A DNA stretch of 64,000 nt from an uncultured delta proteobacterium (GCA_963782055.1 CAWAIF010000003.1:6240001-6304000), one strand, 5' to 3'; shown: positions 1 through 64,000, numbered from the stretch's first letter. The notes: generated from the sequence alone by a model not told the origin. Translations and numbers: made by a program.

Positions 1-1124
1 TCGGGGCGGTCGATGAAGAGCGTCACCCCCACCTTGTGCTCGTCGAGGCGCTCCTGCAGCCGGACGATGTCCGGGAACTCCACGAAGTTGGTGCTGCTGA
101 TGAGATGGCCGAGGCGGATGCGCGCGCCTCGGCGCTGCTCGGGATCGCCGCTCGCCGCGGCGTGCTTGCCCGCGACGTAGAAGCCGATGAGTCGGTCGCG
201 GAACTCCTCGGTCGCGGCGCACGGGGTGAGCTCGGCGATCTTCTTGGCCTCGCGGATGGTGTGCGCACCGCAGTAGGCGTGGGTCCAGCCGTCGTGACTC
301 GTGTACACGCCGTAGAAGTCGGTGCACAGGACTCCTTTGAAGCTCGCGCCGAGCATCGACTCGGCGACCCACGCGCCGCGCGACAGCTCGGCGCGGAAGA
401 CCGAGACGCGGTCGGTGCGCATCAGCCACATCCAACCCGGCACGCCGTCCTGTCGATGGCCGCTCTCGTCGAGGCCCGCCACGGGCGATGCGCGCACCGC
501 GTCGACCAGCTCGTCGTAGCTCGGCGCCGAGCGGCGTCGCAATCGGTCGAACATCTGCGCCAGGCCGCCGGTCGTGATCGAGATGCCGAGCCACTGTCCG
601 AGGAACGCACTGATCTTGCCCAGCGGCATGTCGCGCTCGAAGCGCAGGTCCAGCGCCATCGCCTGCACGTTGGGGCCGAACGACACCGCGGCGACGCTCT
701 TGCCCGCCGCCGGCGCGCCCGGCAGCTTCGCGACCACGCGCTTGTGGCACACCTCGCAGCTGCCGACGTGCGCCACGTGATGCGTCTGCCGCGGCTGCAC
801 CACTGGGATGTCGGTGACGACTGTGCTGTCCGTCTCGCCCGTCGCCACGACTGCCCCGCCACAGCTGCACGTCGCCGGCATCTCGTGCACGACTTCGTCG
901 TCGACGTGGGCCGGTGCGGCGGGCCGCAATCCGACATGGCCCACCTTGCGGCCGCGCGGCTTGCCCGAGGGCGCCCGCCGACCCTCGGAGCGCGACGTCC
1001 GCCGCTTCCCGCGCTCCCGGAACCCGCGCTTCCACTCCTCGATCTCCTTGCGCAGCTTCGCCAGCTCTTCGCGAAGCGCGGCGTTCTCCTGCTCCAGCTC
1101 CTGGATCCGCTGCTCGGGCGTCAC
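1..1124 (-). CDS. IS66 family transposase (runs off the left edge; absent from the ORF track)
   Basis: Manual translation from GTG 1124: VTPEQRIQELEQENAALREELAKL (coiled coil), zinc ribbon CSCGG...CEVC, then GLDESG, LCTDFYGVY and HAYCGAHTIRE motifs typical of IS66 DDE transposases. Confidence 0.9.
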   Translation of the reverse strand, partial: MTPEQRIQELEQENAALREELAKLRKEIEEWKRGFRERGKRRTSRSEGRRAPSGKPRGRKVGHVGLRPAAPAHVDDEVVHEMPATCSCGGAVVATGETDSTVVTDIPVVQPRQTHHVAHVGSCEVCHKRVVAKLPGAPAAGKSVAAVSFGPNVQAMALDLRFERDMPLGKISAFLGQWLGISITTGGLAQMFDRLRRRSAPSYDELVDAVRASPVAGLDESGHRQDGVPGWMWLMRTDRVSVFRAELSRGAWVAESMLGASFKGVLCTDFYGVYTSHDGWTHAYCGAHTIREAKKIAELTPCAATEEFRDRLIGFYVAGKHAAASGDPEQRRGARIRLGHLISSTNFVEFPDIVRLQERLDEHKVGVTLFIDRP

Positions 1125-1221
1125 GTGATCCGGGATGCTCCCGATCAGGTCCCATGGAAAGAACTTCTCGCATCAGGAACGAAGAATGGACCCACAGTGT
1201 GCGACACCGCTAAGCAGACAC
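1..1221 (-). mobile_element. IS66-family insertion sequence, single-ORF (ISBst12-like) organisation, partial
   Basis: Transposase on minus strand with no tnpA/tnpB upstream; candidate left end GTGTCTGCTTAGC (minus strand from 1221) resembles IS66 GTA..TGCTCAG-type termini; the other end is off-window so IR/TSD cannot be confirmed. Confidence 0.7.
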
Positions 1222-1270
1222 CTCGTCAGGCGGTCATCCGCTGGTCGTCGGTCTCATCGAGGGGAGCAAC

Positions 1271-2401
1271 ATGTCGGAAGCCTGGGTCTACATCGATGAG
1301 TCGCAAGGACCGGCTGCCGACGCCGTGGACCCGGGCAAGCCGTTCCGCGTGGGCGCCCTCGTCGTCGAACGCGAAATCGGCGATGACCTTATCAAGAAGG
1401 CGCTCGGAAAGCTCGCTGCTGATCCCGACGCGAGGGGTAACGCAACAGACGAAGAGACCCTCAGGCGCGGGTACTTCCACGCCTCCTTGGACAGCAAGAA
1501 CGCGCACTCGTGGTTGAGCCGCGAGATCGTCGCCGCCCCGATCGACGGCGCATTCTCCGACATGCAGTGGCACTTCGGGCGCAAGGACTCGGGGAAGTAC
1601 GGGCCCGGCGAGCTACATCCGCTCATGAACCTGCTTGCTGCGCTGACAGTCACGCAGGACGACTACGATGCCGTCCACCTCGTGGTTGCGAGGCGCGAGG
1701 GGACCTTCGACGAGGGGAACGTGGCGGATTGGGGTACCTACTGGCGCTCACGCTGCCTCGGCGCATTTGCGAAGCAGCCCAACATTCCAACCCGGTTCCC
1801 GCTGATGACGATCAAGCTGGTCGGTGGAGATGAGCCCGGCGTTCAGGTCTGCGACATCGTGCTGTGGGCGGTCCAACGCGCCGCGCTCGACGCGCTCAGG
1901 GCCACGGGCAACGACGATTGGCTGAAGCGCCTCGGTCTCACAGCGTGGGCTGGTGGCGGTGAAGTGGGCGGTGCGCAGGAGCAGGTGAGCGTCACGCTCG
2001 GCAAAGGCGTGAAGCGTAACTTCCTTCCGAACCTCAGTGGCGGGAAGCCCCGTGCGGTAGGGGATCTCGGCGAGGGTGAAACCCTGATTCTGATGCGCGA
2101 GATCGAACAGGAAGTAGTCCGCGTCGCGGCTCTCGCGTCCGGGCACCACCGCGTCGGTCATCTCGCGAACGAACTCGGAGAGGTGGTCACCTCCCTCAAC
2201 GGCAAACCGACCGTTGACGACATCCTCAAGTTGGCAAGCGCATTCCTCCTCGTGTGCGACACGTTGCCGACCTACGACCCAGCCGATGCCGCCGCCTACG
2301 TTCGCGTCGTCGAGCGTCGTCGGGTCGCCGCAGCCGTCGTCGATGTTTCGCAGATCACGTCGTTCGGCATGGCGATGCTCTGGAGCCGCTCACCACGGTA
2401 G
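1271..2401 (+). CDS. DUF3800 domain protein (RNase H-like) with C-terminal helical extension
   Basis: N-terminal VYIDESQG, YFHAS, and GVQVCDIVLW matching the DUF3800 YxDES...QxAD pattern; RBS GGGGAG. Confidence 0.7.
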   Translation: MSEAWVYIDESQGPAADAVDPGKPFRVGALVVEREIGDDLIKKALGKLAADPDARGNATDEETLRRGYFHASLDSKNAHSWLSREIVAAPIDGAFSDMQWHFGRKDSGKYGPGELHPLMNLLAALTVTQDDYDAVHLVVARREGTFDEGNVADWGTYWRSRCLGAFAKQPNIPTRFPLMTIKLVGGDEPGVQVCDIVLWAVQRAALDALRATGNDDWLKRLGLTAWAGGGEVGGAQEQVSVTLGKGVKRNFLPNLSGGKPRAVGDLGEGETLILMREIEQEVVRVAALASGHHRVGHLANELGEVVTSLNGKPTVDDILKLASAFLLVCDTLPTYDPADAAAYVRVVERRRVAAAVVDVSQITSFGMAMLWSRSPR

Positions 2402-2432
2402 TACGGCGCGTTAGGCGACCCTGAACCGCCGC

Positions 2433-2514
2433 TAGAGCCCTTGACAGGAATCGAACCTGCGACCGTCCCCCTGACTTGCGAAAGGGGCGCTCTATCCGAC
2501 TGAGCTACAAGGGC
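2433..2514 (-). ncRNA. tRNA-like RNA with aberrant anticodon arm
   Basis: Minus strand GCCCTTG TA GCTC AGTCGGATA GAGC G CCCCT TTCGCAAGTC AGGGG GACGGTC GCAGG TTCGATT CCTGT CAAGGGC T CTA: perfect acceptor stem, D arm and T arm; 10-nt anticodon loop and 7-nt variable region. Confidence 0.85.
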
Positions 2515-2520
2515 ACCTGA

Positions 2521-2549
2521 ATCCTACCGAACGGCACGACGCCCGCCAA
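2521..2549 (-). promoter_or_regulatory. sigma70-type promoter for the tRNA-like RNA
   Basis: TTGGCG-N17-TAGGAT, followed 6 nt later by G1 of the cloverleaf. Confidence 0.65.
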
Positions 2550-2807
2550 GATCGAGTCGGCCGGTCGCGGAAGACGGTCACCGGCACCGGCGGTGATCGG
2601 TGTCTCCGTCCGTCCCTCATGAAAGACCAGCCATCTCGTTGTGCCGCCCCACACAGGACGGGAGCAGCATCGCTCGGGTCGTCACACGCTGGTCGATCGT
2701 CGGGGGTAGGGCACGCGGCGTCCCGGTGCATCGTGACCCGAGGGAGCTGGCGCCGAAGCGTCGCCAGCTCCTTCGGTACGTCGTGCAGCTTCAGAGAGCG
2801 CAGACGC

Positions 2808-4817
2808 TTATGCGAATCGCGCCGCCAGCCCACGAAGAACGGTCTCGGCCCTGGAAAGTGTTTCGTGCGAAGCCGGGACCGTCTTCGTTCGCCAGCCATC
2901 AACGACCGCCACCAAGCACTCGACCTTGCGCTCGTGTGTGAAGTCCCCCCACCCGTTCTCCGTGTAGAGCTGCTGCATGAACGGGACATTCAACACGGAC
3001 GCCTTCGCAGGCATCGTGAACCCCGCTCCTTTGAGCCTCGTGACGGCCGCGAGAAGCTCGTCACGATGAATAACGTCTTCGACCTGGGCCTGCGGCACGC
3101 CAAGAATGTCGGAGTCGGACATCAACGCGACGGCCTTGCCGCCCGGCAGCAGGTCTCGTCGCAACTGCCCGCCCTTTTCGAGACCGGCCTTGTCGCCATC
3201 CAGCAAGACGACGAGCTGTTGGTCGGTCGTCCCGGGGTGAGCGAAGAGCGAGACGAGGGGCACCATGTGCGAAGTCCCGCCCGCGAAGAGGATCACGATG
3301 TCGTCCGGGAGAGATGTCTTGCCGCTCTCGGTGAAGATCGTCTTGAGCCCCTGAAGGATGCAGTAGTCGGTGATTCCCTCGACAATCAACACGTGCTTGC
3401 CGATGAAGAGGGTCTGCGCAATCTCGTAGCCAAGCGCCGCTTGGAGAGGCAGAAGTGTGTCCCGGTCCCCCTCGGGCTCCGTTCCGAGCGAGACGTGGGT
3501 GTAGACCCGCTCGGAGCCCTCCGGCTTCTTCAGGTACACGGTCCGCACGTTGTCGAGATGGAGGGGATCCACCATGAACGGCGAGTGGGAGCTGTAGATC
3601 GTCTGGTTCTTCTCGGAGATACGCTGGAAGAAGCCGAGCAACTTCTGCTGGGCGCGAATGTGAAGATGAAGCCCGGGCTCGTCGAGCAGCAGGATCGCAC
3701 CCGCGTGGGCCTTCTCCGACTCGACGAGGAAGGTTAGGTAGAAGGAGAAGAACCACTGGAAGCCTTTGCTGCGCTCGTGGAATGGGATCTTCCAAGGGTT
3801 CTGGTTGTCGGACACGCGTAGAACGAGGTCTTCCCCATCGGCCTCGATATTCAACGTGTGCTGGCGTTGATCCCACCAGTCCATCCACTCGCCTGTCAGG
3901 GCGTACGACGCCGACTCCGTAAGGCTCGACCGCTCATCCTTGCGTCGTTGAACCTGGTCCTGCGTCTCGTTGGGCTGAATCGGAAGGCCGAGGCGTTGAA
4001 GCTCTTCCGGGTCGAGGTGAGTCCACTCGAACAGCGCCATCTGCGTCCTGACGCGTGGCTCCACGGGGGTCGCGCCCCGGTGCGCCAAGAAGGTCCGCAA
4101 GTTGATGCGAGTCTCCAGACGGCCGTAGTCGTCGAAGTAGATGAAGGTTGGCAAGTGCGCCTCGGTCCACTGCTCGACGGCGACCCTCGTTTCTTCGGGC
4201 AGGCGGATTGACGCGAGCGACTCGATTGCGGCGAGGTACTGCGGCTGCAGGTCGCCCAGAACGGCGGCGACCTGTGGGAGAAGGAGCTTCAACTTCCGCG
4301 CGCTGTCGCGGACCGCCGCAGCATCCTGGATGCCCGCCGACAGCGGTTGAACTTCGGTGCGCGCCTGCGCCAAGATGGTCTCGGCGGCTTCATCTGGCCC
4401 TTCCGCTTGGAGCGCCTGCTGCAAGTCGAGGACGACCGGCGGGATCGCGATGGGACTCGGCGCCAGATCGAAGGAGTAGGATCTCCTTCCCGCGTATGTC
4501 GTCGAGACCTCCACCGCCTCGGGAGTCGGAAGCCCAGCCGCCGTGAGACCGTCTCGATCGGCTGGCTCCAGCGCGAACCTCAACGACACCACGATCGGGT
4601 CGGTGCCCCTGTCCTTCGAGTAGCGCTCCTTCGGGTAGTCGTAGAGGAAATCGTAGCCGGTCCCTCCCGCGTTCTTGAACTTCCAGATCGCCTGCATCAC
4701 GGCTGACTTCCCGCTCTCGTTCTTCCCGAGCAGGCAGGTTACGTCGGGGCGGACCTTCACCCAGCCGGTGTCGGTGATGGTCTTGTACTTCTGGACCCTG
4801 AACTCGTTCAGTCGCAT
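2808..4817 (-). CDS. OLD-family ATP-dependent nuclease (ABC ATPase + TOPRIM)
   Basis: Walker A GKNESGKS, signature RSKGFQWFFSF, Walker B LLLDEPGLHLH, H-loop SSHSP, TOPRIM LIVEGITD and LLDGDKAG; start at MRLNEFRVQKYK. Confidence 0.9.
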   Translation of the reverse strand: MRLNEFRVQKYKTITDTGWVKVRPDVTCLLGKNESGKSAVMQAIWKFKNAGGTGYDFLYDYPKERYSKDRGTDPIVVSLRFALEPADRDGLTAAGLPTPEAVEVSTTYAGRRSYSFDLAPSPIAIPPVVLDLQQALQAEGPDEAAETILAQARTEVQPLSAGIQDAAAVRDSARKLKLLLPQVAAVLGDLQPQYLAAIESLASIRLPEETRVAVEQWTEAHLPTFIYFDDYGRLETRINLRTFLAHRGATPVEPRVRTQMALFEWTHLDPEELQRLGLPIQPNETQDQVQRRKDERSSLTESASYALTGEWMDWWDQRQHTLNIEADGEDLVLRVSDNQNPWKIPFHERSKGFQWFFSFYLTFLVESEKAHAGAILLLDEPGLHLHIRAQQKLLGFFQRISEKNQTIYSSHSPFMVDPLHLDNVRTVYLKKPEGSERVYTHVSLGTEPEGDRDTLLPLQAALGYEIAQTLFIGKHVLIVEGITDYCILQGLKTIFTESGKTSLPDDIVILFAGGTSHMVPLVSLFAHPGTTDQQLVVLLDGDKAGLEKGGQLRRDLLPGGKAVALMSDSDILGVPQAQVEDVIHRDELLAAVTRLKGAGFTMPAKASVLNVPFMQQLYTENGWGDFTHERKVECLVAVVDGWRTKTVPASHETLSRAETVLRGLAARFA

Positions 4818-4964
4818 CGCGCCCACGACGGTACCACGGCCCAGTCCCGCCGAGATCGCGGCCTCGTCGCGACGACGGTCACCTGGTAGCGCTCGGCCCG
4901 GCGCCGTGACCCTTTCATCGCTCGCCGTGTGCTTCTAGGATCCGTCCGTTGGAAGGAGGCATCG

Positions 4965-5696
4965 ATGGCCGATGCGGGACCGTGGGCTTCGGGCCCGGGC
5001 GAGATACTTCGTCACGCGCTGAAGTTGCTCAAGAAGGATTCGGACACGAACCGGCGGCTCGCCATGATCCTCATCGACAACGCCGTCGAGTTGACGCTCA
5101 AGACGTACCTGGGGCTCCCCGGTCGGGTCACCGGCATCAAGATCGGTCGGGACAAGTTTCGCGACATCAGTGAGAGCTTCCCGAAGCTCCTCGACGCGAT
5201 GGAGGAGCACGCGGACGAGAAGCTCGCCGGGATCGATCTGGGCCAAGTCGAGTGGTACCACCGCCTGCGGAACGAGCTGTACCACCAGGGGAACGGGCTG
5301 ACGGTCGAGCGGCAGAAGGTTGATGTCTACGCCGAGCTGGCGAAGCTTCTGTACATGAACCTGTTCGGGTCGGAGATTGAGGTCGAGGAGGACGAACAGA
5401 TGGAACTCCTCGGCGCCTTCATGCTGGGGTGGCAGCGTTCGGAGCGAGCACGTTTGGCCCTTGTCCCAGGGGAGCGCGGCACGAAGTCGGCGTTTGCCGC
5501 CGCAGCGATGCGCTTACGCTTCCCCGAAGTGGACGGCGCTGACGCGAAGCTCGTCGCGGACTTCAACGAGCTACGTCAGGTCCGCAATCAAGTCGTACAT
5601 GGGCAGGTGGAGCGGACCGCCGTCACCCGCGAACTCGTCGAACGCGTGAACGAGCTCGCCAAGAGGGTGGAGTCGTTGAAGCCACGAAGCGGTTGA
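4965..5696 (+). CDS. Protein with two HEPN-type RxxxxH motifs, putative RNase/defence effector
   Basis: DNAVELTLK helix, RNELYH and RNQVVH; RBS GGAGG before ATG 4965. Confidence 0.7.
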   Translation: MADAGPWASGPGEILRHALKLLKKDSDTNRRLAMILIDNAVELTLKTYLGLPGRVTGIKIGRDKFRDISESFPKLLDAMEEHADEKLAGIDLGQVEWYHRLRNELYHQGNGLTVERQKVDVYAELAKLLYMNLFGSEIEVEEDEQMELLGAFMLGWQRSERARLALVPGERGTKSAFAAAAMRLRFPEVDGADAKLVADFNELRQVRNQVVHGQVERTAVTRELVERVNELAKRVESLKPRSG

Positions 5697-5762
5697 CGAA
5701 GACCGCTCTTGCTCGACCGCGTTCGGGAACGCCTCGTAACACCCCTCAGGTAGGGGTCGCTC

Positions 5763-5785
5763 TTCACACGACCTTTCACACGACC
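5763..5785 (+). repeat. Tandem 11-bp direct repeat TTCACACGACC x2 (candidate integrase arm-type sites)
   Basis: Exact copies at 5763-5773 and 5775-5785, about 110 bp inside the att core. Confidence 0.6.
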
Positions 5786-5866
5786 TGATGGTCACGCCGA
5801 GCACTTCCCACTCCTTCCAGGTAACTCTGCGTCAAAGAGAATTCCCGACGAAAATGGGGTTTGCTC

Positions 5867-5893
5867 GGCACTTGCATGCAATATGCAAGTGCC
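5867..5893. repeat. 11-bp perfect inverted repeat abutting the att core
   Basis: GGCACTTGCAT-gcaat-ATGCAAGTGCC. Confidence 0.75.
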
Positions 5894-5935
5894 TTGACAC
5901 GGTAGGGGTCGTAGGTTCAATCCCTATCGCGCCTA
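5892..5935 (+). other. att site: 3' half of tRNA-Val(GAC)
   Basis: CC TTGACAC GGTAG GGGTC GTAGG TTCAATC CCTAT CGCGCCT A = anticodon loop to discriminator; no D arm or 5' acceptor strand upstream. Confidence 0.85.
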
Positions 5936-6123
5936 CAGAGATTCCGGCGAGTTAGCTTCCGGCCTCCGCGAGCGGGACGCTCGAACACCGGTACGTCGGC
6001 TCGGCGTAGTACGAGTCGCCCCCCGCGTCACACACCCGCCCACGCACGAGGCACCCCCCCACTGGCACGTTGTCGAGGCGGGTCGTGCGGGCCCACACTC
6101 GCCATTCGTGGAAGACTGTCGCC

Positions 6124-6492
6124 GTGCCGTCGCCGGTCGAGGTCATCCTGTTGTTCGGGCTGGTCGCGCTCCCGCTCCTGGCGCTCGCGGGCATGGCGAT
6201 GTGGACGCGCCGCATCCGGCGTCTCGGCACCCTCCCCCGCTTCGCGTCCATCACGGCCAACGCCCTCCTCATCCTCTCCGCGCTGCTCATCGCGGTGGAC
6301 CTCTTCGACGCGGGCGAGGCGCTCATCGGCGGCGGTCACCTCTCGCCGGCGCGCAGGGCGCGCGTGCTGGCGTCGGGCATCTCGGAGAGCCTGAGCACCA
6401 GCGCGCTGGCGATGCTCACCGCCGGGGTGGACGCCGCGTGGCTGATCTTCTGCACGTGGCGATGGCGCCGGCACCCCGACCCGCAAAGGTGA
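6124..6492 (+). CDS. Small membrane protein, MotA/TolQ/ExbB-like segment
   Basis: Three hydrophobic helices; RARVLASGISESL resembles the (L/A)xGISEA channel motif; start uncertain (6070 or 6124). Confidence 0.5.
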   Translation: MPSPVEVILLFGLVALPLLALAGMAMWTRRIRRLGTLPRFASITANALLILSALLIAVDLFDAGEALIGGGHLSPARRARVLASGISESLSTSALAMLTAGVDAAWLIFCTWRWRRHPDPQR

Positions 6493-6518
6493 CCGGCGGC
6501 GCGGGACACTCGCCTGCC

Positions 6519-7373
6519 TCACGGGCGGCGGGCCGCGCGGAAGGGGCGCGTGATCTCCAGCGTGCGCTCGCGGAGCACGCGACGCGCCTCCAGGTCGTAC
6601 GCCTGCTCCTCGGCGCGCGAGGGCCGCGTCTCGAAGTAGTAACGACCGCTCGTCTCGTCCTCGAGCGCGGCCCGGAGGACGTGCGCGATGACGTCGGCGC
6701 CCCCCTCGGCGGGTCCGAGCGGGGCGATCCCGGCGTCGCGCACCATGCCGGTGTCGAGGAAGGTGCCCGGGTGCAGCGCGTTGGACGCGACCGACGTGTG
6801 CTTCCCGGCGAGATCGAAGGTGTACATCACCATCGCGAGCTTGCTGCGCCGGTAGGCGCGCACGCCGTCGTACCCGCGCTCCGTCATCAGGTCGTCCAGG
6901 TCCAGCGCCTCCTGCCCGGCCGAGGCGACGTTGACGATCGCGCGGGATGGCGCGCCGCGAGCGAGGAGCTCCTCCGTGAGGACGAACGGGGCGAGGTAGT
7001 TCACCGCGAAGCGCAGCTCGAAGCCGTCGCGGCTCGTCTCGCGCACCGTCTTGTCCTGCCCGAAGCCGACGCCGGCGTTGTTGACGAGCACGTCCAGCCG
7101 CGGGGCCACCTCCAGCGCGGCACGCGCCAGACCGGCCGTCTCCGACAGCGAGGTCAGGTCGCACACGAGCGGGGTGACCTGCGCGCCGGAGTCGCGCAGC
7201 TCCTTCGCGAGGGCGTCCAGCCGCGGGCGCGAGCGCGCGTGCAGGAGGAGGGTGGCGCCCTCCGAGGCGAGGCGCTTGGCCGTGGCGCGGCCGATGCCGC
7301 CGGTGGCGCCGGTCAGCAGGACCGTGAGTCCGGTCCAGCGGCCGGAGGGCGCCCGCTCATCCGGGCCGATCAC
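6519..7373 (-). CDS. SDR family NAD(P)-dependent oxidoreductase
   Basis: TGATGGIG, VNNAG, YRRSK. Confidence 0.9.
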   Translation of the reverse strand: MIGPDERAPSGRWTGLTVLLTGATGGIGRATAKRLASEGATLLLHARSRPRLDALAKELRDSGAQVTPLVCDLTSLSETAGLARAALEVAPRLDVLVNNAGVGFGQDKTVRETSRDGFELRFAVNYLAPFVLTEELLARGAPSRAIVNVASAGQEALDLDDLMTERGYDGVRAYRRSKLAMVMYTFDLAGKHTSVASNALHPGTFLDTGMVRDAGIAPLGPAEGGADVIAHVLRAALEDETSGRYYFETRPSRAEEQAYDLEARRVLRERTLEITRPFRAARRP

Positions 7374-7566
7374 GATGCCTCCGCCGGGGCTGCCACCGCG
7401 TCCGTCGCGTTCTTCATGCTCCCCGAGGATAGGGCCGGCCCGCCCGCGAGACGATGGCGCCGCGTCGGATCGCCAGCATGCAGCGGTCGGGGGGGCCGCC
7501 TCGCCCCGGCCTGCCCCGCGCGGTCAATCGTCAGCCTACGAACGGTCCGGCGCTCACAATCCATCG

Positions 7567-8904
7567 TCACGCCGGGACGGGGGTGGGCGATGGGCGAGGC
7601 TCCGCCGCCGCCTCCCGCCGGGCGTGCTCCCGGCGGATCAGCAGCGCGAAGGTCAGCCACCCGCAAGCGAGCACCACGTTGATGGTGGCAAAGAGGGAGG
7701 TGGACCAGCCGAGGTGGGTGCCGGTGTAGACGGCCAGCGCGCTGAGGATGGCGCCCACGCGCACCGCCACCGTGTCCACCGCCGTCTTGCCGACGAATTT
7801 CTCCGCGCGCGTCGCCATCAAGAAGAGGGCGTTGCGCGTCGTGTCCTGCAAGGAGTACTGCGTGCCGTTCTCCCCGATCTTGACGACGCGCAGCACGGCG
7901 AGGGTGGGCCGCACCGCCGCCGTCGCGTACGCCAAGAGGGAGAAGGCAGGCATGAAGAGCAGCGCCCCGCGCACCCCCACCAGAGCGAAGATGCGCGAGA
8001 CGGCGAAGAGCTGGAGCACCAACCCGACGAGGTTGTACCAGGCGAAGTAGTTCGCCTTGAAGGCGCCGACGAACTGCTGCTGCGCGGCGAGCGACCCGTG
8101 CGCGCTCGCCTTGGCCGCGACGATCAGCGAGCGGTCGAGCAGATACTCGCCGGAGCTGTTCACCCAGTTGAGCAGTATGACCAGGCCCGCGATGAGCAGC
8201 AGGTACCTGTCGCCCGCGATCAGGCGGAAGGCGCCCTGCGTCGCGAGCGGCTCGTCGGGGTGCGCCTTGTCCGTGCGGGGCGCGGCGGCCGCCGCCCGGC
8301 GCTCCACCGTGACGATGAGCGCGAGGCAGACGAGCAGGATCCCCACCGCGATGGCCATGATCATCGCGGGGCCGAGGGGGATGAGGGCCTGCGCGAAGCG
8401 GGCGCCCGCGACCGCGCCGATGGAGCTCCCCGCGCCGATGATGGGGAAGAGGCGCTTGCCTTGCTCGTCGGTGTAGATGTCGGCCGCGAGCGCCCAGAAC
8501 TGCGCGACGATGGTGTAGCTGAAGACGCCCACCCAGAAGAAGAAGGCGAGCCCGATCTCCACGTGCGCGCGCTGCAGGACGGCGAAGACGACGAGGTTGG
8601 AGACGAAGAAGAGAAAGACGATGGTGAGCAGGCGCATGCGGCCGACGCGCTTGGCGAGCTCGCCGTAGAAATGGACGAAGCCCGCCATGATGACCGCCTG
8701 CCCGGCGCGCGCGTACAGCTTCACCTCCGCCCCGCCCTGCAGCAGGATGAGCGGCTCGCGCACCGTCTTCAGCAGGTAGTACGCGGACAGGAGCAGGAAC
8801 GCGGCGAGCGTCATCACCGCGACGTTGACGGCCTCGTCCGGATGGACCTTGGTGAACGGACGCAGGAGGAGCGCGAGGGTGCGCTGGACCGGGGACGACT
8901 TCAC
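7567..8904 (-). CDS. Npt/TLC-family nucleotide transporter-like MFS protein
   Basis: YYLLKTVREPLIL, QFWALAADIY...GKRLFP, about 12 TM helices; start taken at GTG 8904. Confidence 0.8.
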   Translation of the reverse strand: MKSSPVQRTLALLLRPFTKVHPDEAVNVAVMTLAAFLLLSAYYLLKTVREPLILLQGGAEVKLYARAGQAVIMAGFVHFYGELAKRVGRMRLLTIVFLFFVSNLVVFAVLQRAHVEIGLAFFFWVGVFSYTIVAQFWALAADIYTDEQGKRLFPIIGAGSSIGAVAGARFAQALIPLGPAMIMAIAVGILLVCLALIVTVERRAAAAAPRTDKAHPDEPLATQGAFRLIAGDRYLLLIAGLVILLNWVNSSGEYLLDRSLIVAAKASAHGSLAAQQQFVGAFKANYFAWYNLVGLVLQLFAVSRIFALVGVRGALLFMPAFSLLAYATAAVRPTLAVLRVVKIGENGTQYSLQDTTRNALFLMATRAEKFVGKTAVDTVAVRVGAILSALAVYTGTHLGWSTSLFATINVVLACGWLTFALLIRREHARREAAAEPRPSPTPVPA

Positions 8905-9089
8905 CTGGTGACGGTATACACCGTCCGGCGGCTGTGGTGGAGCGCCCCGACAGCGACGGGACGCCACATCGGCGGGGACGGTGTCGGGCGCGGAGCAGGC
9001 CGCTCGCGGTACCCGATCTACTCCCCAGGGAGTAGATCGGCGGGCGGCTTGGTGACGGTGGGGGCCGCTGGTATGATCGACGGGTCCCT

Positions 9090-9713
9090 TTGTCCGACGC
9101 CCCCTCACCCCACTACCTGGTCGTGGAGGACGATTCGGTTCTGGCGCAAGCGCTCAGTCGGTTCTTGAGTACGACCGGGGGGGGAACCACCGTCGCCTCC
9201 ACCATCGCCGACGCCCTCGAGTTCATCGACGCGGGCGGCCCTCTCGCCGGCATGGTGCTGGACGTGGGCCTGCCCGACGGCTCGGGGCTGGAGCTGCTCG
9301 CCGCCGCGCGTGCGCGCGGTGTGCAGGTGCCGGCGCTGGTGCTCACGGGGTACCAGGACGAGGGGACGATCACCTCCGCGCAGCTCCACCGCGCCCAGTT
9401 CTTGCCGAAGCCCCCGCGCGAGGAGAACCTGCGCGCCTTCGTCGACGCGGCCATGACGTTTCGCAAGCTGACGCGTGTGCGCCTGCAGGAGACCGTCGAC
9501 GACTGGGCGATAAGCCACGGCTTTACTCCTCGCGAGAAGGAGATCATGCTCCTCGCATGCACGGGCTTCGCCCGCGGGGAGCTCGCCGAGCGCCTCGGCG
9601 TCGAGGAGACGACCATGAAGACGATGGTGCGGCGGCTGCTGCGCAAGTCCGGGCAGTTCACGCTGGGGGACCTCGCCGCGAAGGTCCACCGTGCCCTCTT
9701 CGAGCATGAGTGA
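9090..9713 (+). CDS. Response regulator (REC + LuxR HTH)
   Basis: LVVEDD, LDVGLPDG, LTG, PKP; C-terminal FTPREKEI...LGVEETT. Confidence 0.9.
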   Translation: MSDAPSPHYLVVEDDSVLAQALSRFLSTTGGGTTVASTIADALEFIDAGGPLAGMVLDVGLPDGSGLELLAAARARGVQVPALVLTGYQDEGTITSAQLHRAQFLPKPPREENLRAFVDAAMTFRKLTRVRLQETVDDWAISHGFTPREKEIMLLACTGFARGELAERLGVEETTMKTMVRRLLRKSGQFTLGDLAAKVHRALFEHE

Positions 9714-11352
9714 CGCGGGGGAGCTGAGCCTGCGCATCCTCGGGGGCCTCGCACGGTACGTCGAGGACTTCCACGGCCGGGAGGCGCTCGTGGAGGTTCT
9801 GGAGGGCACGGGGGTCGGGCGGGACGACCTCGACCAGGGGCGCTGGGCGACGCTCGCGCAGGTCGAGGCGGTGCTCGCGCGTGCTCGCCCCCGCTTCCCG
9901 GACGACGCCTCCTTCACCCGCGCCTTCGGCTACCGCCTCGCCGACTCCCTCGGGCCGATGCGCATGCTGGCGTGGGCGACCTCGCCGGCGCAGCTCTTCG
10001 CCAAGGGGTTCGAGTCGATCGACACCCTCTCCAACATCAGCCACGCGGAGCTCGCGTCGGTGGCGCGCAGCTACGTGGACGTGCGCTACTGGAGCGACAT
10101 GCCGGAGAGCCGGCTCTTGTGTCTCTCGCGGCAAGGGCAAGTGGGCGCGCTCACCACGCTGGTGGGGCTGCCGCCGGCGACGTTCGAGGAGAGCGCGTGC
10201 GTGGCGCGCGGCGACGAGGAGTGCCTGTATCGCATCCGATGGGTGGAGGGGCGGCACCGCTGGTGGACGCCTGTCGGGCTCGCCGGCGGGTGCGCGGTCG
10301 CCGCGCTCGCCGCCCACGCGAGCACGGCGCTGCTGCCGTGGCTGACGTTACCGCTCCTCGGCGGGCTGGCGGGCCACGCGATCGCCCGGCGGCGGGTGCT
10401 CCGGCGTCACCTGGAGTTCGAGCGGCAGGCCACGCACGCCCTCGCCGAGCTCGCCCGCGTGGAGGCCGAGGCCCGGCGCGAGCTCGTCGGCCTGCACGAG
10501 CGGCAGCAGCAGTGGAGCCGGCACCTGGAGAAGGAGCTCGCCGAGCAGCGGGCGGCGCAGCAGCTCACGATGCGGGGCGTCTCGCACGACCTGCGCAACC
10601 CGCTCGCCGCCCTGGAGATGCTCTCGTGGCAGATGAAGAGCGCCCTCGAAGGCAACGACGACGACGTCGAGGGGCTGATGGACGACTTCGGCGCGGCGCT
10701 CGCGCAGCTCAAGCGGCTGGTCAACGAGCTGGTGCAGGGGGCGCAAGCGTCGCCCCCGGCGCGGCGGGGCTCGCGGGTCGAGGTGAGCAAGCTTCCGGAG
10801 CGGCTTCGGCGGCGCCTCGGCGCGCTGGTCTACGGCAAGGACATCGCCGTCTCGGTGCGCCTCGCGGAGAGCGCGCCGGAGGCCATCACCATCGCCCCGC
10901 TCCTGCTGGACAGGGTGCTGGACAACCTCTTCACCAACGCCGCCAAGTACACCGAGCACGGCCGCATCGTGCTGGAGGTCGGCGGAGACGAGCGCGGGCT
11001 GGTGCTCCGCCTCTCCGACACCGGCCGCGGCATCGAGCCGGAGCGGCTGCGCGAGATCTTCGACTCGCCGGGCACCGCCCCACACGACGCCGAGGGCAAG
11101 AGCTTCGGCATCGGGCTGTCCGTCGTGGTGCAGCTCCTCGCCCAGATCGGCGGCAAGCTGGAGGTGGCCTCGCGCCCTGGCGAGGGCACGACCTTCTGGG
11201 TGCACCTGCCGCCGGAGTCCGGCTGGGACGCCGCCGGTCCCGGGCCGGTCACCGAGGACGTGGTGCGCGACGTCGTTCACGTACGCACGCCCTCGTCGCA
11301 CCCGCTCGCGCGGCGAGAGTCCATCGCGCCTAGACCCGGCCTCGATACCTGA
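9706..11352 (+). CDS. Sensor histidine kinase with N-terminal V4R/H-NOX-like domain and 2 TM helices
   Basis: SHDLRNPL, NLFTNAAKYT, DTGRGI, GIGL; N-domain ends FEESACVARGDEECLYRIRW; overlaps regulator stop (ATGAGTGA). Confidence 0.9.
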   Translation: MSDAGELSLRILGGLARYVEDFHGREALVEVLEGTGVGRDDLDQGRWATLAQVEAVLARARPRFPDDASFTRAFGYRLADSLGPMRMLAWATSPAQLFAKGFESIDTLSNISHAELASVARSYVDVRYWSDMPESRLLCLSRQGQVGALTTLVGLPPATFEESACVARGDEECLYRIRWVEGRHRWWTPVGLAGGCAVAALAAHASTALLPWLTLPLLGGLAGHAIARRRVLRRHLEFERQATHALAELARVEAEARRELVGLHERQQQWSRHLEKELAEQRAAQQLTMRGVSHDLRNPLAALEMLSWQMKSALEGNDDDVEGLMDDFGAALAQLKRLVNELVQGAQASPPARRGSRVEVSKLPERLRRRLGALVYGKDIAVSVRLAESAPEAITIAPLLLDRVLDNLFTNAAKYTEHGRIVLEVGGDERGLVLRLSDTGRGIEPERLREIFDSPGTAPHDAEGKSFGIGLSVVVQLLAQIGGKLEVASRPGEGTTFWVHLPPESGWDAAGPGPVTEDVVRDVVHVRTPSSHPLARRESIAPRPGLDT

Positions 11353-11782
11353 CGACGCGAATGCTCTTGCCGCGCGGCAGGACCACGTGCTCGAAGGTGT
11401 GGGTCATCCGGAGCACCGCGCCGAGGCCCGACCCGAGGCCGTCGCGCCGCACGAGCACGTCGGGCGCGATGGGACCCCGGTCGTCGTGGCCGTCGCGCAG
11501 GGCCATCGGGAGGTCCCGGATGGGCGGGCCGGCGTCGGCGGCGACGACCTCCAGGCCCACCCCCCGCGTCTCCTCCACCAGCCGCAGCCGGAGCTCGCCC
11601 CCGCCCGCGTGCTTGACGAGGTTGGACGCGAGCTCCATCACCACGATGCCGACCTCTTCCTGCGCCACGCGGTCGAAGCCGGCGGACGCCGCCAGGTTGC
11701 GCGCCAGGCGACTGGCGAAGTACGCGTCGGTGCGGTCGCGGACGGCGACGCTCGAGGCGTCCCGCGTGGAGACGGCGGTCAT
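11330..11782 (-). CDS. Second RsbT-like anti-sigma/serine kinase (HATPase)
   Basis: MELASNLVKHAGGG, DAGPPI, GLGSGL; ATG overlaps the rsbR stop. Confidence 0.8.
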   Translation of the reverse strand: MTAVSTRDASSVAVRDRTDAYFASRLARNLAASAGFDRVAQEEVGIVVMELASNLVKHAGGGELRLRLVEETRGVGLEVVAADAGPPIRDLPMALRDGHDDRGPIAPDVLVRRDGLGSGLGAVLRMTHTFEHVVLPRGKSIRVVRYRGRV

Positions 11783-12408
11783 TCGGGCCGCGGCTTGCGG
11801 ACGTACCGCCGGTTGACCCACTGCCGCAGGCCATCGCGCAGGCTCCGGTGCGTGCGCACGCCGTGCAGCTCGACGCCGATGTGGACGACGGTCTGGGCAA
11901 TCCCGGGGTTGATGCCGGTGAGCACGCAGTGCGCGCCCAGCAGCCGCACCGCCTTGGCCATTCGCAGGAAGTGGTCGGCGGTGCGCGTGTCCATCGCCTC
12001 GATGCCGGTGATGTCGATGATCGCGCACTCCGCGCCCTTCGCGACGATGGCCTGCAGCAACGACTCGGTCATCTCGGCGCTGCGGTGCGAGTCCATGACG
12101 CCCACCACCGGGAGGCACAGCACCCCGTCCCACACCTCCATGATGGGGGTGGAGAGCTCGCGGATGGCCTCCCGCTGCCGCTCGATCATCGCCAGCTTCT
12201 CCTCCAGCTCCGCCTGGTAGGCGCTGGATTGCCGGTGGGCCTGCTCCAGCGAGCCGACCATCTCGTTGATGGCGACGCGCAGGGCGCCGAAGGGGTCCGT
12301 CTCGGGGAGGTTCTGTGTTTCCAACCTCACGGTGTAGTCGCCCGCGCCGACGTCGGCGAGGGTGAGCAGGATGTCGGCGATGCGTTCGGAGACGTCAATC
12401 TCGCTCAT
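11779..12408 (-). CDS. rsbR: RsbR-like STAS protein with HAMP-like N-terminus
   Basis: IRELSTPI...LPVVGVMDSHR...IIDITGI..MDT..AVRLLGA..LTGINP. Confidence 0.85.
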   Translation of the reverse strand: MSEIDVSERIADILLTLADVGAGDYTVRLETQNLPETDPFGALRVAINEMVGSLEQAHRQSSAYQAELEEKLAMIERQREAIRELSTPIMEVWDGVLCLPVVGVMDSHRSAEMTESLLQAIVAKGAECAIIDITGIEAMDTRTADHFLRMAKAVRLLGAHCVLTGINPGIAQTVVHIGVELHGVRTHRSLRDGLRQWVNRRYVRKPRPE

Positions 12409-12421
12409 GACCCTTGCCTCC

Positions 12422-12997
12422 TCACGACCACTGCACGCCGAAGCGAAAGGCGCCGCCGCCGGGCTCGGTCTCGAGTGGCTCGTAGCGGACGTCGACGCCG
12501 CCGCATCCCATGGCCTCGAAGACGCCCTCGATCCACCCGGCCGAGACCGGGGCCACGTGCTCGAAGCCGTCGACGCCGCGCATGATCATGGTGGCCCGCT
12601 TCTCCTTGAAGCCGGCGGGGTCCACCTCGAAGGTGCCGAAGGAGAACATGCGGGGCCAGATGTCCGGCACCTTCTTCAAGAACACCGGCGGTGTCATCAC
12701 CTTGAGCAGGAGCCGCATGAAGGTGCCGGTCGCCGCGTCGGAGAGGTGGCGGCCCAGCGCGCGCGAGGTGCGCTCCGCCTCGTCGTCGGCGGGCGCGACG
12801 CTCGCCATGGCCCGCAAGAACGCCACCAGGTCCCCGATCGGGTACCAGTTGCCCGTGCGCACGCGCGGGAGCTTGTCGCGCACGTCCCGGGGGAGCTGCT
12901 CGATGATCCGGTCGCGCACCTGCGCCGAGTAGTGGGTGTCGATGAAGGTGATCGTCTGCTCCAGGTTGAAGCCCTTCGTCAGCCTGTCGTCGCTCAT
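12422..12997 (-). CDS. Myxobacterial V4R/H-NOX-like protein (TIGR02265/DUF2378-like)
   Basis: TKG...WYPIGDL...DIWPRMFSFG...AGWIEGVFE...FGVQW pattern; ATG 12997 overlaps the rsbS stop. Confidence 0.6.
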   Translation of the reverse strand: MSDDRLTKGFNLEQTITFIDTHYSAQVRDRIIEQLPRDVRDKLPRVRTGNWYPIGDLVAFLRAMASVAPADDEAERTSRALGRHLSDAATGTFMRLLLKVMTPPVFLKKVPDIWPRMFSFGTFEVDPAGFKEKRATMIMRGVDGFEHVAPVSAGWIEGVFEAMGCGGVDVRYEPLETEPGGGAFRFGVQWS

Positions 12998-13464
12998 CGC
13001 CGCTCCGCTCCTTCCTCGTGGTCGTGGTGGTCCTCGTCGCCGAAGAGCGCGTCGTCGAAGGCGTCGTCGTCGCCGAAGGTCGCGCCCTCGTCGTCGTCCT
13101 CGCGCCACTCCCTGCGCACGCCGAGCAGCTCGAGCGCCGCCTCCAGCGATCGCGCGGAGTCGACGTGCGGCATCTCGATGCCCATCGTCTGGACGGTCAT
13201 CGCCGCCTCCGGGCTCATGCCGGAGAAGACGGTGCGCGTGCCCATCAGCGCGACCGCGGTGGCGAGGCGCGAGAGCGTCGCGCAGAGGTGGCTGTCGATC
13301 ATCCACGCGCCGGTCAGGTCGATCACCAGCGCGCGGATGCCGCCGTGGTGCACGCGCATGAGCACCTCGTCGCAGAGCGTGCCGGCCATGGCGTCGTCCA
13401 CCTCGCCCTGGATGGCCACCAGCAGGATGTTCCAGAAGCTCAGGATGGGGATGCGTTCGGTCAT
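12994..13464 (-). CDS. rsbS: RsbS-like STAS protein with acidic/His-rich tail
   Basis: RIPIL...LLVAIQGEVDD...IDLTGAWMIDS...LMG..TVFSGMSPEAAMT. Confidence 0.85.
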   Translation of the reverse strand: MTERIPILSFWNILLVAIQGEVDDAMAGTLCDEVLMRVHHGGIRALVIDLTGAWMIDSHLCATLSRLATAVALMGTRTVFSGMSPEAAMTVQTMGIEMPHVDSARSLEAALELLGVRREWREDDDEGATFGDDDAFDDALFGDEDHHDHEEGAERR

Positions 13465-14036
13465 GGGTCCTCCGTGAGGTCGGCCACGAGGATCGCGGCG
13501 TCGTCGTGAGGGTGGGAGCACGCGCCCAGCACGTGCTCGCACGCCCCTTCGGCGTCCAGCGCGCCGAGGTCGGACGGCGAGAGGCGTGTCGCCACCACGC
13601 CGTCGGTGAAGAGCATCAGGCGCCCGCGCGGGAGCAGGCGGCCCTCGAACACCTTGAACGCGCGCACCTGCGCGCCCAGGATCCCCGGGCTGAGCACCGA
13701 GGGCACCTGCCGTGGGTGGGAGCGCAGCTCGACGTTCCCGACGCCGCACCCGCGGACGGCGCCGTCCTCCACGATGCACGCCATGGCCGCGGCGCCGCGC
13801 GAGCCGCGCAGGGCGTCGTGCATCGCGCGGACGACGAGCAGCGGCCCGCGGTCGAGCGCCGCCTCCGCGGCCACCCGCGCGGCGAGCGACGCCACCTCCG
13901 CCGCCTCCGGCCCGTGACCGAGCGCGTCGATGACGCAGAGCAAGGTGTGCGGCCCCTCCCCGCGCACGACGACCCTGTCGCCGCACTCGCGCTCGCCGCG
14001 GCGTGGTCGGGCGCGGTGGGCCACGACGAGCCTCAT
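13461..14036 (-). CDS. rsbX: RsbX-like PP2C/SpoIIE phosphatase
   Basis: GERECGD, IDALGHG, GVGNV, FTDG, DDA. Confidence 0.85.
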   Translation of the reverse strand: MRLVVAHRARPRRGERECGDRVVVRGEGPHTLLCVIDALGHGPEAAEVASLAARVAAEAALDRGPLLVVRAMHDALRGSRGAAAMACIVEDGAVRGCGVGNVELRSHPRQVPSVLSPGILGAQVRAFKVFEGRLLPRGRLMLFTDGVVATRLSPSDLGALDAEGACEHVLGACSHPHDDAAILVADLTEDP

Positions 14037-14656
14037 ACCGACATCTCCACTTCCACCGTCGTGCCGCGGGCGCCGCTGTCGATGGCGAAGTGCCGGGCCA
14101 GTCGCTTGGTGCCGAGCAGGCCCAGGCCCAGGCCGGTCTTGCTGCGGTAGCGGCCGGACATGATCTCGTCCAGGTTGTCGATGCCGCCGCCGCGGTCGGT
14201 GGCGACGACGCGCACCACGCGCGCCTGCCCGCTCTTCGGCCCGAGGTCGATCGCGCCGCCGGGCGTGTAGAGCGCGATGTTGCGCGCCAGCTCGGCGACG
14301 ACGGTCGCGACGCGCTGGATGACGAAGCTGCGCGCGCCGAGCTCCTCGCACAGGGCCACCGCGGCCTGCCGGGCGAGGAGCACGTCGTGCTCGACGGACA
14401 CCGGTACGCGCCGTGCCTTCGGCGTCGCGGCGGTGCCGACCGAGAGCAGCTCGGTGCGCAGGCGTCGTGGGTCCACGTTGCCGAAGAGGCGCAGGCCGTG
14501 CTGCAGGTCGGAGAGCAGCGCCGGCACGTCGGTCGACTTGAGGCTCGTCGCCGTCAGACCGCGACGGCGCAGGGCGCTCTGCAGCACGCTCTCGGCGTTG
14601 AGCCGCGACACGTGCCGACCGAGTACGGCAACCACTCTGGCGTAGGGGGTGTCCAC
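14033..14656 (-). CDS. rsbT: RsbT-like serine kinase with N-terminal extension
   Basis: ELARNIALY, DRGGGI, YRSKTGLGLGLLGTKRL; C-terminal part of the 1373-aa track ORF; start GTG 14656 inferred. Confidence 0.8.
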   Translation of the reverse strand: MDTPYARVVAVLGRHVSRLNAESVLQSALRRRGLTATSLKSTDVPALLSDLQHGLRLFGNVDPRRLRTELLSVGTAATPKARRVPVSVEHDVLLARQAAVALCEELGARSFVIQRVATVVAELARNIALYTPGGAIDLGPKSGQARVVRVVATDRGGGIDNLDEIMSGRYRSKTGLGLGLLGTKRLARHFAIDSGARGTTVEVEMSV

Positions 14657-14667
14657 CGGGAGGCCCG

Positions 14668-15750
14668 TCAGTCGACGCCCTCGGGGTCGGGGCCGAGCGC
14701 CGGCTCGTTCCAGCGCATGACGACGGCGGCAGCCGAGGAGGCGCTCCCAATCGACTGCAGCAGGACGAGATCGCCCCGGCGGAGCCTGCCCTTGCGGGCT
14801 GCGTAGTGCAGGTTCCCCGGCATGAGCGCCGGGCCGGTGTTGGCGTAGAAGCGATTGGTGCACACCGTCTTCGCCGGGTCCACCTCCAGCGCCCGCGCGG
14901 CGAAGCGCGCGAACCAGGGCACCGGCGTGTGGAAGACGAAGAGCGCGATGTCGGAGAGGGAGACGCCCGCCGCGCGCGCTGCGCCCTCGCAGACCTCCCG
15001 CACGTAGCGCGTGGCGGTCTCGGCGAGCACGCGCCCCGTCTTCGGGGAGGCGACCATGTGCACCCACGGGGCGCCATCGACGTTCTCCAGCTCGAAGGAG
15101 AAGGTGCCGCAGGTGTCCGACGAGTGAGTCGCGTGGCCGCCGAGGTAGCCGAGCCCCTCCTCGACGGGCGAGACGACGAAGGCGCCCGCGCCGTCCCCGA
15201 GGAACCACGCCAGGGAGTCGCTGCCGTGGACGAAGCGCGAGTAGGTACACGACGCGACGACCAGCACGTTCTGGTGCTCGCCGGCGGCCACGAGACCGCA
15301 CGCGGTCTTCAGCCCGACGACCGACCCCGAGCAGGCCGTCTCCATGCTCCAGGCCGCGCACCGCGCGCCGAGCGCGCCCGCCACGCGCGGCGCGTTGCCC
15401 ACGCCGATCTGGTCGGGCAGGAAGGAGGCCACCACGATGAGGTCCACGTCCGCCGCGCTCATCCCGGCGGCGGCGAGGGCGTCGGCGGCGGCCCGCGTCT
15501 CCAGCGTGAGCGCGCTCTCCCCGGACCCGAGCACCCGCCGCTCGATCGAGCCCCGGAAGGCGTCGCGCAGGTAGGGCTGCATCTCCTCCTCGAAGAGGTT
15601 GCGGGGCGGCTCGCCGGTGCGCGCCCAGAGCCGCGCGAGCGCCGTCTTCTCCGCGGCGGCGACGACGTCGGGGTACAGCGCGCGAAAGTGCCCGTTGTCG
15701 CGGACGACGCCGGGGAAGGCCACCGCGAGCGAGCGAATGCCGACCGAATC
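14668..15750 (-). CDS. KAS III (FabH-like) protein, furanolide synthase CybF-like
   Basis: Cys (ETACSGS), His (FVFHTP), Asn (ANTGP), GDGAGA; N-terminus SVGIRSLAVAFP; true start unresolved (first in-frame GTG 15723, see findings). Confidence 0.8.
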   Translation of the reverse strand, partial: DSVGIRSLAVAFPGVVRDNGHFRALYPDVVAAAEKTALARLWARTGEPPRNLFEEEMQPYLRDAFRGSIERRVLGSGESALTLETRAAADALAAAGMSAADVDLIVVASFLPDQIGVGNAPRVAGALGARCAAWSMETACSGSVVGLKTACGLVAAGEHQNVLVVASCTYSRFVHGSDSLAWFLGDGAGAFVVSPVEEGLGYLGGHATHSSDTCGTFSFELENVDGAPWVHMVASPKTGRVLAETATRYVREVCEGAARAAGVSLSDIALFVFHTPVPWFARFAARALEVDPAKTVCTNRFYANTGPALMPGNLHYAARKGRLRRGDLVLLQSIGSASSAAAVVMRWNEPALGPDPEGVD

Positions 15751-17511
15751 TCATCGCCCTCCTCCGACGCCCTGGCCGAGCAGGCTGGCGTTTCGCTTGC
15801 GCGCGGGCGCCGCCTCCGCGGGGTCCACGTCCACGTCCACCACCACCGGCCCTGACTCGTGCATCGCCTCGCGCAGGGCGTCGTCCAGGTCGGACTCGCG
15901 CGTGACGCGCAGGCCGCGCGCGCCCATCGCCTCGGCCAGGCGCCCGAAGTCGGTCGGGGGGATGGCGGTGGCGAAGGGGGCGTAGCCCACCGACTCCATG
16001 CCCTGGCGGATCATCCCGTACTGGCTGTCGTTGAGGACGACCCACATCGCGCGGGCGCCGTGGTGCACGGCGGTGCTGATCTCGCTGTTCATGAGCATCG
16101 CGCCGTCGCCGAGCAAGGCCACCGCCTTGCGGCCGGTGGCGAGCGCCGCGCCCACGACGCCCGTGGCCGCGTGACCCATCGAGCCGAAGCCGAGGCTGGT
16201 GCGGTAGCCGCCGCGGCGGTCGAAGCGAAGCCAGTGCGTGGCCCAGGCGAAGGCGTTGCCCGCCTCCGACATCAGCACCGCGTCGCTCGCGTCGACCACC
16301 TGCCGCTGCAAGGCCGCCATCAGCGCCTGCGGGCGGACACGCCCCTCCGCCCGCAGCGCGGGCGCCGCCGGGAAGGGCGCGGTGCGAGGCGCCGCCGCGG
16401 AGGAGCGCAGGGACGGGCCACGATCCATGAGGGCCTCCAGGAAGAGGGCGACGTCCGACTCCAGCGCGAGGGTGGGGCCGTCGGGGTACGCCGCACCGAA
16501 GACCCCCGGGTCGATGTCGACGTGCAGCAGCCCCTTGGACGGGAGCAGGCGCTCGTCCCAGAGCGACGTCATCTCGCCGAGTCGCGTGCCGAGCACCAGC
16601 ACGTACTCCGGGCGACGAGCGGCGAAGTACTCGTCCACCGTGGCGTGACCGCCGAACCCACTGACGCCGAGATATTGCGGATGCGACTCGGGAAAGACGC
16701 CCTTGCCGCGCGGCGACGCCATGACCGGCGCGCCGGTGCGCTCGGCGAAGCGGCGCAGGACCGGCCCCGCCCCGCGCGCGCCGAAGCCCGCCCATACGAC
16801 GAACGATGAGCCCGCGAGCAGCTGCAGCACCACGTCCAGCGCGGTGGCGCCGCAGGTGACGTGACCGAGCGACTCCGGCGCGCGAAGCACCGCGTCGGGC
16901 GCGGGGGCCGACTGGAGCGACACCGGGAGCTGCAGGTGCGCCACGTACGGCCCGGCGCGCCGGAGGCCGCGCAGCACCCGGTTGGCGACGACGGCGAAGG
17001 AGGCCGGGTCGTCCAGGAGCAGCGACTCGTCGAACATGCCGCCGCCCGGGAAGACGCCGGAGTGCGTCACGGGGCACGCGCCGGTCTCCTGGAAGGCCCA
17101 CCTGCCGCGCTGAGCCGCCGACGTGGCCGCGGAGACGAGCAGCACCTTCGCCCCCTCCCAGCGCGCGGCGGCAAGGCCGGTGAGCGCGTTGGTCACGCCG
17201 GGCCCTGTCGTGGCGAAGACGAGCCCCGGACGCCCGGAGGCGAAGTAGGCCTCCGTCGCCGCGAAGGCCGCCCCCGCCTCGTGGCGGCAGTGCACGACCT
17301 CGATCGTGCTCTCGTGAAGGGCGCGAGCGAGCGGGGCGATGGCGCCACCAATCAGACCGTACGCGTGCGTGATGCCCGCGCCCGCGAGCATGCCGACGAG
17401 CGCCTCGGCGACCGTCGGCGCGAGCCGCGGGTCGCGCGTCGCGGGGCGAATGCGTGACTCCGAGGTCGCGGCCACGCCGCTCGACTTGGAGACCGGAAGG
17501 GGGGATCCCAT
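15751..17511 (-). CDS. TPP-dependent enzyme, ScyA/CybE-like acyloin synthase
   Basis: HCRHEAGAAFAA, TTGPGVTNA, GDGAMLMNSE...NDS; no adjacent IlvH/IlvC, directly followed by KAS III. Confidence 0.85.
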   Translation of the reverse strand: MGSPLPVSKSSGVAATSESRIRPATRDPRLAPTVAEALVGMLAGAGITHAYGLIGGAIAPLARALHESTIEVVHCRHEAGAAFAATEAYFASGRPGLVFATTGPGVTNALTGLAAARWEGAKVLLVSAATSAAQRGRWAFQETGACPVTHSGVFPGGGMFDESLLLDDPASFAVVANRVLRGLRRAGPYVAHLQLPVSLQSAPAPDAVLRAPESLGHVTCGATALDVVLQLLAGSSFVVWAGFGARGAGPVLRRFAERTGAPVMASPRGKGVFPESHPQYLGVSGFGGHATVDEYFAARRPEYVLVLGTRLGEMTSLWDERLLPSKGLLHVDIDPGVFGAAYPDGPTLALESDVALFLEALMDRGPSLRSSAAAPRTAPFPAAPALRAEGRVRPQALMAALQRQVVDASDAVLMSEAGNAFAWATHWLRFDRRGGYRTSLGFGSMGHAATGVVGAALATGRKAVALLGDGAMLMNSEISTAVHHGARAMWVVLNDSQYGMIRQGMESVGYAPFATAIPPTDFGRLAEAMGARGLRVTRESDLDDALREAMHESGPVVVDVDVDPAEAAPARKRNASLLGQGVGGGR

Positions 17512-17526
17512 GGGGACGCGCACGGT

Positions 17527-18591
17527 CTACGGGTCGCCGTCGTCGTCGTCGCAGTGCGAGACGCTGCAGACGTGGGGGAGCGGCGGACGCCCGGCGTCCC
17601 AGAAGGCGAGCGCGCTCGTCCAGAGCTCGTCGCGCCCGGGCTCGAGGAGCAGCGCGTGGCCGCCGCCGGCGATGACGTGGAGCTGCACCGGCCCGCCGTA
17701 GTCCGACTGGAACGCGGTGACGTCCTGGGGCGGGGTGACGGGGTCGGCGGTCCCCCAGAACTGCAGCGCGGGCGCGCGGCCGTCGTGGGCGTCGAAGGGC
17801 GGCAGGTCGAAGCCCTCCAGCGTGGGACCGGTCGCGTAGGAGCCCACCAGGTTCTGGCCGACCCAGTCCACCGCGGGGGCCTCGGCGCTGGAGAGGAGCG
17901 GCGCGTAGGCGTCGGGCGTGGTCTGGATGTAGCCGTTCGGCGCGCTCTCGAGGAAGGCGAGGAACTCCGGGGTGAAGAACACCGACTGGAAGAAGGGCGT
18001 GACCGACTTGTAGACGTTGGACGCGACCACGATGCGGCCGATGTGGTCGGGATCCGTGGAGGACTCGGTGCCGCCGAGGGCGATCGCCAGCGAGGCGCCG
18101 AGGCTCATGCCGAAGACGTCCACCTTGTCGACGTGGTGGGTGCGGCGGATCCACTCCACCAGGGTGCCCAGGTCGCCGAGGAGGCGCTGCTTGGTCACCG
18201 TGCTGCCGTCGGCCGGGCGGGTGCTCAGGCCGTAGCCCTCGTAGCTCGGGGCGAAGACGAAGTAGCCGTCCTTCGCGATGCGATCCATCGCGTCGTAGCT
18301 GGGATCGCCGTCGACGTGGGCGTCATAGATGGCGTTGGTGGCGAGCGTGGGGGGGAGCAGCAGCACCGCGCGCCGGGACGAGGCGACGAGAGAGGCGGTG
18401 GTGTAGCGCTCCAGGACGTGGAGCCTCACGTCGTGCGAGATGCGGACGAAGTGCTGCTTGGCGACGAGATGGTCGCACGACTGCGTGCCGAACTCGGACG
18501 CCTGCTGAGCGACGGCGTCGGGCCCAGCGCCGGCCGAGCAGCCGGCGACGAAGGAAGCGGCGACAAGGACTCCCAACCACGGACACCTCAT
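17527..18591 (-). CDS. Alpha/beta hydrolase lipoprotein
   Basis: Lipobox VAGC, nucleophile GMSLG, GTADP and GGGH; RBS GGAGG before ATG 18591. Confidence 0.8.
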   Translation of the reverse strand: MRCPWLGVLVAASFVAGCSAGAGPDAVAQQASEFGTQSCDHLVAKQHFVRISHDVRLHVLERYTTASLVASSRRAVLLLPPTLATNAIYDAHVDGDPSYDAMDRIAKDGYFVFAPSYEGYGLSTRPADGSTVTKQRLLGDLGTLVEWIRRTHHVDKVDVFGMSLGASLAIALGGTESSTDPDHIGRIVVASNVYKSVTPFFQSVFFTPEFLAFLESAPNGYIQTTPDAYAPLLSSAEAPAVDWVGQNLVGSYATGPTLEGFDLPPFDAHDGRAPALQFWGTADPVTPPQDVTAFQSDYGGPVQLHVIAGGGHALLLEPGRDELWTSALAFWDAGRPPLPHVCSVSHCDDDDGDP

Positions 18592-18643
18592 GAGGACCTC
18601 CACGGTGCGCGCGTGTCGGACGACGCGATTGTCGTCCGCGGGC

Positions 18644-18671
18644 ATAGAGCCACCTCGCCACGATAAGTTCC
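18644..18671 (-). promoter_or_regulatory. Candidate ECF (RpoE-type) promoter for the hydrolase-TPP-KASIII-rsb run
   Basis: GGAACTT-N16-TCTAT; 8-bp inverted repeat CGGACGAC/GTCGTCCG (18617-18638) in the leader. Confidence 0.45.
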
Positions 18672-18845
18672 GCTCGGCTCCCGCGGAATCATCCCTGTGG
18701 GATGACAGCGCTCAGGAGAAGCGGGCGCGTGGCTCGAGCCCGAGGAACGCGCTGTAGCGGGCGGCGGCGCCGCGCACTGCGTCCTTCGCCTCGCGTGAGA
18801 GGCGACCGAAGGGCTCGACGTCGATCGTCAATCGCGCTCGTTCAT

Positions 18846-19346
18846 CTAGAAGCGAACGATCGGCCGCTGATCGATCGCGGCGATGGTGCCGGCCACGTCG
18901 TCGGGCGTGACGACGATGGGGAGCGAGCCGTCGTTGCGACGGATGATCACCGCCTGGCCGCAGCGCGTGGAGTACAGGCGAAAGCGGCCGAGCTTGTCGC
19001 TCGCGAAGAGGCCGTAGCTGCCGAAGAAGCCGCCCACGCCGAGGACACGCACCCGGCGACGGCCGAGCTCGCTCACCGGGGCGGCGCTCTCCACCGAGGA
19101 GAGGGCCACGCGCAGCGGCCGCCAGGCGCGGCGCTCGATGCGGAGCTCCGCGCCCTCCACGACCAGGGCGCTGGGCCCCATCATCCAGGAGAGCGCGAGG
19201 GCGCCCAGCACCAGCGCGATGACCGGGAGGCGGCCATCATGCGGGAGGAAGACGGCGGCGAGCACGAGGGTGACGACCACCAGGAGCGACGAGAGCACCG
19301 TGAAGTTGGCGTGAGCACGATCCAGGGAAAACGCCGTGCGGAACAT
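18846..19346 (-). CDS. Bacterial PH-domain membrane protein
   Basis: 2 TM helices then RVLGVGGFFGSYGLF...IVVTPDD. Confidence 0.75.
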   Translation of the reverse strand: MFRTAFSLDRAHANFTVLSSLLVVVTLVLAAVFLPHDGRLPVIALVLGALALSWMMGPSALVVEGAELRIERRAWRPLRVALSSVESAAPVSELGRRRVRVLGVGGFFGSYGLFASDKLGRFRLYSTRCGQAVIIRRNDGSLPIVVTPDDVAGTIAAIDQRPIVRF

Positions 19347-19419
19347 GCAGCTCAACCTAAGACCGCCCCCACCGGCGGCAACGAGTATCGGCACCCGCGG
19401 CGTCCGATTCTGGGGCCCG

Positions 19420-20544
19420 TCACCCCGGCAGCTTGGTGGCGGTCGCCGCCGTTTCGGCGCGCGGCGCCGGCTTGGGCGTCTTCGCCGTGCTCTTCGGCAA
19501 GGTGGGGGCCTTCGTCACGTCGGCCGGCGGCTCCGCCGTCATGCTGCCGAGGAAGGCGACGATGGACCGCGCCTGCTTGGCGCTGATGTTCTTCCCGAGC
19601 TGGTACTCGGCCATCATCATCACTGTCTGCTCCAGACTCTTCTGCGACCCGTCGTGCAGGTAGGGGCCGGTGTCGGTGATGTTGCGGAGCATCGCCACCT
19701 TGAACTTGCCCTTGTCCGCATCCTGCTTGGTGACGCCGTAGAGGCCCTCGTCCTTCAGGTTCGGCCACGGCTTGATCAGGCCGAGCTTCTGCACCATCGA
19801 GCCGCCCACGCCCGGCCCCTGGTGGCAGGTCTCGCATCCGGTGTCGAGGAAGGTGGCGAGGCCGGCCGTCTGCGTGTCGGTGAGGGCGGACTGGTCGCCC
19901 TCGAGGTACTTGTCCCAGGAGGACCGGTAGAGCAGCGTGCGCAGGAAGGCGCCGAGCGCCTTGGCGGTGTTGTCCAGGGTGACCGGCTTGGCCTCCCCGG
20001 GGAACGCCTTCTTGAAGTCGGCGACGTACTCGGGCATCGAGGTGAGCACCGCGTCGAGGCGCTTGTCGTCGGTGTCCATCACCGCGGGGTCCTTGAGCAC
20101 CATGCCGACGGCCTGCTCCACGGTATCGGCGCGCGCGTCCCAGAACTGCTTGGTCTGCACCGAGCCGTCGACGAGCGGCGGCGTGTTGCGGCCGAGGACC
20201 TTACCCCCCTGCCCCTTCGACAGGGCGAGCCCGTCGGTGCCGGCGTGGTCCAGGTGGTGGCAGCTGTTGCAGGAGAGGCTTTGCCCGCGGGAGATGCGCG
20301 CGTCGAAGAAGAGCATCTTGCCCAGGTTCACCTTGTCCGGTGTCCCGGGGTTCTCGGGCGACTCGTTCTTCGCGGGCAGCGCCTTGAAGAGCGCGAGCAT
20401 CGCCGTGTTGACGACGGGGGCCTTCGCCGTGGGCGCGGCGGCCTCCTGCACGACCTTCTGTGGCGTCGGCTTCTCCTGGCACGAAGAGGAGACGGCGGCG
20501 AGGGTCGCGACGACGGCGGTGGCGAGCAGCGTCCGGATGTCCAT
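19420..20544 (-). CDS. Diheme cytochrome c peroxidase (lipoprotein)
   Basis: LGKMLFFDARIS, CNSCH, QFWDARA, CETCH, TGPYLHDGS. Confidence 0.92.
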   Translation of the reverse strand: MDIRTLLATAVVATLAAVSSSCQEKPTPQKVVQEAAAPTAKAPVVNTAMLALFKALPAKNESPENPGTPDKVNLGKMLFFDARISRGQSLSCNSCHHLDHAGTDGLALSKGQGGKVLGRNTPPLVDGSVQTKQFWDARADTVEQAVGMVLKDPAVMDTDDKRLDAVLTSMPEYVADFKKAFPGEAKPVTLDNTAKALGAFLRTLLYRSSWDKYLEGDQSALTDTQTAGLATFLDTGCETCHQGPGVGGSMVQKLGLIKPWPNLKDEGLYGVTKQDADKGKFKVAMLRNITDTGPYLHDGSQKSLEQTVMMMAEYQLGKNISAKQARSIVAFLGSMTAEPPADVTKAPTLPKSTAKTPKPAPRAETAATATKLPG

Positions 20545-20638
20545 GGCGCGTTGCTAGGACCTGCGCCGGGACGGGCAAGACCCCGCGCGAAATCGGCGCG
20601 GCAGAGGATGCGCGGCCCGGCGGTCGGGGCGCGTCGGC

Positions 20639-22024
20639 TCAGCGATCGCGACGCGTACGTCGCCTGGACGCGACGGCCAGCCCCGCGAAGAGCGCGAGGG
20701 CCGCGCCCCAGCCGCCGCCGCCGGCGGAGCCTGTCTCCACCGCGCAGCCGCCGCCTCCGCCTCCTCCTCCGCCGCCGCCGGTTCCCGCGCCGGAGGGCGG
20801 CGCGGCGACCTGGATGCTGAAGGGCGCGTCGGACTTCTTCGACGAGATGCCCGCGACCACCACGACGCCGGCGCCCGTGACGGTGGCGGGCAGGTGCGAG
20901 AGCTCGTCGAGGCGAGCCTTGCCGCCCTCCAGCGGGAAGGTGCGCGCCGCGACGCGCGTCTCGTCGCCGGTGAGGGTGAGCTGCTCCTGAGCGTCGCCGA
21001 AGTCGTACGAGTAGAAGAAGACGGAGAAGCCGGTGGCGATGTCGCTCACGCCGGAGTCGTCCATCGGGGTGAGGGTGACCTCCGGGTAGCTGGCGGCGTC
21101 GGCGTAGCCGCCCGTGCCGGCGCGCGAGCCGGTCGCCGCGTTCCACGCGGCGAAGGTCGGGTACGCGTCGGCGAGCGACGAGCCGAACGTCGGAAGCGCC
21201 GCGTCGATGGCGTTCATCGACGGCGGGCCGAGCGTGGCCTCCTGCTCCAGGGAGGCGCGGATGGTGTCGGGGTCGAGGTACTGGTCGAGGAAGACGGGCC
21301 AGATCGCAGCGCCGTAGAGGAAGCCGGAGACCACCCCGCCACCGGCGATGTCGATGGACTTGCCGGCATCGGAGAAGAACGCGGGGAGGAAGGACTCCAA
21401 ATCCGTCTCCGCGGGGTAGAGCGTCTTGGCGGCCCACTGCGCGGTGCCCTCCGCCCAGAAGTGGTCGAGCTTCTGGTCGTAGGCGTCCTGCACCGAGTGG
21501 AAGATCTCGTGCGCGATGACGACGTGGGCGCCGAGCTCGAAGGAGCCGTAGATCTTCTCCAGGTGCGACTCCACCTGGAGGAAGGTGGTGCACTGCGTCG
21601 CCTTGCCGCTCGCCGTGCACGTCTCCGTCGCCGTGTCGCCGTCGGCGGCGTTGAAGTGCATCAGGTACAGGTCGAGGGCGGGCGACCCGCCGCACGCGTT
21701 GCCGGAGCCGCTGTCGGAGAGCGGCGCGGTGAAGCCCATCTGCACGTAGGACGCGAACGCCGCGTCGGCCACCGAGGCGGCGGTGGCGACGTTGTCGGGC
21801 ACCTGATCGACGCGTGTCGTCGTGGGGTCGACCGCGTGCATGCCCGTGGTGGTGTACCAGACGCGCACGCTCTTGCCGTCGAAGTGGGAGACCGGGTCGG
21901 CGCCGTAGTCGTAGCCGTTCACCCCGCCCGGGTCGGTCGGGCGCTGGCAGGCGGCGTGGGCGGTGCGCGCGGCGAGGCCGGCGGCGGCGACGCAGAGCAC
22001 GGACGCGAACGTACGCGCGCGCAT
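20639..22024 (-). CDS. MXAN_6640-like zinc metalloprotease with MYXO-CTERM-like tail
   Basis: Signal peptide, AHEIFHSVQ...EGTAQWA, Gly-rich linker, GC, TM helix, RRR. Confidence 0.8.
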   Translation of the reverse strand: MRARTFASVLCVAAAGLAARTAHAACQRPTDPGGVNGYDYGADPVSHFDGKSVRVWYTTTGMHAVDPTTTRVDQVPDNVATAASVADAAFASYVQMGFTAPLSDSGSGNACGGSPALDLYLMHFNAADGDTATETCTASGKATQCTTFLQVESHLEKIYGSFELGAHVVIAHEIFHSVQDAYDQKLDHFWAEGTAQWAAKTLYPAETDLESFLPAFFSDAGKSIDIAGGGVVSGFLYGAAIWPVFLDQYLDPDTIRASLEQEATLGPPSMNAIDAALPTFGSSLADAYPTFAAWNAATGSRAGTGGYADAASYPEVTLTPMDDSGVSDIATGFSVFFYSYDFGDAQEQLTLTGDETRVAARTFPLEGGKARLDELSHLPATVTGAGVVVVAGISSKKSDAPFSIQVAAPPSGAGTGGGGGGGGGGGCAVETGSAGGGGWGAALALFAGLAVASRRRTRRDR

Positions 22025-22026
22025 GG

Positions 22027-22773
22027 CTACAGGCCCGCGACCTCGATGAGGTACTCGCCGGCGAGCTGGCTCCCGCCCGTGCCGCCGTCGGGCCGGCCGT
22101 AGAAGGAGAGGATGGCGACCTTGTAGAGCTTGCCCGTGGCGCCGCGGACGATGAAGGTGGTGCCCGGCTTCGGCGTGACGGTGTTGGTCTGCTGGTCGTA
22201 GTCGTACCAGTCGCTCATCGTCGTCAGGATCTCGCCGGTGGCGTCGGTCTTGGGGTTGCAGTCGGCGTCGACGAAGGACTCGGTCGCGAAGGTGCCGGTC
22301 GCGTCGGCGGCGGTGACCTGGTCGAACGCCTTGGCGACGGTGAGCAGGCCGCCCTGGCCCGGGCCCCCGTCGCCGTCGTTGGTGAAGATGACGGGGCGCT
22401 TGAACGCCAGGTCCCAGCCAGTGGAGGTCGGCGCCTGCACGTCGGTGACGTCGACGCGGGTGGCGGTCTCCAGGTTGACGTAGGTGCGCGGGTACTGATC
22501 CTGGAGGGCGAAGCTCCCAGCCGAGGCGTCCAGGTAGACCGTCTTGACGCCGTTGGTGTCGCTCACCACCGAGACGACGCCGGTGGAGACCTTGTCGACC
22601 GGCTTGAGGACGGACGACAGGGCGGCGGAGCACATGTTGCCCGCGTCCGCGGTGGCGTCGGCGGGGGCGTCCACGTCGGCGTCGCCGGCGCCGGCGTCAT
22701 CGGTGCTCGCCGGCGAGCTGCTGCAGGCGGTGACGCCCAGACCCATGAGGAGAAGAAGAGGAGGGAGGCGCAA
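22027..22773 (-). CDS. HmuY-family lipoprotein
   Basis: Lipobox VTAC, GWDLAFKR, WYDYD, YKVAILSFY; start uncertain (TTG 22773). Confidence 0.75.
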   Translation of the reverse strand: MRLPPLLLLMGLGVTACSSSPASTDDAGAGDADVDAPADATADAGNMCSAALSSVLKPVDKVSTGVVSVVSDTNGVKTVYLDASAGSFALQDQYPRTYVNLETATRVDVTDVQAPTSTGWDLAFKRPVIFTNDGDGGPGQGGLLTVAKAFDQVTAADATGTFATESFVDADCNPKTDATGEILTTMSDWYDYDQQTNTVTPKPGTTFIVRGATGKLYKVAILSFYGRPDGGTGGSQLAGEYLIEVAGL

Positions 22774-22945
22774 GGTCCCCAGTGTACCGCCTCCGCGGGG
22801 GACGAGCGCACCTTTCGCGTGCGCCGGAGAGGTCCATGCGCCTCGGAAGCGTGGTTCCCGGCTCCGCGCCCGGGACCATCGGGTGCCCCCTCCCGCAGCG
22901 GGTGCGCGTCGGCGCAAAGTCCAAGCGCGCCGGAGGCCGCCTTTG

Positions 22946-22956
22946 GCGAAATGCCA
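22946..22956. promoter_or_regulatory. Candidate enhancer GCGAAATGCCA (copy 1)
   Basis: Identical 11-mer at 40855-40865; lies within imperfect palindrome TTGGCGAAATGCCAA upstream of a sigma54 promoter. Confidence 0.5.
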
Positions 22957-23020
22957 ACCGCGAAGGCTCGCGGCGCCGTCAATCGGCGGGTCGCCGGGGC
23001 AACCTCCCAACATCCGGTGG

Positions 23021-23036
23021 TGGCACGCAACCTGCT
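23021..23036 (+). promoter_or_regulatory. sigma54 -24/-12 promoter of left EPS operon
   Basis: TGGCACGCAACCTGCT (GG-N10-GC). Confidence 0.7.
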
Positions 23037-23053
23037 CTGTGGTGTGAGTTGCC

Positions 23054-24415
23054 ATGTTTGCATCTCGTCGACATCTCTCCACGGAGCGCGCTCAGACCCT
23101 CAGTCGGGCCGGAGACTTGCTCCTGATCTGGGGGGCCGCGTGGCTCGCGGCGCGGGTCGAGGGGCCTCTCGGCATCCTGTCCTTTGGCCTCGCCGCCACG
23201 CTCCTCTGGCTGCTCGCCGCCAGGGTGATCCGGCAGTACGACGCGACCAACGGGCGCGGCTTCGTCGGCGACCTGGTGCTCACCCTGGTCATGGTGATCA
23301 CGGTCTCCGGAGTCCTCTTCGCCGCCAGCATCCTCCTCGGCCACGCGGAGGTCGAGCGGTTCGCCGCGGTGTGGGTCCCCTCGGTCCTCGTCGCCCGGGC
23401 GATCGTCATCGGCCCGCGGCTGCGGGCGGCGCGGCCGGTCGACGCGGTGCTCGTCGTGGGCGTCGGCCCGCTCGGCCGGGTGACGGGCAAGGAGATCGCC
23501 GAGAGCGGCCGGAGTGTCCTCGGCTATCTCCGCTTCGAGGACGAGGAGCCCCACGCGCACCTGCGCGCGACGGTGCTGGGGACGGCGGGGCACCTGGAGA
23601 ACGTCCTCAAGGAGCGCGTCGTCGACGAGGTGTACCTCGCCGCCACGGCGGACGAGCACGCTGCGGCGGTACAGGACTCCATCCGCACTTGCGAGCGCTT
23701 CGGCACCCCCTTCGCCCTGCCCGCCTTCGCGTACCGCCTCACCCGCGCCCGGCCTGTGGGTCCGCTCGGGCATGGCGACGGGTACGCGCACTTCCTCAGC
23801 GTGCGGCAGAAGCCGCTGCAGCTCTGGCTCAAGCGGTTCTTCGACCTCGTCGCCTCCGGCGGGGCGCTGGCGCTCCTCTCGCCCCTCCTCGTCGGCGTCG
23901 CCGTGGCGGTGAAGGTGACCTCACGCGGGCCCGTCTTCTTCCGTCAGGAGCGCGTCGGCCTCCATGGCCGCACCTTCTACATGCTCAAGTACCGCTCGAT
24001 GGTGGCCGACGCCGAGGCGCAGAAGGCCAAGCTGCTGGCGCACAACGAGCAGGCCGGCCCGGTCTTCAAGATGAAGCGCGACCCGCGCGTGACCGCGGTC
24101 GGCCGCTTCATCCGCAAGTTCAGCATCGACGAGCTCCCGCAGCTGGTGAACGTGCTGCGCGGCGACATGTCGATCGTCGGGCCGCGCCCGCCCCTCCCGA
24201 GCGAGGTGCGCCGCTACCAGGCCTGGCAGCGCCGGCGCCTCTCCGTCCGCCCCGGCCTCACGTGCGTCTGGCAGGTGAGCGGCCGCAACGAGATTTCTTT
24301 CGAAGAGTGGATGCTTCTCGACATGCGCTACATCGACCACTGGAGCCTCGCTCAGGACTTCAACCTCATCCTGCGCACGGTGCCGGTCGTGTTGACGGGC
24401 CGCGGTGCGAGTTGA
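23054..24415 (+). CDS. Polyprenyl glycosylphosphotransferase (WcaJ/EpsZ-like priming transferase)
   Basis: 4+1 [49 protein letters not shown]. Confidence 0.95.
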
Positions 24416-24429
24416 GGAAAGGAGATCCG

Positions 24430-24837
24430 ATGAAGAACCGAGTGGCGCTCGTCGTGGAGGACGACCCGATCCTCCAGCGGGCGATGACCAACCGCCTGGG
24501 GAGGATGGGCTTCGACGCGCTCGGGGCCCTTCATTACGACGCCGCGCTCCTACGGCTCGCCGAGCGGCGTCCGCACCTCGTGTGCGTCAACCTGGAGCTC
24601 CCCACCGAGTCCGGGTACGAGGTGTGCGAGTACATCCGGCGCGACGCGAGGCTCGCGCGCGTGCCCATCATCGTGACCAGTGAGTCCGGCTACCCGGAGG
24701 CCATGGCGAGCGCGGAGAGGGCCGGCGCCAACGCCTTCCTCAAGAAACCCTTCACGATGGCGGCCCTCGTCGCCTACGTGGAGGCGCTCGTCCACGGACA
24801 CGAGAGCGAACCGCATCTGAGGAGGCTCTGGCCATGA
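24430..24837 (+). CDS. Single-domain receiver protein with Asn at the phospho-acceptor position
   Basis: LVVEDD...HLVCVNLELP...KKPF; RBS AAGGAG. Confidence 0.85.
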   Translation: MKNRVALVVEDDPILQRAMTNRLGRMGFDALGALHYDAALLRLAERRPHLVCVNLELPTESGYEVCEYIRRDARLARVPIIVTSESGYPEAMASAERAGANAFLKKPFTMAALVAYVEALVHGHESEPHLRRLWP

Positions 24838-25439
24838 ACGCCGCCCGCCGCCGCACGGTCTTCTTCCTCATGATCCTCGGAGCGCTGCTGGCACTCGTGC
24901 CGGCGTGCGCGAGTCAGGGCCACTACGTGTGGGTGGGCGATCTGCCGCCCAGCCAGGGCTCCGATGCCTACGTCATCTCGGCGGGCGACCTGCTCAACGT
25001 CCGCGTCTTCAACCAGGAGAACCTCTCCACGCACGCGCGGGTGCGGACCGACGGGAAGATCGCCGTGCCGCTCCTCGGCGACGTGGCGGTCGCCGGGCGC
25101 ACGCCCTCGGACGTCACAGGCGAGCTGCAGAAGCGCTTCAAGCAGTACGTGGTCTCGCCGGAGGTCACCATCACCGTGGAGGAGATCCAGCCCACCGCGG
25201 TCTCGGTGCTCGGGGAGGTGTCGCACCCGGGCAACTACACCCTCGCCGGGTCGGCGGGCGTGCTGGCGGCGCTCGCCGCGGCCGGCGGGCTGACCGAGTA
25301 CGCGAGCCGCAGCGGCATCTACGTGGTGCGCCACTCGCCCCCGCAGGACGTCCGGTTCACCTTCGCCTCCCTGACCGACGCCGAGAGCCGCGCGGCCACC
25401 TTCCGGTTGCGGCCCGGCGACGTCGTGGTGGTCGAGTAG
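24834..25439 (+). CDS. Short OPX (Wza-like) polysaccharide export lipoprotein
   Basis: Lipobox VPAC, YVISAGDLL, DGKIAVPLLG, SLBB GEVSHPG, ends LRPGDVVVVE with no C-terminal helix. Confidence 0.9.
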   Translation: MNAARRRTVFFLMILGALLALVPACASQGHYVWVGDLPPSQGSDAYVISAGDLLNVRVFNQENLSTHARVRTDGKIAVPLLGDVAVAGRTPSDVTGELQKRFKQYVVSPEVTITVEEIQPTAVSVLGEVSHPGNYTLAGSAGVLAALAAAGGLTEYASRSGIYVVRHSPPQDVRFTFASLTDAESRAATFRLRPGDVVVVE

Positions 25440-25445
25440 GGTGTC

Positions 25446-26627
25446 GTGCTGTCCACGCTCCTCGCCGCTGCAGCCGTCTCCGGGGCCCTCGACCTCTCGG
25501 ACCGGACCGAGCTGCGCCTGCGCGATCCCGGATCGCTCGCCGACACGGTGTCCTTCGACATCGCGACGGCGCCTCGCGCCGAGCTGACGCTCTCGTCCCG
25601 CCGCACGACGCTGAGGCTCAGCTACGTGCCGGAGGTCACGCTCTGGGACCTGAACGTGGCGCCCTCGCCGCCGGTGCTGATGCAGCAGGCCTCCGCGCTC
25701 GGAGAGTGGAGGCACAAGCTCGGTCGGCTGTCGCTCGAGCAGAGCGGCTCCTACGGCGACGTGAACTACGCGTCGCTCACCTTCGTGCCGGGCCCCGCCG
25801 GGGCGCCGCCGCGCGTCGACGTCGTGCCGGCCTCGCAGGTCATCCACTACATGTCGTCGACGAGTGTCCTGTCCACCGACCTGAACCTGCGACGCTGGAG
25901 GCTGGGCCTGCGCGGCGGCTATCAGGTGCTGGGCGGCGCCGACACCGAGGCCCGCGCCATCCTCCCGCTGCAGTCCGGTCCCTTCGGCGAGGGCCTCGCC
26001 GACTTCGCCCTCAGCCGCCGCGCCGACCTGCGAACCACCCTCTCCGCCGCCGAGCTCTCCTTCTCCAACGGCCCCGAGAGCGTGCTCGTCACCGCGCGGG
26101 AGGGCTGGCATCACGCGTGGAGCCGGACCACCCGCACCGAGCTCACGGCGGGCGTCACCGAGGCGCGCTCCCGCCCCGACGACCGCTCGACCAACCGCTA
26201 CCAGACCTTCCCCGTGGGGGAGCTTGCGCTGGAGCAGAGCCACCTGACCGCCGGCGATCGTGTGGTCGTCCGGGTCGGGGCCGGCGTCTCGCCGACCGTC
26301 AACCAGCTCTATGGCAACGTCGACGAGCGCGTGGAGGGCACGGTCCGCGCGACGTGGACGCACCGACGCCTGGCGCTCACGGCGTACGCGTCGGCGCAGC
26401 AGTCGGTGCCGACCGACGGCGACTACGCGGTGCAGCTCCTCGCCGGCGAGCTCTCCGCCACGTACGACACCGGCGGCGTCGTGTCCTTCGATGGCGGCGT
26501 TCGCGCCATCGGCCAGCGCGCCAACGAACCGCCGCCCCCAGGCTCCGGCGTGCCGGGGGAGAGCTCCTTCGTGCAGGGGATCGTGTTTCTCGGGGTGACG
26601 CTCCGCGCGCCCAAGCTGAGGTTCTGA
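25446..26627 (+). CDS. Outer-membrane beta-barrel, EpsX/WzpX-like polysaccharide translocon
   Basis: Alternating amphipathic strands, C-terminal Phe, position right after a short OPX. Confidence 0.65.
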   Translation: MLSTLLAAAAVSGALDLSDRTELRLRDPGSLADTVSFDIATAPRAELTLSSRRTTLRLSYVPEVTLWDLNVAPSPPVLMQQASALGEWRHKLGRLSLEQSGSYGDVNYASLTFVPGPAGAPPRVDVVPASQVIHYMSSTSVLSTDLNLRRWRLGLRGGYQVLGGADTEARAILPLQSGPFGEGLADFALSRRADLRTTLSAAELSFSNGPESVLVTAREGWHHAWSRTTRTELTAGVTEARSRPDDRSTNRYQTFPVGELALEQSHLTAGDRVVVRVGAGVSPTVNQLYGNVDERVEGTVRATWTHRRLALTAYASAQQSVPTDGDYAVQLLAGELSATYDTGGVVSFDGGVRAIGQRANEPPPPGSGVPGESSFVQGIVFLGVTLRAPKLRF

Positions 26628-26643
26628 GAGAGGAGATGCTCCG

Positions 26644-27138
26644 ATGAAAGGCTTCTGGGATCGAACGGACTGGGAACGCATCTGGTTTCGCACGCAGAGC
26701 CGAGACTGGCGGGCCCTGGCCGTGGTCCCGAGCGACGTCGAGACCGAGGCCGCGGCCTACGACATGGCGCGGTTCATCGCCGGGCTGGCCACGCAGCACG
26801 AGGAGAAGCTCTCCCTCGCCGACTTCCGCGACGTGCCGCTGCCGCGGGTCAGCGCCTTCCTCCAGCTCGCCGACTGGCATCTCGGCTTCGGCGAGCGGCT
26901 CATCTACGCGACGCGGAGCATCGCCGAGAACGTGGCGACCGTGCGCGTCGCGCGCTCGGCCGACTGCGTGTTGCTGTGCGCCTCGCTCGGCACGACGCCC
27001 CTGCGCGCCATCGAGGACGCCATCGAGCAGATCGGACGTGATCGGTTCCTGGGGAGCGTCCTGTTCCGGCCGCCGAAGCGTGGTCGCGCCAACGAGACCG
27101 CGCTGGTCAAGCGAAGCGGCAGCGAGGCCTGGCCGTGA
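26644..27138 (+). CDS. Stand-alone bacterial tyrosine pseudokinase-like protein (Wze-like)
   Basis: WRALAVVP, ADCVLLCASLG, FLGSVL resemble the BY-kinase fold with Walker motifs and Tyr cluster missing. Confidence 0.6.
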   Translation: MKGFWDRTDWERIWFRTQSRDWRALAVVPSDVETEAAAYDMARFIAGLATQHEEKLSLADFRDVPLPRVSAFLQLADWHLGFGERLIYATRSIAENVATVRVARSADCVLLCASLGTTPLRAIEDAIEQIGRDRFLGSVLFRPPKRGRANETALVKRSGSEAWP

Positions 27139-27944
27139 CCCTGCAAGCCAGCCCCGACGGCGCGGCGGTCCTGCGGGAGCCCACGCGATTTTACCTGGGA
27201 CACGTCCCGGTCGACCGGCTCACCTTCGACGGCGCGCTCGACGCCATCGAGGCGATGATCCGGCGCCGGTCCGGGGGGATCGTCTTCACGCCCAACGTCG
27301 ATCACGTCGTCCTCGCCGAGCGTGACGAGGCCCTGAGGCGCGCGTACGCGCGCGCCGACCTGGCGCTGGCCGACGGCATGCCCATCGTGTGGGCGTCGCA
27401 CCTGCTGGGCACACCGGTGCCGGAGAAGGTGTCCGGGTCGGATCTGGTGCCGCGCCTGCTGGACCGCGCGCAGGACCTCGGCTGGCGGGTGTACTTCTTC
27501 GGCGGCGGTCACGGCTCCGCCACCGAGGCGGTCCGTCGTCTGCGCGAGTCGCGTCCGCGCCTCCGGATCGCCGGGGCGGAGTCCCCCCGGGTGGACATGA
27601 GCCAGCCCCCGCGGCGGCGGCGCTCGGCGATGGAGCGCATCCGGTCGACCTCGCCCGACGTGGTGCTCGTCGGCCTCGGCGCGCCGAAGCAGGAGCTGTG
27701 GATCGACGAGGTCGCCACCACCCTGCGTCCCGCGGTGCTGCTGGGCGTGGGCGCCTCCCTCGACTTCCTCGCCGGCGCCGCGACGCGCGCGCCGCGCTGG
27801 ATCTCCGAGAGCGGCCTGGAGTGGGCGTACCGGCTGGCGCGCGAGCCTCGGCGCATGTGGCGGCGGTATCTGGTGCGCGACCCGCGGTTTCTGGCCATCC
27901 TGGCGGGGGAGCTGCTCCGGCGCGGTCGAGGGCCCGCGCCGTGA
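27135..27944 (+). CDS. WecB/TagA/CpsF glycosyltransferase (GT26)
   Basis: TPNVDH, ADGMPIVW, GLGAPKQE, GLEWAYRL. Confidence 0.95.
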   Translation: MTLQASPDGAAVLREPTRFYLGHVPVDRLTFDGALDAIEAMIRRRSGGIVFTPNVDHVVLAERDEALRRAYARADLALADGMPIVWASHLLGTPVPEKVSGSDLVPRLLDRAQDLGWRVYFFGGGHGSATEAVRRLRESRPRLRIAGAESPRVDMSQPPRRRRSAMERIRSTSPDVVLVGLGAPKQELWIDEVATTLRPAVLLGVGASLDFLAGAATRAPRWISESGLEWAYRLAREPRRMWRRYLVRDPRFLAILAGELLRRGRGPAP

Positions 27945-29455
27945 CCGATACCCCGGTCGCCTCCGACGCGCGGAGCGATACCCTGCTGGCGATCCGCAAC
28001 GTGCTCAAGCTCGGCGGCTCGCTCTTCTTCACCTGGACCATCGCGGTGGTCATCCGTCTGCTGCTCCCCCGGTACCTGGGGCCGCAGCACTACGGCACGC
28101 TCACGTTCGCCGACGCCTTCACCACCACCTTCTTCGTGGCGCTGGGGTTGGGCGTGGACGTGTACGTCCGGCGGCACGTCTCGGTGCGTCCGGCGCACGC
28201 GAGCGACTTCTTCGGCGGGACGCTCTCGCTGCGCCTGCTGTTGACCGCCGTCCTGGTGCTGATCATGGGGGTGGCCATGCACGTGATGGGGCGCCCGCCC
28301 CAGGTGCAGGCGCTCGTCTACCTCTTCGCCGCGGCGCAGTTCCTGGTGGGGATGAACACCACCCTCGCCGCGCTGCTGCAGGCGCGCGGGAGGGTCGGCG
28401 GGCTATCGGTGCTCTCGGTCGTCTCCAAGCTGGTGTGGGGCACCGGCATCGGGTTGGCGATGCTGACGCACACCGGGCTCTGGGCGTTCGCCGCGGCGCT
28501 GGTCCTCTCGGAGGGGTTGAAGGCTACGGCGCTGTTCGTGCTGGCTCGCCGACACCTCGGCCTGGTGGTCCGGCTCGACTCGCGGGCCACGCGAGCGATG
28601 GTCCTGGCGAGCCTGCCGTACTACCTGACGACCGTCGCGAGCACGGCGTACGGCAAGCTGGACATCACGCTGCTGGCGCTGCTGGGCAACGATCACGCGG
28701 TCGGCTGGTACGCCGGCGCGGGCGCCATCGCGGGGCTCACGCTGCTGGTCACGCCGCTCATCGACTGGGTGCTCATGCCGACGTTCGCCCGCGCGGAGGC
28801 CCGCTCCCGCGAGGAGCTCTACGACCGCGTGCGGTCGGCGACGCGCCTGGTGCTCGGCGCGGCCATCCCCGCGTCGCTCGTCACCATCCTGGGCGCGCAC
28901 CTCTGGGTGCGCGTGCTCTTCGGCGCGGCCTACGACCCGGCCGCCCTGCCGCTGCAACTGCTCGCGACGACCTTCGTCTTCACGTACGTGAACATCATCT
29001 ACGCCATCACCCTCACCATGATCGACCGCGCGTGGGCGCTGACCGCCGTCTCCGGCGCGGGGCTGGTCGTGAACGTGGCGCTCAACCTGGTGATCATCCG
29101 CCCGGCCATGGCGGCGTTCGGCGACGGGGGCGGAGGCGCCGGCTGCGCGCTGGCGATGCTGGGGACCGAGCTCTTCGTCACCGCGTCGATGATCGCGCTG
29201 GTGGGGCGCGGGGCGTTCGACCGCCGCACGATGCGCGTCGTCTTCGCCAGCCTCGGCGGGTGCGCGCTGGCGGTCGCAGTCGACCGGCTGCCCGGGTCGC
29301 ACGGGATCGGGCACCTGGCGCTGGACATGCTCGCCTACTTCGCCGTGGCGGCGATCGCGGGCCTGCGCGGCGTGCGTGAGGGCATCGCCCTGGTCGCCTC
29401 CGCGGTGCGCAGGACGCCCCGCCCCGCGCCGGCCGCGTCGGCGAACCGGAGCTAG
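27941..29455 (+). CDS. wzx: Wzx flippase
   Basis: RYLGPQHYG, DITLLALL...VGWYA, 12-14 TM; GTG overlaps the upstream stop. Confidence 0.88.
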   Translation: MTDTPVASDARSDTLLAIRNVLKLGGSLFFTWTIAVVIRLLLPRYLGPQHYGTLTFADAFTTTFFVALGLGVDVYVRRHVSVRPAHASDFFGGTLSLRLLLTAVLVLIMGVAMHVMGRPPQVQALVYLFAAAQFLVGMNTTLAALLQARGRVGGLSVLSVVSKLVWGTGIGLAMLTHTGLWAFAAALVLSEGLKATALFVLARRHLGLVVRLDSRATRAMVLASLPYYLTTVASTAYGKLDITLLALLGNDHAVGWYAGAGAIAGLTLLVTPLIDWVLMPTFARAEARSREELYDRVRSATRLVLGAAIPASLVTILGAHLWVRVLFGAAYDPAALPLQLLATTFVFTYVNIIYAITLTMIDRAWALTAVSGAGLVVNVALNLVIIRPAMAAFGDGGGGAGCALAMLGTELFVTASMIALVGRGAFDRRTMRVVFASLGGCALAVAVDRLPGSHGIGHLALDMLAYFAVAAIAGLRGVREGIALVASAVRRTPRPAPAASANRS

Positions 29456-29507
29456 GATCCGGGCGCCGGCGCGGAGGACCCGCGCGGTCGCGCGCGGCGC
29501 GACGCCG

Positions 29508-30689
29508 TCAAGGGCGCGCGTACAGCGGCTCCGCCGCCTCCGCCCAGAGGCGGTTCATGGAGGCGATGCCCTTGTCGTTCGGGTGCAGGCCGTCGCGCAG
29601 CTCGTCGGGGTGCGCCAGAAACCACGCGTAGAGATCCGGGCCGGCCGGCAGGTGGTGGTCGGCGCGGATGCTATCGATGACCTCGTTGAAGCGGGGGATG
29701 CCCGCGTGGTGGCCGTCGGACGCGTACGGGATGCGCGCCAGGATGGGGACGCGGCCCGCCGCCTGGACGTGGCGCACGATCTTCTCCATGTTGGCGCGGA
29801 AGGCCGCCGTGTCGGTGGTGTCGCCGGCGGCGTCGTTGCTCCCGTAACCGATGGCCCAGAAGTGCGCGTCAGGGCTGCGCGCGAGCCAGTCGTCGACGCG
29901 GGCGGCGCCCTGATCGCTCTTGTCACCGCCCACGCCGCCGTTGATCGTCGCGGGCATGTGCCGCGGGTGCCGGGTGTGGATGCGCTCGGCGAAGCTGGGC
30001 CCGTGCGACGGACCGCGGGCGAAGGCGAACGCGGTGATGCTGTCGCCCATGAAGAACCAGCAGTCCTGGGTGCCCTCCGACGCGTCGTGCACCTCCACCT
30101 CGTTGATCTGCACGCCGTTCGGGCTGATCTTCGGCGCGCGCGTGATCACCAGCTTCACCCAGCGCTGCCCGAGGAAGGGCACGGCGTGCTCGGCGCCGTG
30201 GACGGCCACGTCGGGCACGTCCACCGCGGTCTTCCAGGTCCCGTCGGTCCCGTCGGTCGAGTCGGCGGAGGTCTCCACGCGGTACGCGCCCGGGCTGCCG
30301 TAGTCGGTCTCCTCGTAGTTGAAGCTGCCCGCCGAGCTCCACGTGAGCAGCAGCCGGGAGGGCCCGCGGCCCACGTCGATGGCGAGCCACGCGGGATGCT
30401 CCGGCGTGGGGTGCCCCGCGTCCCACCAGCTGTGATAGTCGCCGTCGGTCGCGCGCCGCACGTCGCTGTAGCGCGCGGCCGACCAGCCCTCCGTCCGCTT
30501 GCCCCGCGAGACGAGCGGCATCGGGGCGACGACGCCGGCGCGGGCGCCGCGGGCGACGGAGGCGGCGACGGACGCGGGCACCGGCGCGGGCGCGACGTGC
30601 GCGGTGGCGTCGACGGTCTGAGCGACGCGCTCGCCGTGGGAGGGCGTGCAGGCGGCGAGCAGGGCGACGAGGAAGGCGGCGCGTCGCAC
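29508..30689 (-). CDS. SGNH/GDSL hydrolase lipoprotein with discoidin-like domain
   Basis: LAAC lipobox, GDSIT, GSND, DGLHPN. Confidence 0.85.
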   Translation of the reverse strand: MRRAAFLVALLAACTPSHGERVAQTVDATAHVAPAPVPASVAASVARGARAGVVAPMPLVSRGKRTEGWSAARYSDVRRATDGDYHSWWDAGHPTPEHPAWLAIDVGRGPSRLLLTWSSAGSFNYEETDYGSPGAYRVETSADSTDGTDGTWKTAVDVPDVAVHGAEHAVPFLGQRWVKLVITRAPKISPNGVQINEVEVHDASEGTQDCWFFMGDSITAFAFARGPSHGPSFAERIHTRHPRHMPATINGGVGGDKSDQGAARVDDWLARSPDAHFWAIGYGSNDAAGDTTDTAAFRANMEKIVRHVQAAGRVPILARIPYASDGHHAGIPRFNEVIDSIRADHHLPAGPDLYAWFLAHPDELRDGLHPNDKGIASMNRLWAEAAEPLYARP

Positions 30690-30690
30690 G

Positions 30691-31872
30691 TCAACCTGCC
30701 TTCTGGGCGACGACGCCCGGCGCGAAGTAGTCCTTCAGTCGCAGGAAGTGCTTCTCGAAGAGCTCGTAGCTCGCGACCGACACCAGCAAGGAGAAGGCGG
30801 CGCCCACCGTGGCCTGCAGCAGCACCGCGGCGAGGTGCGAGCCCAGCCACGCGCCCAGGACGCGCTCGGTGCCGCGCTCGACGAGCGCGAAGGCGACGAT
30901 GCCGTGGAAGACGTACAGGCCGTAGCTGTACTTGCCGAAGAAGCGCATCACCGGGGCCCGGAAGACGCGCCCGAGGACGCCGGCGCGCCCGCCGGCGACC
31001 GTGACGACCAGCAGCGCGCCGAAGGAGAGCGCGACGAAGGTCCCGCGCAGCGGCACGACCACCTCACGCGCCACGCCGCCGGTGAGGGCGTTCCACGCCG
31101 AGGTGGCGAGGACCAGCCCGGGCATCACCCAGGCCCACGGCCGCGCGACGCGCGCCAGCGCCTGGATGCCCACGGCGCGCGACGCGATGGCGAGGAACCC
31201 GCCCACGCAGAGCGCGTCCAGGCGGCACGGCGTGAGCGCGGTGACGGCCACGTCGCTCGCGCCGGAGGCCAGCATCACGCACCGGAGGACGAGCGCGAAG
31301 GCCGCGACCGACGCGCAGATCCAGAGCAGCTTGTTGCGCGAGAAGGTCGCCACCACCAGCGGCCAGAAGAGATAGAAGTGCTCCTCGACCGCGAGCGACC
31401 AGAAGTGGCTCACGTAGGGGAGCGTCCAGCCGTGGTGCAGCGAGACGTACACGTTGGTCGCGTACGGCCACAGCCACCGCTGGTGCTGCTCGGCGTCCAC
31501 CAGGCTCGCGGGGTAGGCCACCGGGAGCGCGGGGAGCACAACGAACAGGAGCGCCAGCACGCCGTAATACAGGGGGAAGATGCGCAGCACGCGGCGGACG
31601 TAAAAGTTGCGGTAGTAGCGCGGGCGCTCGCGCGCATCGTAGAGGATGCCCGTGATGAGGAAGCCGGAGAGGACGAAGAAGAGGTCCACGCCCCAGACGC
31701 CGTAGTTGGCGAGCTTCACCATCCCGCGCTCCAGCGCGGTGCCGGGCGTGCTGTCGCCGATGAAGTGGACGAACAGCACCATGATGATGGCGAGGCCCCG
31801 CATGCCGTCGAGGGCGGGCATGTGGCCGCCGTGCGCCGGGCGGTCCACCACGGCGGCGGGCTCCGCCGTCAC
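30691..31872 (-). CDS. Acyltransferase-3 family membrane O-acyltransferase
   Basis: LDGMRGLAI, GVDLFFVLSGFLIT, HFWSLAVEEHFY. Confidence 0.92.
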   Translation of the reverse strand: MTAEPAAVVDRPAHGGHMPALDGMRGLAIIMVLFVHFIGDSTPGTALERGMVKLANYGVWGVDLFFVLSGFLITGILYDARERPRYYRNFYVRRVLRIFPLYYGVLALLFVVLPALPVAYPASLVDAEQHQRWLWPYATNVYVSLHHGWTLPYVSHFWSLAVEEHFYLFWPLVVATFSRNKLLWICASVAAFALVLRCVMLASGASDVAVTALTPCRLDALCVGGFLAIASRAVGIQALARVARPWAWVMPGLVLATSAWNALTGGVAREVVVPLRGTFVALSFGALLVVTVAGGRAGVLGRVFRAPVMRFFGKYSYGLYVFHGIVAFALVERGTERVLGAWLGSHLAAVLLQATVGAAFSLLVSVASYELFEKHFLRLKDYFAPGVVAQKAG

Positions 31873-33089
31873 GGCCGCCTCCGCGTGAGCAACAGGCGCT
31901 CGTAGAGCCGGACCAGCCGCTCGACCGACGCGTGCCAGCCGTAGTGCGCCTCCACCAGCCGCCGGCCCGCGTCGCCCAGCCAGTCGACGAGCGAGGTATC
32001 GTCCAGCAGGCGGCCCACCTGCGCCGCGAACCGCACGGGGTCGTCGGCGAGGAGCAGATCGCGCTCCGGGAGCACGTCCAGACCCTCCGCGCCGAGGGTC
32101 GTGGAGACGATCGCCTTCCCCATGGCCATCGCCTCCACGATCTTCAGGCGGGTGCCCCCCCCGATGCGCAGCGGCACCACCACCACCGTGGCGCGCTCCA
32201 GCCACGGTCGGAGATCGTCCACGGTCCCGGTGATCCGGACGTCCGGCCCGGCCTGGGCGAGCACCGCCTCCGGGGCCTTGCGGCCGACGATGGTGAGCGA
32301 GACGCCGGGGTAGTGCGCGCGCAGCCGCGGCATCACCTCGCGGAGGAAGTACAGGATGGCGTCGGTGTTGGGGTAGTAGTCGATGGCGCCGAAGAAGAGC
32401 AGCGACCGCGGCTCCCGCCGGAGCCTGTCGCCCGGCCGGAAGTAGTCCACGTCGACGCCGTTGGGCACGACCTCGGTGCGCGTGCCCGGCGCGTCGGCCA
32501 GCACGTGCTGCCGGTCGCGCGGCGAGGTGACGGCGCAGCCGTCCACCCGCTCCCAGGCCGCCCGCTCCTCGCGGCGCACCTTCCGCCAGTCCACCGTGCT
32601 GTAGGCGCGCCGCAGCGGGCTCGCCTCCGCCTCCGCGGTGCGCCGCACAATCTCGTACTCCACGTTGTGCTCGTCCAGACAGATCACCGGGCGTCGCCGC
32701 GCGTCACCGATGCGGTAGCCCGCCATGTGCGCGAGCTCGAGCTGCACCACGTCGAAGCGGCCGGCGGCGAGCAGCCTGTCGAGCGCCTCCTGCAGCGCGC
32801 GCTCGCGGTGCACGACGCGCTCGTAGCTCCACGGCGAGACCAGCGATCCGAGCTGCAGCAGGCGCTTGCGCACGCCCTCGGCGGCCCGCTTGGGTCCCGG
32901 CACCGCGACCACCTCCTCGCAATATGCACGCGTCGCCTTTAGGCTCTGCTCCAGCCCCGGCTCCCCCGGGTCCACCAGGGAGAGCACCGAGACGTCGTGG
33001 GCACGCGCCAGGCCGGCCGCCAGCGCATGAATGCGCTGCTGCCCGCCGAAGCGCGGCGGGCTCGGCAGGAAGGGCGTGACCACCAGCAC
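31869..33089 (-). CDS. Glycosyltransferase family 4
   Basis: VLVVTP, VVPNGVD, GGGTRLKIVEAMAMG; start unresolved (see findings). Confidence 0.88.
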   Translation of the reverse strand: MLVVTPFLPSPPRFGGQQRIHALAAGLARAHDVSVLSLVDPGEPGLEQSLKATRAYCEEVVAVPGPKRAAEGVRKRLLQLGSLVSPWSYERVVHRERALQEALDRLLAAGRFDVVQLELAHMAGYRIGDARRRPVICLDEHNVEYEIVRRTAEAEASPLRRAYSTVDWRKVRREERAAWERVDGCAVTSPRDRQHVLADAPGTRTEVVPNGVDVDYFRPGDRLRREPRSLLFFGAIDYYPNTDAILYFLREVMPRLRAHYPGVSLTIVGRKAPEAVLAQAGPDVRITGTVDDLRPWLERATVVVVPLRIGGGTRLKIVEAMAMGKAIVSTTLGAEGLDVLPERDLLLADDPVRFAAQVGRLLDDTSLVDWLGDAGRRLVEAHYGWHASVERLVRLYERLLLTRRRP

Positions 33090-33161
33090 CCTCAGGCGGG
33101 AGCGGGGGGCGTTGCGCGGCCCATGGGCGCGTGCTTGACTCCTTGCGAGGTCGCCGGAGCG

Positions 33162-33329
33162 ATGCGCAAGGTCATCCTGCTCTCTATCCTGCTCGCGAAC
33201 ATCGCCATCCCCCTCTGGGCCGCGCGCGAGCGGAAGGCTGGCCGCGGCCTGCGCAAGGCGCTCCTGGCGATGCTGATCTTCAACGTCGTCTACCTGGGGG
33301 CGCTCCTGATCGTCTACCCTCACCTGTAG
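33162..33329 (+). CDS. 55-aa two-TM membrane protein in EPS cluster
   Basis: MRKVILLSILLANIAIPLWAARERKAGRGLRKALLAMLIFNVVYLGALLIVYPHL; RBS GGAG. Confidence 0.7.
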   Translation: MRKVILLSILLANIAIPLWAARERKAGRGLRKALLAMLIFNVVYLGALLIVYPHL

Positions 33330-33335
33330 GTTCCC

Positions 33336-33659
33336 ATGACCACCGAACGGCGGCACTTCCGCAGGCTCAGCGCTCCGGTCTTCTGGCGGCTTACCGGGTT
33401 CCGCGGGGCGCGGAGGCCCGTCGACGTGAGCCTGGGCGGGATGCGGATGTACTGCGACGACGCGCTGGACGTCGGCAAGGTGCTCGAGCTCGAGCTGCTT
33501 GCCGCCGACGACGACGAGCCGATCGAGTTCCTCGCCCGGGTGGTGTGGGTCGACGCCCTTCCCGAGGGTGGGCCCGCGCGCTTCGACGTGGGGCTTGCGT
33601 TCATCGAGCTGCCCGACGGCGCGCGGCACCGCCTCGCCGGACTGCTCTCGACCGATTGA
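33336..33659 (+). CDS. Stand-alone PilZ domain protein
   Basis: RRHFR (RxxxR) and DVSLGG (DxSxxG) c-di-GMP motifs intact. Confidence 0.88.
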   Translation: MTTERRHFRRLSAPVFWRLTGFRGARRPVDVSLGGMRMYCDDALDVGKVLELELLAADDDEPIEFLARVVWVDALPEGGPARFDVGLAFIELPDGARHRLAGLLSTD

Positions 33660-33673
33660 CGGAGCGCCGCGCT

Positions 33674-35314
33674 TCATCGCATCGCTTCCCTTCTGGCGTC
33701 GAGCCGGATGTCGAGGACCGTGATCGAGTACGGGGGCAGCGTCGGGTCCGTCGTCCGGGCGAAGCCGGGCGCGCCGGCGCGGTAGACGTAGCGCGTGGTG
33801 GAGGCGACGTGACCGCACGTGGAGACGTCGAGCTGCGGCGCGACGGGCGTCGTCGGGTCGAGGTCGAGGAGCACCACGACCATGTGCCCGCCGGCGGCGT
33901 CGCGAGAGGCGTAGACCGAGGCCAGCGGGCTGGACGAGTCCGCGCGCACCGACCAGTCGAGGAAGCGCCCGCCGGCGCCGTCGAAGTTGCGGTAGGCACG
34001 GAAGGCCCAGAACGCCGGTGAGTCCTCGGCCGGGTAGTCCCAGTAGAAGGCGGAGGTGACGCCCTGCGCGCCGAAGGCCCCGAGCGCCTCGGCCAGCGCG
34101 AGGCCGCCGCTCATGTCTTGCTCTGCTCCGAAGTTGTACTCCCCGATGGAGATGCCCAGACCCGGCGCGTTGTCGTCGATCCACGCCTGCACGCGCGGGA
34201 TGAGCCGCATCGGCTTGCGGATCCACGACTCGTCGGCGTAGGTCGGGTCCCAGAGCGAGCGCGGCGCGCGGACGCGCCGCCCGGCAGTCGCCGGGTCGGT
34301 GCCGCCGGAGGTGCCGATGCCGATGTCGCGGCCCTGCGGGTAGAAGTGCACGTCGACGACGTCGATCAGCCGCTGGCCGCTGCGCTCCTCCGCGGCGCGC
34401 ACCTGCCGCAGCCACCACGGCAGGAGCGGCTCGCTCGCGTGGCGCGCGCGGTCCGGGTGGCCGAGGCGGTGCCGCCCGCGGTCGACGGCGGAGTCGAAGT
34501 AGGCCGGCCAGCCCCAGAGCGCCGGTCCGGCGATCACCGCGTCCGGGTCGGCGTGGCGGATGGCAGTCGCGTAGGTGATCGTGCGGCGCAACAGCTCGTC
34601 GTAGGACACCGGCTCCGGGTGCACGTCGCGGTGCGTCTCGTTCCAGAGCATCGGCTCGTTGTCGAGGATGTACATCTGCACGCCCCGCACGCCCTGCTCG
34701 TGCCCGCGCTCGCGGATGACGCGCACCCACGCGGCGATGTCCGCCGGGCGCATCGGGACGCTGGTCTGCTGCGGGCTGCCGGGCTCGATCAGCCGGCCGT
34801 CCGGCGTCACACCGTTGCCGCAGTCCGGCCGATCGAACGCCGTCGCCTCCTGCGGGCCGTAGACCGAGACGGGGAAGCCGCACGAGGTGACGTCCTTGGT
34901 CACCCAGCCGATCGTCGGCACGGTGAGCGCGGTGGCGACGCCGTGCGCGACGTCCTCGTCGATGAAGTGCTGGTACGCGGGGCCGGGCTTGTCGTCGTAG
35001 TCCACGTTCTCGTAGAACCAGTCCTTGCCCGAGTTCCACGCGTGCCCCTTCCCCCTCCAGTCGTAGCGGCTGGTGTGGTCGCCGCCCCAGCGGCGCGCCG
35101 TCGCGCCGAGCTCCCACTCCACGGGCGTCTCGTGCATCGGCAGCTCGGCGATGCCGTAGATCAGCGGGCTGATCGGGCGCGTCGCCTCGTCGCAGTGGAT
35201 GACCATCGGGACGCGCGCGAGGAGCCCCGGAGGGCGCGGCGCCGGCCGGGGGCTCCCCGGTACGAGCGACGCGGCGGCCGCGAGGACGGACATGAGCAGG
35301 AGGCGGTGCGCCAT
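33674..35314 (-). CDS. Glycoside hydrolase family 44 (EpsB-like)
   Basis: ISPLIYG, RWGG, LDNEPMLWNETHRDVHP, DVHFYPQ, IGEYNFG; signal peptide. Confidence 0.9.
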   Translation of the reverse strand: MAHRLLLMSVLAAAASLVPGSPRPAPRPPGLLARVPMVIHCDEATRPISPLIYGIAELPMHETPVEWELGATARRWGGDHTSRYDWRGKGHAWNSGKDWFYENVDYDDKPGPAYQHFIDEDVAHGVATALTVPTIGWVTKDVTSCGFPVSVYGPQEATAFDRPDCGNGVTPDGRLIEPGSPQQTSVPMRPADIAAWVRVIRERGHEQGVRGVQMYILDNEPMLWNETHRDVHPEPVSYDELLRRTITYATAIRHADPDAVIAGPALWGWPAYFDSAVDRGRHRLGHPDRARHASEPLLPWWLRQVRAAEERSGQRLIDVVDVHFYPQGRDIGIGTSGGTDPATAGRRVRAPRSLWDPTYADESWIRKPMRLIPRVQAWIDDNAPGLGISIGEYNFGAEQDMSGGLALAEALGAFGAQGVTSAFYWDYPAEDSPAFWAFRAYRNFDGAGGRFLDWSVRADSSSPLASVYASRDAAGGHMVVVLLDLDPTTPVAPQLDVSTCGHVASTTRYVYRAGAPGFARTTDPTLPPYSITVLDIRLDARREAMR

Positions 35315-36501
35315 CACGACTCTCCCTCTCGCGGCGTGCGGACCCAGCGCTTGTCGCCACGGCCGGCGCGAAGCGGCAGGGTGAGCTTCCAGGCGACGTA
35401 GATGGGCGCCCACGCCAGGCCGAGCAGACCCCGCACGCCGGTGCCGGAGAGGTGCCAGCCCCGCAGCGCGTACGCGGTGAGGGCGACGGCGCAGAGCGCC
35501 CACGGGACGACCACCACCACGAAGTGACCCGCGACCGCCCACAGGAGCACCGACGCGACCAGGCCGACGGCGGTGCCGGCCGCGAGCGTGGAGAGCGGCG
35601 GGACGATGAGGTCCATCGCGAGGTCGAAGGCGACGGCGTCGCGCCTGCGGAGCGCCCGCGCGAGCAGCCGCGGGACGACCGCGAGGGCGAAGCGGCGACG
35701 CCCGTCCTCCCAGCGCCGGCGCTGCGTGCGCGAGTGGCCCTCGGTCGCGGGCATCTCCCCGAAGACGTGCGCCTCCGGGGCGTAGACCACGCGGATCCCC
35801 CGCTCGCCGAGGCGCACGCCGTGCTCGACGTCCTCCACGACGGAGTAGGCGTCGTAGGGGACGGCGCGCAGGAGCGCGGTGGTGAACGCCATGCCGTTGC
35901 CGCGCAGCCCGCACGAGACCGCGAGCCGCTCGCGCGCCAGCGATCGCAGCCGGTGGAAGGTCGCGAAGGCGACCGCGACGAGGCGCGCGCGCCACGAGGC
36001 GTCGGGGTTTCGCACCGAGTAGTCCGCCTGCACCGCCATGGCCCCGTCCTCGATGCGCGCGGCGAAGGCGCGCAGCAGGTTGGGCGACACGACGGTGTCG
36101 GCGTCGACGACCACCACCGCGTCGGCGAGGCCCTCGCGGAGTACCTGGTCGAAGGCGTACGCCAGGGCGTGGCCCTTGCCGACGCGCGTCAGGTCGTGGC
36201 GCGGCCGCACGATGGCGCCGGCGGTGAGCGCGCAGCCGGCCGTATCGTCCTGACAGTTGTCGGCGACCACCACGACGCGGAACAGGTCGTGCGGGTAATC
36301 CAGGGCGCGGAGGCTCGCCACCGTGGCGGCGATCCCGTGCGACTCGTCGTGGGCGGGCACGATGACGTCGAAGCGCACGTGGGGTGCGCGCCCGGGCGGC
36401 GACGGTCGCCGCAAGGAGAGCGCGGTGAGCAGCGCGAGATAGCTCGCCAGCGCGAGCACCGGCACGGCGGCGAGCGCGAGCAGAACCTGGGCGAGGGTCA
36501 T
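35314..36501 (-). CDS. Glycosyltransferase family 2 (membrane-bound)
   Basis: VPAHDE, ADNCQD, DADT, ED, QRRRW. Confidence 0.92.
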   Translation of the reverse strand: MTLAQVLLALAAVPVLALASYLALLTALSLRRPSPPGRAPHVRFDVIVPAHDESHGIAATVASLRALDYPHDLFRVVVVADNCQDDTAGCALTAGAIVRPRHDLTRVGKGHALAYAFDQVLREGLADAVVVVDADTVVSPNLLRAFAARIEDGAMAVQADYSVRNPDASWRARLVAVAFATFHRLRSLARERLAVSCGLRGNGMAFTTALLRAVPYDAYSVVEDVEHGVRLGERGIRVVYAPEAHVFGEMPATEGHSRTQRRRWEDGRRRFALAVVPRLLARALRRRDAVAFDLAMDLIVPPLSTLAAGTAVGLVASVLLWAVAGHFVVVVVPWALCAVALTAYALRGWHLSGTGVRGLLGLAWAPIYVAWKLTLPLRAGRGDKRWVRTPREGES

Positions 36502-38060
36502 GACACCGCTCCTTCTGCGCCCTGCGGCGCCGGCACGAGCCCCTCCGAGGGCACCACGCGAATGTCGGGGAGCGGTGCGGGGGCCTCCGCCGGCACCCAC
36601 GCGTGCGTCCGGACGGCGAGCTGGCTCGACACGGCCAGCGCCGGGGCCACGGTGAAGACGCTGGTCCACGTGCCCAGGCCCATGTCGCCGTAGCAGTGCA
36701 CCAGGTACACGACGATCATCGCGACGGACGCCAGCGCCGCCACCCGGTCGTCACGCAGCTCGGCGTGCAGGCACGCCCGCGCGCCGAAGAACATGCCGAC
36801 GAAGAACATGGCCCAGAGCGCGGTGAAGCCGACAATCCCGCCGTAGGCCCAGAGGCCCATGATGCTGTTGTGCGGGATGAACCGGTAGAGCGCGTAGACG
36901 TTGGAGATGTCGGGCAGCTTGACGATCTCGATGTAGCCGTGGCCGTAGCCCTCCCCGAGCAAGGGGCTCGCGCGGACGGTGTAGAAGAGGTCGTAGTTCT
37001 CCCAGTCGCGCCACTTGGCCGACATGTCCGCGCTGGAGTCGACGACCGTCCGCAGCACGTGCACCGGTCGGAAGATCGCCGCCTCCGACCCCCAGCCCAG
37101 CACGAAGTAGACGAGGAGCAGCGGGCTCGCGAGGAGGAGGGCTCGCTGGACGAGGCGCTTCGCCCGGGTCGGCGGGCTGAGCCAGAAGACCACCGCGAGC
37201 CCGACGATCAGCTCCACCCACACCATGCGGCGGTTGTTGGCGACCATGCCGGCGACCAGCAGCGGGAGCGTCACGACCGCGAGGAGCACGCGGCCCCGGG
37301 AGCGTCCGGCGAGGAGCATGATGACGACGGCGCACGCGGCCCCGGCGAAGAGCATGGAGTCGGCGTGCGTGGTGGCGTACTCCAGCTCCGCCTGGCCGGG
37401 CGGGGGCGCGATGGTGTGGCGCACGTAGATCGCCACGACCGCCTTCAGGCACGCCGCGCCGATGAGCACCTTCGCCAGGGACCATGCGTCCTTCGGCCGG
37501 AGCGCGTAGTCGAAGGCGAAGAAGACGAGCGGCAGGTAGACGACGCGCTGCACCTGCCAGAGCGAGCTCGCGACGTCGGCGCCGCCGCGGACCATGCCGT
37601 AGACCCACATCCACGTCATGCCGCCCAGCGCGACGACCACGGCGAGGCGCATCGGCCGCGCGCCCGCGATGCGCCCCGGCTTGTCGATGGGCGAGCGCGA
37701 GTACACCCGCCAGAGAAGGACGGCGAACAGATAGACCAGCACCACGTCCAGCCCGGAGAAGATGAGCGCGCGGTGGTGGAGGGTGACGTTCAGGTGCGCC
37801 AGAAGCAGCGCGCCGGCGGTGTAGAGCGGAGACTTCCACAGACCCTGCGCCGGCGCGTCGGCCGGGTTCTCCATGGTCAGCGCGAGGAAGGCGATGACGA
37901 AGAGCGGCCATCGCAGGGGCAGCCGCCACACCGCGTAGGCGAGGCCGAACACGATGGCCGGCGCCACCGCGAGCAGCGGGTTGCCGTCGCTCAGCACGAC
38001 GGCCACGAGGCTCAATGCGCAGAGGCCGACCCCGGCGAGGAGGAAGCCCAGGGACCTCAT
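36498..38060 (-). CDS. wzy: Wzy polymerase (O-antigen ligase-like)
   Basis: Multi-TM, NNRR, LLGEGYG, PHNS. Confidence 0.8.
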   Translation of the reverse strand: MRSLGFLLAGVGLCALSLVAVVLSDGNPLLAVAPAIVFGLAYAVWRLPLRWPLFVIAFLALTMENPADAPAQGLWKSPLYTAGALLLAHLNVTLHHRALIFSGLDVVLVYLFAVLLWRVYSRSPIDKPGRIAGARPMRLAVVVALGGMTWMWVYGMVRGGADVASSLWQVQRVVYLPLVFFAFDYALRPKDAWSLAKVLIGAACLKAVVAIYVRHTIAPPPGQAELEYATTHADSMLFAGAACAVVIMLLAGRSRGRVLLAVVTLPLLVAGMVANNRRMVWVELIVGLAVVFWLSPPTRAKRLVQRALLLASPLLLVYFVLGWGSEAAIFRPVHVLRTVVDSSADMSAKWRDWENYDLFYTVRASPLLGEGYGHGYIEIVKLPDISNVYALYRFIPHNSIMGLWAYGGIVGFTALWAMFFVGMFFGARACLHAELRDDRVAALASVAMIVVYLVHCYGDMGLGTWTSVFTVAPALAVSSQLAVRTHAWVPAEAPAPLPDIRVVPSEGLVPAPQGAEGAVS

Positions 38061-39226
38061 GACTCCCCCCTCGCGGGAGGGGCGGCCATCGCCACCTCGG
38101 CGAGCGCGGGCGAGGGCGTCGGCGAGGCGCCCGAGGGGACGGGCCTGGCCCGGAGCAGGCGCCGGCGCAGCCTGGCCGCGGGCTTCTCCACCAGCTCGTG
38201 AATGAGCCAGGCGATCGCCGCCGAGATGGCGAGCGCGACGAGGGTGCGCGCGATCGGGTGCGTCGGGAGCACCGGCCGCAGGCCCTCCAGCACCACGTGG
38301 TGGACCAGGTAGAGCGAGTACGAGAGCACGCCGACGAAGGCGAGCAGGCGCGTGTTGAGCACCCGCATCGGAGCCCAGGTGGGGAAGCGCATCGCGACGA
38401 TGAAGAGCGGGTAGAGCGCCACGCCCTGGAGCGAGTAGCGGAAGGTCTCCCGGAAGCCGGGGTCGCGCAGGACGAAGGAGACGAGCAGCATGGCCGCCCC
38501 GATCGGCAGCATCACCCACTTCCACACCCGCGCGGAGAGGCGCGACGGGCCGTCGAGCATCGGGTTGCCGTGGACCGCCAGGGCGCAGCCGAAGAGGATG
38601 GAGTCGACCCGCGTGTCGCTCGCGACGTACGTGCGGTTCGGGGGCGAGTTCATCCCGTAGACGAGGACACATCGCCACGCGAGCACCAGCACGCAGAGCG
38701 TCCAGAGCACCACCGCCTGCCGGCGCCCGCCCTTCACGAAGCGGCGGAGCAAGAGGTACACGCACGGGAAGATCAGGTAGAAGTGCTCCTCCACCGCGAG
38801 CGACCAGTAGACGCCGGTGCCGGCGGGCTGGCCGTCGTAGCCGTGCCGGACGATCCAGTAGTTGGCCATGTGGAGCGTCTGCGCCGCCACCGCCTCCGGC
38901 TGGTAGCCGCCCGCGATCAGCCCGACGGTCGCCGCCAGCACCGCGAGGGCGAGCACCACGTAGAAGGGCGGCAGGATACGCAGCACGCGCCGCAGGTAGA
39001 ACCGGCGCAGGCTGCAGGTGCCGTGCGCGTCATGCTCGATGCGCAGCAGCGTCGTGATGAGGTAGCCGCTCAGGAAGAAGAAGACGGTGACGCCGAACCC
39101 GCCCGGCACGACCCAGTACAGCCCCGCGTGCGCCGCGAACACGGTGAGGAACGCCACCGCACGGATCCCGTCGAGCGACGGAACGTGGAAGGCCTCCGGT
39201 CGGGGGGACGGAGCGCGTGAAGTCAC
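38057..39226 (-). CDS. Acyltransferase-3 family membrane O-acyltransferase
   Basis: LDGIRAVA, FFFLSGYLIT, WSLAVEEHFY, SYSLYLVH. Confidence 0.92.
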   Translation of the reverse strand: MTSRAPSPRPEAFHVPSLDGIRAVAFLTVFAAHAGLYWVVPGGFGVTVFFFLSGYLITTLLRIEHDAHGTCSLRRFYLRRVLRILPPFYVVLALAVLAATVGLIAGGYQPEAVAAQTLHMANYWIVRHGYDGQPAGTGVYWSLAVEEHFYLIFPCVYLLLRRFVKGGRRQAVVLWTLCVLVLAWRCVLVYGMNSPPNRTYVASDTRVDSILFGCALAVHGNPMLDGPSRLSARVWKWVMLPIGAAMLLVSFVLRDPGFRETFRYSLQGVALYPLFIVAMRFPTWAPMRVLNTRLLAFVGVLSYSLYLVHHVVLEGLRPVLPTHPIARTLVALAISAAIAWLIHELVEKPAARLRRRLLRARPVPSGASPTPSPALAEVAMAAPPARGES

Positions 39227-40776
39227 TGGACATCGGGCTCCGGCAAGCGGGGCAGCTCGATCTCCGCGACGATGGGGCGGTCGAGCAGCCGCTCGAGCTG
39301 CCAGCGTTCCACCAGCCGTCCCCGGCGCAGGTCGGCGATCACCGCCAGCACGAGGGAGACGGCGGCCGCGGCGAGCACCCCCGCGAAGATCACCAGGGGC
39401 GCCTTCGGCTTCACCGGCTTGCGCGGCAGGTGCGCGGGCTGCACGACGGAGTAGCGGTACTTGAAGGCGGCCTTGGCGGTGTCCAGGTCGATCTGCGCCG
39501 TCTGGATGTGCGTGCGGAGCGTGGCGTAGTTGGTCATCGCCTCGCGGAGCTGGCCGCGCGCGTAGACCATGTCCGGGTCGCGGTCCTCACGAAGCTGCAG
39601 GTCCAGGCCGAGGATGTTGTCTGCGAGCGGCCGCGGCGTGGCCGGGGCGGCGCTCACCGGAGCGGGCACGTAGCGCGGGGCCGGCCGCACGCGGCCCGGC
39701 GGGTCGGCGGCGCTCGACTCTCCCCTCTTGTACTCGTCCTGCAGGCCGGCAATCTCGGTCCGGAGCGACTTCACCTGGGGCGAGTCCCCCGACACCGACG
39801 CGACGGCCTGCTCCAGGTCCACCACGGCGGGGTGGTTCTGCGTGTAGAGCGTGCGTGCGTCCGCGAGGCGCGACTGCAGCTCGGAGAGCCGGTGGTGGCG
39901 GAAGTCCTCCAGGTCGGAGAGCGTGCGCTGCTTGGCCTCGATGCGGGCCTTGAGGGCGACGCGCGCTGCGGTCTCGGCGGGGGGCGGCGCCTCGACTCGC
40001 CGCGGCGCGACGACCATGCGCGGCGCCGGGGCGGGCGTCGGCGTCCTGTCAGCGCCCGCCGGACGGGGCGGCGAGTCCTTGGCCGCTCGCAGCTTGTCGA
40101 TGGCGCTCACGGCGGTGTCCACCTCGGTCTTGGCGCTGGTGGCGTGCGACTGCAGGATGGCGATGGACTCGGAGAGGGCGGTGACCTCGTCGGCGTAGCG
40201 CGCCTCCAGGTAGTTCTGCTGGGCGGCGTCGATGATGCGGCAGGCCATGTGTGGGTCGGGCCAGTTGATGGCGATGGTGACGGTGTTGCCCCCGTCGTCG
40301 GTCCAGACCGAGAGGCGCTTCTCCAGCAGCTTGACCATGTCCTCCACGCGGTCGTCGGCGGTCTCCTTGTCGGCGCCAAACAGGCCGACGATGGCGTTGC
40401 GCGCGCGCTGCGACGGTGCGAGGTGCGCCTGGTAGTGCTCCACCAGGTTCGTCTGGTGGATGAGGGCGACGAGGCTGTCGTGACGGAGGATCGTCTCGGC
40501 GGCGGTGCCGGTGAGGGCGGTGTTGTTCCCCTCCGAGTCGCCGCGCACGGTCAGGGCGGGGTTCTTGTGCGCGAGGACCTTGGCCTGCACGTGGTAGGTC
40601 TTGGGCAGCGAGTAGAGCGCGCCCACCGTCGCGCCGACAATCGTCAGGAAGACGAGGAGGGCCATGAGCCGGTGCCGGCGCATGGAGCCCTTGAGGAACG
40701 TGTAGTAGTTGCGGGCCTGCTTGCGGTCGAAGATGGGCTCGCTCTCGATGTCATTCGCGTCGTCGGCGGAGTGCAT
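39223..40776 (-). CDS. Polysaccharide co-polymerase (Wzc/GumC-like, no kinase domain)
   Basis: Two TM helices flanking a coiled-coil periplasmic domain, YTQNHPAV, Pro-rich PRKPVKP before TM2; RBS GAGGA. Confidence 0.85.
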   Translation of the reverse strand: MHSADDANDIESEPIFDRKQARNYYTFLKGSMRRHRLMALLVFLTIVGATVGALYSLPKTYHVQAKVLAHKNPALTVRGDSEGNNTALTGTAAETILRHDSLVALIHQTNLVEHYQAHLAPSQRARNAIVGLFGADKETADDRVEDMVKLLEKRLSVWTDDGGNTVTIAINWPDPHMACRIIDAAQQNYLEARYADEVTALSESIAILQSHATSAKTEVDTAVSAIDKLRAAKDSPPRPAGADRTPTPAPAPRMVVAPRRVEAPPPAETAARVALKARIEAKQRTLSDLEDFRHHRLSELQSRLADARTLYTQNHPAVVDLEQAVASVSGDSPQVKSLRTEIAGLQDEYKRGESSAADPPGRVRPAPRYVPAPVSAAPATPRPLADNILGLDLQLREDRDPDMVYARGQLREAMTNYATLRTHIQTAQIDLDTAKAAFKYRYSVVQPAHLPRKPVKPKAPLVIFAGVLAAAAVSLVLAVIADLRRGRLVERWQLERLLDRPIVAEIELPRLPEPDVQ

Positions 40777-40801
40777 GTGGGATCCTCGTTGGAGGACACA
40801 A

Positions 40802-40817
40802 AGCATGGGCCGTTCCA
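40802..40817 (-). promoter_or_regulatory. sigma54 -24/-12 promoter of right EPS operon
   Basis: Minus strand TGGAACGGCCCATGCT (GG-N10-GC). Confidence 0.6.
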
Positions 40818-40854
40818 CCAGCCCGGCCGTCGCCCCGCGCAGGCCGGCTGGTTT

Positions 40855-40865
40855 GCGAAATGCCA
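40855..40865. promoter_or_regulatory. Candidate enhancer GCGAAATGCCA (copy 2)
   Basis: Identical to 22946-22956; variant GCAAAATGCAA at 41023-41033. Confidence 0.5.
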
Positions 40866-41047
40866 CTCAACCTGCCGGGCGCTCGTGCCCTCGCCGACGC
40901 CGACAGCCGCCGCCGGCCCCCTCCCGAGCCGCCTCCGGCGCGATCCCTCTGCGGCTCCGGCGCGGACAATGCGCGAGCCGGTCGCGCCACTGGCCCACTT
41001 TCCCCTGTCTCGCGCGCGGAACGCAAAATGCAACCCGCAATGGCTCG

Positions 41048-42052
41048 ATGCCCCTGGACAACGCCTCCACTCGCGAAGTGCCCGGCGACCGCCGGTTCCT
41101 GCCACCGGTACCCGACGCGGAGCTCGTCGCCCACAGCCCGTCGATGCGCGCGCTCGTCGAGATCCTCGTACGGGTGGCCGCCTCCTCTGCCCCGGTGGTC
41201 ATCGTCGGGGAGGTGGGCGTCGGCAAGACGCGCGTCGCGCGCGCCATTCACGCGCGGAGCGCCCGCGGCGCCGGGCCGTTCGTGTGCCTGTCGGCGACGT
41301 CGGCCCCGGAGCCGCTGCTGGAGAGCGAGCTCGTCGGACACGTGCGCGGCGCCTTCGGCGCGGCGACGGAGGACCGCCCGGGCCTGGTCGCCCGCGCCGA
41401 CGGCGGCACGCTGCTCCTGGATGAGCTCGGGGAGATCCCGCGCGCGGTGCAGTCCAGGCTCGTCGCCGTGCTGCGCGACGGCCAGGTACGCCCCGTCGGC
41501 GCCGACGCCGTGCGCGACGTGGACGTGCGGTTCATCGCCACCACGCGGGACGACCTGGACGCCCTGGTGCGCGAGGGTCGCCTCCACCCGGACCTGCGCT
41601 ACCGGCTGAACGTGGTGACCCTCGTCGTCCCCCCGCTGCGCGAGCGGCGCGAGGACCTCCCCGCGCTGGCGCGACGCTTCCTGGAGGAGGCCCGCCTTCG
41701 CGCGCCCGCCTCCCCCGTGGTGGACATCGACGACGAGGCGATGGCCGCGCTCGTGCAGGCGCCGTGGCCGGGCAACGTGCGCGAGCTCGGGAGCACGATC
41801 GAGCGACTCGTCGTCCTCGGCGCGGGCCCCACGGTGCGCGTGGAGGACCTGGCCTTCCTGGAGGCCGCAGGCGACCACCCCTGGCCCATCGCGCAGAGCG
41901 GCCTCTGCACGCTGCGGGAGATGAACCAGCGATACCTGGACTGGGTCCTCTCGCAGACGGGGGGAAACAAGGAGCGCGCGGCGAAGATCCTGGGCATCGA
42001 CCTCTCGACGCTCTACCGCTGGCGCCGCTCCGGGAAATACAGGACCGCCTGA
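41048..42052 (+). CDS. sigma54-interacting AAA+/Fis-HTH regulator without sensor domain, degenerate GAFTGA
   Basis: GEVGVGKT, ESELVGHVRGAFGAA, LLDELGE, WPGNVREL, AAKILGIDLSTLYR. Confidence 0.88.
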   Translation: MPLDNASTREVPGDRRFLPPVPDAELVAHSPSMRALVEILVRVAASSAPVVIVGEVGVGKTRVARAIHARSARGAGPFVCLSATSAPEPLLESELVGHVRGAFGAATEDRPGLVARADGGTLLLDELGEIPRAVQSRLVAVLRDGQVRPVGADAVRDVDVRFIATTRDDLDALVREGRLHPDLRYRLNVVTLVVPPLRERREDLPALARRFLEEARLRAPASPVVDIDDEAMAALVQAPWPGNVRELGSTIERLVVLGAGPTVRVEDLAFLEAAGDHPWPIAQSGLCTLREMNQRYLDWVLSQTGGNKERAAKILGIDLSTLYRWRRSGKYRTA

Positions 42053-42060
42053 TGGGCGGA

Positions 42061-42143
42061 CTCCCGTGCCCGTGCCCGTGACCCCCGCACGCCGATCGTC
42101 CCGGGGGACGCGTACGGGCGCGGGCGCGGGCACGCGTACGGAG
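42061..42143. repeat. GC-rich imperfect palindromic intergenic element between convergent genes
   Basis: CCCGTGCCCGTGCCCGTG arm can pair with TACGGGCGCGGGCGCGGGCACG; REP-like element or terminator hairpin. Confidence 0.5.
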
Positions 42144-42151
42144 TTCTCGCG

Positions 42152-42403
42152 TCAGGAGGCGGCGCCCTGCTGTCTGGAGACGTAGGCCGCCATCCGCGCG
42201 ATGGAGTCCAGGTTGTCGGGGAGGATGTCCTCATCGGCCACCACGATGCCGAAGTCCTGCTCGAGGAAGGCGACGACCTCGAGCACGCCGGTGGAGTCGA
42301 TGACGCCGGTCTCGATGAGAGACGCCTCGTCGTCGAGCTGCGAGAGCTCGGCCACGTAGAAATTGTGTGCGATGAATTCCCTGATTTGCTCTTTGGTTTC
42401 CAT
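42152..42403 (-). CDS. Acyl carrier protein
   Basis: 83 aa, acidic, GVIDSTG phosphopantetheine serine. Confidence 0.9.
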   Translation of the reverse strand: METKEQIREFIAHNFYVAELSQLDDEASLIETGVIDSTGVLEVVAFLEQDFGIVVADEDILPDNLDSIARMAAYVSRQQGAAS

Positions 42404-42441
42404 GTTCCCAGTCCGTGTGAGAGGCAGCGCGGCCCTGTTCT

Positions 42442-44019
42442 TCATTTCAGTCCGGTCTTCTTGATCTTCCCGGTCGAAGTCTTGGGGAGCTCGGCGATGA
42501 GCTCGACCGTCTTGGGCACCATGAAGCTCTCCAGGCGCCGCGCGCACTCGCGCAGGATGTCCCGCTCGCCGAGGTCCGCGCCTTGCTCCAGCACCACGAA
42601 CGCCTTGACGGCCTCGCCGAGGATCGGGTCGGGCACGCCGATGACGGCCGCCTCCTTGATGCCCGGGATGTCGACGATGGCGCTCTCGACCTCCTTGGGC
42701 GCGACCTTCTCCCCGCGCGACTTGATGATGTCGTCCATGCGGCCGACGAAGTAGAGGTAGCCCTCCTCGTCCAGCTTGCAGTAGTCGCCGGTGTAGAGCA
42801 CCTGCTCGCCCGGCAGCGGGCCGGGGCGGAGCTTCTTCGCCGTCTCCTCCGGCTTCTCCCAGTACCCGCGCATGACGGTGGCGCCGCGGATGACGAGCTG
42901 ACCCACCACGCCGGGGCCGACCGGTCTGTCGTTCTCGTCGACGACCCACAGCTCGGTGTTGGGGATGGCCACGCCCACGCTCGTCGGCTTGCGCTCCAAA
43001 TCCTCCGGCGGCAGGTACGTGCACCGCTTGCACTCGGTGAGCCCGTACATCGAGTAGATGCGCGCCTGCGGGAAGAGGTCGCGCAGCATGGTGATGTGCT
43101 TGACCGGCAGCGCCGCGGCGGTGTTGGTCACGTAGCGGATGGAGGAGAAGTCGTGGGCCGAGAGGGTCTTCAGCTCGGCCAGGATGGCGAAGATGGTGGG
43201 CACCCCTGGGAAGCCGGTGACCTGCTCTTCCACGACGCGCTTGAGGACCTCCGCCGGGTAGGTGAAGGAGCGCTCGAGCACCAGCCGCGCGCCCACCTTG
43301 AAGGCCATGATCATCTGGTAGAGGCCGTAGTCGAAGGCGAGCGGGAGCACGTTCAGGATGACGTCGTCCTCCACGTTCCGGATGTAGGTGGTGATGGACG
43401 TCGCCGCGGTGAGCATGTTGCGGTGCGTGAGCATCACGCCCTTCGGGTCGCCCGTGCTGCCGGAGGTGTAGATGATCGCCGCCAGGTCGACGTCGATCGC
43501 GCGGCGCGGGGGCGGCGCGCTCCCCTCCCCCTCCCCCAGGGCGTCGTCCAGCGAGACGACGCCGCGCACGCCCTCCAGGCCGCGCGCGCCGGAGAGCCCC
43601 GCCACCACCACCGCGCGAAGGTGCTCCGACGCGGCAGCCGCCGGCGCGAAGACCGGTCCGAGACGCGCGTCGGTGACGAGCGCGGCGGCCCGGCAGTCGG
43701 AGAGCAGGTAGGCGAGCTTGTCGGTCTTGGTCTGCGGGTTGACCATCGAGACCACGCCGCCGGCCTTGAGCACCGCCCAGAAGGCGACGACGGCCTCCAC
43801 CGAGTTGTCCAGGAAGACGACGACGCGGTCCCCGCGCTCGACGCCGCGCCGCACCAGCGCGTGAGCCAGGGCGTTGGCGCGCGCGTCCAGCTCGGCGTAG
43901 GTGGCGCGCTCGCCCCGGCACACCAGGGCGACCTTCTCCGGCAGCCGGCGTGCGGACTCGGTCAGGTAGTCGTGGAGCAGCGCGACCGCGCGCTCGTGGC
44001 CGGGAGTCGGTGTGTTCAT
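42442..44019 (-). CDS. AMP-binding acyl-CoA/acyl-ACP ligase
   Basis: YTSGSTGDPKG, FDYG, MYGLTEC, TGD, GKI. Confidence 0.92.
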   Translation of the reverse strand: MNTPTPGHERAVALLHDYLTESARRLPEKVALVCRGERATYAELDARANALAHALVRRGVERGDRVVVFLDNSVEAVVAFWAVLKAGGVVSMVNPQTKTDKLAYLLSDCRAAALVTDARLGPVFAPAAAASEHLRAVVVAGLSGARGLEGVRGVVSLDDALGEGEGSAPPPRRAIDVDLAAIIYTSGSTGDPKGVMLTHRNMLTAATSITTYIRNVEDDVILNVLPLAFDYGLYQMIMAFKVGARLVLERSFTYPAEVLKRVVEEQVTGFPGVPTIFAILAELKTLSAHDFSSIRYVTNTAAALPVKHITMLRDLFPQARIYSMYGLTECKRCTYLPPEDLERKPTSVGVAIPNTELWVVDENDRPVGPGVVGQLVIRGATVMRGYWEKPEETAKKLRPGPLPGEQVLYTGDYCKLDEEGYLYFVGRMDDIIKSRGEKVAPKEVESAIVDIPGIKEAAVIGVPDPILGEAVKAFVVLEQGADLGERDILRECARRLESFMVPKTVELIAELPKTSTGKIKKTGLK

Positions 44020-46013
44020 GGCGATGATACCCTCTCGATCAGGGTCCTCGGCGTGGCGACGGCCGTCTCCGGCGCGTCGTGGACGAAGTGCTCGTGGAGC
44101 AGCTGGGTGGAGAGCACGCCCACCACCGCCATGTTGTCGGCGTTGGAGAAGGGCGTCCCGCCGCCGTGCTCGCGGAGCTTCTGCCGGAGCCGTGCGACGG
44201 CTCGCGGGTCGAAGACGCCGGCACGCGCCACCGATCGCTCGCTGATCGCCTCGGAGACCCACGCCGCGGTGTGCGGCCCGGCGAAGGCGAGGGCATCGGG
44301 GGCGCGGTACGGCTGCTTCTTCCGCGCCACGATGGACGGCGGGACGAGCTCGCGGGCCACTTCCTTGAGGACGTGCTTCTCGTCGAGCACGTTCAGCTTG
44401 AAGCGGTCCGGCAGGGAGTGGGCGAGGGCGACGACCTCCTTGTCGAGGAAGGGGAACCGCCCCTCGACGGAGTGGGCCATCAGCATCCGGTCGCCCTGCG
44501 ACGCGAGGATGTAACCGGCGAGCAGCGTGCGCAGCTCGAAGTACTGGTCCTGGGCGAGCGGCGTCCAGCCCTGAAGCTCCGGCGGGAGCGAGGCGAGCAG
44601 CTCGCCGATGGCGTCGCGCCCCCCGAGCAGCGCGCGCATGTCCGGCGAGAAGAGCCGCTTGAGCGCGGAGGTGGTGCGCCAGCGCAGCTCGTGACCGAAG
44701 CCGGGCTCGCCGGCGCGCCCGAGGTTCCGGCCGAAGAACTGCCGCGCCATGGTGTGCTGCGCGACGGGCGAGCGGGCGAGGTACGGGTAGAGGCGCTCCA
44801 GCAGGCGCGGGCGCATCGCCGATTCGGGGTGCCGCGACCAGAAGCGCCGCACCCTCGCCTCGCGGAACAGGTCGTAGCCGGCGAACATCTCGTCGGCGCC
44901 CTCGCCGGTGAGCACCACCTTGATCCCGGCGTCGCGCACCAGCCGCGAGAGCAGCATCATGGGCGCGGGCGCGGTGCGCAGGATGGGCCGCTCGGTGTGG
45001 GCGACCACGTCCGGAAAGACGTCCACCACGTCGCGGGCGGTGACGACCACCTCGTGGTGCTCGCTCCCGATGGCGCGCGCCATCTCCCGCTGGTAGCCCG
45101 TCTCGTCGTACTCGGCGTCCTCGAAGCGCAGCGAGAAGGTGGCGAAGCCGGGCCCCTGCGCCCGAAGCCCGAGGGCCGCCACCAGCGAGCTGTCCAGCCC
45201 GCCGGAGAGGTAGCTCCCCACCGGGACGTCGGCGCGGAGCATCCGCAGGCGCGTGGCGCGCTCCAGCGCCTCGCGCACCGCGTGCGTGGCGTCGGCGAAG
45301 CTCCCGCGGAAGCTCCCCTCCTCGCCGGCGGGGAAGGCCGGCGGCGACGGCGCGCGCGAGACGACGCCGCCCGGGCCGTACGTCCGCACCTCCCCGGGCA
45401 ACAGCTCGCTCACCCCGACGAAGACCGACTGCGGCGGGACCACCGACCAGAAGGTGAACGTCTGATCGAGCCCCTCCGGGTCGAGCTCCCGCGGGATGCT
45501 GCGGTCGGCGGCGAAGATGGCCTTCACCTCGCTGGCGAAGTACAGGCGCCCGGCGTGCTCGCACACGTAGAGCGGGCGGATCCCGTGCGTGTCGCGCGCG
45601 AGGACGAGCGCGCGGCGCGGCGCGTCCCAGATGGCGACGGCGTACTGCCCGTTGAAGCGCGCGAACGCGTCGTCTCCCCACTCCTCGTAGGCGTGGACGA
45701 TGACCTCGGTGTCGCTGCGGGTGCAAAAGACGTGGCCCAGCCGCTCCAGCTCGTCGCGCAGCTCCACGTAGTCGTAGATCTCGCCGTTGAAGACGACCTG
45801 CACCGACCCGTCCTCGTTGCCGAGCGGCTGCTGCCCGGTGGCGAGGTCGACGATGGAGAGTCGCGTGTGCGCGAGCCCCACCCGCCCGTCGCGATACACG
45901 CCCGACTCGTCCGGGCCGCGGTGCCGCAGGGCGGCGGCCATGCGAAGCAGCTCCTCGCGCGAGGGAGGTCGCGCGGCTTCGGAGCGCACCAGGATACCGG
46001 CGATGCCGCACAT
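44016..46013 (-). CDS. asnB: Asparagine synthase (glutamine-hydrolysing) family amidotransferase
   Basis: MCGIAG, HRGPD, FNGEIY, LSGGLDSS, TGEGADE. Confidence 0.92.
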   Translation of the reverse strand: MCGIAGILVRSEAARPPSREELLRMAAALRHRGPDESGVYRDGRVGLAHTRLSIVDLATGQQPLGNEDGSVQVVFNGEIYDYVELRDELERLGHVFCTRSDTEVIVHAYEEWGDDAFARFNGQYAVAIWDAPRRALVLARDTHGIRPLYVCEHAGRLYFASEVKAIFAADRSIPRELDPEGLDQTFTFWSVVPPQSVFVGVSELLPGEVRTYGPGGVVSRAPSPPAFPAGEEGSFRGSFADATHAVREALERATRLRMLRADVPVGSYLSGGLDSSLVAALGLRAQGPGFATFSLRFEDAEYDETGYQREMARAIGSEHHEVVVTARDVVDVFPDVVAHTERPILRTAPAPMMLLSRLVRDAGIKVVLTGEGADEMFAGYDLFREARVRRFWSRHPESAMRPRLLERLYPYLARSPVAQHTMARQFFGRNLGRAGEPGFGHELRWRTTSALKRLFSPDMRALLGGRDAIGELLASLPPELQGWTPLAQDQYFELRTLLAGYILASQGDRMLMAHSVEGRFPFLDKEVVALAHSLPDRFKLNVLDEKHVLKEVARELVPPSIVARKKQPYRAPDALAFAGPHTAAWVSEAISERSVARAGVFDPRAVARLRQKLREHGGGTPFSNADNMAVVGVLSTQLLHEHFVHDAPETAVATPRTLIERVSSP

Positions 46014-46015
46014 GG

Positions 46016-46990
46016 TCAGTGCTCCTCCACCGGCTGGGCGAAGAGGGGCTGCACGTGGAGGTACCGCGTGGCGCGTCGTTTCGCCTCGATGTCCCGGTAT
46101 ACCCGCTCCACCTGCGAGGCGCTCAGGTCCACCACCGGGGCCACCTCGCTCGACGGCACGTCGTGGTCGTGGGCGTACAGGCACAGGTCCATCCGCCGGT
46201 AGTCGACGGAGAAGTAGAACTCCTCCTGCGTCTGCTCCAGGGAGTAGGTGTCGGTGGTGGGCGGCCGGCTGGTGATCTCGCGCGGGATGCCGAGGTGGTC
46301 GGCCAGCGCGTAGACCTGCGTCTTGTACAGGTGGGCGATGGGCTTGAAGTCCGCGGCGCCGTCACCCTGCTTCACGAAGAACCCCTGGTCGTACTCCAGG
46401 CGGTTGGGCGTCCCCGCCACGGCGTAGCGGAGGCGGTCGGCGTGGTAGTACTCCACCATCTTGCGCACCCGCTGCTTGAAGTTGGTGGCGGCGACGAGCT
46501 TCAGGTACGCGGCGGGGGACATCCGCGCGGTGCGGCGCTCACCGTCGGGGCTCTCCACCGTGAGCATGGAGACGTTCAGGCGGTCGCCCTCCAGGATGGA
46601 GGGCAGGGTGATCTTGCACTTCCAGTCCTCGCCGTAGTCGGGGAACACGGTGCGGATGGCCTCCACCTGCCGCGCGTAGCAGCCGATGCCCGCGAGCGCG
46701 GGGGCGATGTCCTCCACCTCGGTGGCGATCCCCAGCGTGCCGGCGACGAGCCGACCGAGGCGCAGGGCGTCGTCGGAGGAGTCGCGCTCCGGCATGAAGA
46801 GGCCGAACACCCGCTCCGGGCCGAGCGCCTTCACGCAGAGGGCAGCCACCACCGAGCTGTCCACTCCCCCCGACAGGCCGAGGACCGCGCCCCGGCGCCG
46901 GAGGGTCTCCATGACCTGGACGCGGATGGTGCGCTGCAGGCTCTCGGTGAGCGCCGCGGGATCGATGTGAAGGACGTCTCTGGAGAACAT
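46016..46990 (-). CDS. NAD(+) synthase-like ATP pyrophosphatase (NadE paralog)
   Basis: LSGGVDSS, NFKQRVR, GFFVKQGDG, LYKTQV, PTTDT. Confidence 0.85.
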   Translation of the reverse strand: MFSRDVLHIDPAALTESLQRTIRVQVMETLRRRGAVLGLSGGVDSSVVAALCVKALGPERVFGLFMPERDSSDDALRLGRLVAGTLGIATEVEDIAPALAGIGCYARQVEAIRTVFPDYGEDWKCKITLPSILEGDRLNVSMLTVESPDGERRTARMSPAAYLKLVAATNFKQRVRKMVEYYHADRLRYAVAGTPNRLEYDQGFFVKQGDGAADFKPIAHLYKTQVYALADHLGIPREITSRPPTTDTYSLEQTQEEFYFSVDYRRMDLCLYAHDHDVPSSEVAPVVDLSASQVERVYRDIEAKRRATRYLHVQPLFAQPVEEH

Positions 46991-47133
46991 GGGGACCTGC
47001 AGGGGCTGCGCGTGGCGGCAGGATTTTTCGCGTCCGCCGCCAGCGGGTTCAAGGGGAGAGGCCCCCGTGCGGCGGCACCAAGGCCTCGAACCGAACGCCG
47101 ACTCGAGGAATGTGGATTGCACGGACGGGGGGC

Positions 47134-48336
47134 ATGAGCTGGCTCGGTGCAATCTCCGTGCGCCGCAAACTTCACGGGTGCGCGAGTGTGGGTGAAGGGA
47201 CGCGGGCGCACGGAACGGTGTGGGTCCACGGGGGGGGCTCGGTGCGCCTCGGCGCGCGCGTTCACCTGGACGGAACACGCGCGCCCATCGAGCTGCACGC
47301 CGGGCCGGGGGCGGAGCTGGTGCTGGACGATGACGTCCACGTGGCGGGTGGCACCTCCATCGAGGCGCAGCACGCCGTCCACATCGGGGCGCGCACCCGC
47401 GTGGGGCCGTTCTGCAAGGTGCTCGACACCCACTACCACCGCCTGGAGGGCGACCGGACCGAGCGCCCCCCGCCGGGATTGGTGGTGGTGGAGGAGGACG
47501 TGGAGCTGGGCCCGCGCACCGTGCTCCTCCCCCGGGCGCACGTGGGGCGCGGCTCGACCGTGCGCGCCGGCACCGTCGTGACACGGCGCTTCCCTCCGGA
47601 CAGCGTCCTGTCGGGCATCCCCGCCGCGGCGCACGCCCGGCCGCCGGCGGGTCGTGGCGACGGGGCGAAGCGCGACACCGACAAGAGGCCATCGGATGCG
47701 GCGCCGCCCGCCGGGGAGCCGCCGCCGGCGGTGATCCAGGAGGCTCTCCGCATCGCCCGGTTGCTGGTGACCGACCCGTTGGCGGGCATGGGCCGCATCG
47801 AGCGCGGGCTGGGAGTGGCCAGGGCACAGTGGGTCTTCCGCAAGTGTCGCGTCGGCGCCCTGGTCAACGTCCTCGGAGACCTGCGCGTGCAGGCGCGCGG
47901 CGAGATCACCTTGGGCGACCGCATCCAGTTCGTTCAGGGGATGGTGTCGAGCGAGATCGTGTGCGACGACGGCGCGGAGATCCGCATCGGCACCGGGACC
48001 ATGTTCAGCTACGGCCTGTCCATCCACGCCCTGCGCAGCGTGCGCATCGGCGAGCGGTGCCTCTTCGGGGCGATGGTCCAGATCCGCGACGCCGACCACG
48101 AGGGCATCGCGCCCGTCGTCATCGGCGACGACGTGTGGGTCGCCCACGGCGCGATGATCGAGCCGGGCGTGACCATCGGCGCCGGCAGCGTGATCTCCGC
48201 CGGCAGCGTGGTGACCTCCGACGTCCCGTCCCACAGCATCGCCGTGGGCAACCCGGCGAGCTGCATCCCCCTTCGCATGATGACGCGGAGGGAGGCCGCG
48301 CCCCTCGGCCGCACCAGCGCGAGCGGCGCGGGATAG
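47134..48336 (+). CDS. Tandem left-handed beta-helix (maltose acetyltransferase-like) acyltransferase
   Basis: Two hexapeptide domains ending LSGIPA and AVGNPA, joined by a Pro-rich linker. Confidence 0.85.
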   Translation: MSWLGAISVRRKLHGCASVGEGTRAHGTVWVHGGGSVRLGARVHLDGTRAPIELHAGPGAELVLDDDVHVAGGTSIEAQHAVHIGARTRVGPFCKVLDTHYHRLEGDRTERPPPGLVVVEEDVELGPRTVLLPRAHVGRGSTVRAGTVVTRRFPPDSVLSGIPAAAHARPPAGRGDGAKRDTDKRPSDAAPPAGEPPPAVIQEALRIARLLVTDPLAGMGRIERGLGVARAQWVFRKCRVGALVNVLGDLRVQARGEITLGDRIQFVQGMVSSEIVCDDGAEIRIGTGTMFSYGLSIHALRSVRIGERCLFGAMVQIRDADHEGIAPVVIGDDVWVAHGAMIEPGVTIGAGSVISAGSVVTSDVPSHSIAVGNPASCIPLRMMTRREAAPLGRTSASGAG

Positions 48337-48421
48337 GCCGTTCCTCTGCGCGCGGGTGGCGGTCGCACGGCGGCGGCCAGGGGTGGGCGGCGGCCGACGC
48401 GAGCGATGGTAGCTTCGCCTG

Positions 48422-49528
48422 ATGCGCACCTCGTGGCTCCTGCTCGCGATCGCCGCCGCCGCCGGCGCGACGTGGGCGCGCGCAGCGAGCGCGGGCGACG
48501 CGGCGCTCGTCGTCATGCTGGAGAACGACGACGCCGCCCCGCCGGAGTCCGCCACGCTCGACGCGATCCGCGCGCAGGTGGGCGACCTCCCCGTGAAGGT
48601 GCGCCTCGAGCGCCACGCGCGCTTCGCCGACCTGCGCGCGCAGATGGACTACGCGGCGCACCTGGCGTCGTCGTCCGGCGCGCGCGGCGTCTTCTGGGTG
48701 AACGCCGACGTCTCCGGCGATGTCCTGCTCTTCATGCTCGACCCCGACGGCGACCGCCTGCTCCTGCGCCGCATCGAGGGCCACGGCGCGAGCGAGGCGG
48801 TGACCGAGGAGGTCGCCAACGTGGCGCACGCCATCGTCGAGGCCCTCGCCGAGGGGCAGCGCGTCGGGATGACCGCGGTGCCGGTGCCGGCGCCTCCTCC
48901 GCCTCCGCCGAGTCCACGGCCACACCCACCACCCGCACGGCGCACGCCGCCGGCGCCGCGACCAATCCCTCACCCGCGCCCTCCCCCTCGCCGCCACGTC
49001 CCGGCGCCGGGCGTCCCCGTCTGGACGCAGGCCGGTTGGGCGGGCTCCACCTGGGCGTCCGGCGTCCCGTGGACCCACGGCGCCGCCCTGGGCGTCGAGG
49101 CGCGCCTCACGCGCGGGCTCCTCTTGCGTGCAGACTACACGTTCTTTCTCCCGGCGACGGTCGCCGCGCAGGGCACGACGCTGCAGCTCGCCCGGCACCC
49201 GGCCGACGTCGCCTTCGGATGGGAGGGTACCTTCGGCCGCCTCGGCGTCGGCGCGGAGCTGGGCGCGACGCTCGATCCGGTCGGGCGCGCCACCCTCGCG
49301 GTCGCGGAGGGCCTGACGCCCGCGCCCGATGGGATCGCGCTGACCTTCGCCCTCTCGCCCCGGGCGCGCGCCGCGCTGCGCCTCCTCCCGTGGGTGGAGA
49401 TCTACCTGCGTGGAGGCGTGGATGTCTTCCTCGCCCAGCCCGCTTACGCCATCGGACCCACGACGCTGGTGTCGCCGGACGTGGTCCGCGCGCGCATTGA
49501 CAGTGGTCTGTCCTTCAGAGTGTTCTGA
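48422..49528 (+). CDS. Exported protein with Pro-rich linker and C-terminal beta-strand domain
   Basis: Signal peptide, C-terminal GLSFRVF suggests a small outer-membrane barrel. Confidence 0.6.
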   Translation: MRTSWLLLAIAAAAGATWARAASAGDAALVVMLENDDAAPPESATLDAIRAQVGDLPVKVRLERHARFADLRAQMDYAAHLASSSGARGVFWVNADVSGDVLLFMLDPDGDRLLLRRIEGHGASEAVTEEVANVAHAIVEALAEGQRVGMTAVPVPAPPPPPPSPRPHPPPARRTPPAPRPIPHPRPPPRRHVPAPGVPVWTQAGWAGSTWASGVPWTHGAALGVEARLTRGLLLRADYTFFLPATVAAQGTTLQLARHPADVAFGWEGTFGRLGVGAELGATLDPVGRATLAVAEGLTPAPDGIALTFALSPRARAALRLLPWVEIYLRGGVDVFLAQPAYAIGPTTLVSPDVVRARIDSGLSFRVF

Positions 49529-49540
49529 AGCGTCCTTTTG

Positions 49541-49570
49541 ATCCGCCCGATTTCGACCGCCGGCCCCACT
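49541..49570 (+). promoter_or_regulatory. Candidate ECF promoter ATCCGCCCG-N16-CCACT (copy 1, before the sigma gene)
   Basis: Same motif and spacing at 51450-51479. Confidence 0.65.
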
Positions 49571-49576
49571 GTAGCG

Positions 49577-50143
49577 GTGGAGTCTGCTCCGGCAGACGCC
49601 TCCGGTGGGAGCGTGCAAGGTCTCGATGAGGATCGGTCGTTGATGCAGCGTGTCGCAGCCGGAGAGCGCAGGGCTCAGCAGGATCTGCTGACGCGGCTCG
49701 CGCCGCGCGCGCGCCGGGTCTCCCTGGCCCTCCTGCGCGACGCGGCCGACGCGGACGACGCGGCGCAGGGCGCGCTCCTCGAGGTGCTCAGGTCCGCGCA
49801 CACCTACGGCGGGGCCGCTTCGGTGGAGCGCTGGGCGGACCGCATCGTGGCGCGCACCGCCATTCGCCTCGCGCGGGACAACCGGCGCCGCGTCCCCCCG
49901 GAGGCCGCGCCGGAGAGCGCGTCGCCGCCGTCGCTCGAGGGCGCCGCGCACGACGTCCGGCGCTACCTGGAGGTCCTCCCGGAGGCGCAGCGGACCACCC
50001 TCGTGCTGCGCCACGTGATGGGCTGCTCGATCGAGGAGATCGCCGCGACGACGGGCGTGCCGGTCAACACCGTCAAGGATCGCCTGGTGCGCGCGCTGGG
50101 CCAGATCCGCGGCATGGTGCGGCGGGGCGAGGGGAGCGCATGA
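49577..50143 (+). CDS. ECF RNA polymerase sigma factor
   Basis: DADDAAQ (region 2), LPEAQRTTLVLRH...SIEEIA...VNTVKDRL (region 4); start placed at GTG 49577. Confidence 0.9.
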   Translation: MESAPADASGGSVQGLDEDRSLMQRVAAGERRAQQDLLTRLAPRARRVSLALLRDAADADDAAQGALLEVLRSAHTYGGAASVERWADRIVARTAIRLARDNRRRVPPEAAPESASPPSLEGAAHDVRRYLEVLPEAQRTTLVLRHVMGCSIEEIAATTGVPVNTVKDRLVRALGQIRGMVRRGEGSA

Positions 50144-51450
50144 GGTCGCCCGCCACGTGCCGCGACTGGGCGCGCGTCTTCGAGGCCGAGCTCGTCGACG
50201 ACGCCGTCCCGGAGGAGCTGCGGGAGCAGGCCTCCGCCCACGAGGCCGCCTGCGCGCAGTGCGCGGCGGAGCGGGAGACGTGGCGCGCGCTCGCTGCCCT
50301 GCCGGAGGAGCGCGCCGGGACCGACGCCGCCTTCGCGCAGGGGGTGCTCGCCGCGCTCGACCGGAGCAAGGTGATCCGCGTCCGGCGGTGGTGGGCCGCC
50401 GTGGCCGTCGCGACCGCCGCCGCCGCAGCCGTCCTCCTCGTGCTGCGCGCGCGCCACCAGGCGCCGCCGGCGTCCCCCGTGGAGGTGGCGAGCGTGCAGG
50501 TGTCCGAGCTCTCCGGCGAGGTGAAGGTCGACGGCGCGCCCGCCGCCGTCGCGGGGGCCGTACGCCCGTCGTCCGTCGTGTCCACCGGCGCCGGCCGCGC
50601 CTGCCTGACGGTGGACCCGCGGGTCCGCCTGTGCATGGACCACGACACCGAGGTGGCCGTCGCCGACGTCACGCTCGCGCATCGCCGCGTGGACCTGCGG
50701 CGCGGCCGCGTCGTGGTGTCGCTCGCCCCGCAGCCCGCGGGCTCGACCTTCAGCGTCTCCACGCGCGCCGGGAGCGTCACGGCGATCGGGACGGCCTTCG
50801 CGGTGGACGCGTCGGGCGACGCGGTGGTGGCGCGCGTGCTGCACGGGGTCGTCCTCGTCCGCAGCGGCGCGGCGGAGCAGCGCCTCGGCGCGCACGAGCG
50901 CATGGTGCTCGGCGCGCAGGTGCGCTCCACCTGCTCGGACGACGAGGTGCGCGCCGACCAGGCGCTGCTGGACGGCAGACCGTCTCCGGGGCCCGCGCCG
51001 TCGGCGGCGAGCACCATCCCGTCGGTGGACATCGGCGCCCTCCCGATCGCCTCGGCCTCAGCCGCGCCGCAGCCCTCGCCCGCCGACCTGCTCCGCACGG
51101 CCCGCTCGCAGCGCGGCGATCGCGAGCTGGCCCAGGCGGCCGGCACCTACCGCAAGCTGCAGAGCCTCTACCCGGCCAGCGTGGAGGCACGAGCCTCCTA
51201 CGTCTCGCTGGGAGAGCTGCAACTCGGCGGGCTGAACGATCCCGGCGGGGCCCTCCGCTCCTTCGACGCGTACCTGGCGAGCCCCGGCACGCTCACCGAG
51301 GAGGCGCGCTACGGGCGGATCCGTGCGCTCCGCGCGCTCGGCCGCGGAGACGAGGCGCAGGCTGCGGTCTCCTCCTTCCTCGCCGACTACCCGTCCAGCG
51401 CGGAGGCCGCGGCGCTCCGAGCCGAGCGCGCACCAAGTAATCCGAAGTAA
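50140..51450 (+). CDS. Anti-sigma factor: zinc (HxxxCxxC) domain, TM helix, FecR domain, TPR
   Basis: HEAACAQC, AIGTAFAV, C-terminal FLADYPSS helical repeats; overlaps the sigma stop. Confidence 0.85.
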   Translation: MRSPATCRDWARVFEAELVDDAVPEELREQASAHEAACAQCAAERETWRALAALPEERAGTDAAFAQGVLAALDRSKVIRVRRWWAAVAVATAAAAAVLLVLRARHQAPPASPVEVASVQVSELSGEVKVDGAPAAVAGAVRPSSVVSTGAGRACLTVDPRVRLCMDHDTEVAVADVTLAHRRVDLRRGRVVVSLAPQPAGSTFSVSTRAGSVTAIGTAFAVDASGDAVVARVLHGVVLVRSGAAEQRLGAHERMVLGAQVRSTCSDDEVRADQALLDGRPSPGPAPSAASTIPSVDIGALPIASASAAPQPSPADLLRTARSQRGDRELAQAAGTYRKLQSLYPASVEARASYVSLGELQLGGLNDPGGALRSFDAYLASPGTLTEEARYGRIRALRALGRGDEAQAAVSSFLADYPSSAEAAALRAERAPSNPK

Positions 51451-51479
51451 TCCGCCCGGGAGCCCCCAGGCCATCCACT
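51450..51479 (+). promoter_or_regulatory. Candidate ECF promoter ATCCGCCCG-N16-CCACT (copy 2)
   Basis: 8 nt before ATG 51488; overlaps a tandem AAGTAATCCG x2 (51435-51454). Confidence 0.65.
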
Positions 51480-51487
51480 AGGGGTGC

Positions 51488-53866
51488 ATGAAACGAAACG
51501 CTCTGGTCTCGATGCTCGCGTGCGCCGCCCTCGCCGGGGCGGCCTGGCTGGGATGCTCGGCCGATCAAGTCGCCTTCTCGACCGACGCGGGCGCGCCCGA
51601 CGACGCCTCGCCGGGCGACGAGGTGAACGTCCAGTTCGACGCCGGACCCACCGGCCTCTTCGACATCCAGCCCTCCGCCGAGCAGACGATCCAGGTCGCC
51701 ATCGGCCAGAAGGCGCCGACGGTCGACTACACGGCCTCGATCGGCACCACGCCGGTGAGCATCGGCTGGAACGTCGACCGCGGCGAGATCGGCGGCGTGC
51801 CGCCGGGCCCGGCGAGCAAGGCCACCTTCACGCCCACCGGGACCACCGGCGGCATCGTGACGGTCATCGGCAGCGCGAACAAGCAGACCGTCTCCCGCAC
51901 CGTCTTCGTCGAGCTCTCCGGGCAGCAGAACGGGGCCAGCAACGATCCGCTGGAGCAGCAGCAGATCCCGCAGACCGTCGGCGACCTCGGCAAGGGTGGC
52001 GGCGTGGGCGGCGTGGGCGGCGAGGGGCTCGGCCCCGCGGTCACCGACGCGCCCACGCTGGCGGCGCTCGCGAACCCCGCGCACGACGGCAAGGCCCAGG
52101 GGCTCGCGTTCCTCTACCCCTACGACAAGACCGTGTGGCCGCGCGGGATGCTCGCGCCCCTGCTCATGTGGGACTGGAGCGTGGGCGACGCCGACGCGAT
52201 CAAGATCGACCTGAGCACGACGAGCGGCTCCTTCCACTGGTCGGGCACCTTCGCGCGGCCGGCGATCCTCCAGCAGACGGGCGGCAAGTTCATCCACCAC
52301 CCCATCCCGCAGGACGTGTGGGACATGGCGACCAACACGGCCGGCACGGTGATCCACGGCGCGCGCGACAAGCTCGTCGTGAGCGTCACGGTGGCGAGCA
52401 ACCAGCAAGGCTACGGGCCCATCTCCGAGACCTACGACGTGGCGCCCGGCCGCCTCACCGGGACCGTCTACTACAACTCGTACGGCACGCGGCTCACGCA
52501 CACCAGCTGGAAGGACAAGGCCGGCAACCCCATCGGCGCCGCCGTGCTCAGCATCCGCTCCGGCGATCTCGCGCCGAAGGTCGCCGCCGGCTTCGACAGC
52601 ACCGACGCCACCGGCTGCCACGTGTGCCACGTGGTGGCGTCGCGGGGCGGCTCGCTGGTCGCGCAGTCGGAGGACAAGGGGTACAGCGATCGGCACAGCT
52701 ACCGCCACGATCTCGGCAAGGCGGACGCGAAGGGGACGAGCCTCGCCCCCGACTACAAGTTCGCGTGGTCCGCGCTCACCAGCGACGGCGCGCTCGCCTT
52801 CACCAACTCCACGCACCTGTCGTGCACCAACTACGGCGTGGACAACAGCCCGAGCGAGCTCTGGAACATGAGCAACACGCCGTCGAAGGCGACCATGTCC
52901 GGGCTGCCCAACGGGCTGCAGGCCGGCTACCCGTCCTTCTCCCCGGACGACGCGTACCTCTCCTACATCGACGTGACGGGCAGCCCCAACGACGTCCACG
53001 GCCCCCTCACGGTCGCCAGCTTCAACCCCGCGACGCACGCCTTCTCCAGCGTGCGGTCGCTCGCCACGCCTGCGCAGGGCAAGCGGCTCGGCTTCCCCTC
53101 CTTCACGCCGGACGACAACGGCGTGGTCTACGAGACGCAGGTCCGCGACGGCACCACCTCCGGCGTCGAGGGCGTCTACTGCGGCGACAGCGAGCTGGTG
53201 ACGCGCGCGGGCGCGCGGGGCGAGCTGTGGTGGGTCAACACGCAGGGCAACCCGAAGCCTGTCGCGCTCGATCGCGCCAACGGCAAGGGCTACCTGCCCC
53301 TCGGCCCCAACAACCACGGCGCCTCCACCGGCTCCGATCCCGTCGACAGCTACAACGAGAGCGGCCTGGACGACACGACGCTCAACTACGAGCCGACCGT
53401 CCTGCCCGTCGTCGCAGGCGGCTACGTCTGGGTGGTGTTCACCAGCCGCCGGATGTACGGCAACGAGCTCCAGTCCTTCCCGTACCGGAGCTGGCCCGGC
53501 GAGTACGACACGAGCAACGTCGCGCTCGGCACCACGAAGAAGCTCTGGGTCGCGGCCATCGATCTGAACGCGCCCCCGGGCACCGACCCGAGCTACGCCG
53601 CCTTCTACCTCCCCGCGCAGGAGCTGCTCGCGGGCAACTCGCGCGGCTTCTGGGTGCTCGACCCCTGTCACGAGGACGGCGACACCTGCACCTCCGGCGA
53701 TCAGTGCTGCAGCGGTGGCTGCGGCGGCGGCGGCGACGGAGGCCTGGTGTGCTCGCCTCCGGTCGGCTGCTCCAAGGTGTCGGACAGGTGCACCACCGCG
53801 GCCGACTGCTGCGACTCCACCAACCAGTGCATCGGCGGCTACTGCGCCTGGATCCCCCCGAAGTGA
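51488..53866 (+). CDS. Large lipoprotein, TolB-like propeller with Cys-rich C-terminus
   Basis: Lipobox WLGC, PSFSPD/PSFTPD repeats, WVVFTSRR, single CHVCH, C-terminal CC repeats. Confidence 0.75.
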   Translation: MKRNALVSMLACAALAGAAWLGCSADQVAFSTDAGAPDDASPGDEVNVQFDAGPTGLFDIQPSAEQTIQVAIGQKAPTVDYTASIGTTPVSIGWNVDRGEIGGVPPGPASKATFTPTGTTGGIVTVIGSANKQTVSRTVFVELSGQQNGASNDPLEQQQIPQTVGDLGKGGGVGGVGGEGLGPAVTDAPTLAALANPAHDGKAQGLAFLYPYDKTVWPRGMLAPLLMWDWSVGDADAIKIDLSTTSGSFHWSGTFARPAILQQTGGKFIHHPIPQDVWDMATNTAGTVIHGARDKLVVSVTVASNQQGYGPISETYDVAPGRLTGTVYYNSYGTRLTHTSWKDKAGNPIGAAVLSIRSGDLAPKVAAGFDSTDATGCHVCHVVASRGGSLVAQSEDKGYSDRHSYRHDLGKADAKGTSLAPDYKFAWSALTSDGALAFTNSTHLSCTNYGVDNSPSELWNMSNTPSKATMSGLPNGLQAGYPSFSPDDAYLSYIDVTGSPNDVHGPLTVASFNPATHAFSSVRSLATPAQGKRLGFPSFTPDDNGVVYETQVRDGTTSGVEGVYCGDSELVTRAGARGELWWVNTQGNPKPVALDRANGKGYLPLGPNNHGASTGSDPVDSYNESGLDDTTLNYEPTVLPVVAGGYVWVVFTSRRMYGNELQSFPYRSWPGEYDTSNVALGTTKKLWVAAIDLNAPPGTDPSYAAFYLPAQELLAGNSRGFWVLDPCHEDGDTCTSGDQCCSGGCGGGGDGGLVCSPPVGCSKVSDRCTTAADCCDSTNQCIGGYCAWIPPK

Positions 53867-53873
53867 GCGACGG

Positions 53874-55730
53874 TCAGAGCGACTCCAGGTAATCGACCAG
53901 GTTCCTCCGGTCGGCGTCGGTCAGCGACTGGGTGTTGCCGTGGAGGGAGCCGGCGCACGCGGTGTCGGTGAGGCGCGCCATCAGGGTCGGGGCGCAGCCG
54001 TCGTGCATGTAAGGCGCCCGGTCGCCGACGCCCAGCAGCATGGGCACCTGCACCGGCGTCTCGCGCCCGATGTCCACGTCCTCGGCCATCGTACCCTTCG
54101 GCCCGTCGTGGCACGCGACGCAGCCGCCGGTGCCCTCGAAGATCGCCTTCCCCGCGGCGACGCGCTGCGGATCCAGATCGGTGCGCGCGGGGATACGCGG
54201 GACCGCGCCGAGCCAGCGCGCCAGGATGGGGAGCTGCGCGTCGCTCAGCGCGCCGCCGCTCATGCGGCTGGTCAGCACGTCGTGGGTGAGCGCGGCCAGA
54301 TCCTTCTGGTCGCCGTCCCAGTGGTACGGGGCGCTGCCGGCGACCACGCCGCCGCGGAGCGACTGCGTCCGGCGGTCGCGCTCCTCGCCGTCCTCGAAGA
54401 AGGACCAGGTGTGCCCGTCGTCCCCACCCTCGGCGTGGCAGCTCATGCAGGCCACGCCCGCGAGCGTTGGCTGGTGGAAGACCGCGAAGCCGGTGTCGGC
54501 GTGGCTCGTCTTCTGCGGCAACGCCACCTGCTGGACCTGCTCGGTGTGATCCGGGCCTCTGGTCTCGACGACGAGCGCCGCCGGATCGCGCTGCTGGAAC
54601 ACGATCGCGCGCGGGAGCGTCCCATGCGGCGGCGCCACCGCGATGGACAGGAAGGCGCGAGGCACGGCCGTCTCGGAGAGCGAGGGTGGCGCCACCTGCG
54701 TGTCGAGGGTGCGGTCCGCCTGGACGATCATCACGCTCCCGCCCTGGACCGGGACCGCCAGCGCGCGCCCGTCGTCGGAGATCGCGACGTCGATGACCGG
54801 CCCCGCGGGGACGAGCTCCACCGGCGGGGCGGGCACGCCCGCGGAGAAGATGGTCACCTCCGGCCCCACCAGACCGGTGACGTCCCCCCCGCCGGCGCCG
54901 TACGCATCCGGCGCGGCGACGTCGATCAGCATGGTGGACGCGCGCTGGTGCAGCATGAGCACCCCGCCGCCCGGGGCGCGCACCGCGCGCCACGCGAGGT
55001 CCGGCTGGAAGCCGTCGGGCGCCAGGGGCGCGGTGCGCCCCACGACGTCGCCGGCGGGATCGATGGTCAGCAGCTCGGCGCTGCGAAAGCGTGTAATATA
55101 CAACTTGTCGCCGTCGACCACGACGTCGCGCAGATCGCGCTGCAGGTGCAGCACCCGCGTCGGGGCGCCGCCCGCGGCGGGGAGCGTCACCAGCTCGCCG
55201 GTGGCGCAGGCGACGAGGACGCTGTCGCTCGCCGGATCGTAGTCCAGCCCGCGGGGCGCGGGGCACACCGCCGTGCGATCGAGCAGCGTCTGGGTCACGG
55301 GGTCGATCGTCACGACCGCGCCGCCGCGGCGCAGCGCGACGTGGACGTGCCCCGCGCCGTCGGCCACCATGCGCCCCGGCTCGTCCCCCGGCTGCAGCGC
55401 CACCCCGCCCAGGTACCCTGCCCCGTCGATGGACACCACGTCGATGCGGTCCTCGTCCGGATCGGAGGCGACGGCGATCCGGCCCACGGGGCTGGAGGAT
55501 GGGACCACGAGCAGGGAACCCCCGGACAGGGGCGGGGGGGGCGCGTCCGCCTGCACGGCGACGCCGCCCAGCACGGGCGGTTCGAAGGGCGGCGCCGCCT
55601 CCGAAGAGGGCACGCCCCCGTCGTACCAATAGTCGTAGCCGCCACCGTACGACCAGCGGTCCTGGCAGGCGGCGACGGCGAGGGCGCAGGGGACGGTGAG
55701 CAGGAGGACGAGACGAGCGAGGGGACGCAT
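53874..55730 (-). CDS. Beta-propeller plus diheme cytochrome c lipoprotein
   Basis: VAAC lipobox, CMSCH, APYHWDG, CVACH, APYMHDG, YLESL. Confidence 0.85.
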   Translation of the reverse strand: MRPLARLVLLLTVPCALAVAACQDRWSYGGGYDYWYDGGVPSSEAAPPFEPPVLGGVAVQADAPPPPLSGGSLLVVPSSSPVGRIAVASDPDEDRIDVVSIDGAGYLGGVALQPGDEPGRMVADGAGHVHVALRRGGAVVTIDPVTQTLLDRTAVCPAPRGLDYDPASDSVLVACATGELVTLPAAGGAPTRVLHLQRDLRDVVVDGDKLYITRFRSAELLTIDPAGDVVGRTAPLAPDGFQPDLAWRAVRAPGGGVLMLHQRASTMLIDVAAPDAYGAGGGDVTGLVGPEVTIFSAGVPAPPVELVPAGPVIDVAISDDGRALAVPVQGGSVMIVQADRTLDTQVAPPSLSETAVPRAFLSIAVAPPHGTLPRAIVFQQRDPAALVVETRGPDHTEQVQQVALPQKTSHADTGFAVFHQPTLAGVACMSCHAEGGDDGHTWSFFEDGEERDRRTQSLRGGVVAGSAPYHWDGDQKDLAALTHDVLTSRMSGGALSDAQLPILARWLGAVPRIPARTDLDPQRVAAGKAIFEGTGGCVACHDGPKGTMAEDVDIGRETPVQVPMLLGVGDRAPYMHDGCAPTLMARLTDTACAGSLHGNTQSLTDADRRNLVDYLESL

Positions 55731-55742
55731 GCGGGCCGCGAG

Positions 55743-55758
55743 TGCACGGAGGGTGCCA
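55743..55758 (-). promoter_or_regulatory. sigma54 -24/-12 promoter
   Basis: Minus strand TGGCACCCTCCGTGCA, 12 nt before ATG 55730. Confidence 0.55.
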
Positions 55759-56199
55759 GGGGGTGCGGGGTGCGGCTGGAGGCGGAGGAAGCGCGGGAAG
55801 GAGGGCCGGGGGGTGTCCGGCGTGTGCAGCGTGGTGCACAGGTGGGAAGGTTGGGGGGCCCCTCCAGCTCGTGCTCGGGCCCATGCTCGCGCCCGCGCGG
55901 GCCGGCGATGTATGCGAGGTCACGGGCTGCGGCCCGCACGGGCGCTTGCGCGTGGGCCCTGCGCGCGAGCTTCCACCCCTCGATGTCGCGCTCCGCGCGC
56001 CATACGGGGAGGATGGTGTGCTGCGCGGGGACGGAGCGGCGGTCTGCGACGTGAGGGACGCGGACTTTCTCCTTCACACGTACGAACACCTTGTTCTTCC
56101 CAACTGGGCCGGAAGGACGAGGTCTAGCAGGTCCCCCGCCCGCTCGTGAGTGAGGCGGCGGTTCGCCCGGCGGCGTGCGTCGACTCCCGACTTGCGTCG

Positions 56200-56271
56200 T
56201 GGGCGCGGCAGGGCTCGAACCTGCGACCCCTACCTTGTCGAGGTAGTGCTCTCCCACTGAGCTACGCGCCC
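56200..56271 (-). tRNA. tRNA-Val(GAC), CCA not encoded, C at position 33
   Basis: GGGCGCG TA GCTC AGTGGGA GAGC A CTACC TCGACAA GGTAG GGGTC GCAGG TTCGAGC CCTGC CGCGCCC A. Confidence 0.92.
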
Positions 56272-56291
56272 GCCCCTCCACCGACGCGCGC

Positions 56292-56780
56292 TCACCCCCT
56301 GCGCTGACGCCGCCGCAGCAACCCCAGCGCCCCCACCAGCCCCGCCAGCGCCGCCGCGTCCCCCGCACCTCCCGCGAGCGCGCACCCGCCCGACGAATCC
56401 CCGGGCCCCGACACCGCCTCGCACAGGGTCCAGTCCCCTCCCCCGCCGCACACGCACGCGGGCGCGCACCGGCCGCGGGAGCAGCACCCGGACGCGCAGT
56501 CGGCCGCGACCGTGCAGGGGTCCTCGCACGCGCACGCGCCCCCCGCGCAGGCCGCGGCGATCTTCGCCTGCGCCGGCTGGCAGACCAGCGGCGCGCTGCC
56601 CGCGTCCGGCGGCTGGCCGCACGCCGCGCTCTGGCCGCACACCGTGCCGCAGCAGTAGGGGAAGTCGGTCGGGCAGCACATGCCGCCGTCGCAGTCGACG
56701 GGCGCGCTCGCCGGGCAGGCCGCGCGCGCCGGCGACGCGAGCAGCGTGAGCAGCGCCGCCACCGCGATCCCGGACGCCAC
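56292..56780 (-). CDS. Small Cys-rich exported protein with MYXO-CTERM-like tail
   Basis: Signal peptide, many Cys, GGC-TM-RRRQRR; start uncertain (up to 56834). Confidence 0.7.
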   Translation of the reverse strand: MASGIAVAALLTLLASPARAACPASAPVDCDGGMCCPTDFPYCCGTVCGQSAACGQPPDAGSAPLVCQPAQAKIAAACAGGACACEDPCTVAADCASGCCSRGRCAPACVCGGGGDWTLCEAVSGPGDSSGGCALAGGAGDAAALAGLVGALGLLRRRQRRG

Positions 56781-56894
56781 GCGCCGTCGCGCCCCGCGTC
56801 CCGCGCCGTGTCGCACCCCGCGTCCCGCGACCATCGCTGGAGCGTATCACGCGCGAGACATTCCCCCCGCGGGCTACTAGGATGCGCGGGAGCC

Positions 56895-58958
56895 ATGGAG
56901 AGCGGATATCGCGACGCGGACGCGCGCGCAGCCGTCCAGCGCTACGGCGGCCCGGAGGAGCTCGCGCTGCGCACCTACACCGCGCGCCTGCTCGGCGCCT
57001 CGCCCGCGCTCGTGCTGCACGGCGGGGGCAACACCTCCGCCAAGGGCAAGCTCACCGACCGCTTCGGCGCGGCCCTCGAGGTCCTCTACGTCAAGGGGTC
57101 CGGCTGGGACCTCGCCACCATCGAGCCGCCCGGGCACCCCGCGGTGCGCCTGGAGCCCCTGCGCACCCTGCGCGCGCTGGACGCGCTGAGCGACGAGGAC
57201 ATGGTGGCCGAGCTGCGCCACGGCCTCCTCGATCCCTCCGCGCCCACGCCCAGCGTGGAGACGCTGCTCCACGCGTACCTGCCCGCGCGCTTCGTCGATC
57301 ACACGCACGCCGACGCGGTGCTGGCCCTCGCCGACCAGCCCGACGGCGAGCGCATCTGCCGCGAGGTCTACGGCGCCGGCCTGGTGTGGATCCCGTACGT
57401 GATGCCCGGCTTCGCCCTCGCCCGGCGCGTCGCGGACGCCTTCGACGCCGCGGCCGCCTCCGGCGCAACCCCGAAGGTCATCGTCCTGGAGCGCCACGGC
57501 GTCTTCACCTTCGGCGAGAGCGCGAAGGAGAGCTACGAGCGGATGATCCACGCGGTCACGCTGGCGGAGCGCGCCATCGCCGACAAGCGCCGCACCGTCG
57601 CCACCACCGCGATGCACCGCACGCAGGGCCTGGAGTCGCGCGTGCTGCCCCGCCTGCGGGGCGTCCTCGCCCGCCTCGCCGGAGACCCGCCGGAGCGCGG
57701 GCCCATCGTCACCGTGCGCTCCGCCGACGCGGTGCAGGACTTCCTTGCCCGGCGCGACGGGGTCGAGCTCTCGCAGACCGGCTGCGCCACGCCCGACCAC
57801 GTCATCCGCACCAAGCCCACCGCGCTCTTCGTGGACAACCCCGACTACGGCGACCTGGACGCGCTCGCCCGTCGGCTGGAGGAGGAGGCCACCGCCTACG
57901 CCCGCCGCTACGACGAGTACTTCGCGCGCATGTGCGCCGAGAAGGGCGTGACGAAGAAGAAGCTCGACCCCTGGCCGCGCGTCGTCCTGCTCCCCGGCTT
58001 CGGCGCGTGCACCGTGGGCGCCACCCTCGCCCAGGCGAACGTCGTCGGCGACGTGTACGAGCACACCATCTCGGTGATGACCGACGCCGCGGACATCGGC
58101 CGCTACGCGCCCGTCTCCATGTCCGACCTCTTCGACGTGGAGTACTGGAGCCTGGAGCAGGCGAAGATGAAGCCCGCGCAGCGCCTCCCGCTCGGCGGGG
58201 CCGTCGCGCTGATCACCGGGGCGGCGTCGGGCATCGGCCGGGCGACCGCGGAGCTCTTCGTCGCGCAGGGCGCGCACGTGGTGCTGGTCGACCGCGACGC
58301 GCCTGCGCTGGAGCAGGCCCGCGCGGCGATCGGCAAGCCCTCGCAGACCGTCGCGCACCGCGCCGACGTGACCATCGAGGGTGACGTGCGCGCCGCGGTC
58401 GCCCTCGCCGCCCGGACCTTCGGCGGGCTGGACGTGGTCGTCTCCAACGCGGGCACCGCCCCGCAGGGACGACTGGACACGCCCGACGGCGCGGAGGCGC
58501 TGCGCGCGTCCCTGGAGGTGAACCTGCTCGCGCACAACCACGTGGCGAAGGCGGCGGCGGAGGTGATGCTCGCGCAGGGCCGGGGCGGCGCGCTGCTCTT
58601 CAACGCGAGCAAGAGCGCCTTCAACCAGGGCCCCGGCTTCGGGCCGTACGCCGTGGCCAAGGCGGCGCTCGTCTCCCTGATGAAGCAGTACGCCGTGGAC
58701 CTGGGCAAGATGGGCTTGCGCACCGGCGCGGTGAACGCCGACCGCGTGCGCACCAGGCTCTTCGCCGGCGGCGTGGCGGAGGCGCGCGCCAAGGCGCGTG
58801 GCGTCCCCGTCGACGAGTACTTCCGCGCCAACCTCCTCGGCCGCGAGGTGCTGGCGAGCGACGTCGCGCAGGCCTTCTCCTACCTCGCGCAGGCGCGCGC
58901 CACGACCGGCTGCGTGATCACCGTCGACGGCGGCAACGCCGCCGCCTTCCCCCGGTAG
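56895..58958 (+). CDS. Bifunctional class II aldolase/short-chain dehydrogenase
   Basis: GGGNTS, VKGSGWDL, PSVETLLH, HTHAD, TPDH, EYWSLEQAK, TGAASGIG, YAVAK. Confidence 0.92.
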   Translation: MESGYRDADARAAVQRYGGPEELALRTYTARLLGASPALVLHGGGNTSAKGKLTDRFGAALEVLYVKGSGWDLATIEPPGHPAVRLEPLRTLRALDALSDEDMVAELRHGLLDPSAPTPSVETLLHAYLPARFVDHTHADAVLALADQPDGERICREVYGAGLVWIPYVMPGFALARRVADAFDAAAASGATPKVIVLERHGVFTFGESAKESYERMIHAVTLAERAIADKRRTVATTAMHRTQGLESRVLPRLRGVLARLAGDPPERGPIVTVRSADAVQDFLARRDGVELSQTGCATPDHVIRTKPTALFVDNPDYGDLDALARRLEEEATAYARRYDEYFARMCAEKGVTKKKLDPWPRVVLLPGFGACTVGATLAQANVVGDVYEHTISVMTDAADIGRYAPVSMSDLFDVEYWSLEQAKMKPAQRLPLGGAVALITGAASGIGRATAELFVAQGAHVVLVDRDAPALEQARAAIGKPSQTVAHRADVTIEGDVRAAVALAARTFGGLDVVVSNAGTAPQGRLDTPDGAEALRASLEVNLLAHNHVAKAAAEVMLAQGRGGALLFNASKSAFNQGPGFGPYAVAKAALVSLMKQYAVDLGKMGLRTGAVNADRVRTRLFAGGVAEARAKARGVPVDEYFRANLLGREVLASDVAQAFSYLAQARATTGCVITVDGGNAAAFPR

Positions 58959-59107
58959 CCCCCTGGCCCTCGCTCATCGCCGAGGGCCGAGCCTCGGTCC
59001 ACTTCGATCAGCGCCCCGATGACGCGGTCGAACCCATCCTCCTACATTCTGATCTTGCTGTTCACGACGCCCACGACGCCCCACGACCGACGCGTACGAC
59101 GGAGAGG

Positions 59108-61036
59108 TCAGAAGCGGACCGTCAGCTCCGCCCGCGCGCCCTCGTACGCGGGGAAGAAGCGGCACACCCCGCTCACGCACTTCAGGCCCGGGCGCTGCTG
59201 GCCGACGAGCACCTTCAGGTTGGAGTCCGCCGTGAAGCGGTACAGCACCCCCGCGTTGATGTAGAGCCAGGGCGGGTAGCCGTAGGTCGGCGGCAGGTTC
59301 TTCGTCGTGTACTCGATGCCCTGCGTGATGACCCACTTGGGGGCGATCTTGAGGGCGGTGTAGTTCTCCCCCTCGACCCAGTACTGCGGCGCGCTGGTGC
59401 CCTGGAAGTTCTGGTTGTCCTCCCAGCGCACGCGGTGGCGGCCCGTCAGCTCCACCGAGATGGGGCCCTTGATGTGCTTGGAGAAGGTGTAGGTGATCTC
59501 CGACTGCCGGTAGAAGGGCTCGCCGGTGGCCTTCACGTCGTTGCGCGCGCCGATGGTCGCGTACAGGTAGCTCGTGTTGTCGTCGAAGTCGTACTGGATG
59601 CCGGAGAGGCCGTCGAAGACCTGGTTCTCGTACTCCCGCGGGTCCTGCCCCGCGGGCACGATGATGCTGCCGTCGCGGGTGCAGCGCGCGTTTTGCTCGG
59701 TCTTCGTGTAGGCGTAGATGCCCTGCAGGTAGACGAGCATGTCCTTCGAGACGCGCACGTCACTGCGGATGCGCCCGCCATCGACGCAGGCGTTGAAGAA
59801 GCCGTACTGGTTGTCCTGGGTGATGACCTCGGTCGTGGGCGTCGTGGCGTAGAAGACGTTGCTGAAGGCGGAGGCCTTCGTCGCGTTGAGCGAGGCGTCC
59901 ACGCTGTAGAAGTTGCGGTTGCTCTTGAGCTCGACGGTGTTGGTCACAGGGCCCACGCTGCCGGAGTACGCGGCGTAGATGGCGTTGCCCTGGTCGTCCA
60001 TGCTCGGGTCGAGCGCGCTGCGGTTCTGGATCGCGCCGACGACGTAGAGGTTCCCCAGCGGGCCGAGCTTCGGCACCTCCATGCTCTGCGCGACGGTGGT
60101 GGTGGACTGCGACTGCCGGGTGCGGCTGGTGTTGTCGGCGATGGAGTCCAGCCACGTCGCCTCGTAGCCGGCGTCGCAGTAGCCGATCTCGCGCAGCAGC
60201 GGCCCCTCGTCGTAGATGCGCGAGGTGCCGGCGTAATACTGGTAGGGCGCGCAGCGGGTGAAGTTGGACGCGCTGGTCCCGAAGACGACGGGGCCGCCCT
60301 GGCCCCCCTTGATCTCCCCGGCGATGACGTGGTCGGAGCCGAAGACCGGGAACGGAAGGTTGGACTCGTAGGCCGGGTTGGTCGACGGCACCGTCTTGGA
60401 GAGGAAGAGCGAGCGCCCGGAGGGCTCGTCGATGCGCGATGGGTTCATGTACCCGCCGACGAGCGTGAAGGCGAAGGGGCCCTTGGTGATGGCGACCTTC
60501 GCCCCGCGCACGGTGGTGTCCAGGCCCAGGTCGTCCACCTTGCGGGCGGTGATGACCAGGCCGCGCGCGAGCTGGACGTAGGCGTCGCCCACGGTGAGCT
60601 CGACGCCCGGCGCGTTGTAGGTGACCCACATCTTCGCGGGGTAGATCGCGTTCTGGAAGCGCGTCAGGTCGTCCGACTGCACGCGCGAGGAGTCGGCGAA
60701 CTGGTCCATCGACGCGGGCGTGTTCCAGTAGACGACGGAGTCCAGCCGCAGGCCGACGGTGATCTTGTTCCAGATGAGCGAGGCGTTGAGCCGATTGAGC
60801 CACTGCCCCCACGGGCCGCCCCCGTCCACGTCCAGATCCTGCGGCGCCACGGTGAGGCCCAGCCCGCCGGCTGTCTGCACGCGCTGCGAGAGGATGGAGA
60901 CCTCGGTGACGTCGAGGGTGAGCGGCTTCTTCAGCAGCTTGGGCAGCTCGAGCGCGCGCGCGGGCGCAGGCCACACCGCCGCGGCCGTTGCCACGACGAG
61001 CGCGCATACCCCCCGGCATGCCCTCGCCAGCCTCAC
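59108..61036 (-). CDS. Outer-membrane beta-barrel protein (DUF6029-like)
   Basis: Signal peptide, GDAYVQLARG, C-terminal GLKCVSGVCRFFPAYEGARAELTVRF. Confidence 0.65.
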   Translation of the reverse strand: MRLARACRGVCALVVATAAAVWPAPARALELPKLLKKPLTLDVTEVSILSQRVQTAGGLGLTVAPQDLDVDGGGPWGQWLNRLNASLIWNKITVGLRLDSVVYWNTPASMDQFADSSRVQSDDLTRFQNAIYPAKMWVTYNAPGVELTVGDAYVQLARGLVITARKVDDLGLDTTVRGAKVAITKGPFAFTLVGGYMNPSRIDEPSGRSLFLSKTVPSTNPAYESNLPFPVFGSDHVIAGEIKGGQGGPVVFGTSASNFTRCAPYQYYAGTSRIYDEGPLLREIGYCDAGYEATWLDSIADNTSRTRQSQSTTTVAQSMEVPKLGPLGNLYVVGAIQNRSALDPSMDDQGNAIYAAYSGSVGPVTNTVELKSNRNFYSVDASLNATKASAFSNVFYATTPTTEVITQDNQYGFFNACVDGGRIRSDVRVSKDMLVYLQGIYAYTKTEQNARCTRDGSIIVPAGQDPREYENQVFDGLSGIQYDFDDNTSYLYATIGARNDVKATGEPFYRQSEITYTFSKHIKGPISVELTGRHRVRWEDNQNFQGTSAPQYWVEGENYTALKIAPKWVITQGIEYTTKNLPPTYGYPPWLYINAGVLYRFTADSNLKVLVGQQRPGLKCVSGVCRFFPAYEGARAELTVRF

Positions 61037-61103
61037 GAGGCGAGATCATTACTTGGCCGCGGGGGCGAGGTCGAGACCTTAGCTACGCCGCGCCGCGGCG
61101 TGG

Positions 61104-61706
61104 TCAATTGGCGGCGGTGGGCGGCCCTGCGGGCGCGGCGCTGGCGGCGGGTGGCGGCGCCGCGGAGGCGGCTAGCGTCTTGAGCACGTCCTGCTTCACC
61201 AGCACCTCGTCGCCGGGGTTGTAGCCCTCCCGGACGGCGACCACGCGACCGGCGCGGTTGATGATGACGCTGAGCGGCGCGCTCTTGCGCGGGTTGTAGA
61301 TGCTCGCGATGCGCGAGTCCTCGTCCAGCAGGACGGGGAAGGTCATCTGGTTGCGCTTGGCGAAGGCGGGCACGTCGGCGATGGTGTCCGGCCCGTCCAT
61401 CGACACGGCGACGACCAGGAAGCCCTGCGACTTGTAGTCGTCGTAGAGGCGCTGCAGGTGCGGCATCTCGGCGAGGCACGGCTGGCACCACGTCGCCCAG
61501 AAGTCGATGAGGATGACCTGCTTGCCGAGGTGATCGCTCAGGCGGAAGGTGTTGCCGTCGGCGTCCTGCGTGGTGAAGTCGGTGGCCGCGGAGCCGCCCT
61601 TGACGTCCCCCGAGCCGTCGCTCGCGCTCTTGACGTCCTCGCCACAGCCCAAAATGAGCGCGAGCGCCACGAGGGCGCCCGCGCGGACGATGCTGTCTCT
61701 GGTCAT
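61104..61706 (-). CDS. TlpA-family thiol-disulfide reductase lipoprotein
   Basis: ILGC, DFWATWCQPCLAEMP. Confidence 0.9.
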   Translation of the reverse strand: MTRDSIVRAGALVALALILGCGEDVKSASDGSGDVKGGSAATDFTTQDADGNTFRLSDHLGKQVILIDFWATWCQPCLAEMPHLQRLYDDYKSQGFLVVAVSMDGPDTIADVPAFAKRNQMTFPVLLDEDSRIASIYNPRKSAPLSVIINRAGRVVAVREGYNPGDEVLVKQDVLKTLAASAAPPPAASAAPAGPPTAAN

Positions 61707-61728
61707 GAGTCCGGAAGGAGCGTGGGGC

Positions 61729-62490
61729 TCACTGCTTCGGCGGGTTCGCCGACTCCCAGTTCACCCACGTGAGAACCTCCTGGTCGAGCGAGGGGTTGAA
61801 GCCCACGCCGGCGTCCAGGATCTCCATCGAGCGGGCGTCGATGTTGGCGTTGAAGGGGACCGCTGCTGCGTCGAAGAAGACGCCGAGGTTCTTCACGCCG
61901 GGATCGAGCATCTCGGTGAAGTTGGAGTTGTGGTTGTTGATCCAGATGTTGAGGTCGTTGAGGGTGGCGCCGGTGCCGGTGACCGCGCCGTCGGAGAGCG
62001 CCTGCACGAAGACGACGCCCTTGTCCGCGAGCTCCGCCGCGAAGCCAGGCGCGCCGCTCTTGCCGGAGATGGCGTCCGTCTCCTGGTTGCAGGGCCCGCA
62101 CCACACCGCCGCGACGGTGATGTGGATCACCTTGATGCCGGTGCCGTTCGGCCCGAGCTTGCCGTCGGGGTCGAAGTACTGGGCGAGCGAGATGGTCTTC
62201 GTCCCGTTGGACGTGTCCACCTTCTGCGCGGTGTTGTCCCAGGGGTAGCCGACGAAGGTGAAGTTGCGGATGCGGTTGCCCGGCGTCGTGCCCTTGCGCG
62301 CCGAGGTGCCGAGGTCGGCTGTCGGGTAGCAGGTGCCGTAGGGGTTCTGGTCGGCGGTACCGCAGGTGCCCGTGTTGTTGTCGTTGGTGATCCCCTTGTC
62401 GGGATCGATGGGCGGGGGAGAGGAGCTGCAGCCCACGGTGGAGAAGGAGCTGACGAGCACGGCGGACAGGGCGAGAAGGAGAGGCTTCAT
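61729..62490 (-). CDS. Thioredoxin-fold lipoprotein
   Basis: TVGC lipobox, AAVWCGPCNQE, cis-Pro VP. Confidence 0.8.
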   Translation of the reverse strand: MKPLLLALSAVLVSSFSTVGCSSSPPPIDPDKGITNDNNTGTCGTADQNPYGTCYPTADLGTSARKGTTPGNRIRNFTFVGYPWDNTAQKVDTSNGTKTISLAQYFDPDGKLGPNGTGIKVIHITVAAVWCGPCNQETDAISGKSGAPGFAAELADKGVVFVQALSDGAVTGTGATLNDLNIWINNHNSNFTEMLDPGVKNLGVFFDAAAVPFNANIDARSMEILDAGVGFNPSLDQEVLTWVNWESANPPKQ

Positions 62491-62782
62491 GGTGGTCCCT
62501 CGACGATGGGCTGGAAGCTCAGCCTACCCCTCGCCTGGCGGAAATCAAGGCGCGCGAGCGCTATCGAGTGCTCCTGCGCCGCGTGACTTCGTTGGTGTTC
62601 TTGCGGCGTGAAAATTCTCCAGCCAGCGCGGAGGCAGGCGCACTGCGTCATGCGGGCCGCCAGAGCGCGGCGCACTTGCTTCGCCGCGGCCGGTAGACCC
62701 AGTATAAGCAGCGTCAGGTCCTTCGGGTCGCCGGCCCGCGCCCGCGCGCGGAGGACCTCACACCAGCGCTTAGGAGCCCCGC

Positions 62783-63907
62783 ATGTCCACGACCGCCTCT
62801 CGCCTCGCTGCCTCGTTCGCCATGGGAGCGACCGTCGCGCTCTGGTTCGGCTGCTCCAGCACGCCGCCCGCCGCCGTCTGCGACAGCAGCACGTGCCTCC
62901 AGGGCAACACGTGCATCACCGGGTTCGCCACCTACGAGGACGAGCAGAACAACACCCCCGACACCAAGTGCCGGCTCCAGTGCAGCGCGCCGGAGGACTG
63001 CCCCTTCGACTACCACTGCGTGGCGGGCGGGAAGATGCAGGACGGCGGCGGCGACGCGAGCTACTGCGAGAAGGACAAGAAGGAAGACTTCCTCCCCGGT
63101 GACGGCTACTTCACCAAGGGCCCGGGCGTCTGGGGCGACAAGTGCGACCCCACCAAGGGCTTCGACCAGAACCCCGACTGTGACACGGGGCAGAGCTTCT
63201 GGTGCTACGGGACCTCGCCGACCGACGGCAACTCCTACTGCACGCAGTACCAGTGCGGTGACGACAGCGACTGCCCCGGCGGCTGGTGGTGCGCCACGGT
63301 CAACGACACGCCCAGCGTGACCGCGGTCAAACGCGCGGTGCCGGGCGGGTGGGGCGCCGACCACACCACCTCGGTGTGTATGCCCCGCGTCTACAACGTG
63401 AACCCGGGCACGTACTGCTCGCCCTGCAAGAGCGACCTGGACTGCCCCCTCAACACCGGGATCAAGCAGCACTGCGCCACCACCGACCAGGGCGACCAGG
63501 TGTGCGCCGTCGAGTGCCAGAGCGACAACAACTGCCCCTTCGACCAGCACTGCGGCTCGGTCGACGGCATCGACAGCAACGTGTGCCTGCCCAACGCCGG
63601 CACGTGCAAGCCGACCGGGGACTTCTGCTCGCCGTGCACGTCGGACAAGGACTGCGGGGGCGGCTTCTGCGTGCAGGCGGACTACTCCACCGAGCACTTC
63701 TGCACCGCGCCCTCGGGCACCACGTGCAAGGTCGTCAACAACGCGCTGCAGTCGACGTGCCCCGGCGCGGTCACCGGCGGCGCCGGGGTGACCTGCTCGT
63801 ACAACGCGCTCTTCACCTTCCCGCTCAACCAGTGCGTGGGTCTGTACAACTTCGGCAGCGGGGCGAACGCCAACAAGGTGTTCGGGTGCTGGACCCGCGC
63901 GCATTGA
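62783..63907 (+). CDS. Cys-rich repeat lipoprotein
   Basis: WFGC lipobox, repeated CxxDxDCP units. Confidence 0.8.
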   Translation: MSTTASRLAASFAMGATVALWFGCSSTPPAAVCDSSTCLQGNTCITGFATYEDEQNNTPDTKCRLQCSAPEDCPFDYHCVAGGKMQDGGGDASYCEKDKKEDFLPGDGYFTKGPGVWGDKCDPTKGFDQNPDCDTGQSFWCYGTSPTDGNSYCTQYQCGDDSDCPGGWWCATVNDTPSVTAVKRAVPGGWGADHTTSVCMPRVYNVNPGTYCSPCKSDLDCPLNTGIKQHCATTDQGDQVCAVECQSDNNCPFDQHCGSVDGIDSNVCLPNAGTCKPTGDFCSPCTSDKDCGGGFCVQADYSTEHFCTAPSGTTCKVVNNALQSTCPGAVTGGAGVTCSYNALFTFPLNQCVGLYNFGSGANANKVFGCWTRAH

Positions 63908-64000
63908 GAGGATGTGAGCTTCGCTCACACCCCTCTCACGACTGGTGGCAGGGGCGGCACGCGCCCCCCCTCCCCGCGCCCCTCTACCCTGCCTTGTCCT

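Follow-up and report, generated by a model that had tools for sequence, protein, structure and literature searches.

A conserved myxobacterial gene cassette linking a furanolide-type enzyme pair to a stressosome module, a sensor kinase and a putative palindromic operator: a candidate self-signaling circuit

We analyzed a 64,000-nucleotide stretch of DNA from an uncultured delta proteobacterium (hereafter the window). As originally predicted, nine minus-strand genes form a co-oriented run (Table 1) in which five junctions overlap by 4 nt and the remaining three are gaps of 3, 11 and 13 nt. No terminator-like site was found on the minus strand in 8900-19500 (the two hits in that interval are both on the plus strand and at shuffle level), and a sigma-70 promoter scan gave no hit. 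The absence from the run of ammonia lyase, CoA ligase and tailoring genes, also part of the original prediction, was borne out. Together with a histidine kinase gene outside the interval first singled out (11330..18671) and a response regulator gene, the nine genes make up an eleven-gene conserved myxobacterial cassette, which contains no RsbU/V/W or sigma gene and no transporter, oxygenase, CoA ligase or tailoring genes. The hydrolase reading frame is open from 18645, upstream of its ATG, and its G-x-S-x-G, GxxDPxT and GGH motifs are conserved across homologues.

Table 1. Genes and putative regulatory sites of the cassette, in window coordinates
Feature	Coordinates	Strand	Evidence and remarks
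Second palindrome, similar core, weak	9019-9034	.	upstream of regulator gene; background 0.013 per kb
REC + LuxR/GerE-HTH response regulator, candidate operator binder	9090-9713	+	PF00072 + PF00196
Histidine kinase	9706-11352	+	HisKA + HATPase_c; N-terminal V4R/H-NOX-fold sensor with Zn site; hydrophobic stretch
Second RsbT/RsbW-like kinase (rsbT2)	11330-11782	-	HATPase_c_2
RsbR	11779-12408	-	STAS; Vibrio RsbR 7o0i E 2e-28
Free-standing H-NOX/V4R-fold protein, candidate small-molecule sensor	12422-12997	-	structure model
RsbS	12994-13464	-	6jhk RsbS E 3e-20
RsbX-type PP2C phosphatase	13461-14036	-	SpoIIE PF07228; 3zt9 E 1e-14; RsbX 3w40 E 1e-4
RsbT-type kinase	14033-14656	-	HATPase_c residues 114-205; ~80-residue N-terminal extension
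CybF-like KAS III	14668-15754	-	PF08545/PF08541; the assembly has an additional base following codon 2
ScyA/CybE-like ThDP (TPP) enzyme, predicted acyloin-type carboligase	15751-17523	-	profile scores
Alpha/beta serine hydrolase, exported lipoprotein (predicted)	17527-18591	-	PF00561/PF12146; lipobox VAGC after ATG at 18591
Putative operator palindrome	18687-18705	.	7-bp arms, 3-bp spacer, upstream of hydrolase gene

The two biosynthetic enzymes do not group with housekeeping IlvB and FabH, whether judged by profile scores, solved relatives or trees. The TPP enzyme scored 696 bits with NF035927 and 665 bits with ScyA (NF035923), both below the curated cut-offs of 1000 and 1020, and 207 bits with IlvB (TIGR00118). 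Its best solved relative is BbmA (E 7e-74), with AHAS at E 1e-41. Identity to cyanobacterial TPP-KAS pairs is 43-50%, the TPP enzyme being 49% identical to a member of a Rivularia pair. In the TPP tree it falls in a clade with the cyanobacterial pairs (support 100), and in the KAS tree the KAS III groups with them, leaving the FabH-like paralogues of its own genome outside; the cyanobacterial rows of both trees are unnamed pairs, the named CybE/CybF, NclE/F and MacE/F not being among them. The KAS III triad (Cys140, His274 and Asn304) is invariant in 24 close sequences, and the pN/pS of its gene against locus L015 (0.25) is below that of the TPP and hydrolase genes (0.35), indicating that the KAS gene is not decaying. 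KAS relatives at 35-42% identity are also found in NRPS/PKS clusters that have no TPP gene, a point against the circuit proposed below.

A KAS III gene is indeed present where it had been placed, but the assembly carries a single additional base around 15749-15750 that puts its ATG at 15754 out of frame, and we count this against the signaling interpretation given below. As assembled, an intact KAS frame is not available until GTG 15723; the frame of the ATG continues for 574 codons, into rsbT. All five aligned homologous TPP-KAS junctions lack the extra base, and on this ground we rejected programmed read-through or frameshifting. The extra base is either an assembly error or a recent lesion, with a sporadic assembly error being plausible; a frameshift sample of the genome gave 62 full-length matches and one split pair, and a HutH-like gene in the same genome likewise carries a one-base shift.

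Adjacent genes for a ScyA-type ThDP enzyme and a KAS III with a Cys-His-Asn triad likewise form the core of the cyanobacterin, nostoclide and maculalactone systems (CybE + CybF; cyb, ncl, mac). Unlike the Cyb system, the cassette lacks both the ammonia lyase (CybB) and the CoA ligase (CybC) and instead contains the lipoprotein hydrolase and eight signaling genes. Plesiocystis has already been described as having cybE and cybF on their own, with none of the other cyb genes, and the 44%/39% identity reported for that pair to CybE/CybF (PMC8777810, supplement) is similar to that of the cassette pair to the unnamed cyanobacterial pairs. The stand-alone cybE-cybF pairs of Plesiocystis and Enhygromyxa, connected with deoxyenhygrolides by a gene-product link that is itself unproven, are thus also minimal myxobacterial pairs, and the accessible part of the same source mentions no link to rsb genes, a kinase or an operator. 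Among 29 TPP-KAS pairs flanked on either side by 3 kb or more, 12 have the hydrolase and rsb genes, 3 the hydrolase only and 14 neither. The "minimal pair" of the original prediction therefore stands as a pair without further biosynthetic genes, but given the Plesiocystis precedent and these 14 pairs its minimality is not special in itself.

Six other loci (L015, L016, L017, L018, L069 and L072) have all nine genes in identical order, together with the response regulator and kinase, at 46-92% identity, so the arrangement is beyond chance. A second, divergent order (rsbT2-T1-X-S-R versus tpp-kas-hydrolase) was found in nine distinct loci of another family, which are largely from one genus and seven of which were picked via the hydrolase; in several of these a LuxR-type regulator follows the hydrolase. 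In a third order, seen once (L168), the hydrolase is co-oriented ahead of rsbT2-T1-S-R. Linkage to rsb genes is thus not unique to this genome, recurring in other lineages and gene orders. Nevertheless, most rsb loci lack the enzyme pair and most such pairs lack rsb genes. None of 20 fetched rsbT loci carries the pair, including two (L122 and L128) with a HAMP-RsbR 67% identical to that of the cassette, indicating that an Rsb module of this type does not need the enzymes to work. Monophyly of enzyme-linked RsbR was rejected (AU test, p 1.4e-5), a single clade of rsb-linked KAS (p 0.23) or TPP (p 0.33) was not, and the RsbT test was borderline (p 0.067). One old enzyme-rsb link with later losses is therefore possible, and an independent origin of the two rsb-linked groups is not shown by the KAS and TPP trees. 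We discounted the hydrolase test (p 3e-11) because truncated contigs had been labeled in it as having no rsb. A literature search, with subscription journals largely outside its reach, found no description of a TPP-KAS/stressosome link.

The stressosome gene set of RsbR, RsbS, RsbT and RsbX is present together with its phospho-positions kept. The Ser in the "IDS" motif of RsbS aligns with that of 6jhk, and both RsbR positions are retained relative to 7o0i, as Ser and Thr; the names of the RsbR sites follow in part PMC9237108. The STAS proteins with phospho-positions, the RsbT kinase and the RsbX phosphatase are shared with RsbRSTX of Bacillus and Listeria and of Vibrio, and two-component genes are associated as they are in Vibrio (PMC9237108). 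The cassette differs in its order, T-X-S-[H-NOX fold]-R-T2, in co-location of the rsb genes with biosynthetic enzymes, and in the RsbT N-terminal extension, which is common to linked loci and a few unlinked ones; a solved-structure sequence search with RsbT1 gave no match. Unlike the globin-type Vibrio RsbR, the RsbR encoded here has ~80 residues before its STAS domain that are HAMP-like (E 5e-4, below cut-off), and no recognized sensor domain such as a globin or PAS pocket. Sensing by the stressosome, as originally worded, is for this reason not supported, and the V4R kinase and the free H-NOX-fold protein are likelier receptors than RsbR. rsbR is nonetheless the most conserved cassette gene (pN/pS 0.11), its protein being 72-86% identical in close loci, N-terminus included.

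The protein between RsbR and RsbS had been called V4R-like; its fold is that of a heme-less H-NOX. A model built on 144 rows (pLDDT 95, compared with a poor 53 for a single-sequence model) matched H-NOX with TM 0.72, Z 16.6 and rmsd 2.6 over 171 residues, and DmpR/PoxR with Z 8.9. Heme-binding H-NOX proteins are marked by a proximal His and a YxSxR motif. Among the 144 family members there is no conserved His in residues 100-116, Trp114 is present in 130, YxSxR occurs in 4, and the HNOB profile matches 5, the window protein not being one of them. The window protein has its fold in common with H-NOX and with the V4R phenol sensors (MopR, DmpR, PoxR) but has neither the proximal His nor YxSxR, nor the cysteines of the Zn site. 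Comparison with the sensor domain of the kinase gave homology at 96.5% probability. About seven genes of this type occur in the 7.58-Mb genome of the window; in favor of the circuit proposed below, such a gene comes right after KAS in L070, L081 and L115, and related small proteins adjoin hydrolase-TPP-KAS runs in L031 and L032.

The kinase residues C139, E162, C165 and C173 are invariant in seven rows and spaced (C-x22-E-x2-C-x7-C) as in the MopR Zn site, C155/E178/C181/C189 (PMC10598577). This motif is found in 17 of 18 strong kinase rows; solved-structure sequence searches with the kinase sensor and the V4R family gave no match. The V4R domain is here fused to a histidine kinase, in contrast to the sigma-54 activators MopR, DmpR and PoxR. 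Known V4R domains (MopR, DmpR) sense outside aromatics, which counts against a self-made ligand. The kinase stays with the cassette in three placements, and at each of the 15 places (14 genomes) where its subfamily (E<1e-30) was found, a TPP enzyme lies within ~5 kb, compared with none of nine among the best weaker matches fetched. Such an association fits the role of a product receptor, but most TPP enzymes neighboring the remaining 14 kinases belong to another, AHAS-like subfamily, which also counts against it. The response regulator adjoins the cassette in L015-L018, L069, L070 and L072, and in L016 and L070 it is divergent from the hydrolase across the operator.

The operator palindrome is present in all eight close loci (the window and the seven of seven others holding that DNA), where the surrounding sequence is otherwise unalignable. 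It is the only strong site in the genome (28.5 bits, the next scoring 16.7), with a chance expectation of 0.01 per window. Arm mismatches in L016, L018 and L072 are uncompensated, which suggests that it resembles a protein site more than an RNA hairpin. In all nine distant loci, the region separating the divergent arms likewise contains a palindrome that has the TCCC..GGGA core of the operator. A search of the equivalent position in L015 and L069 did not find the second palindrome.

We propose, at about even chances, that the cassette is a self-regulating signal circuit whose product is sensed by the V4R/H-NOX folds and not by RsbR itself. Gene content, motifs, folds, conserved synteny and a conserved operator are established above, and the steps that follow are proposed. 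By kinship with ScyA/CybE, the TPP enzyme would join two 2-oxo acids; by analogy with CybF, the KAS III would then acylate and cyclize the product using an enoyl-CoA from general metabolism, the likely outcome being a diffusible small molecule derived from an acyloin, probably a butenolide. Linkage suggests that the kinase Zn-V4R domain binds this product and that the regulator binds the palindrome, so that the product would feed back on the operon and the Rsb module would relay a second output. In the least certain step, the free H-NOX-fold protein would hand the signal to the RsbR HAMP stub, with RsbT and RsbX switching RsbR/RsbS phosphorylation. The exported hydrolase may clear or mature the signal. 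The quorum-like circuit of the original prediction is thus retained as far as linkage of a synthase, a putative receptor, a regulator and an operator goes, with the conserved operator and LuxR-type regulator adding its feedback element. Synthase-receptor pairs are familiar from the alpha-hydroxyketone systems CqsA/CqsS and LqsA/LqsS/LqsR and from the Streptomyces gamma-butyrolactones. The cassette is like these in having a synthase beside a kinase and regulator, a local operator and acyloin/lactone chemistry, and unlike them in its ThDP and KAS III enzymes, V4R/H-NOX receptor fold and added partner-switching module. The genome has a single PF00221 gene, 2.5 Mb from the cassette, which presumably encodes a histidine-specific lyase; no phenylalanine/tyrosine lyase was recognized in the genome. 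The CybF substrates assayed in PMC12395478 were all cinnamate analogues, which, with the only lyase looking histidine-specific, counts against the signal circuit. Nostoclides are chemical mediators in Nostoc, a precedent for signaling, but they do not autoinduce (PMC9324945), which we count against it as well. It is, in our estimate, unlikely that the cassette represents an unrecognized myxobacterial autoinducer family in which ThDP products are read by heme-less H-NOX/V4R folds, an H-NOX subunit docks on HAMP-RsbR to give the first self-signal-driven stressosome, and sister kinases read related signals phylum-wide.

Also unlikely, in our view, is a regulated secondary-metabolite operon in which the kinase and Rsb module respond to external or stress signals by triggering a defensive furanolide that is itself unsensed, with the hydrolase tailoring it or protecting the producer. 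Furanolides are antibacterial or cytotoxic (PMC12395478, PMC8777810), Rsb modules of this type exist without the pair, once beside a terpene synthase (L121), and many other pairs adjoin unrelated regulators (NB-ARC/WD40, AraC, hybrid kinases). However, rsb genes inside the enzyme operon would be co-induced and not upstream, the tracking of TPP enzymes by the kinase subfamily fits a product receptor, and the cassette has neither transporter nor tailoring genes. The predicted export of the hydrolase, its position as first gene, the MopR-type Zn site and the lack of a recognized phenylalanine/tyrosine lyase would suit uptake and conversion of an outside compound, whereby the hydrolase frees an aromatic acid or lactone that the V4R domains sense, in the manner of phenol sensors, and the TPP and KAS enzymes convert. 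This we find improbable, as ScyA-type biosynthetic carboligases match the TPP enzyme far better than catabolic families do and the cassette lacks a CoA ligase, transporter or oxygenase.

We give equally little credence to hitch-hiking, in which a synthase-hydrolase-two-component unit became attached to an Rsb unit a single time and the two have since been co-inherited with the product uncoupled from Rsb. A single clade of linked KAS or TPP was not rejected, each unit is also found alone, and KAS is directly followed by the H-NOX-fold gene instead of rsbT in three close loci (L070, L081 and L115), whose contigs end 0.5-1.7 kb on. Against this stand the three gene orders, the rejected RsbR monophyly, the strong purifying selection on rsbR and the absence of rsb without hydrolase in all 29 well-flanked pairs. 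The strict form of the original prediction, in which RsbR binds the butenolide directly, could draw on the conservation of RsbR through its N-terminus, but the short HAMP-like N-terminus without a globin or PAS domain and the closely similar RsbRs without enzymes in L122 and L128 make it very improbable.

Stressosome inputs are unknown apart from light (YtvA) and oxygen (Vibrio globin), according to the accessible part of PMC9237108. The cassette offers a possible source of the ligand, a pair of candidate receptor domains, a regulator and an operator of 19 bp, and since its parts are small and expressible in a laboratory host, the question of stressosome input becomes directly testable. It gives a possible role to orphan furanolide-type pairs, as well as to the uncharacterized DUF2378/V4R-like proteins of myxobacteria, and it points to a wider module of kinase and TPP enzyme in Myxococcota, of which no description was found in the literature searched. 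Several uncultured myxobacteria hold this set of genes, which is predicted to make and sense, as is likely, a small chemical signal of their own.

The nine minus-strand genes of the original prediction are real and densely packed in this 7.58-Mb, 72% GC genome: neighbouring genes overlap by 4 nt at five junctions, the remaining gaps measure 3–13 nt, and no terminator-like site was found on the minus strand of the run. The KAS III gene carries one surplus base past its second codon versus five of five aligned homologous junctions. The remaining gene shows no decay (pN/pS 0.25 versus 0.35 in its two upstream neighbours). The assembly is mostly clean in a frameshift check (62 full-length matches, one split pair), but a HutH-like gene has a comparable one-base shift, so the surplus base may be either a sequencing error or a very recent lesion. 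Given the surplus base, translation from the KAS start codon would run for 574 codons and stop within rsbT; this frame is probably an indel artefact. Elsewhere in the window, the first 6 kb is possibly a foreign or defence island.

Positions of features in the window, in the source genome (G000) and in loci fetched from other genomes (L-numbers)
Feature	Location	Strand	Remarks
Low-GC region	1-6000		GC 63-68%, below rest of window
ATPase-like ORF	~4002-4817
ORF	4929-5696		no Pfam match
LuxR-type response regulator	9090..9713	+
V4R histidine kinase	9706-11352	+
Nine-gene cassette	11330..18671	-	hydrolase to rsbT2
574-codon frame	14033-15754	-
Putative operator, 19-bp palindrome	18687-18705		precedes hydrolase
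Exopolysaccharide-type genes (sugar transferase, export protein), receiver-domain gene	23054-26627	+	from translations only
HutH-like aromatic amino-acid lyase	G000:C3:3702842-3704279		split by one-base frameshift
V4R/H-NOX histidine kinase, AHAS-like TPP enzyme, two ORFs with faint citrate-synthase similarity	G000:C3:6698306-6703247		also L068, L148-L158
Extended-RsbT Rsb module	L121:9157-13272		convergent with class I terpene synthase
Kinase/regulator convergent	window, L015, L069
Kinase/regulator co-oriented, downstream	L017, L018, L072
Kinase/regulator divergent, upstream	L016		same placement of the regulator in L070

The linkage of the enzymes to rsb genes extends beyond the source genome to other loci, further families and differing gene orders. 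Ten loci encode a KAS at 67% identity or above; seven run on into rsbT, and six of the seven have the complete nine-gene set together with the regulator and kinase, and in three a V4R-like gene directly follows KAS and the sequence ends 0.5–1.7 kb further on (L015/L069 and L070/L081 are near-copies). In a second arrangement, rsbT2-rsbT1-rsbX-rsbS-rsbR is divergent from tpp-kas-methyltransferase-hydrolase, with a LuxR-type regulator next after the hydrolase in several loci. This order was found in L101, L102, L105 and seven genomes from one genus of another family (L173-L179), a count in which L177 repeats L101. In a third family (L168, a 4-kb contig) the hydrolase is co-oriented and followed by rsbT2-rsbT1-rsbS-rsbR. 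Among 29 pairs with flanks of at least 3 kb on each side, 12 are accompanied by hydrolase and rsb genes, 3 by the hydrolase only, 14 by neither and none by rsb genes without the hydrolase, in a sample where seven were chosen via the hydrolase, kin are not independent and four close loci with short flanks are excluded. Proteins of ~150 aa that are STAS/SpoIIAA-like and without Pfam match also adjoin many TPP-KAS pairs (L029, L031, L032, L033, L050, L073, L101, L102, L105, L114, L169, L171, L173-L180) and may form a second class of ligand-binding partners.

The TPP enzyme and KAS III stand apart in trees from the genome's own AHAS-like and FabH-like paralogues, in agreement with the proposal that they are not housekeeping IlvB/FabH, and each falls in a well-supported clade with stand-alone cyanobacterial TPP-KAS pairs (IQ-TREE runs retaining 36 and 38 rows out of about 80). 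The TPP protein scores 696 bits against a ScyA-related model, 665 against ScyA (both below the curated cut-offs) and 207 against IlvB; its nearest solved relative is BbmA, and KAS III retains Cys140, His274 and Asn304. Our label "CybE/CybF-like" rests on family scores and identities of 43–50%. Identities of this size are given for the Plesiocystis pair in PMC8777810, where a bare cybE-cybF-type pair in a myxobacterium is already described. CybF requires an unsaturated acyl-CoA, the substrates tried being cinnamate analogues (PMC12395478; PMC13288894). The cassette, as had been noted, is without ammonia lyase or CoA ligase. The HutH-like lyase is the only aromatic amino-acid lyase in the genome, and it carries a Ser-His pair typical of histidine lyases. 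KAS relatives at 35–42% also occur inside NRPS/PKS clusters without a TPP gene. Stand-alone cyanobacterial pairs frequently neighbour NB-ARC/WD40 or TPR proteins (L019, L090, L103, L111, L141, L142) or AraC regulators (L094, L095). In a separate lineage (L036-L038, L075, L079, L084, L086, L088) two luciferase-like monooxygenases precede the TPP-KAS pair, which is usually followed by a convergent hybrid kinase, and in L040, L042 and L043 the ScyA-like TPP enzyme is partnered by a citrate-synthase-like ORF, not KAS III.

Two candidate receptors have homologous domains. For the 191-residue product of the gene that separates rsbS from rsbR, a confident model (pLDDT 95) predicts an H-NOX fold (TM 0.72; Z 16.6, rmsd 2.6 over 171 residues for the predicted model). 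In this protein the relevant helix has no conserved His and the YxSxR motif is lacking, the two H-NOX heme motifs; 130 of 144 relatives have Trp114, so heme binding is unlikely. The protein is linked to both halves of the cassette, since L128, which is without the enzymes, has two copies immediately ahead of a HAMP-RsbR, and hydrolase-TPP-KAS runs have relatives at their flanks in L031 and L032. The N-terminal domain of the kinase is homologous to this protein (96.5% probability) and retains a Cys/Glu/Cys/Cys set with the spacing of the MopR zinc site (residues as given in PMC10598577). The kinase and LuxR-type regulator accompany the cassette in three placements. When 401 genomes were searched with the kinase sensor, 15 strong matches turned up across 14 of them, all 15 within ~5 kb of a TPP enzyme; none of the best 9 of 25 weaker matches had one nearby. 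These TPP enzymes belong mostly to a different, AHAS-like subfamily (2 tested) and are usually accompanied by two ORFs faintly resembling citrate synthase, a module that is widespread in Myxococcota. In L016 the gene set after the V4R/H-NOX kinase is, instead, a second TPP-KAS pair.

The palindrome ahead of the hydrolase is present in the window and in all seven close loci holding that DNA, in otherwise unalignable surroundings, and is the sole strong site genome-wide (0.01 expected per window). It lies between divergent regulator and hydrolase genes in L016 and L070, and the distant group shares the TCCC/GGGA core in a palindrome located between the divergent arms at 9/9 loci. One local site with a linked regulator is the trace expected of a feedback loop, in which we infer binding of the regulator to the palindrome.

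We give an even chance to a signal circuit in which the synthase pair would produce a small signal read by the V4R/H-NOX domains, the regulator would close the loop onto the operon, the Rsb module would pass further output via the free H-NOX-fold protein (predicted to couple to RsbR), and the exported hydrolase would mature or clear the signal. As a precedent, nostoclides control other gene clusters in Nostoc, but do not autoinduce (PMC9324945). The nearest competitor, a stress-regulated defensive metabolite, is a minority prospect. Conversion of an outside aromatic seems improbable, hitch-hiking of the two gene sets about as improbable, and direct binding of the signal by RsbR is the least probable reading.

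The TPP-KAS pair is absent from all 20 rsbT loci examined (of 28 places outside G000 and genome G040), which argues against a necessary enzyme-rsb link; two of the 20 encode an RsbR with 67% identity. A single clade is rejected for enzyme-linked RsbRs (p 1.4e-5), borderline for RsbT (p 0.067) and not rejected for rsb-linked KAS (p 0.23) or TPP (p 0.33). The association may therefore have been recruited twice or be a single old link that some lineages lost; the gene order shifted and the partners were kept. RsbR and RsbS resemble stressosome subunits of known structure and retain the phospho-positions, and RsbX matches known phosphatases. The RsbR STAS domain is preceded by just ~80 weakly HAMP-like residues with no obvious pocket, the main objection to the original wording that the stressosome senses the product; in most other aligned loci the RsbR N-termini are longer and sensor-type. 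Judging by the L121 locus, the extended-RsbT kind of Rsb module may also partner small-molecule synthases of other sorts.

The separate parts are already known. Gram-negative and myxobacterial rsb modules are described, without a synthase link in the parts available, in PMC9237108 and PMC2887360, and no description of the enzyme pair combined with rsb genes was found in a literature search that left most subscription journals outside its coverage. Among synthase-receptor signalling systems, the window cassette is classed as a variant of that type.
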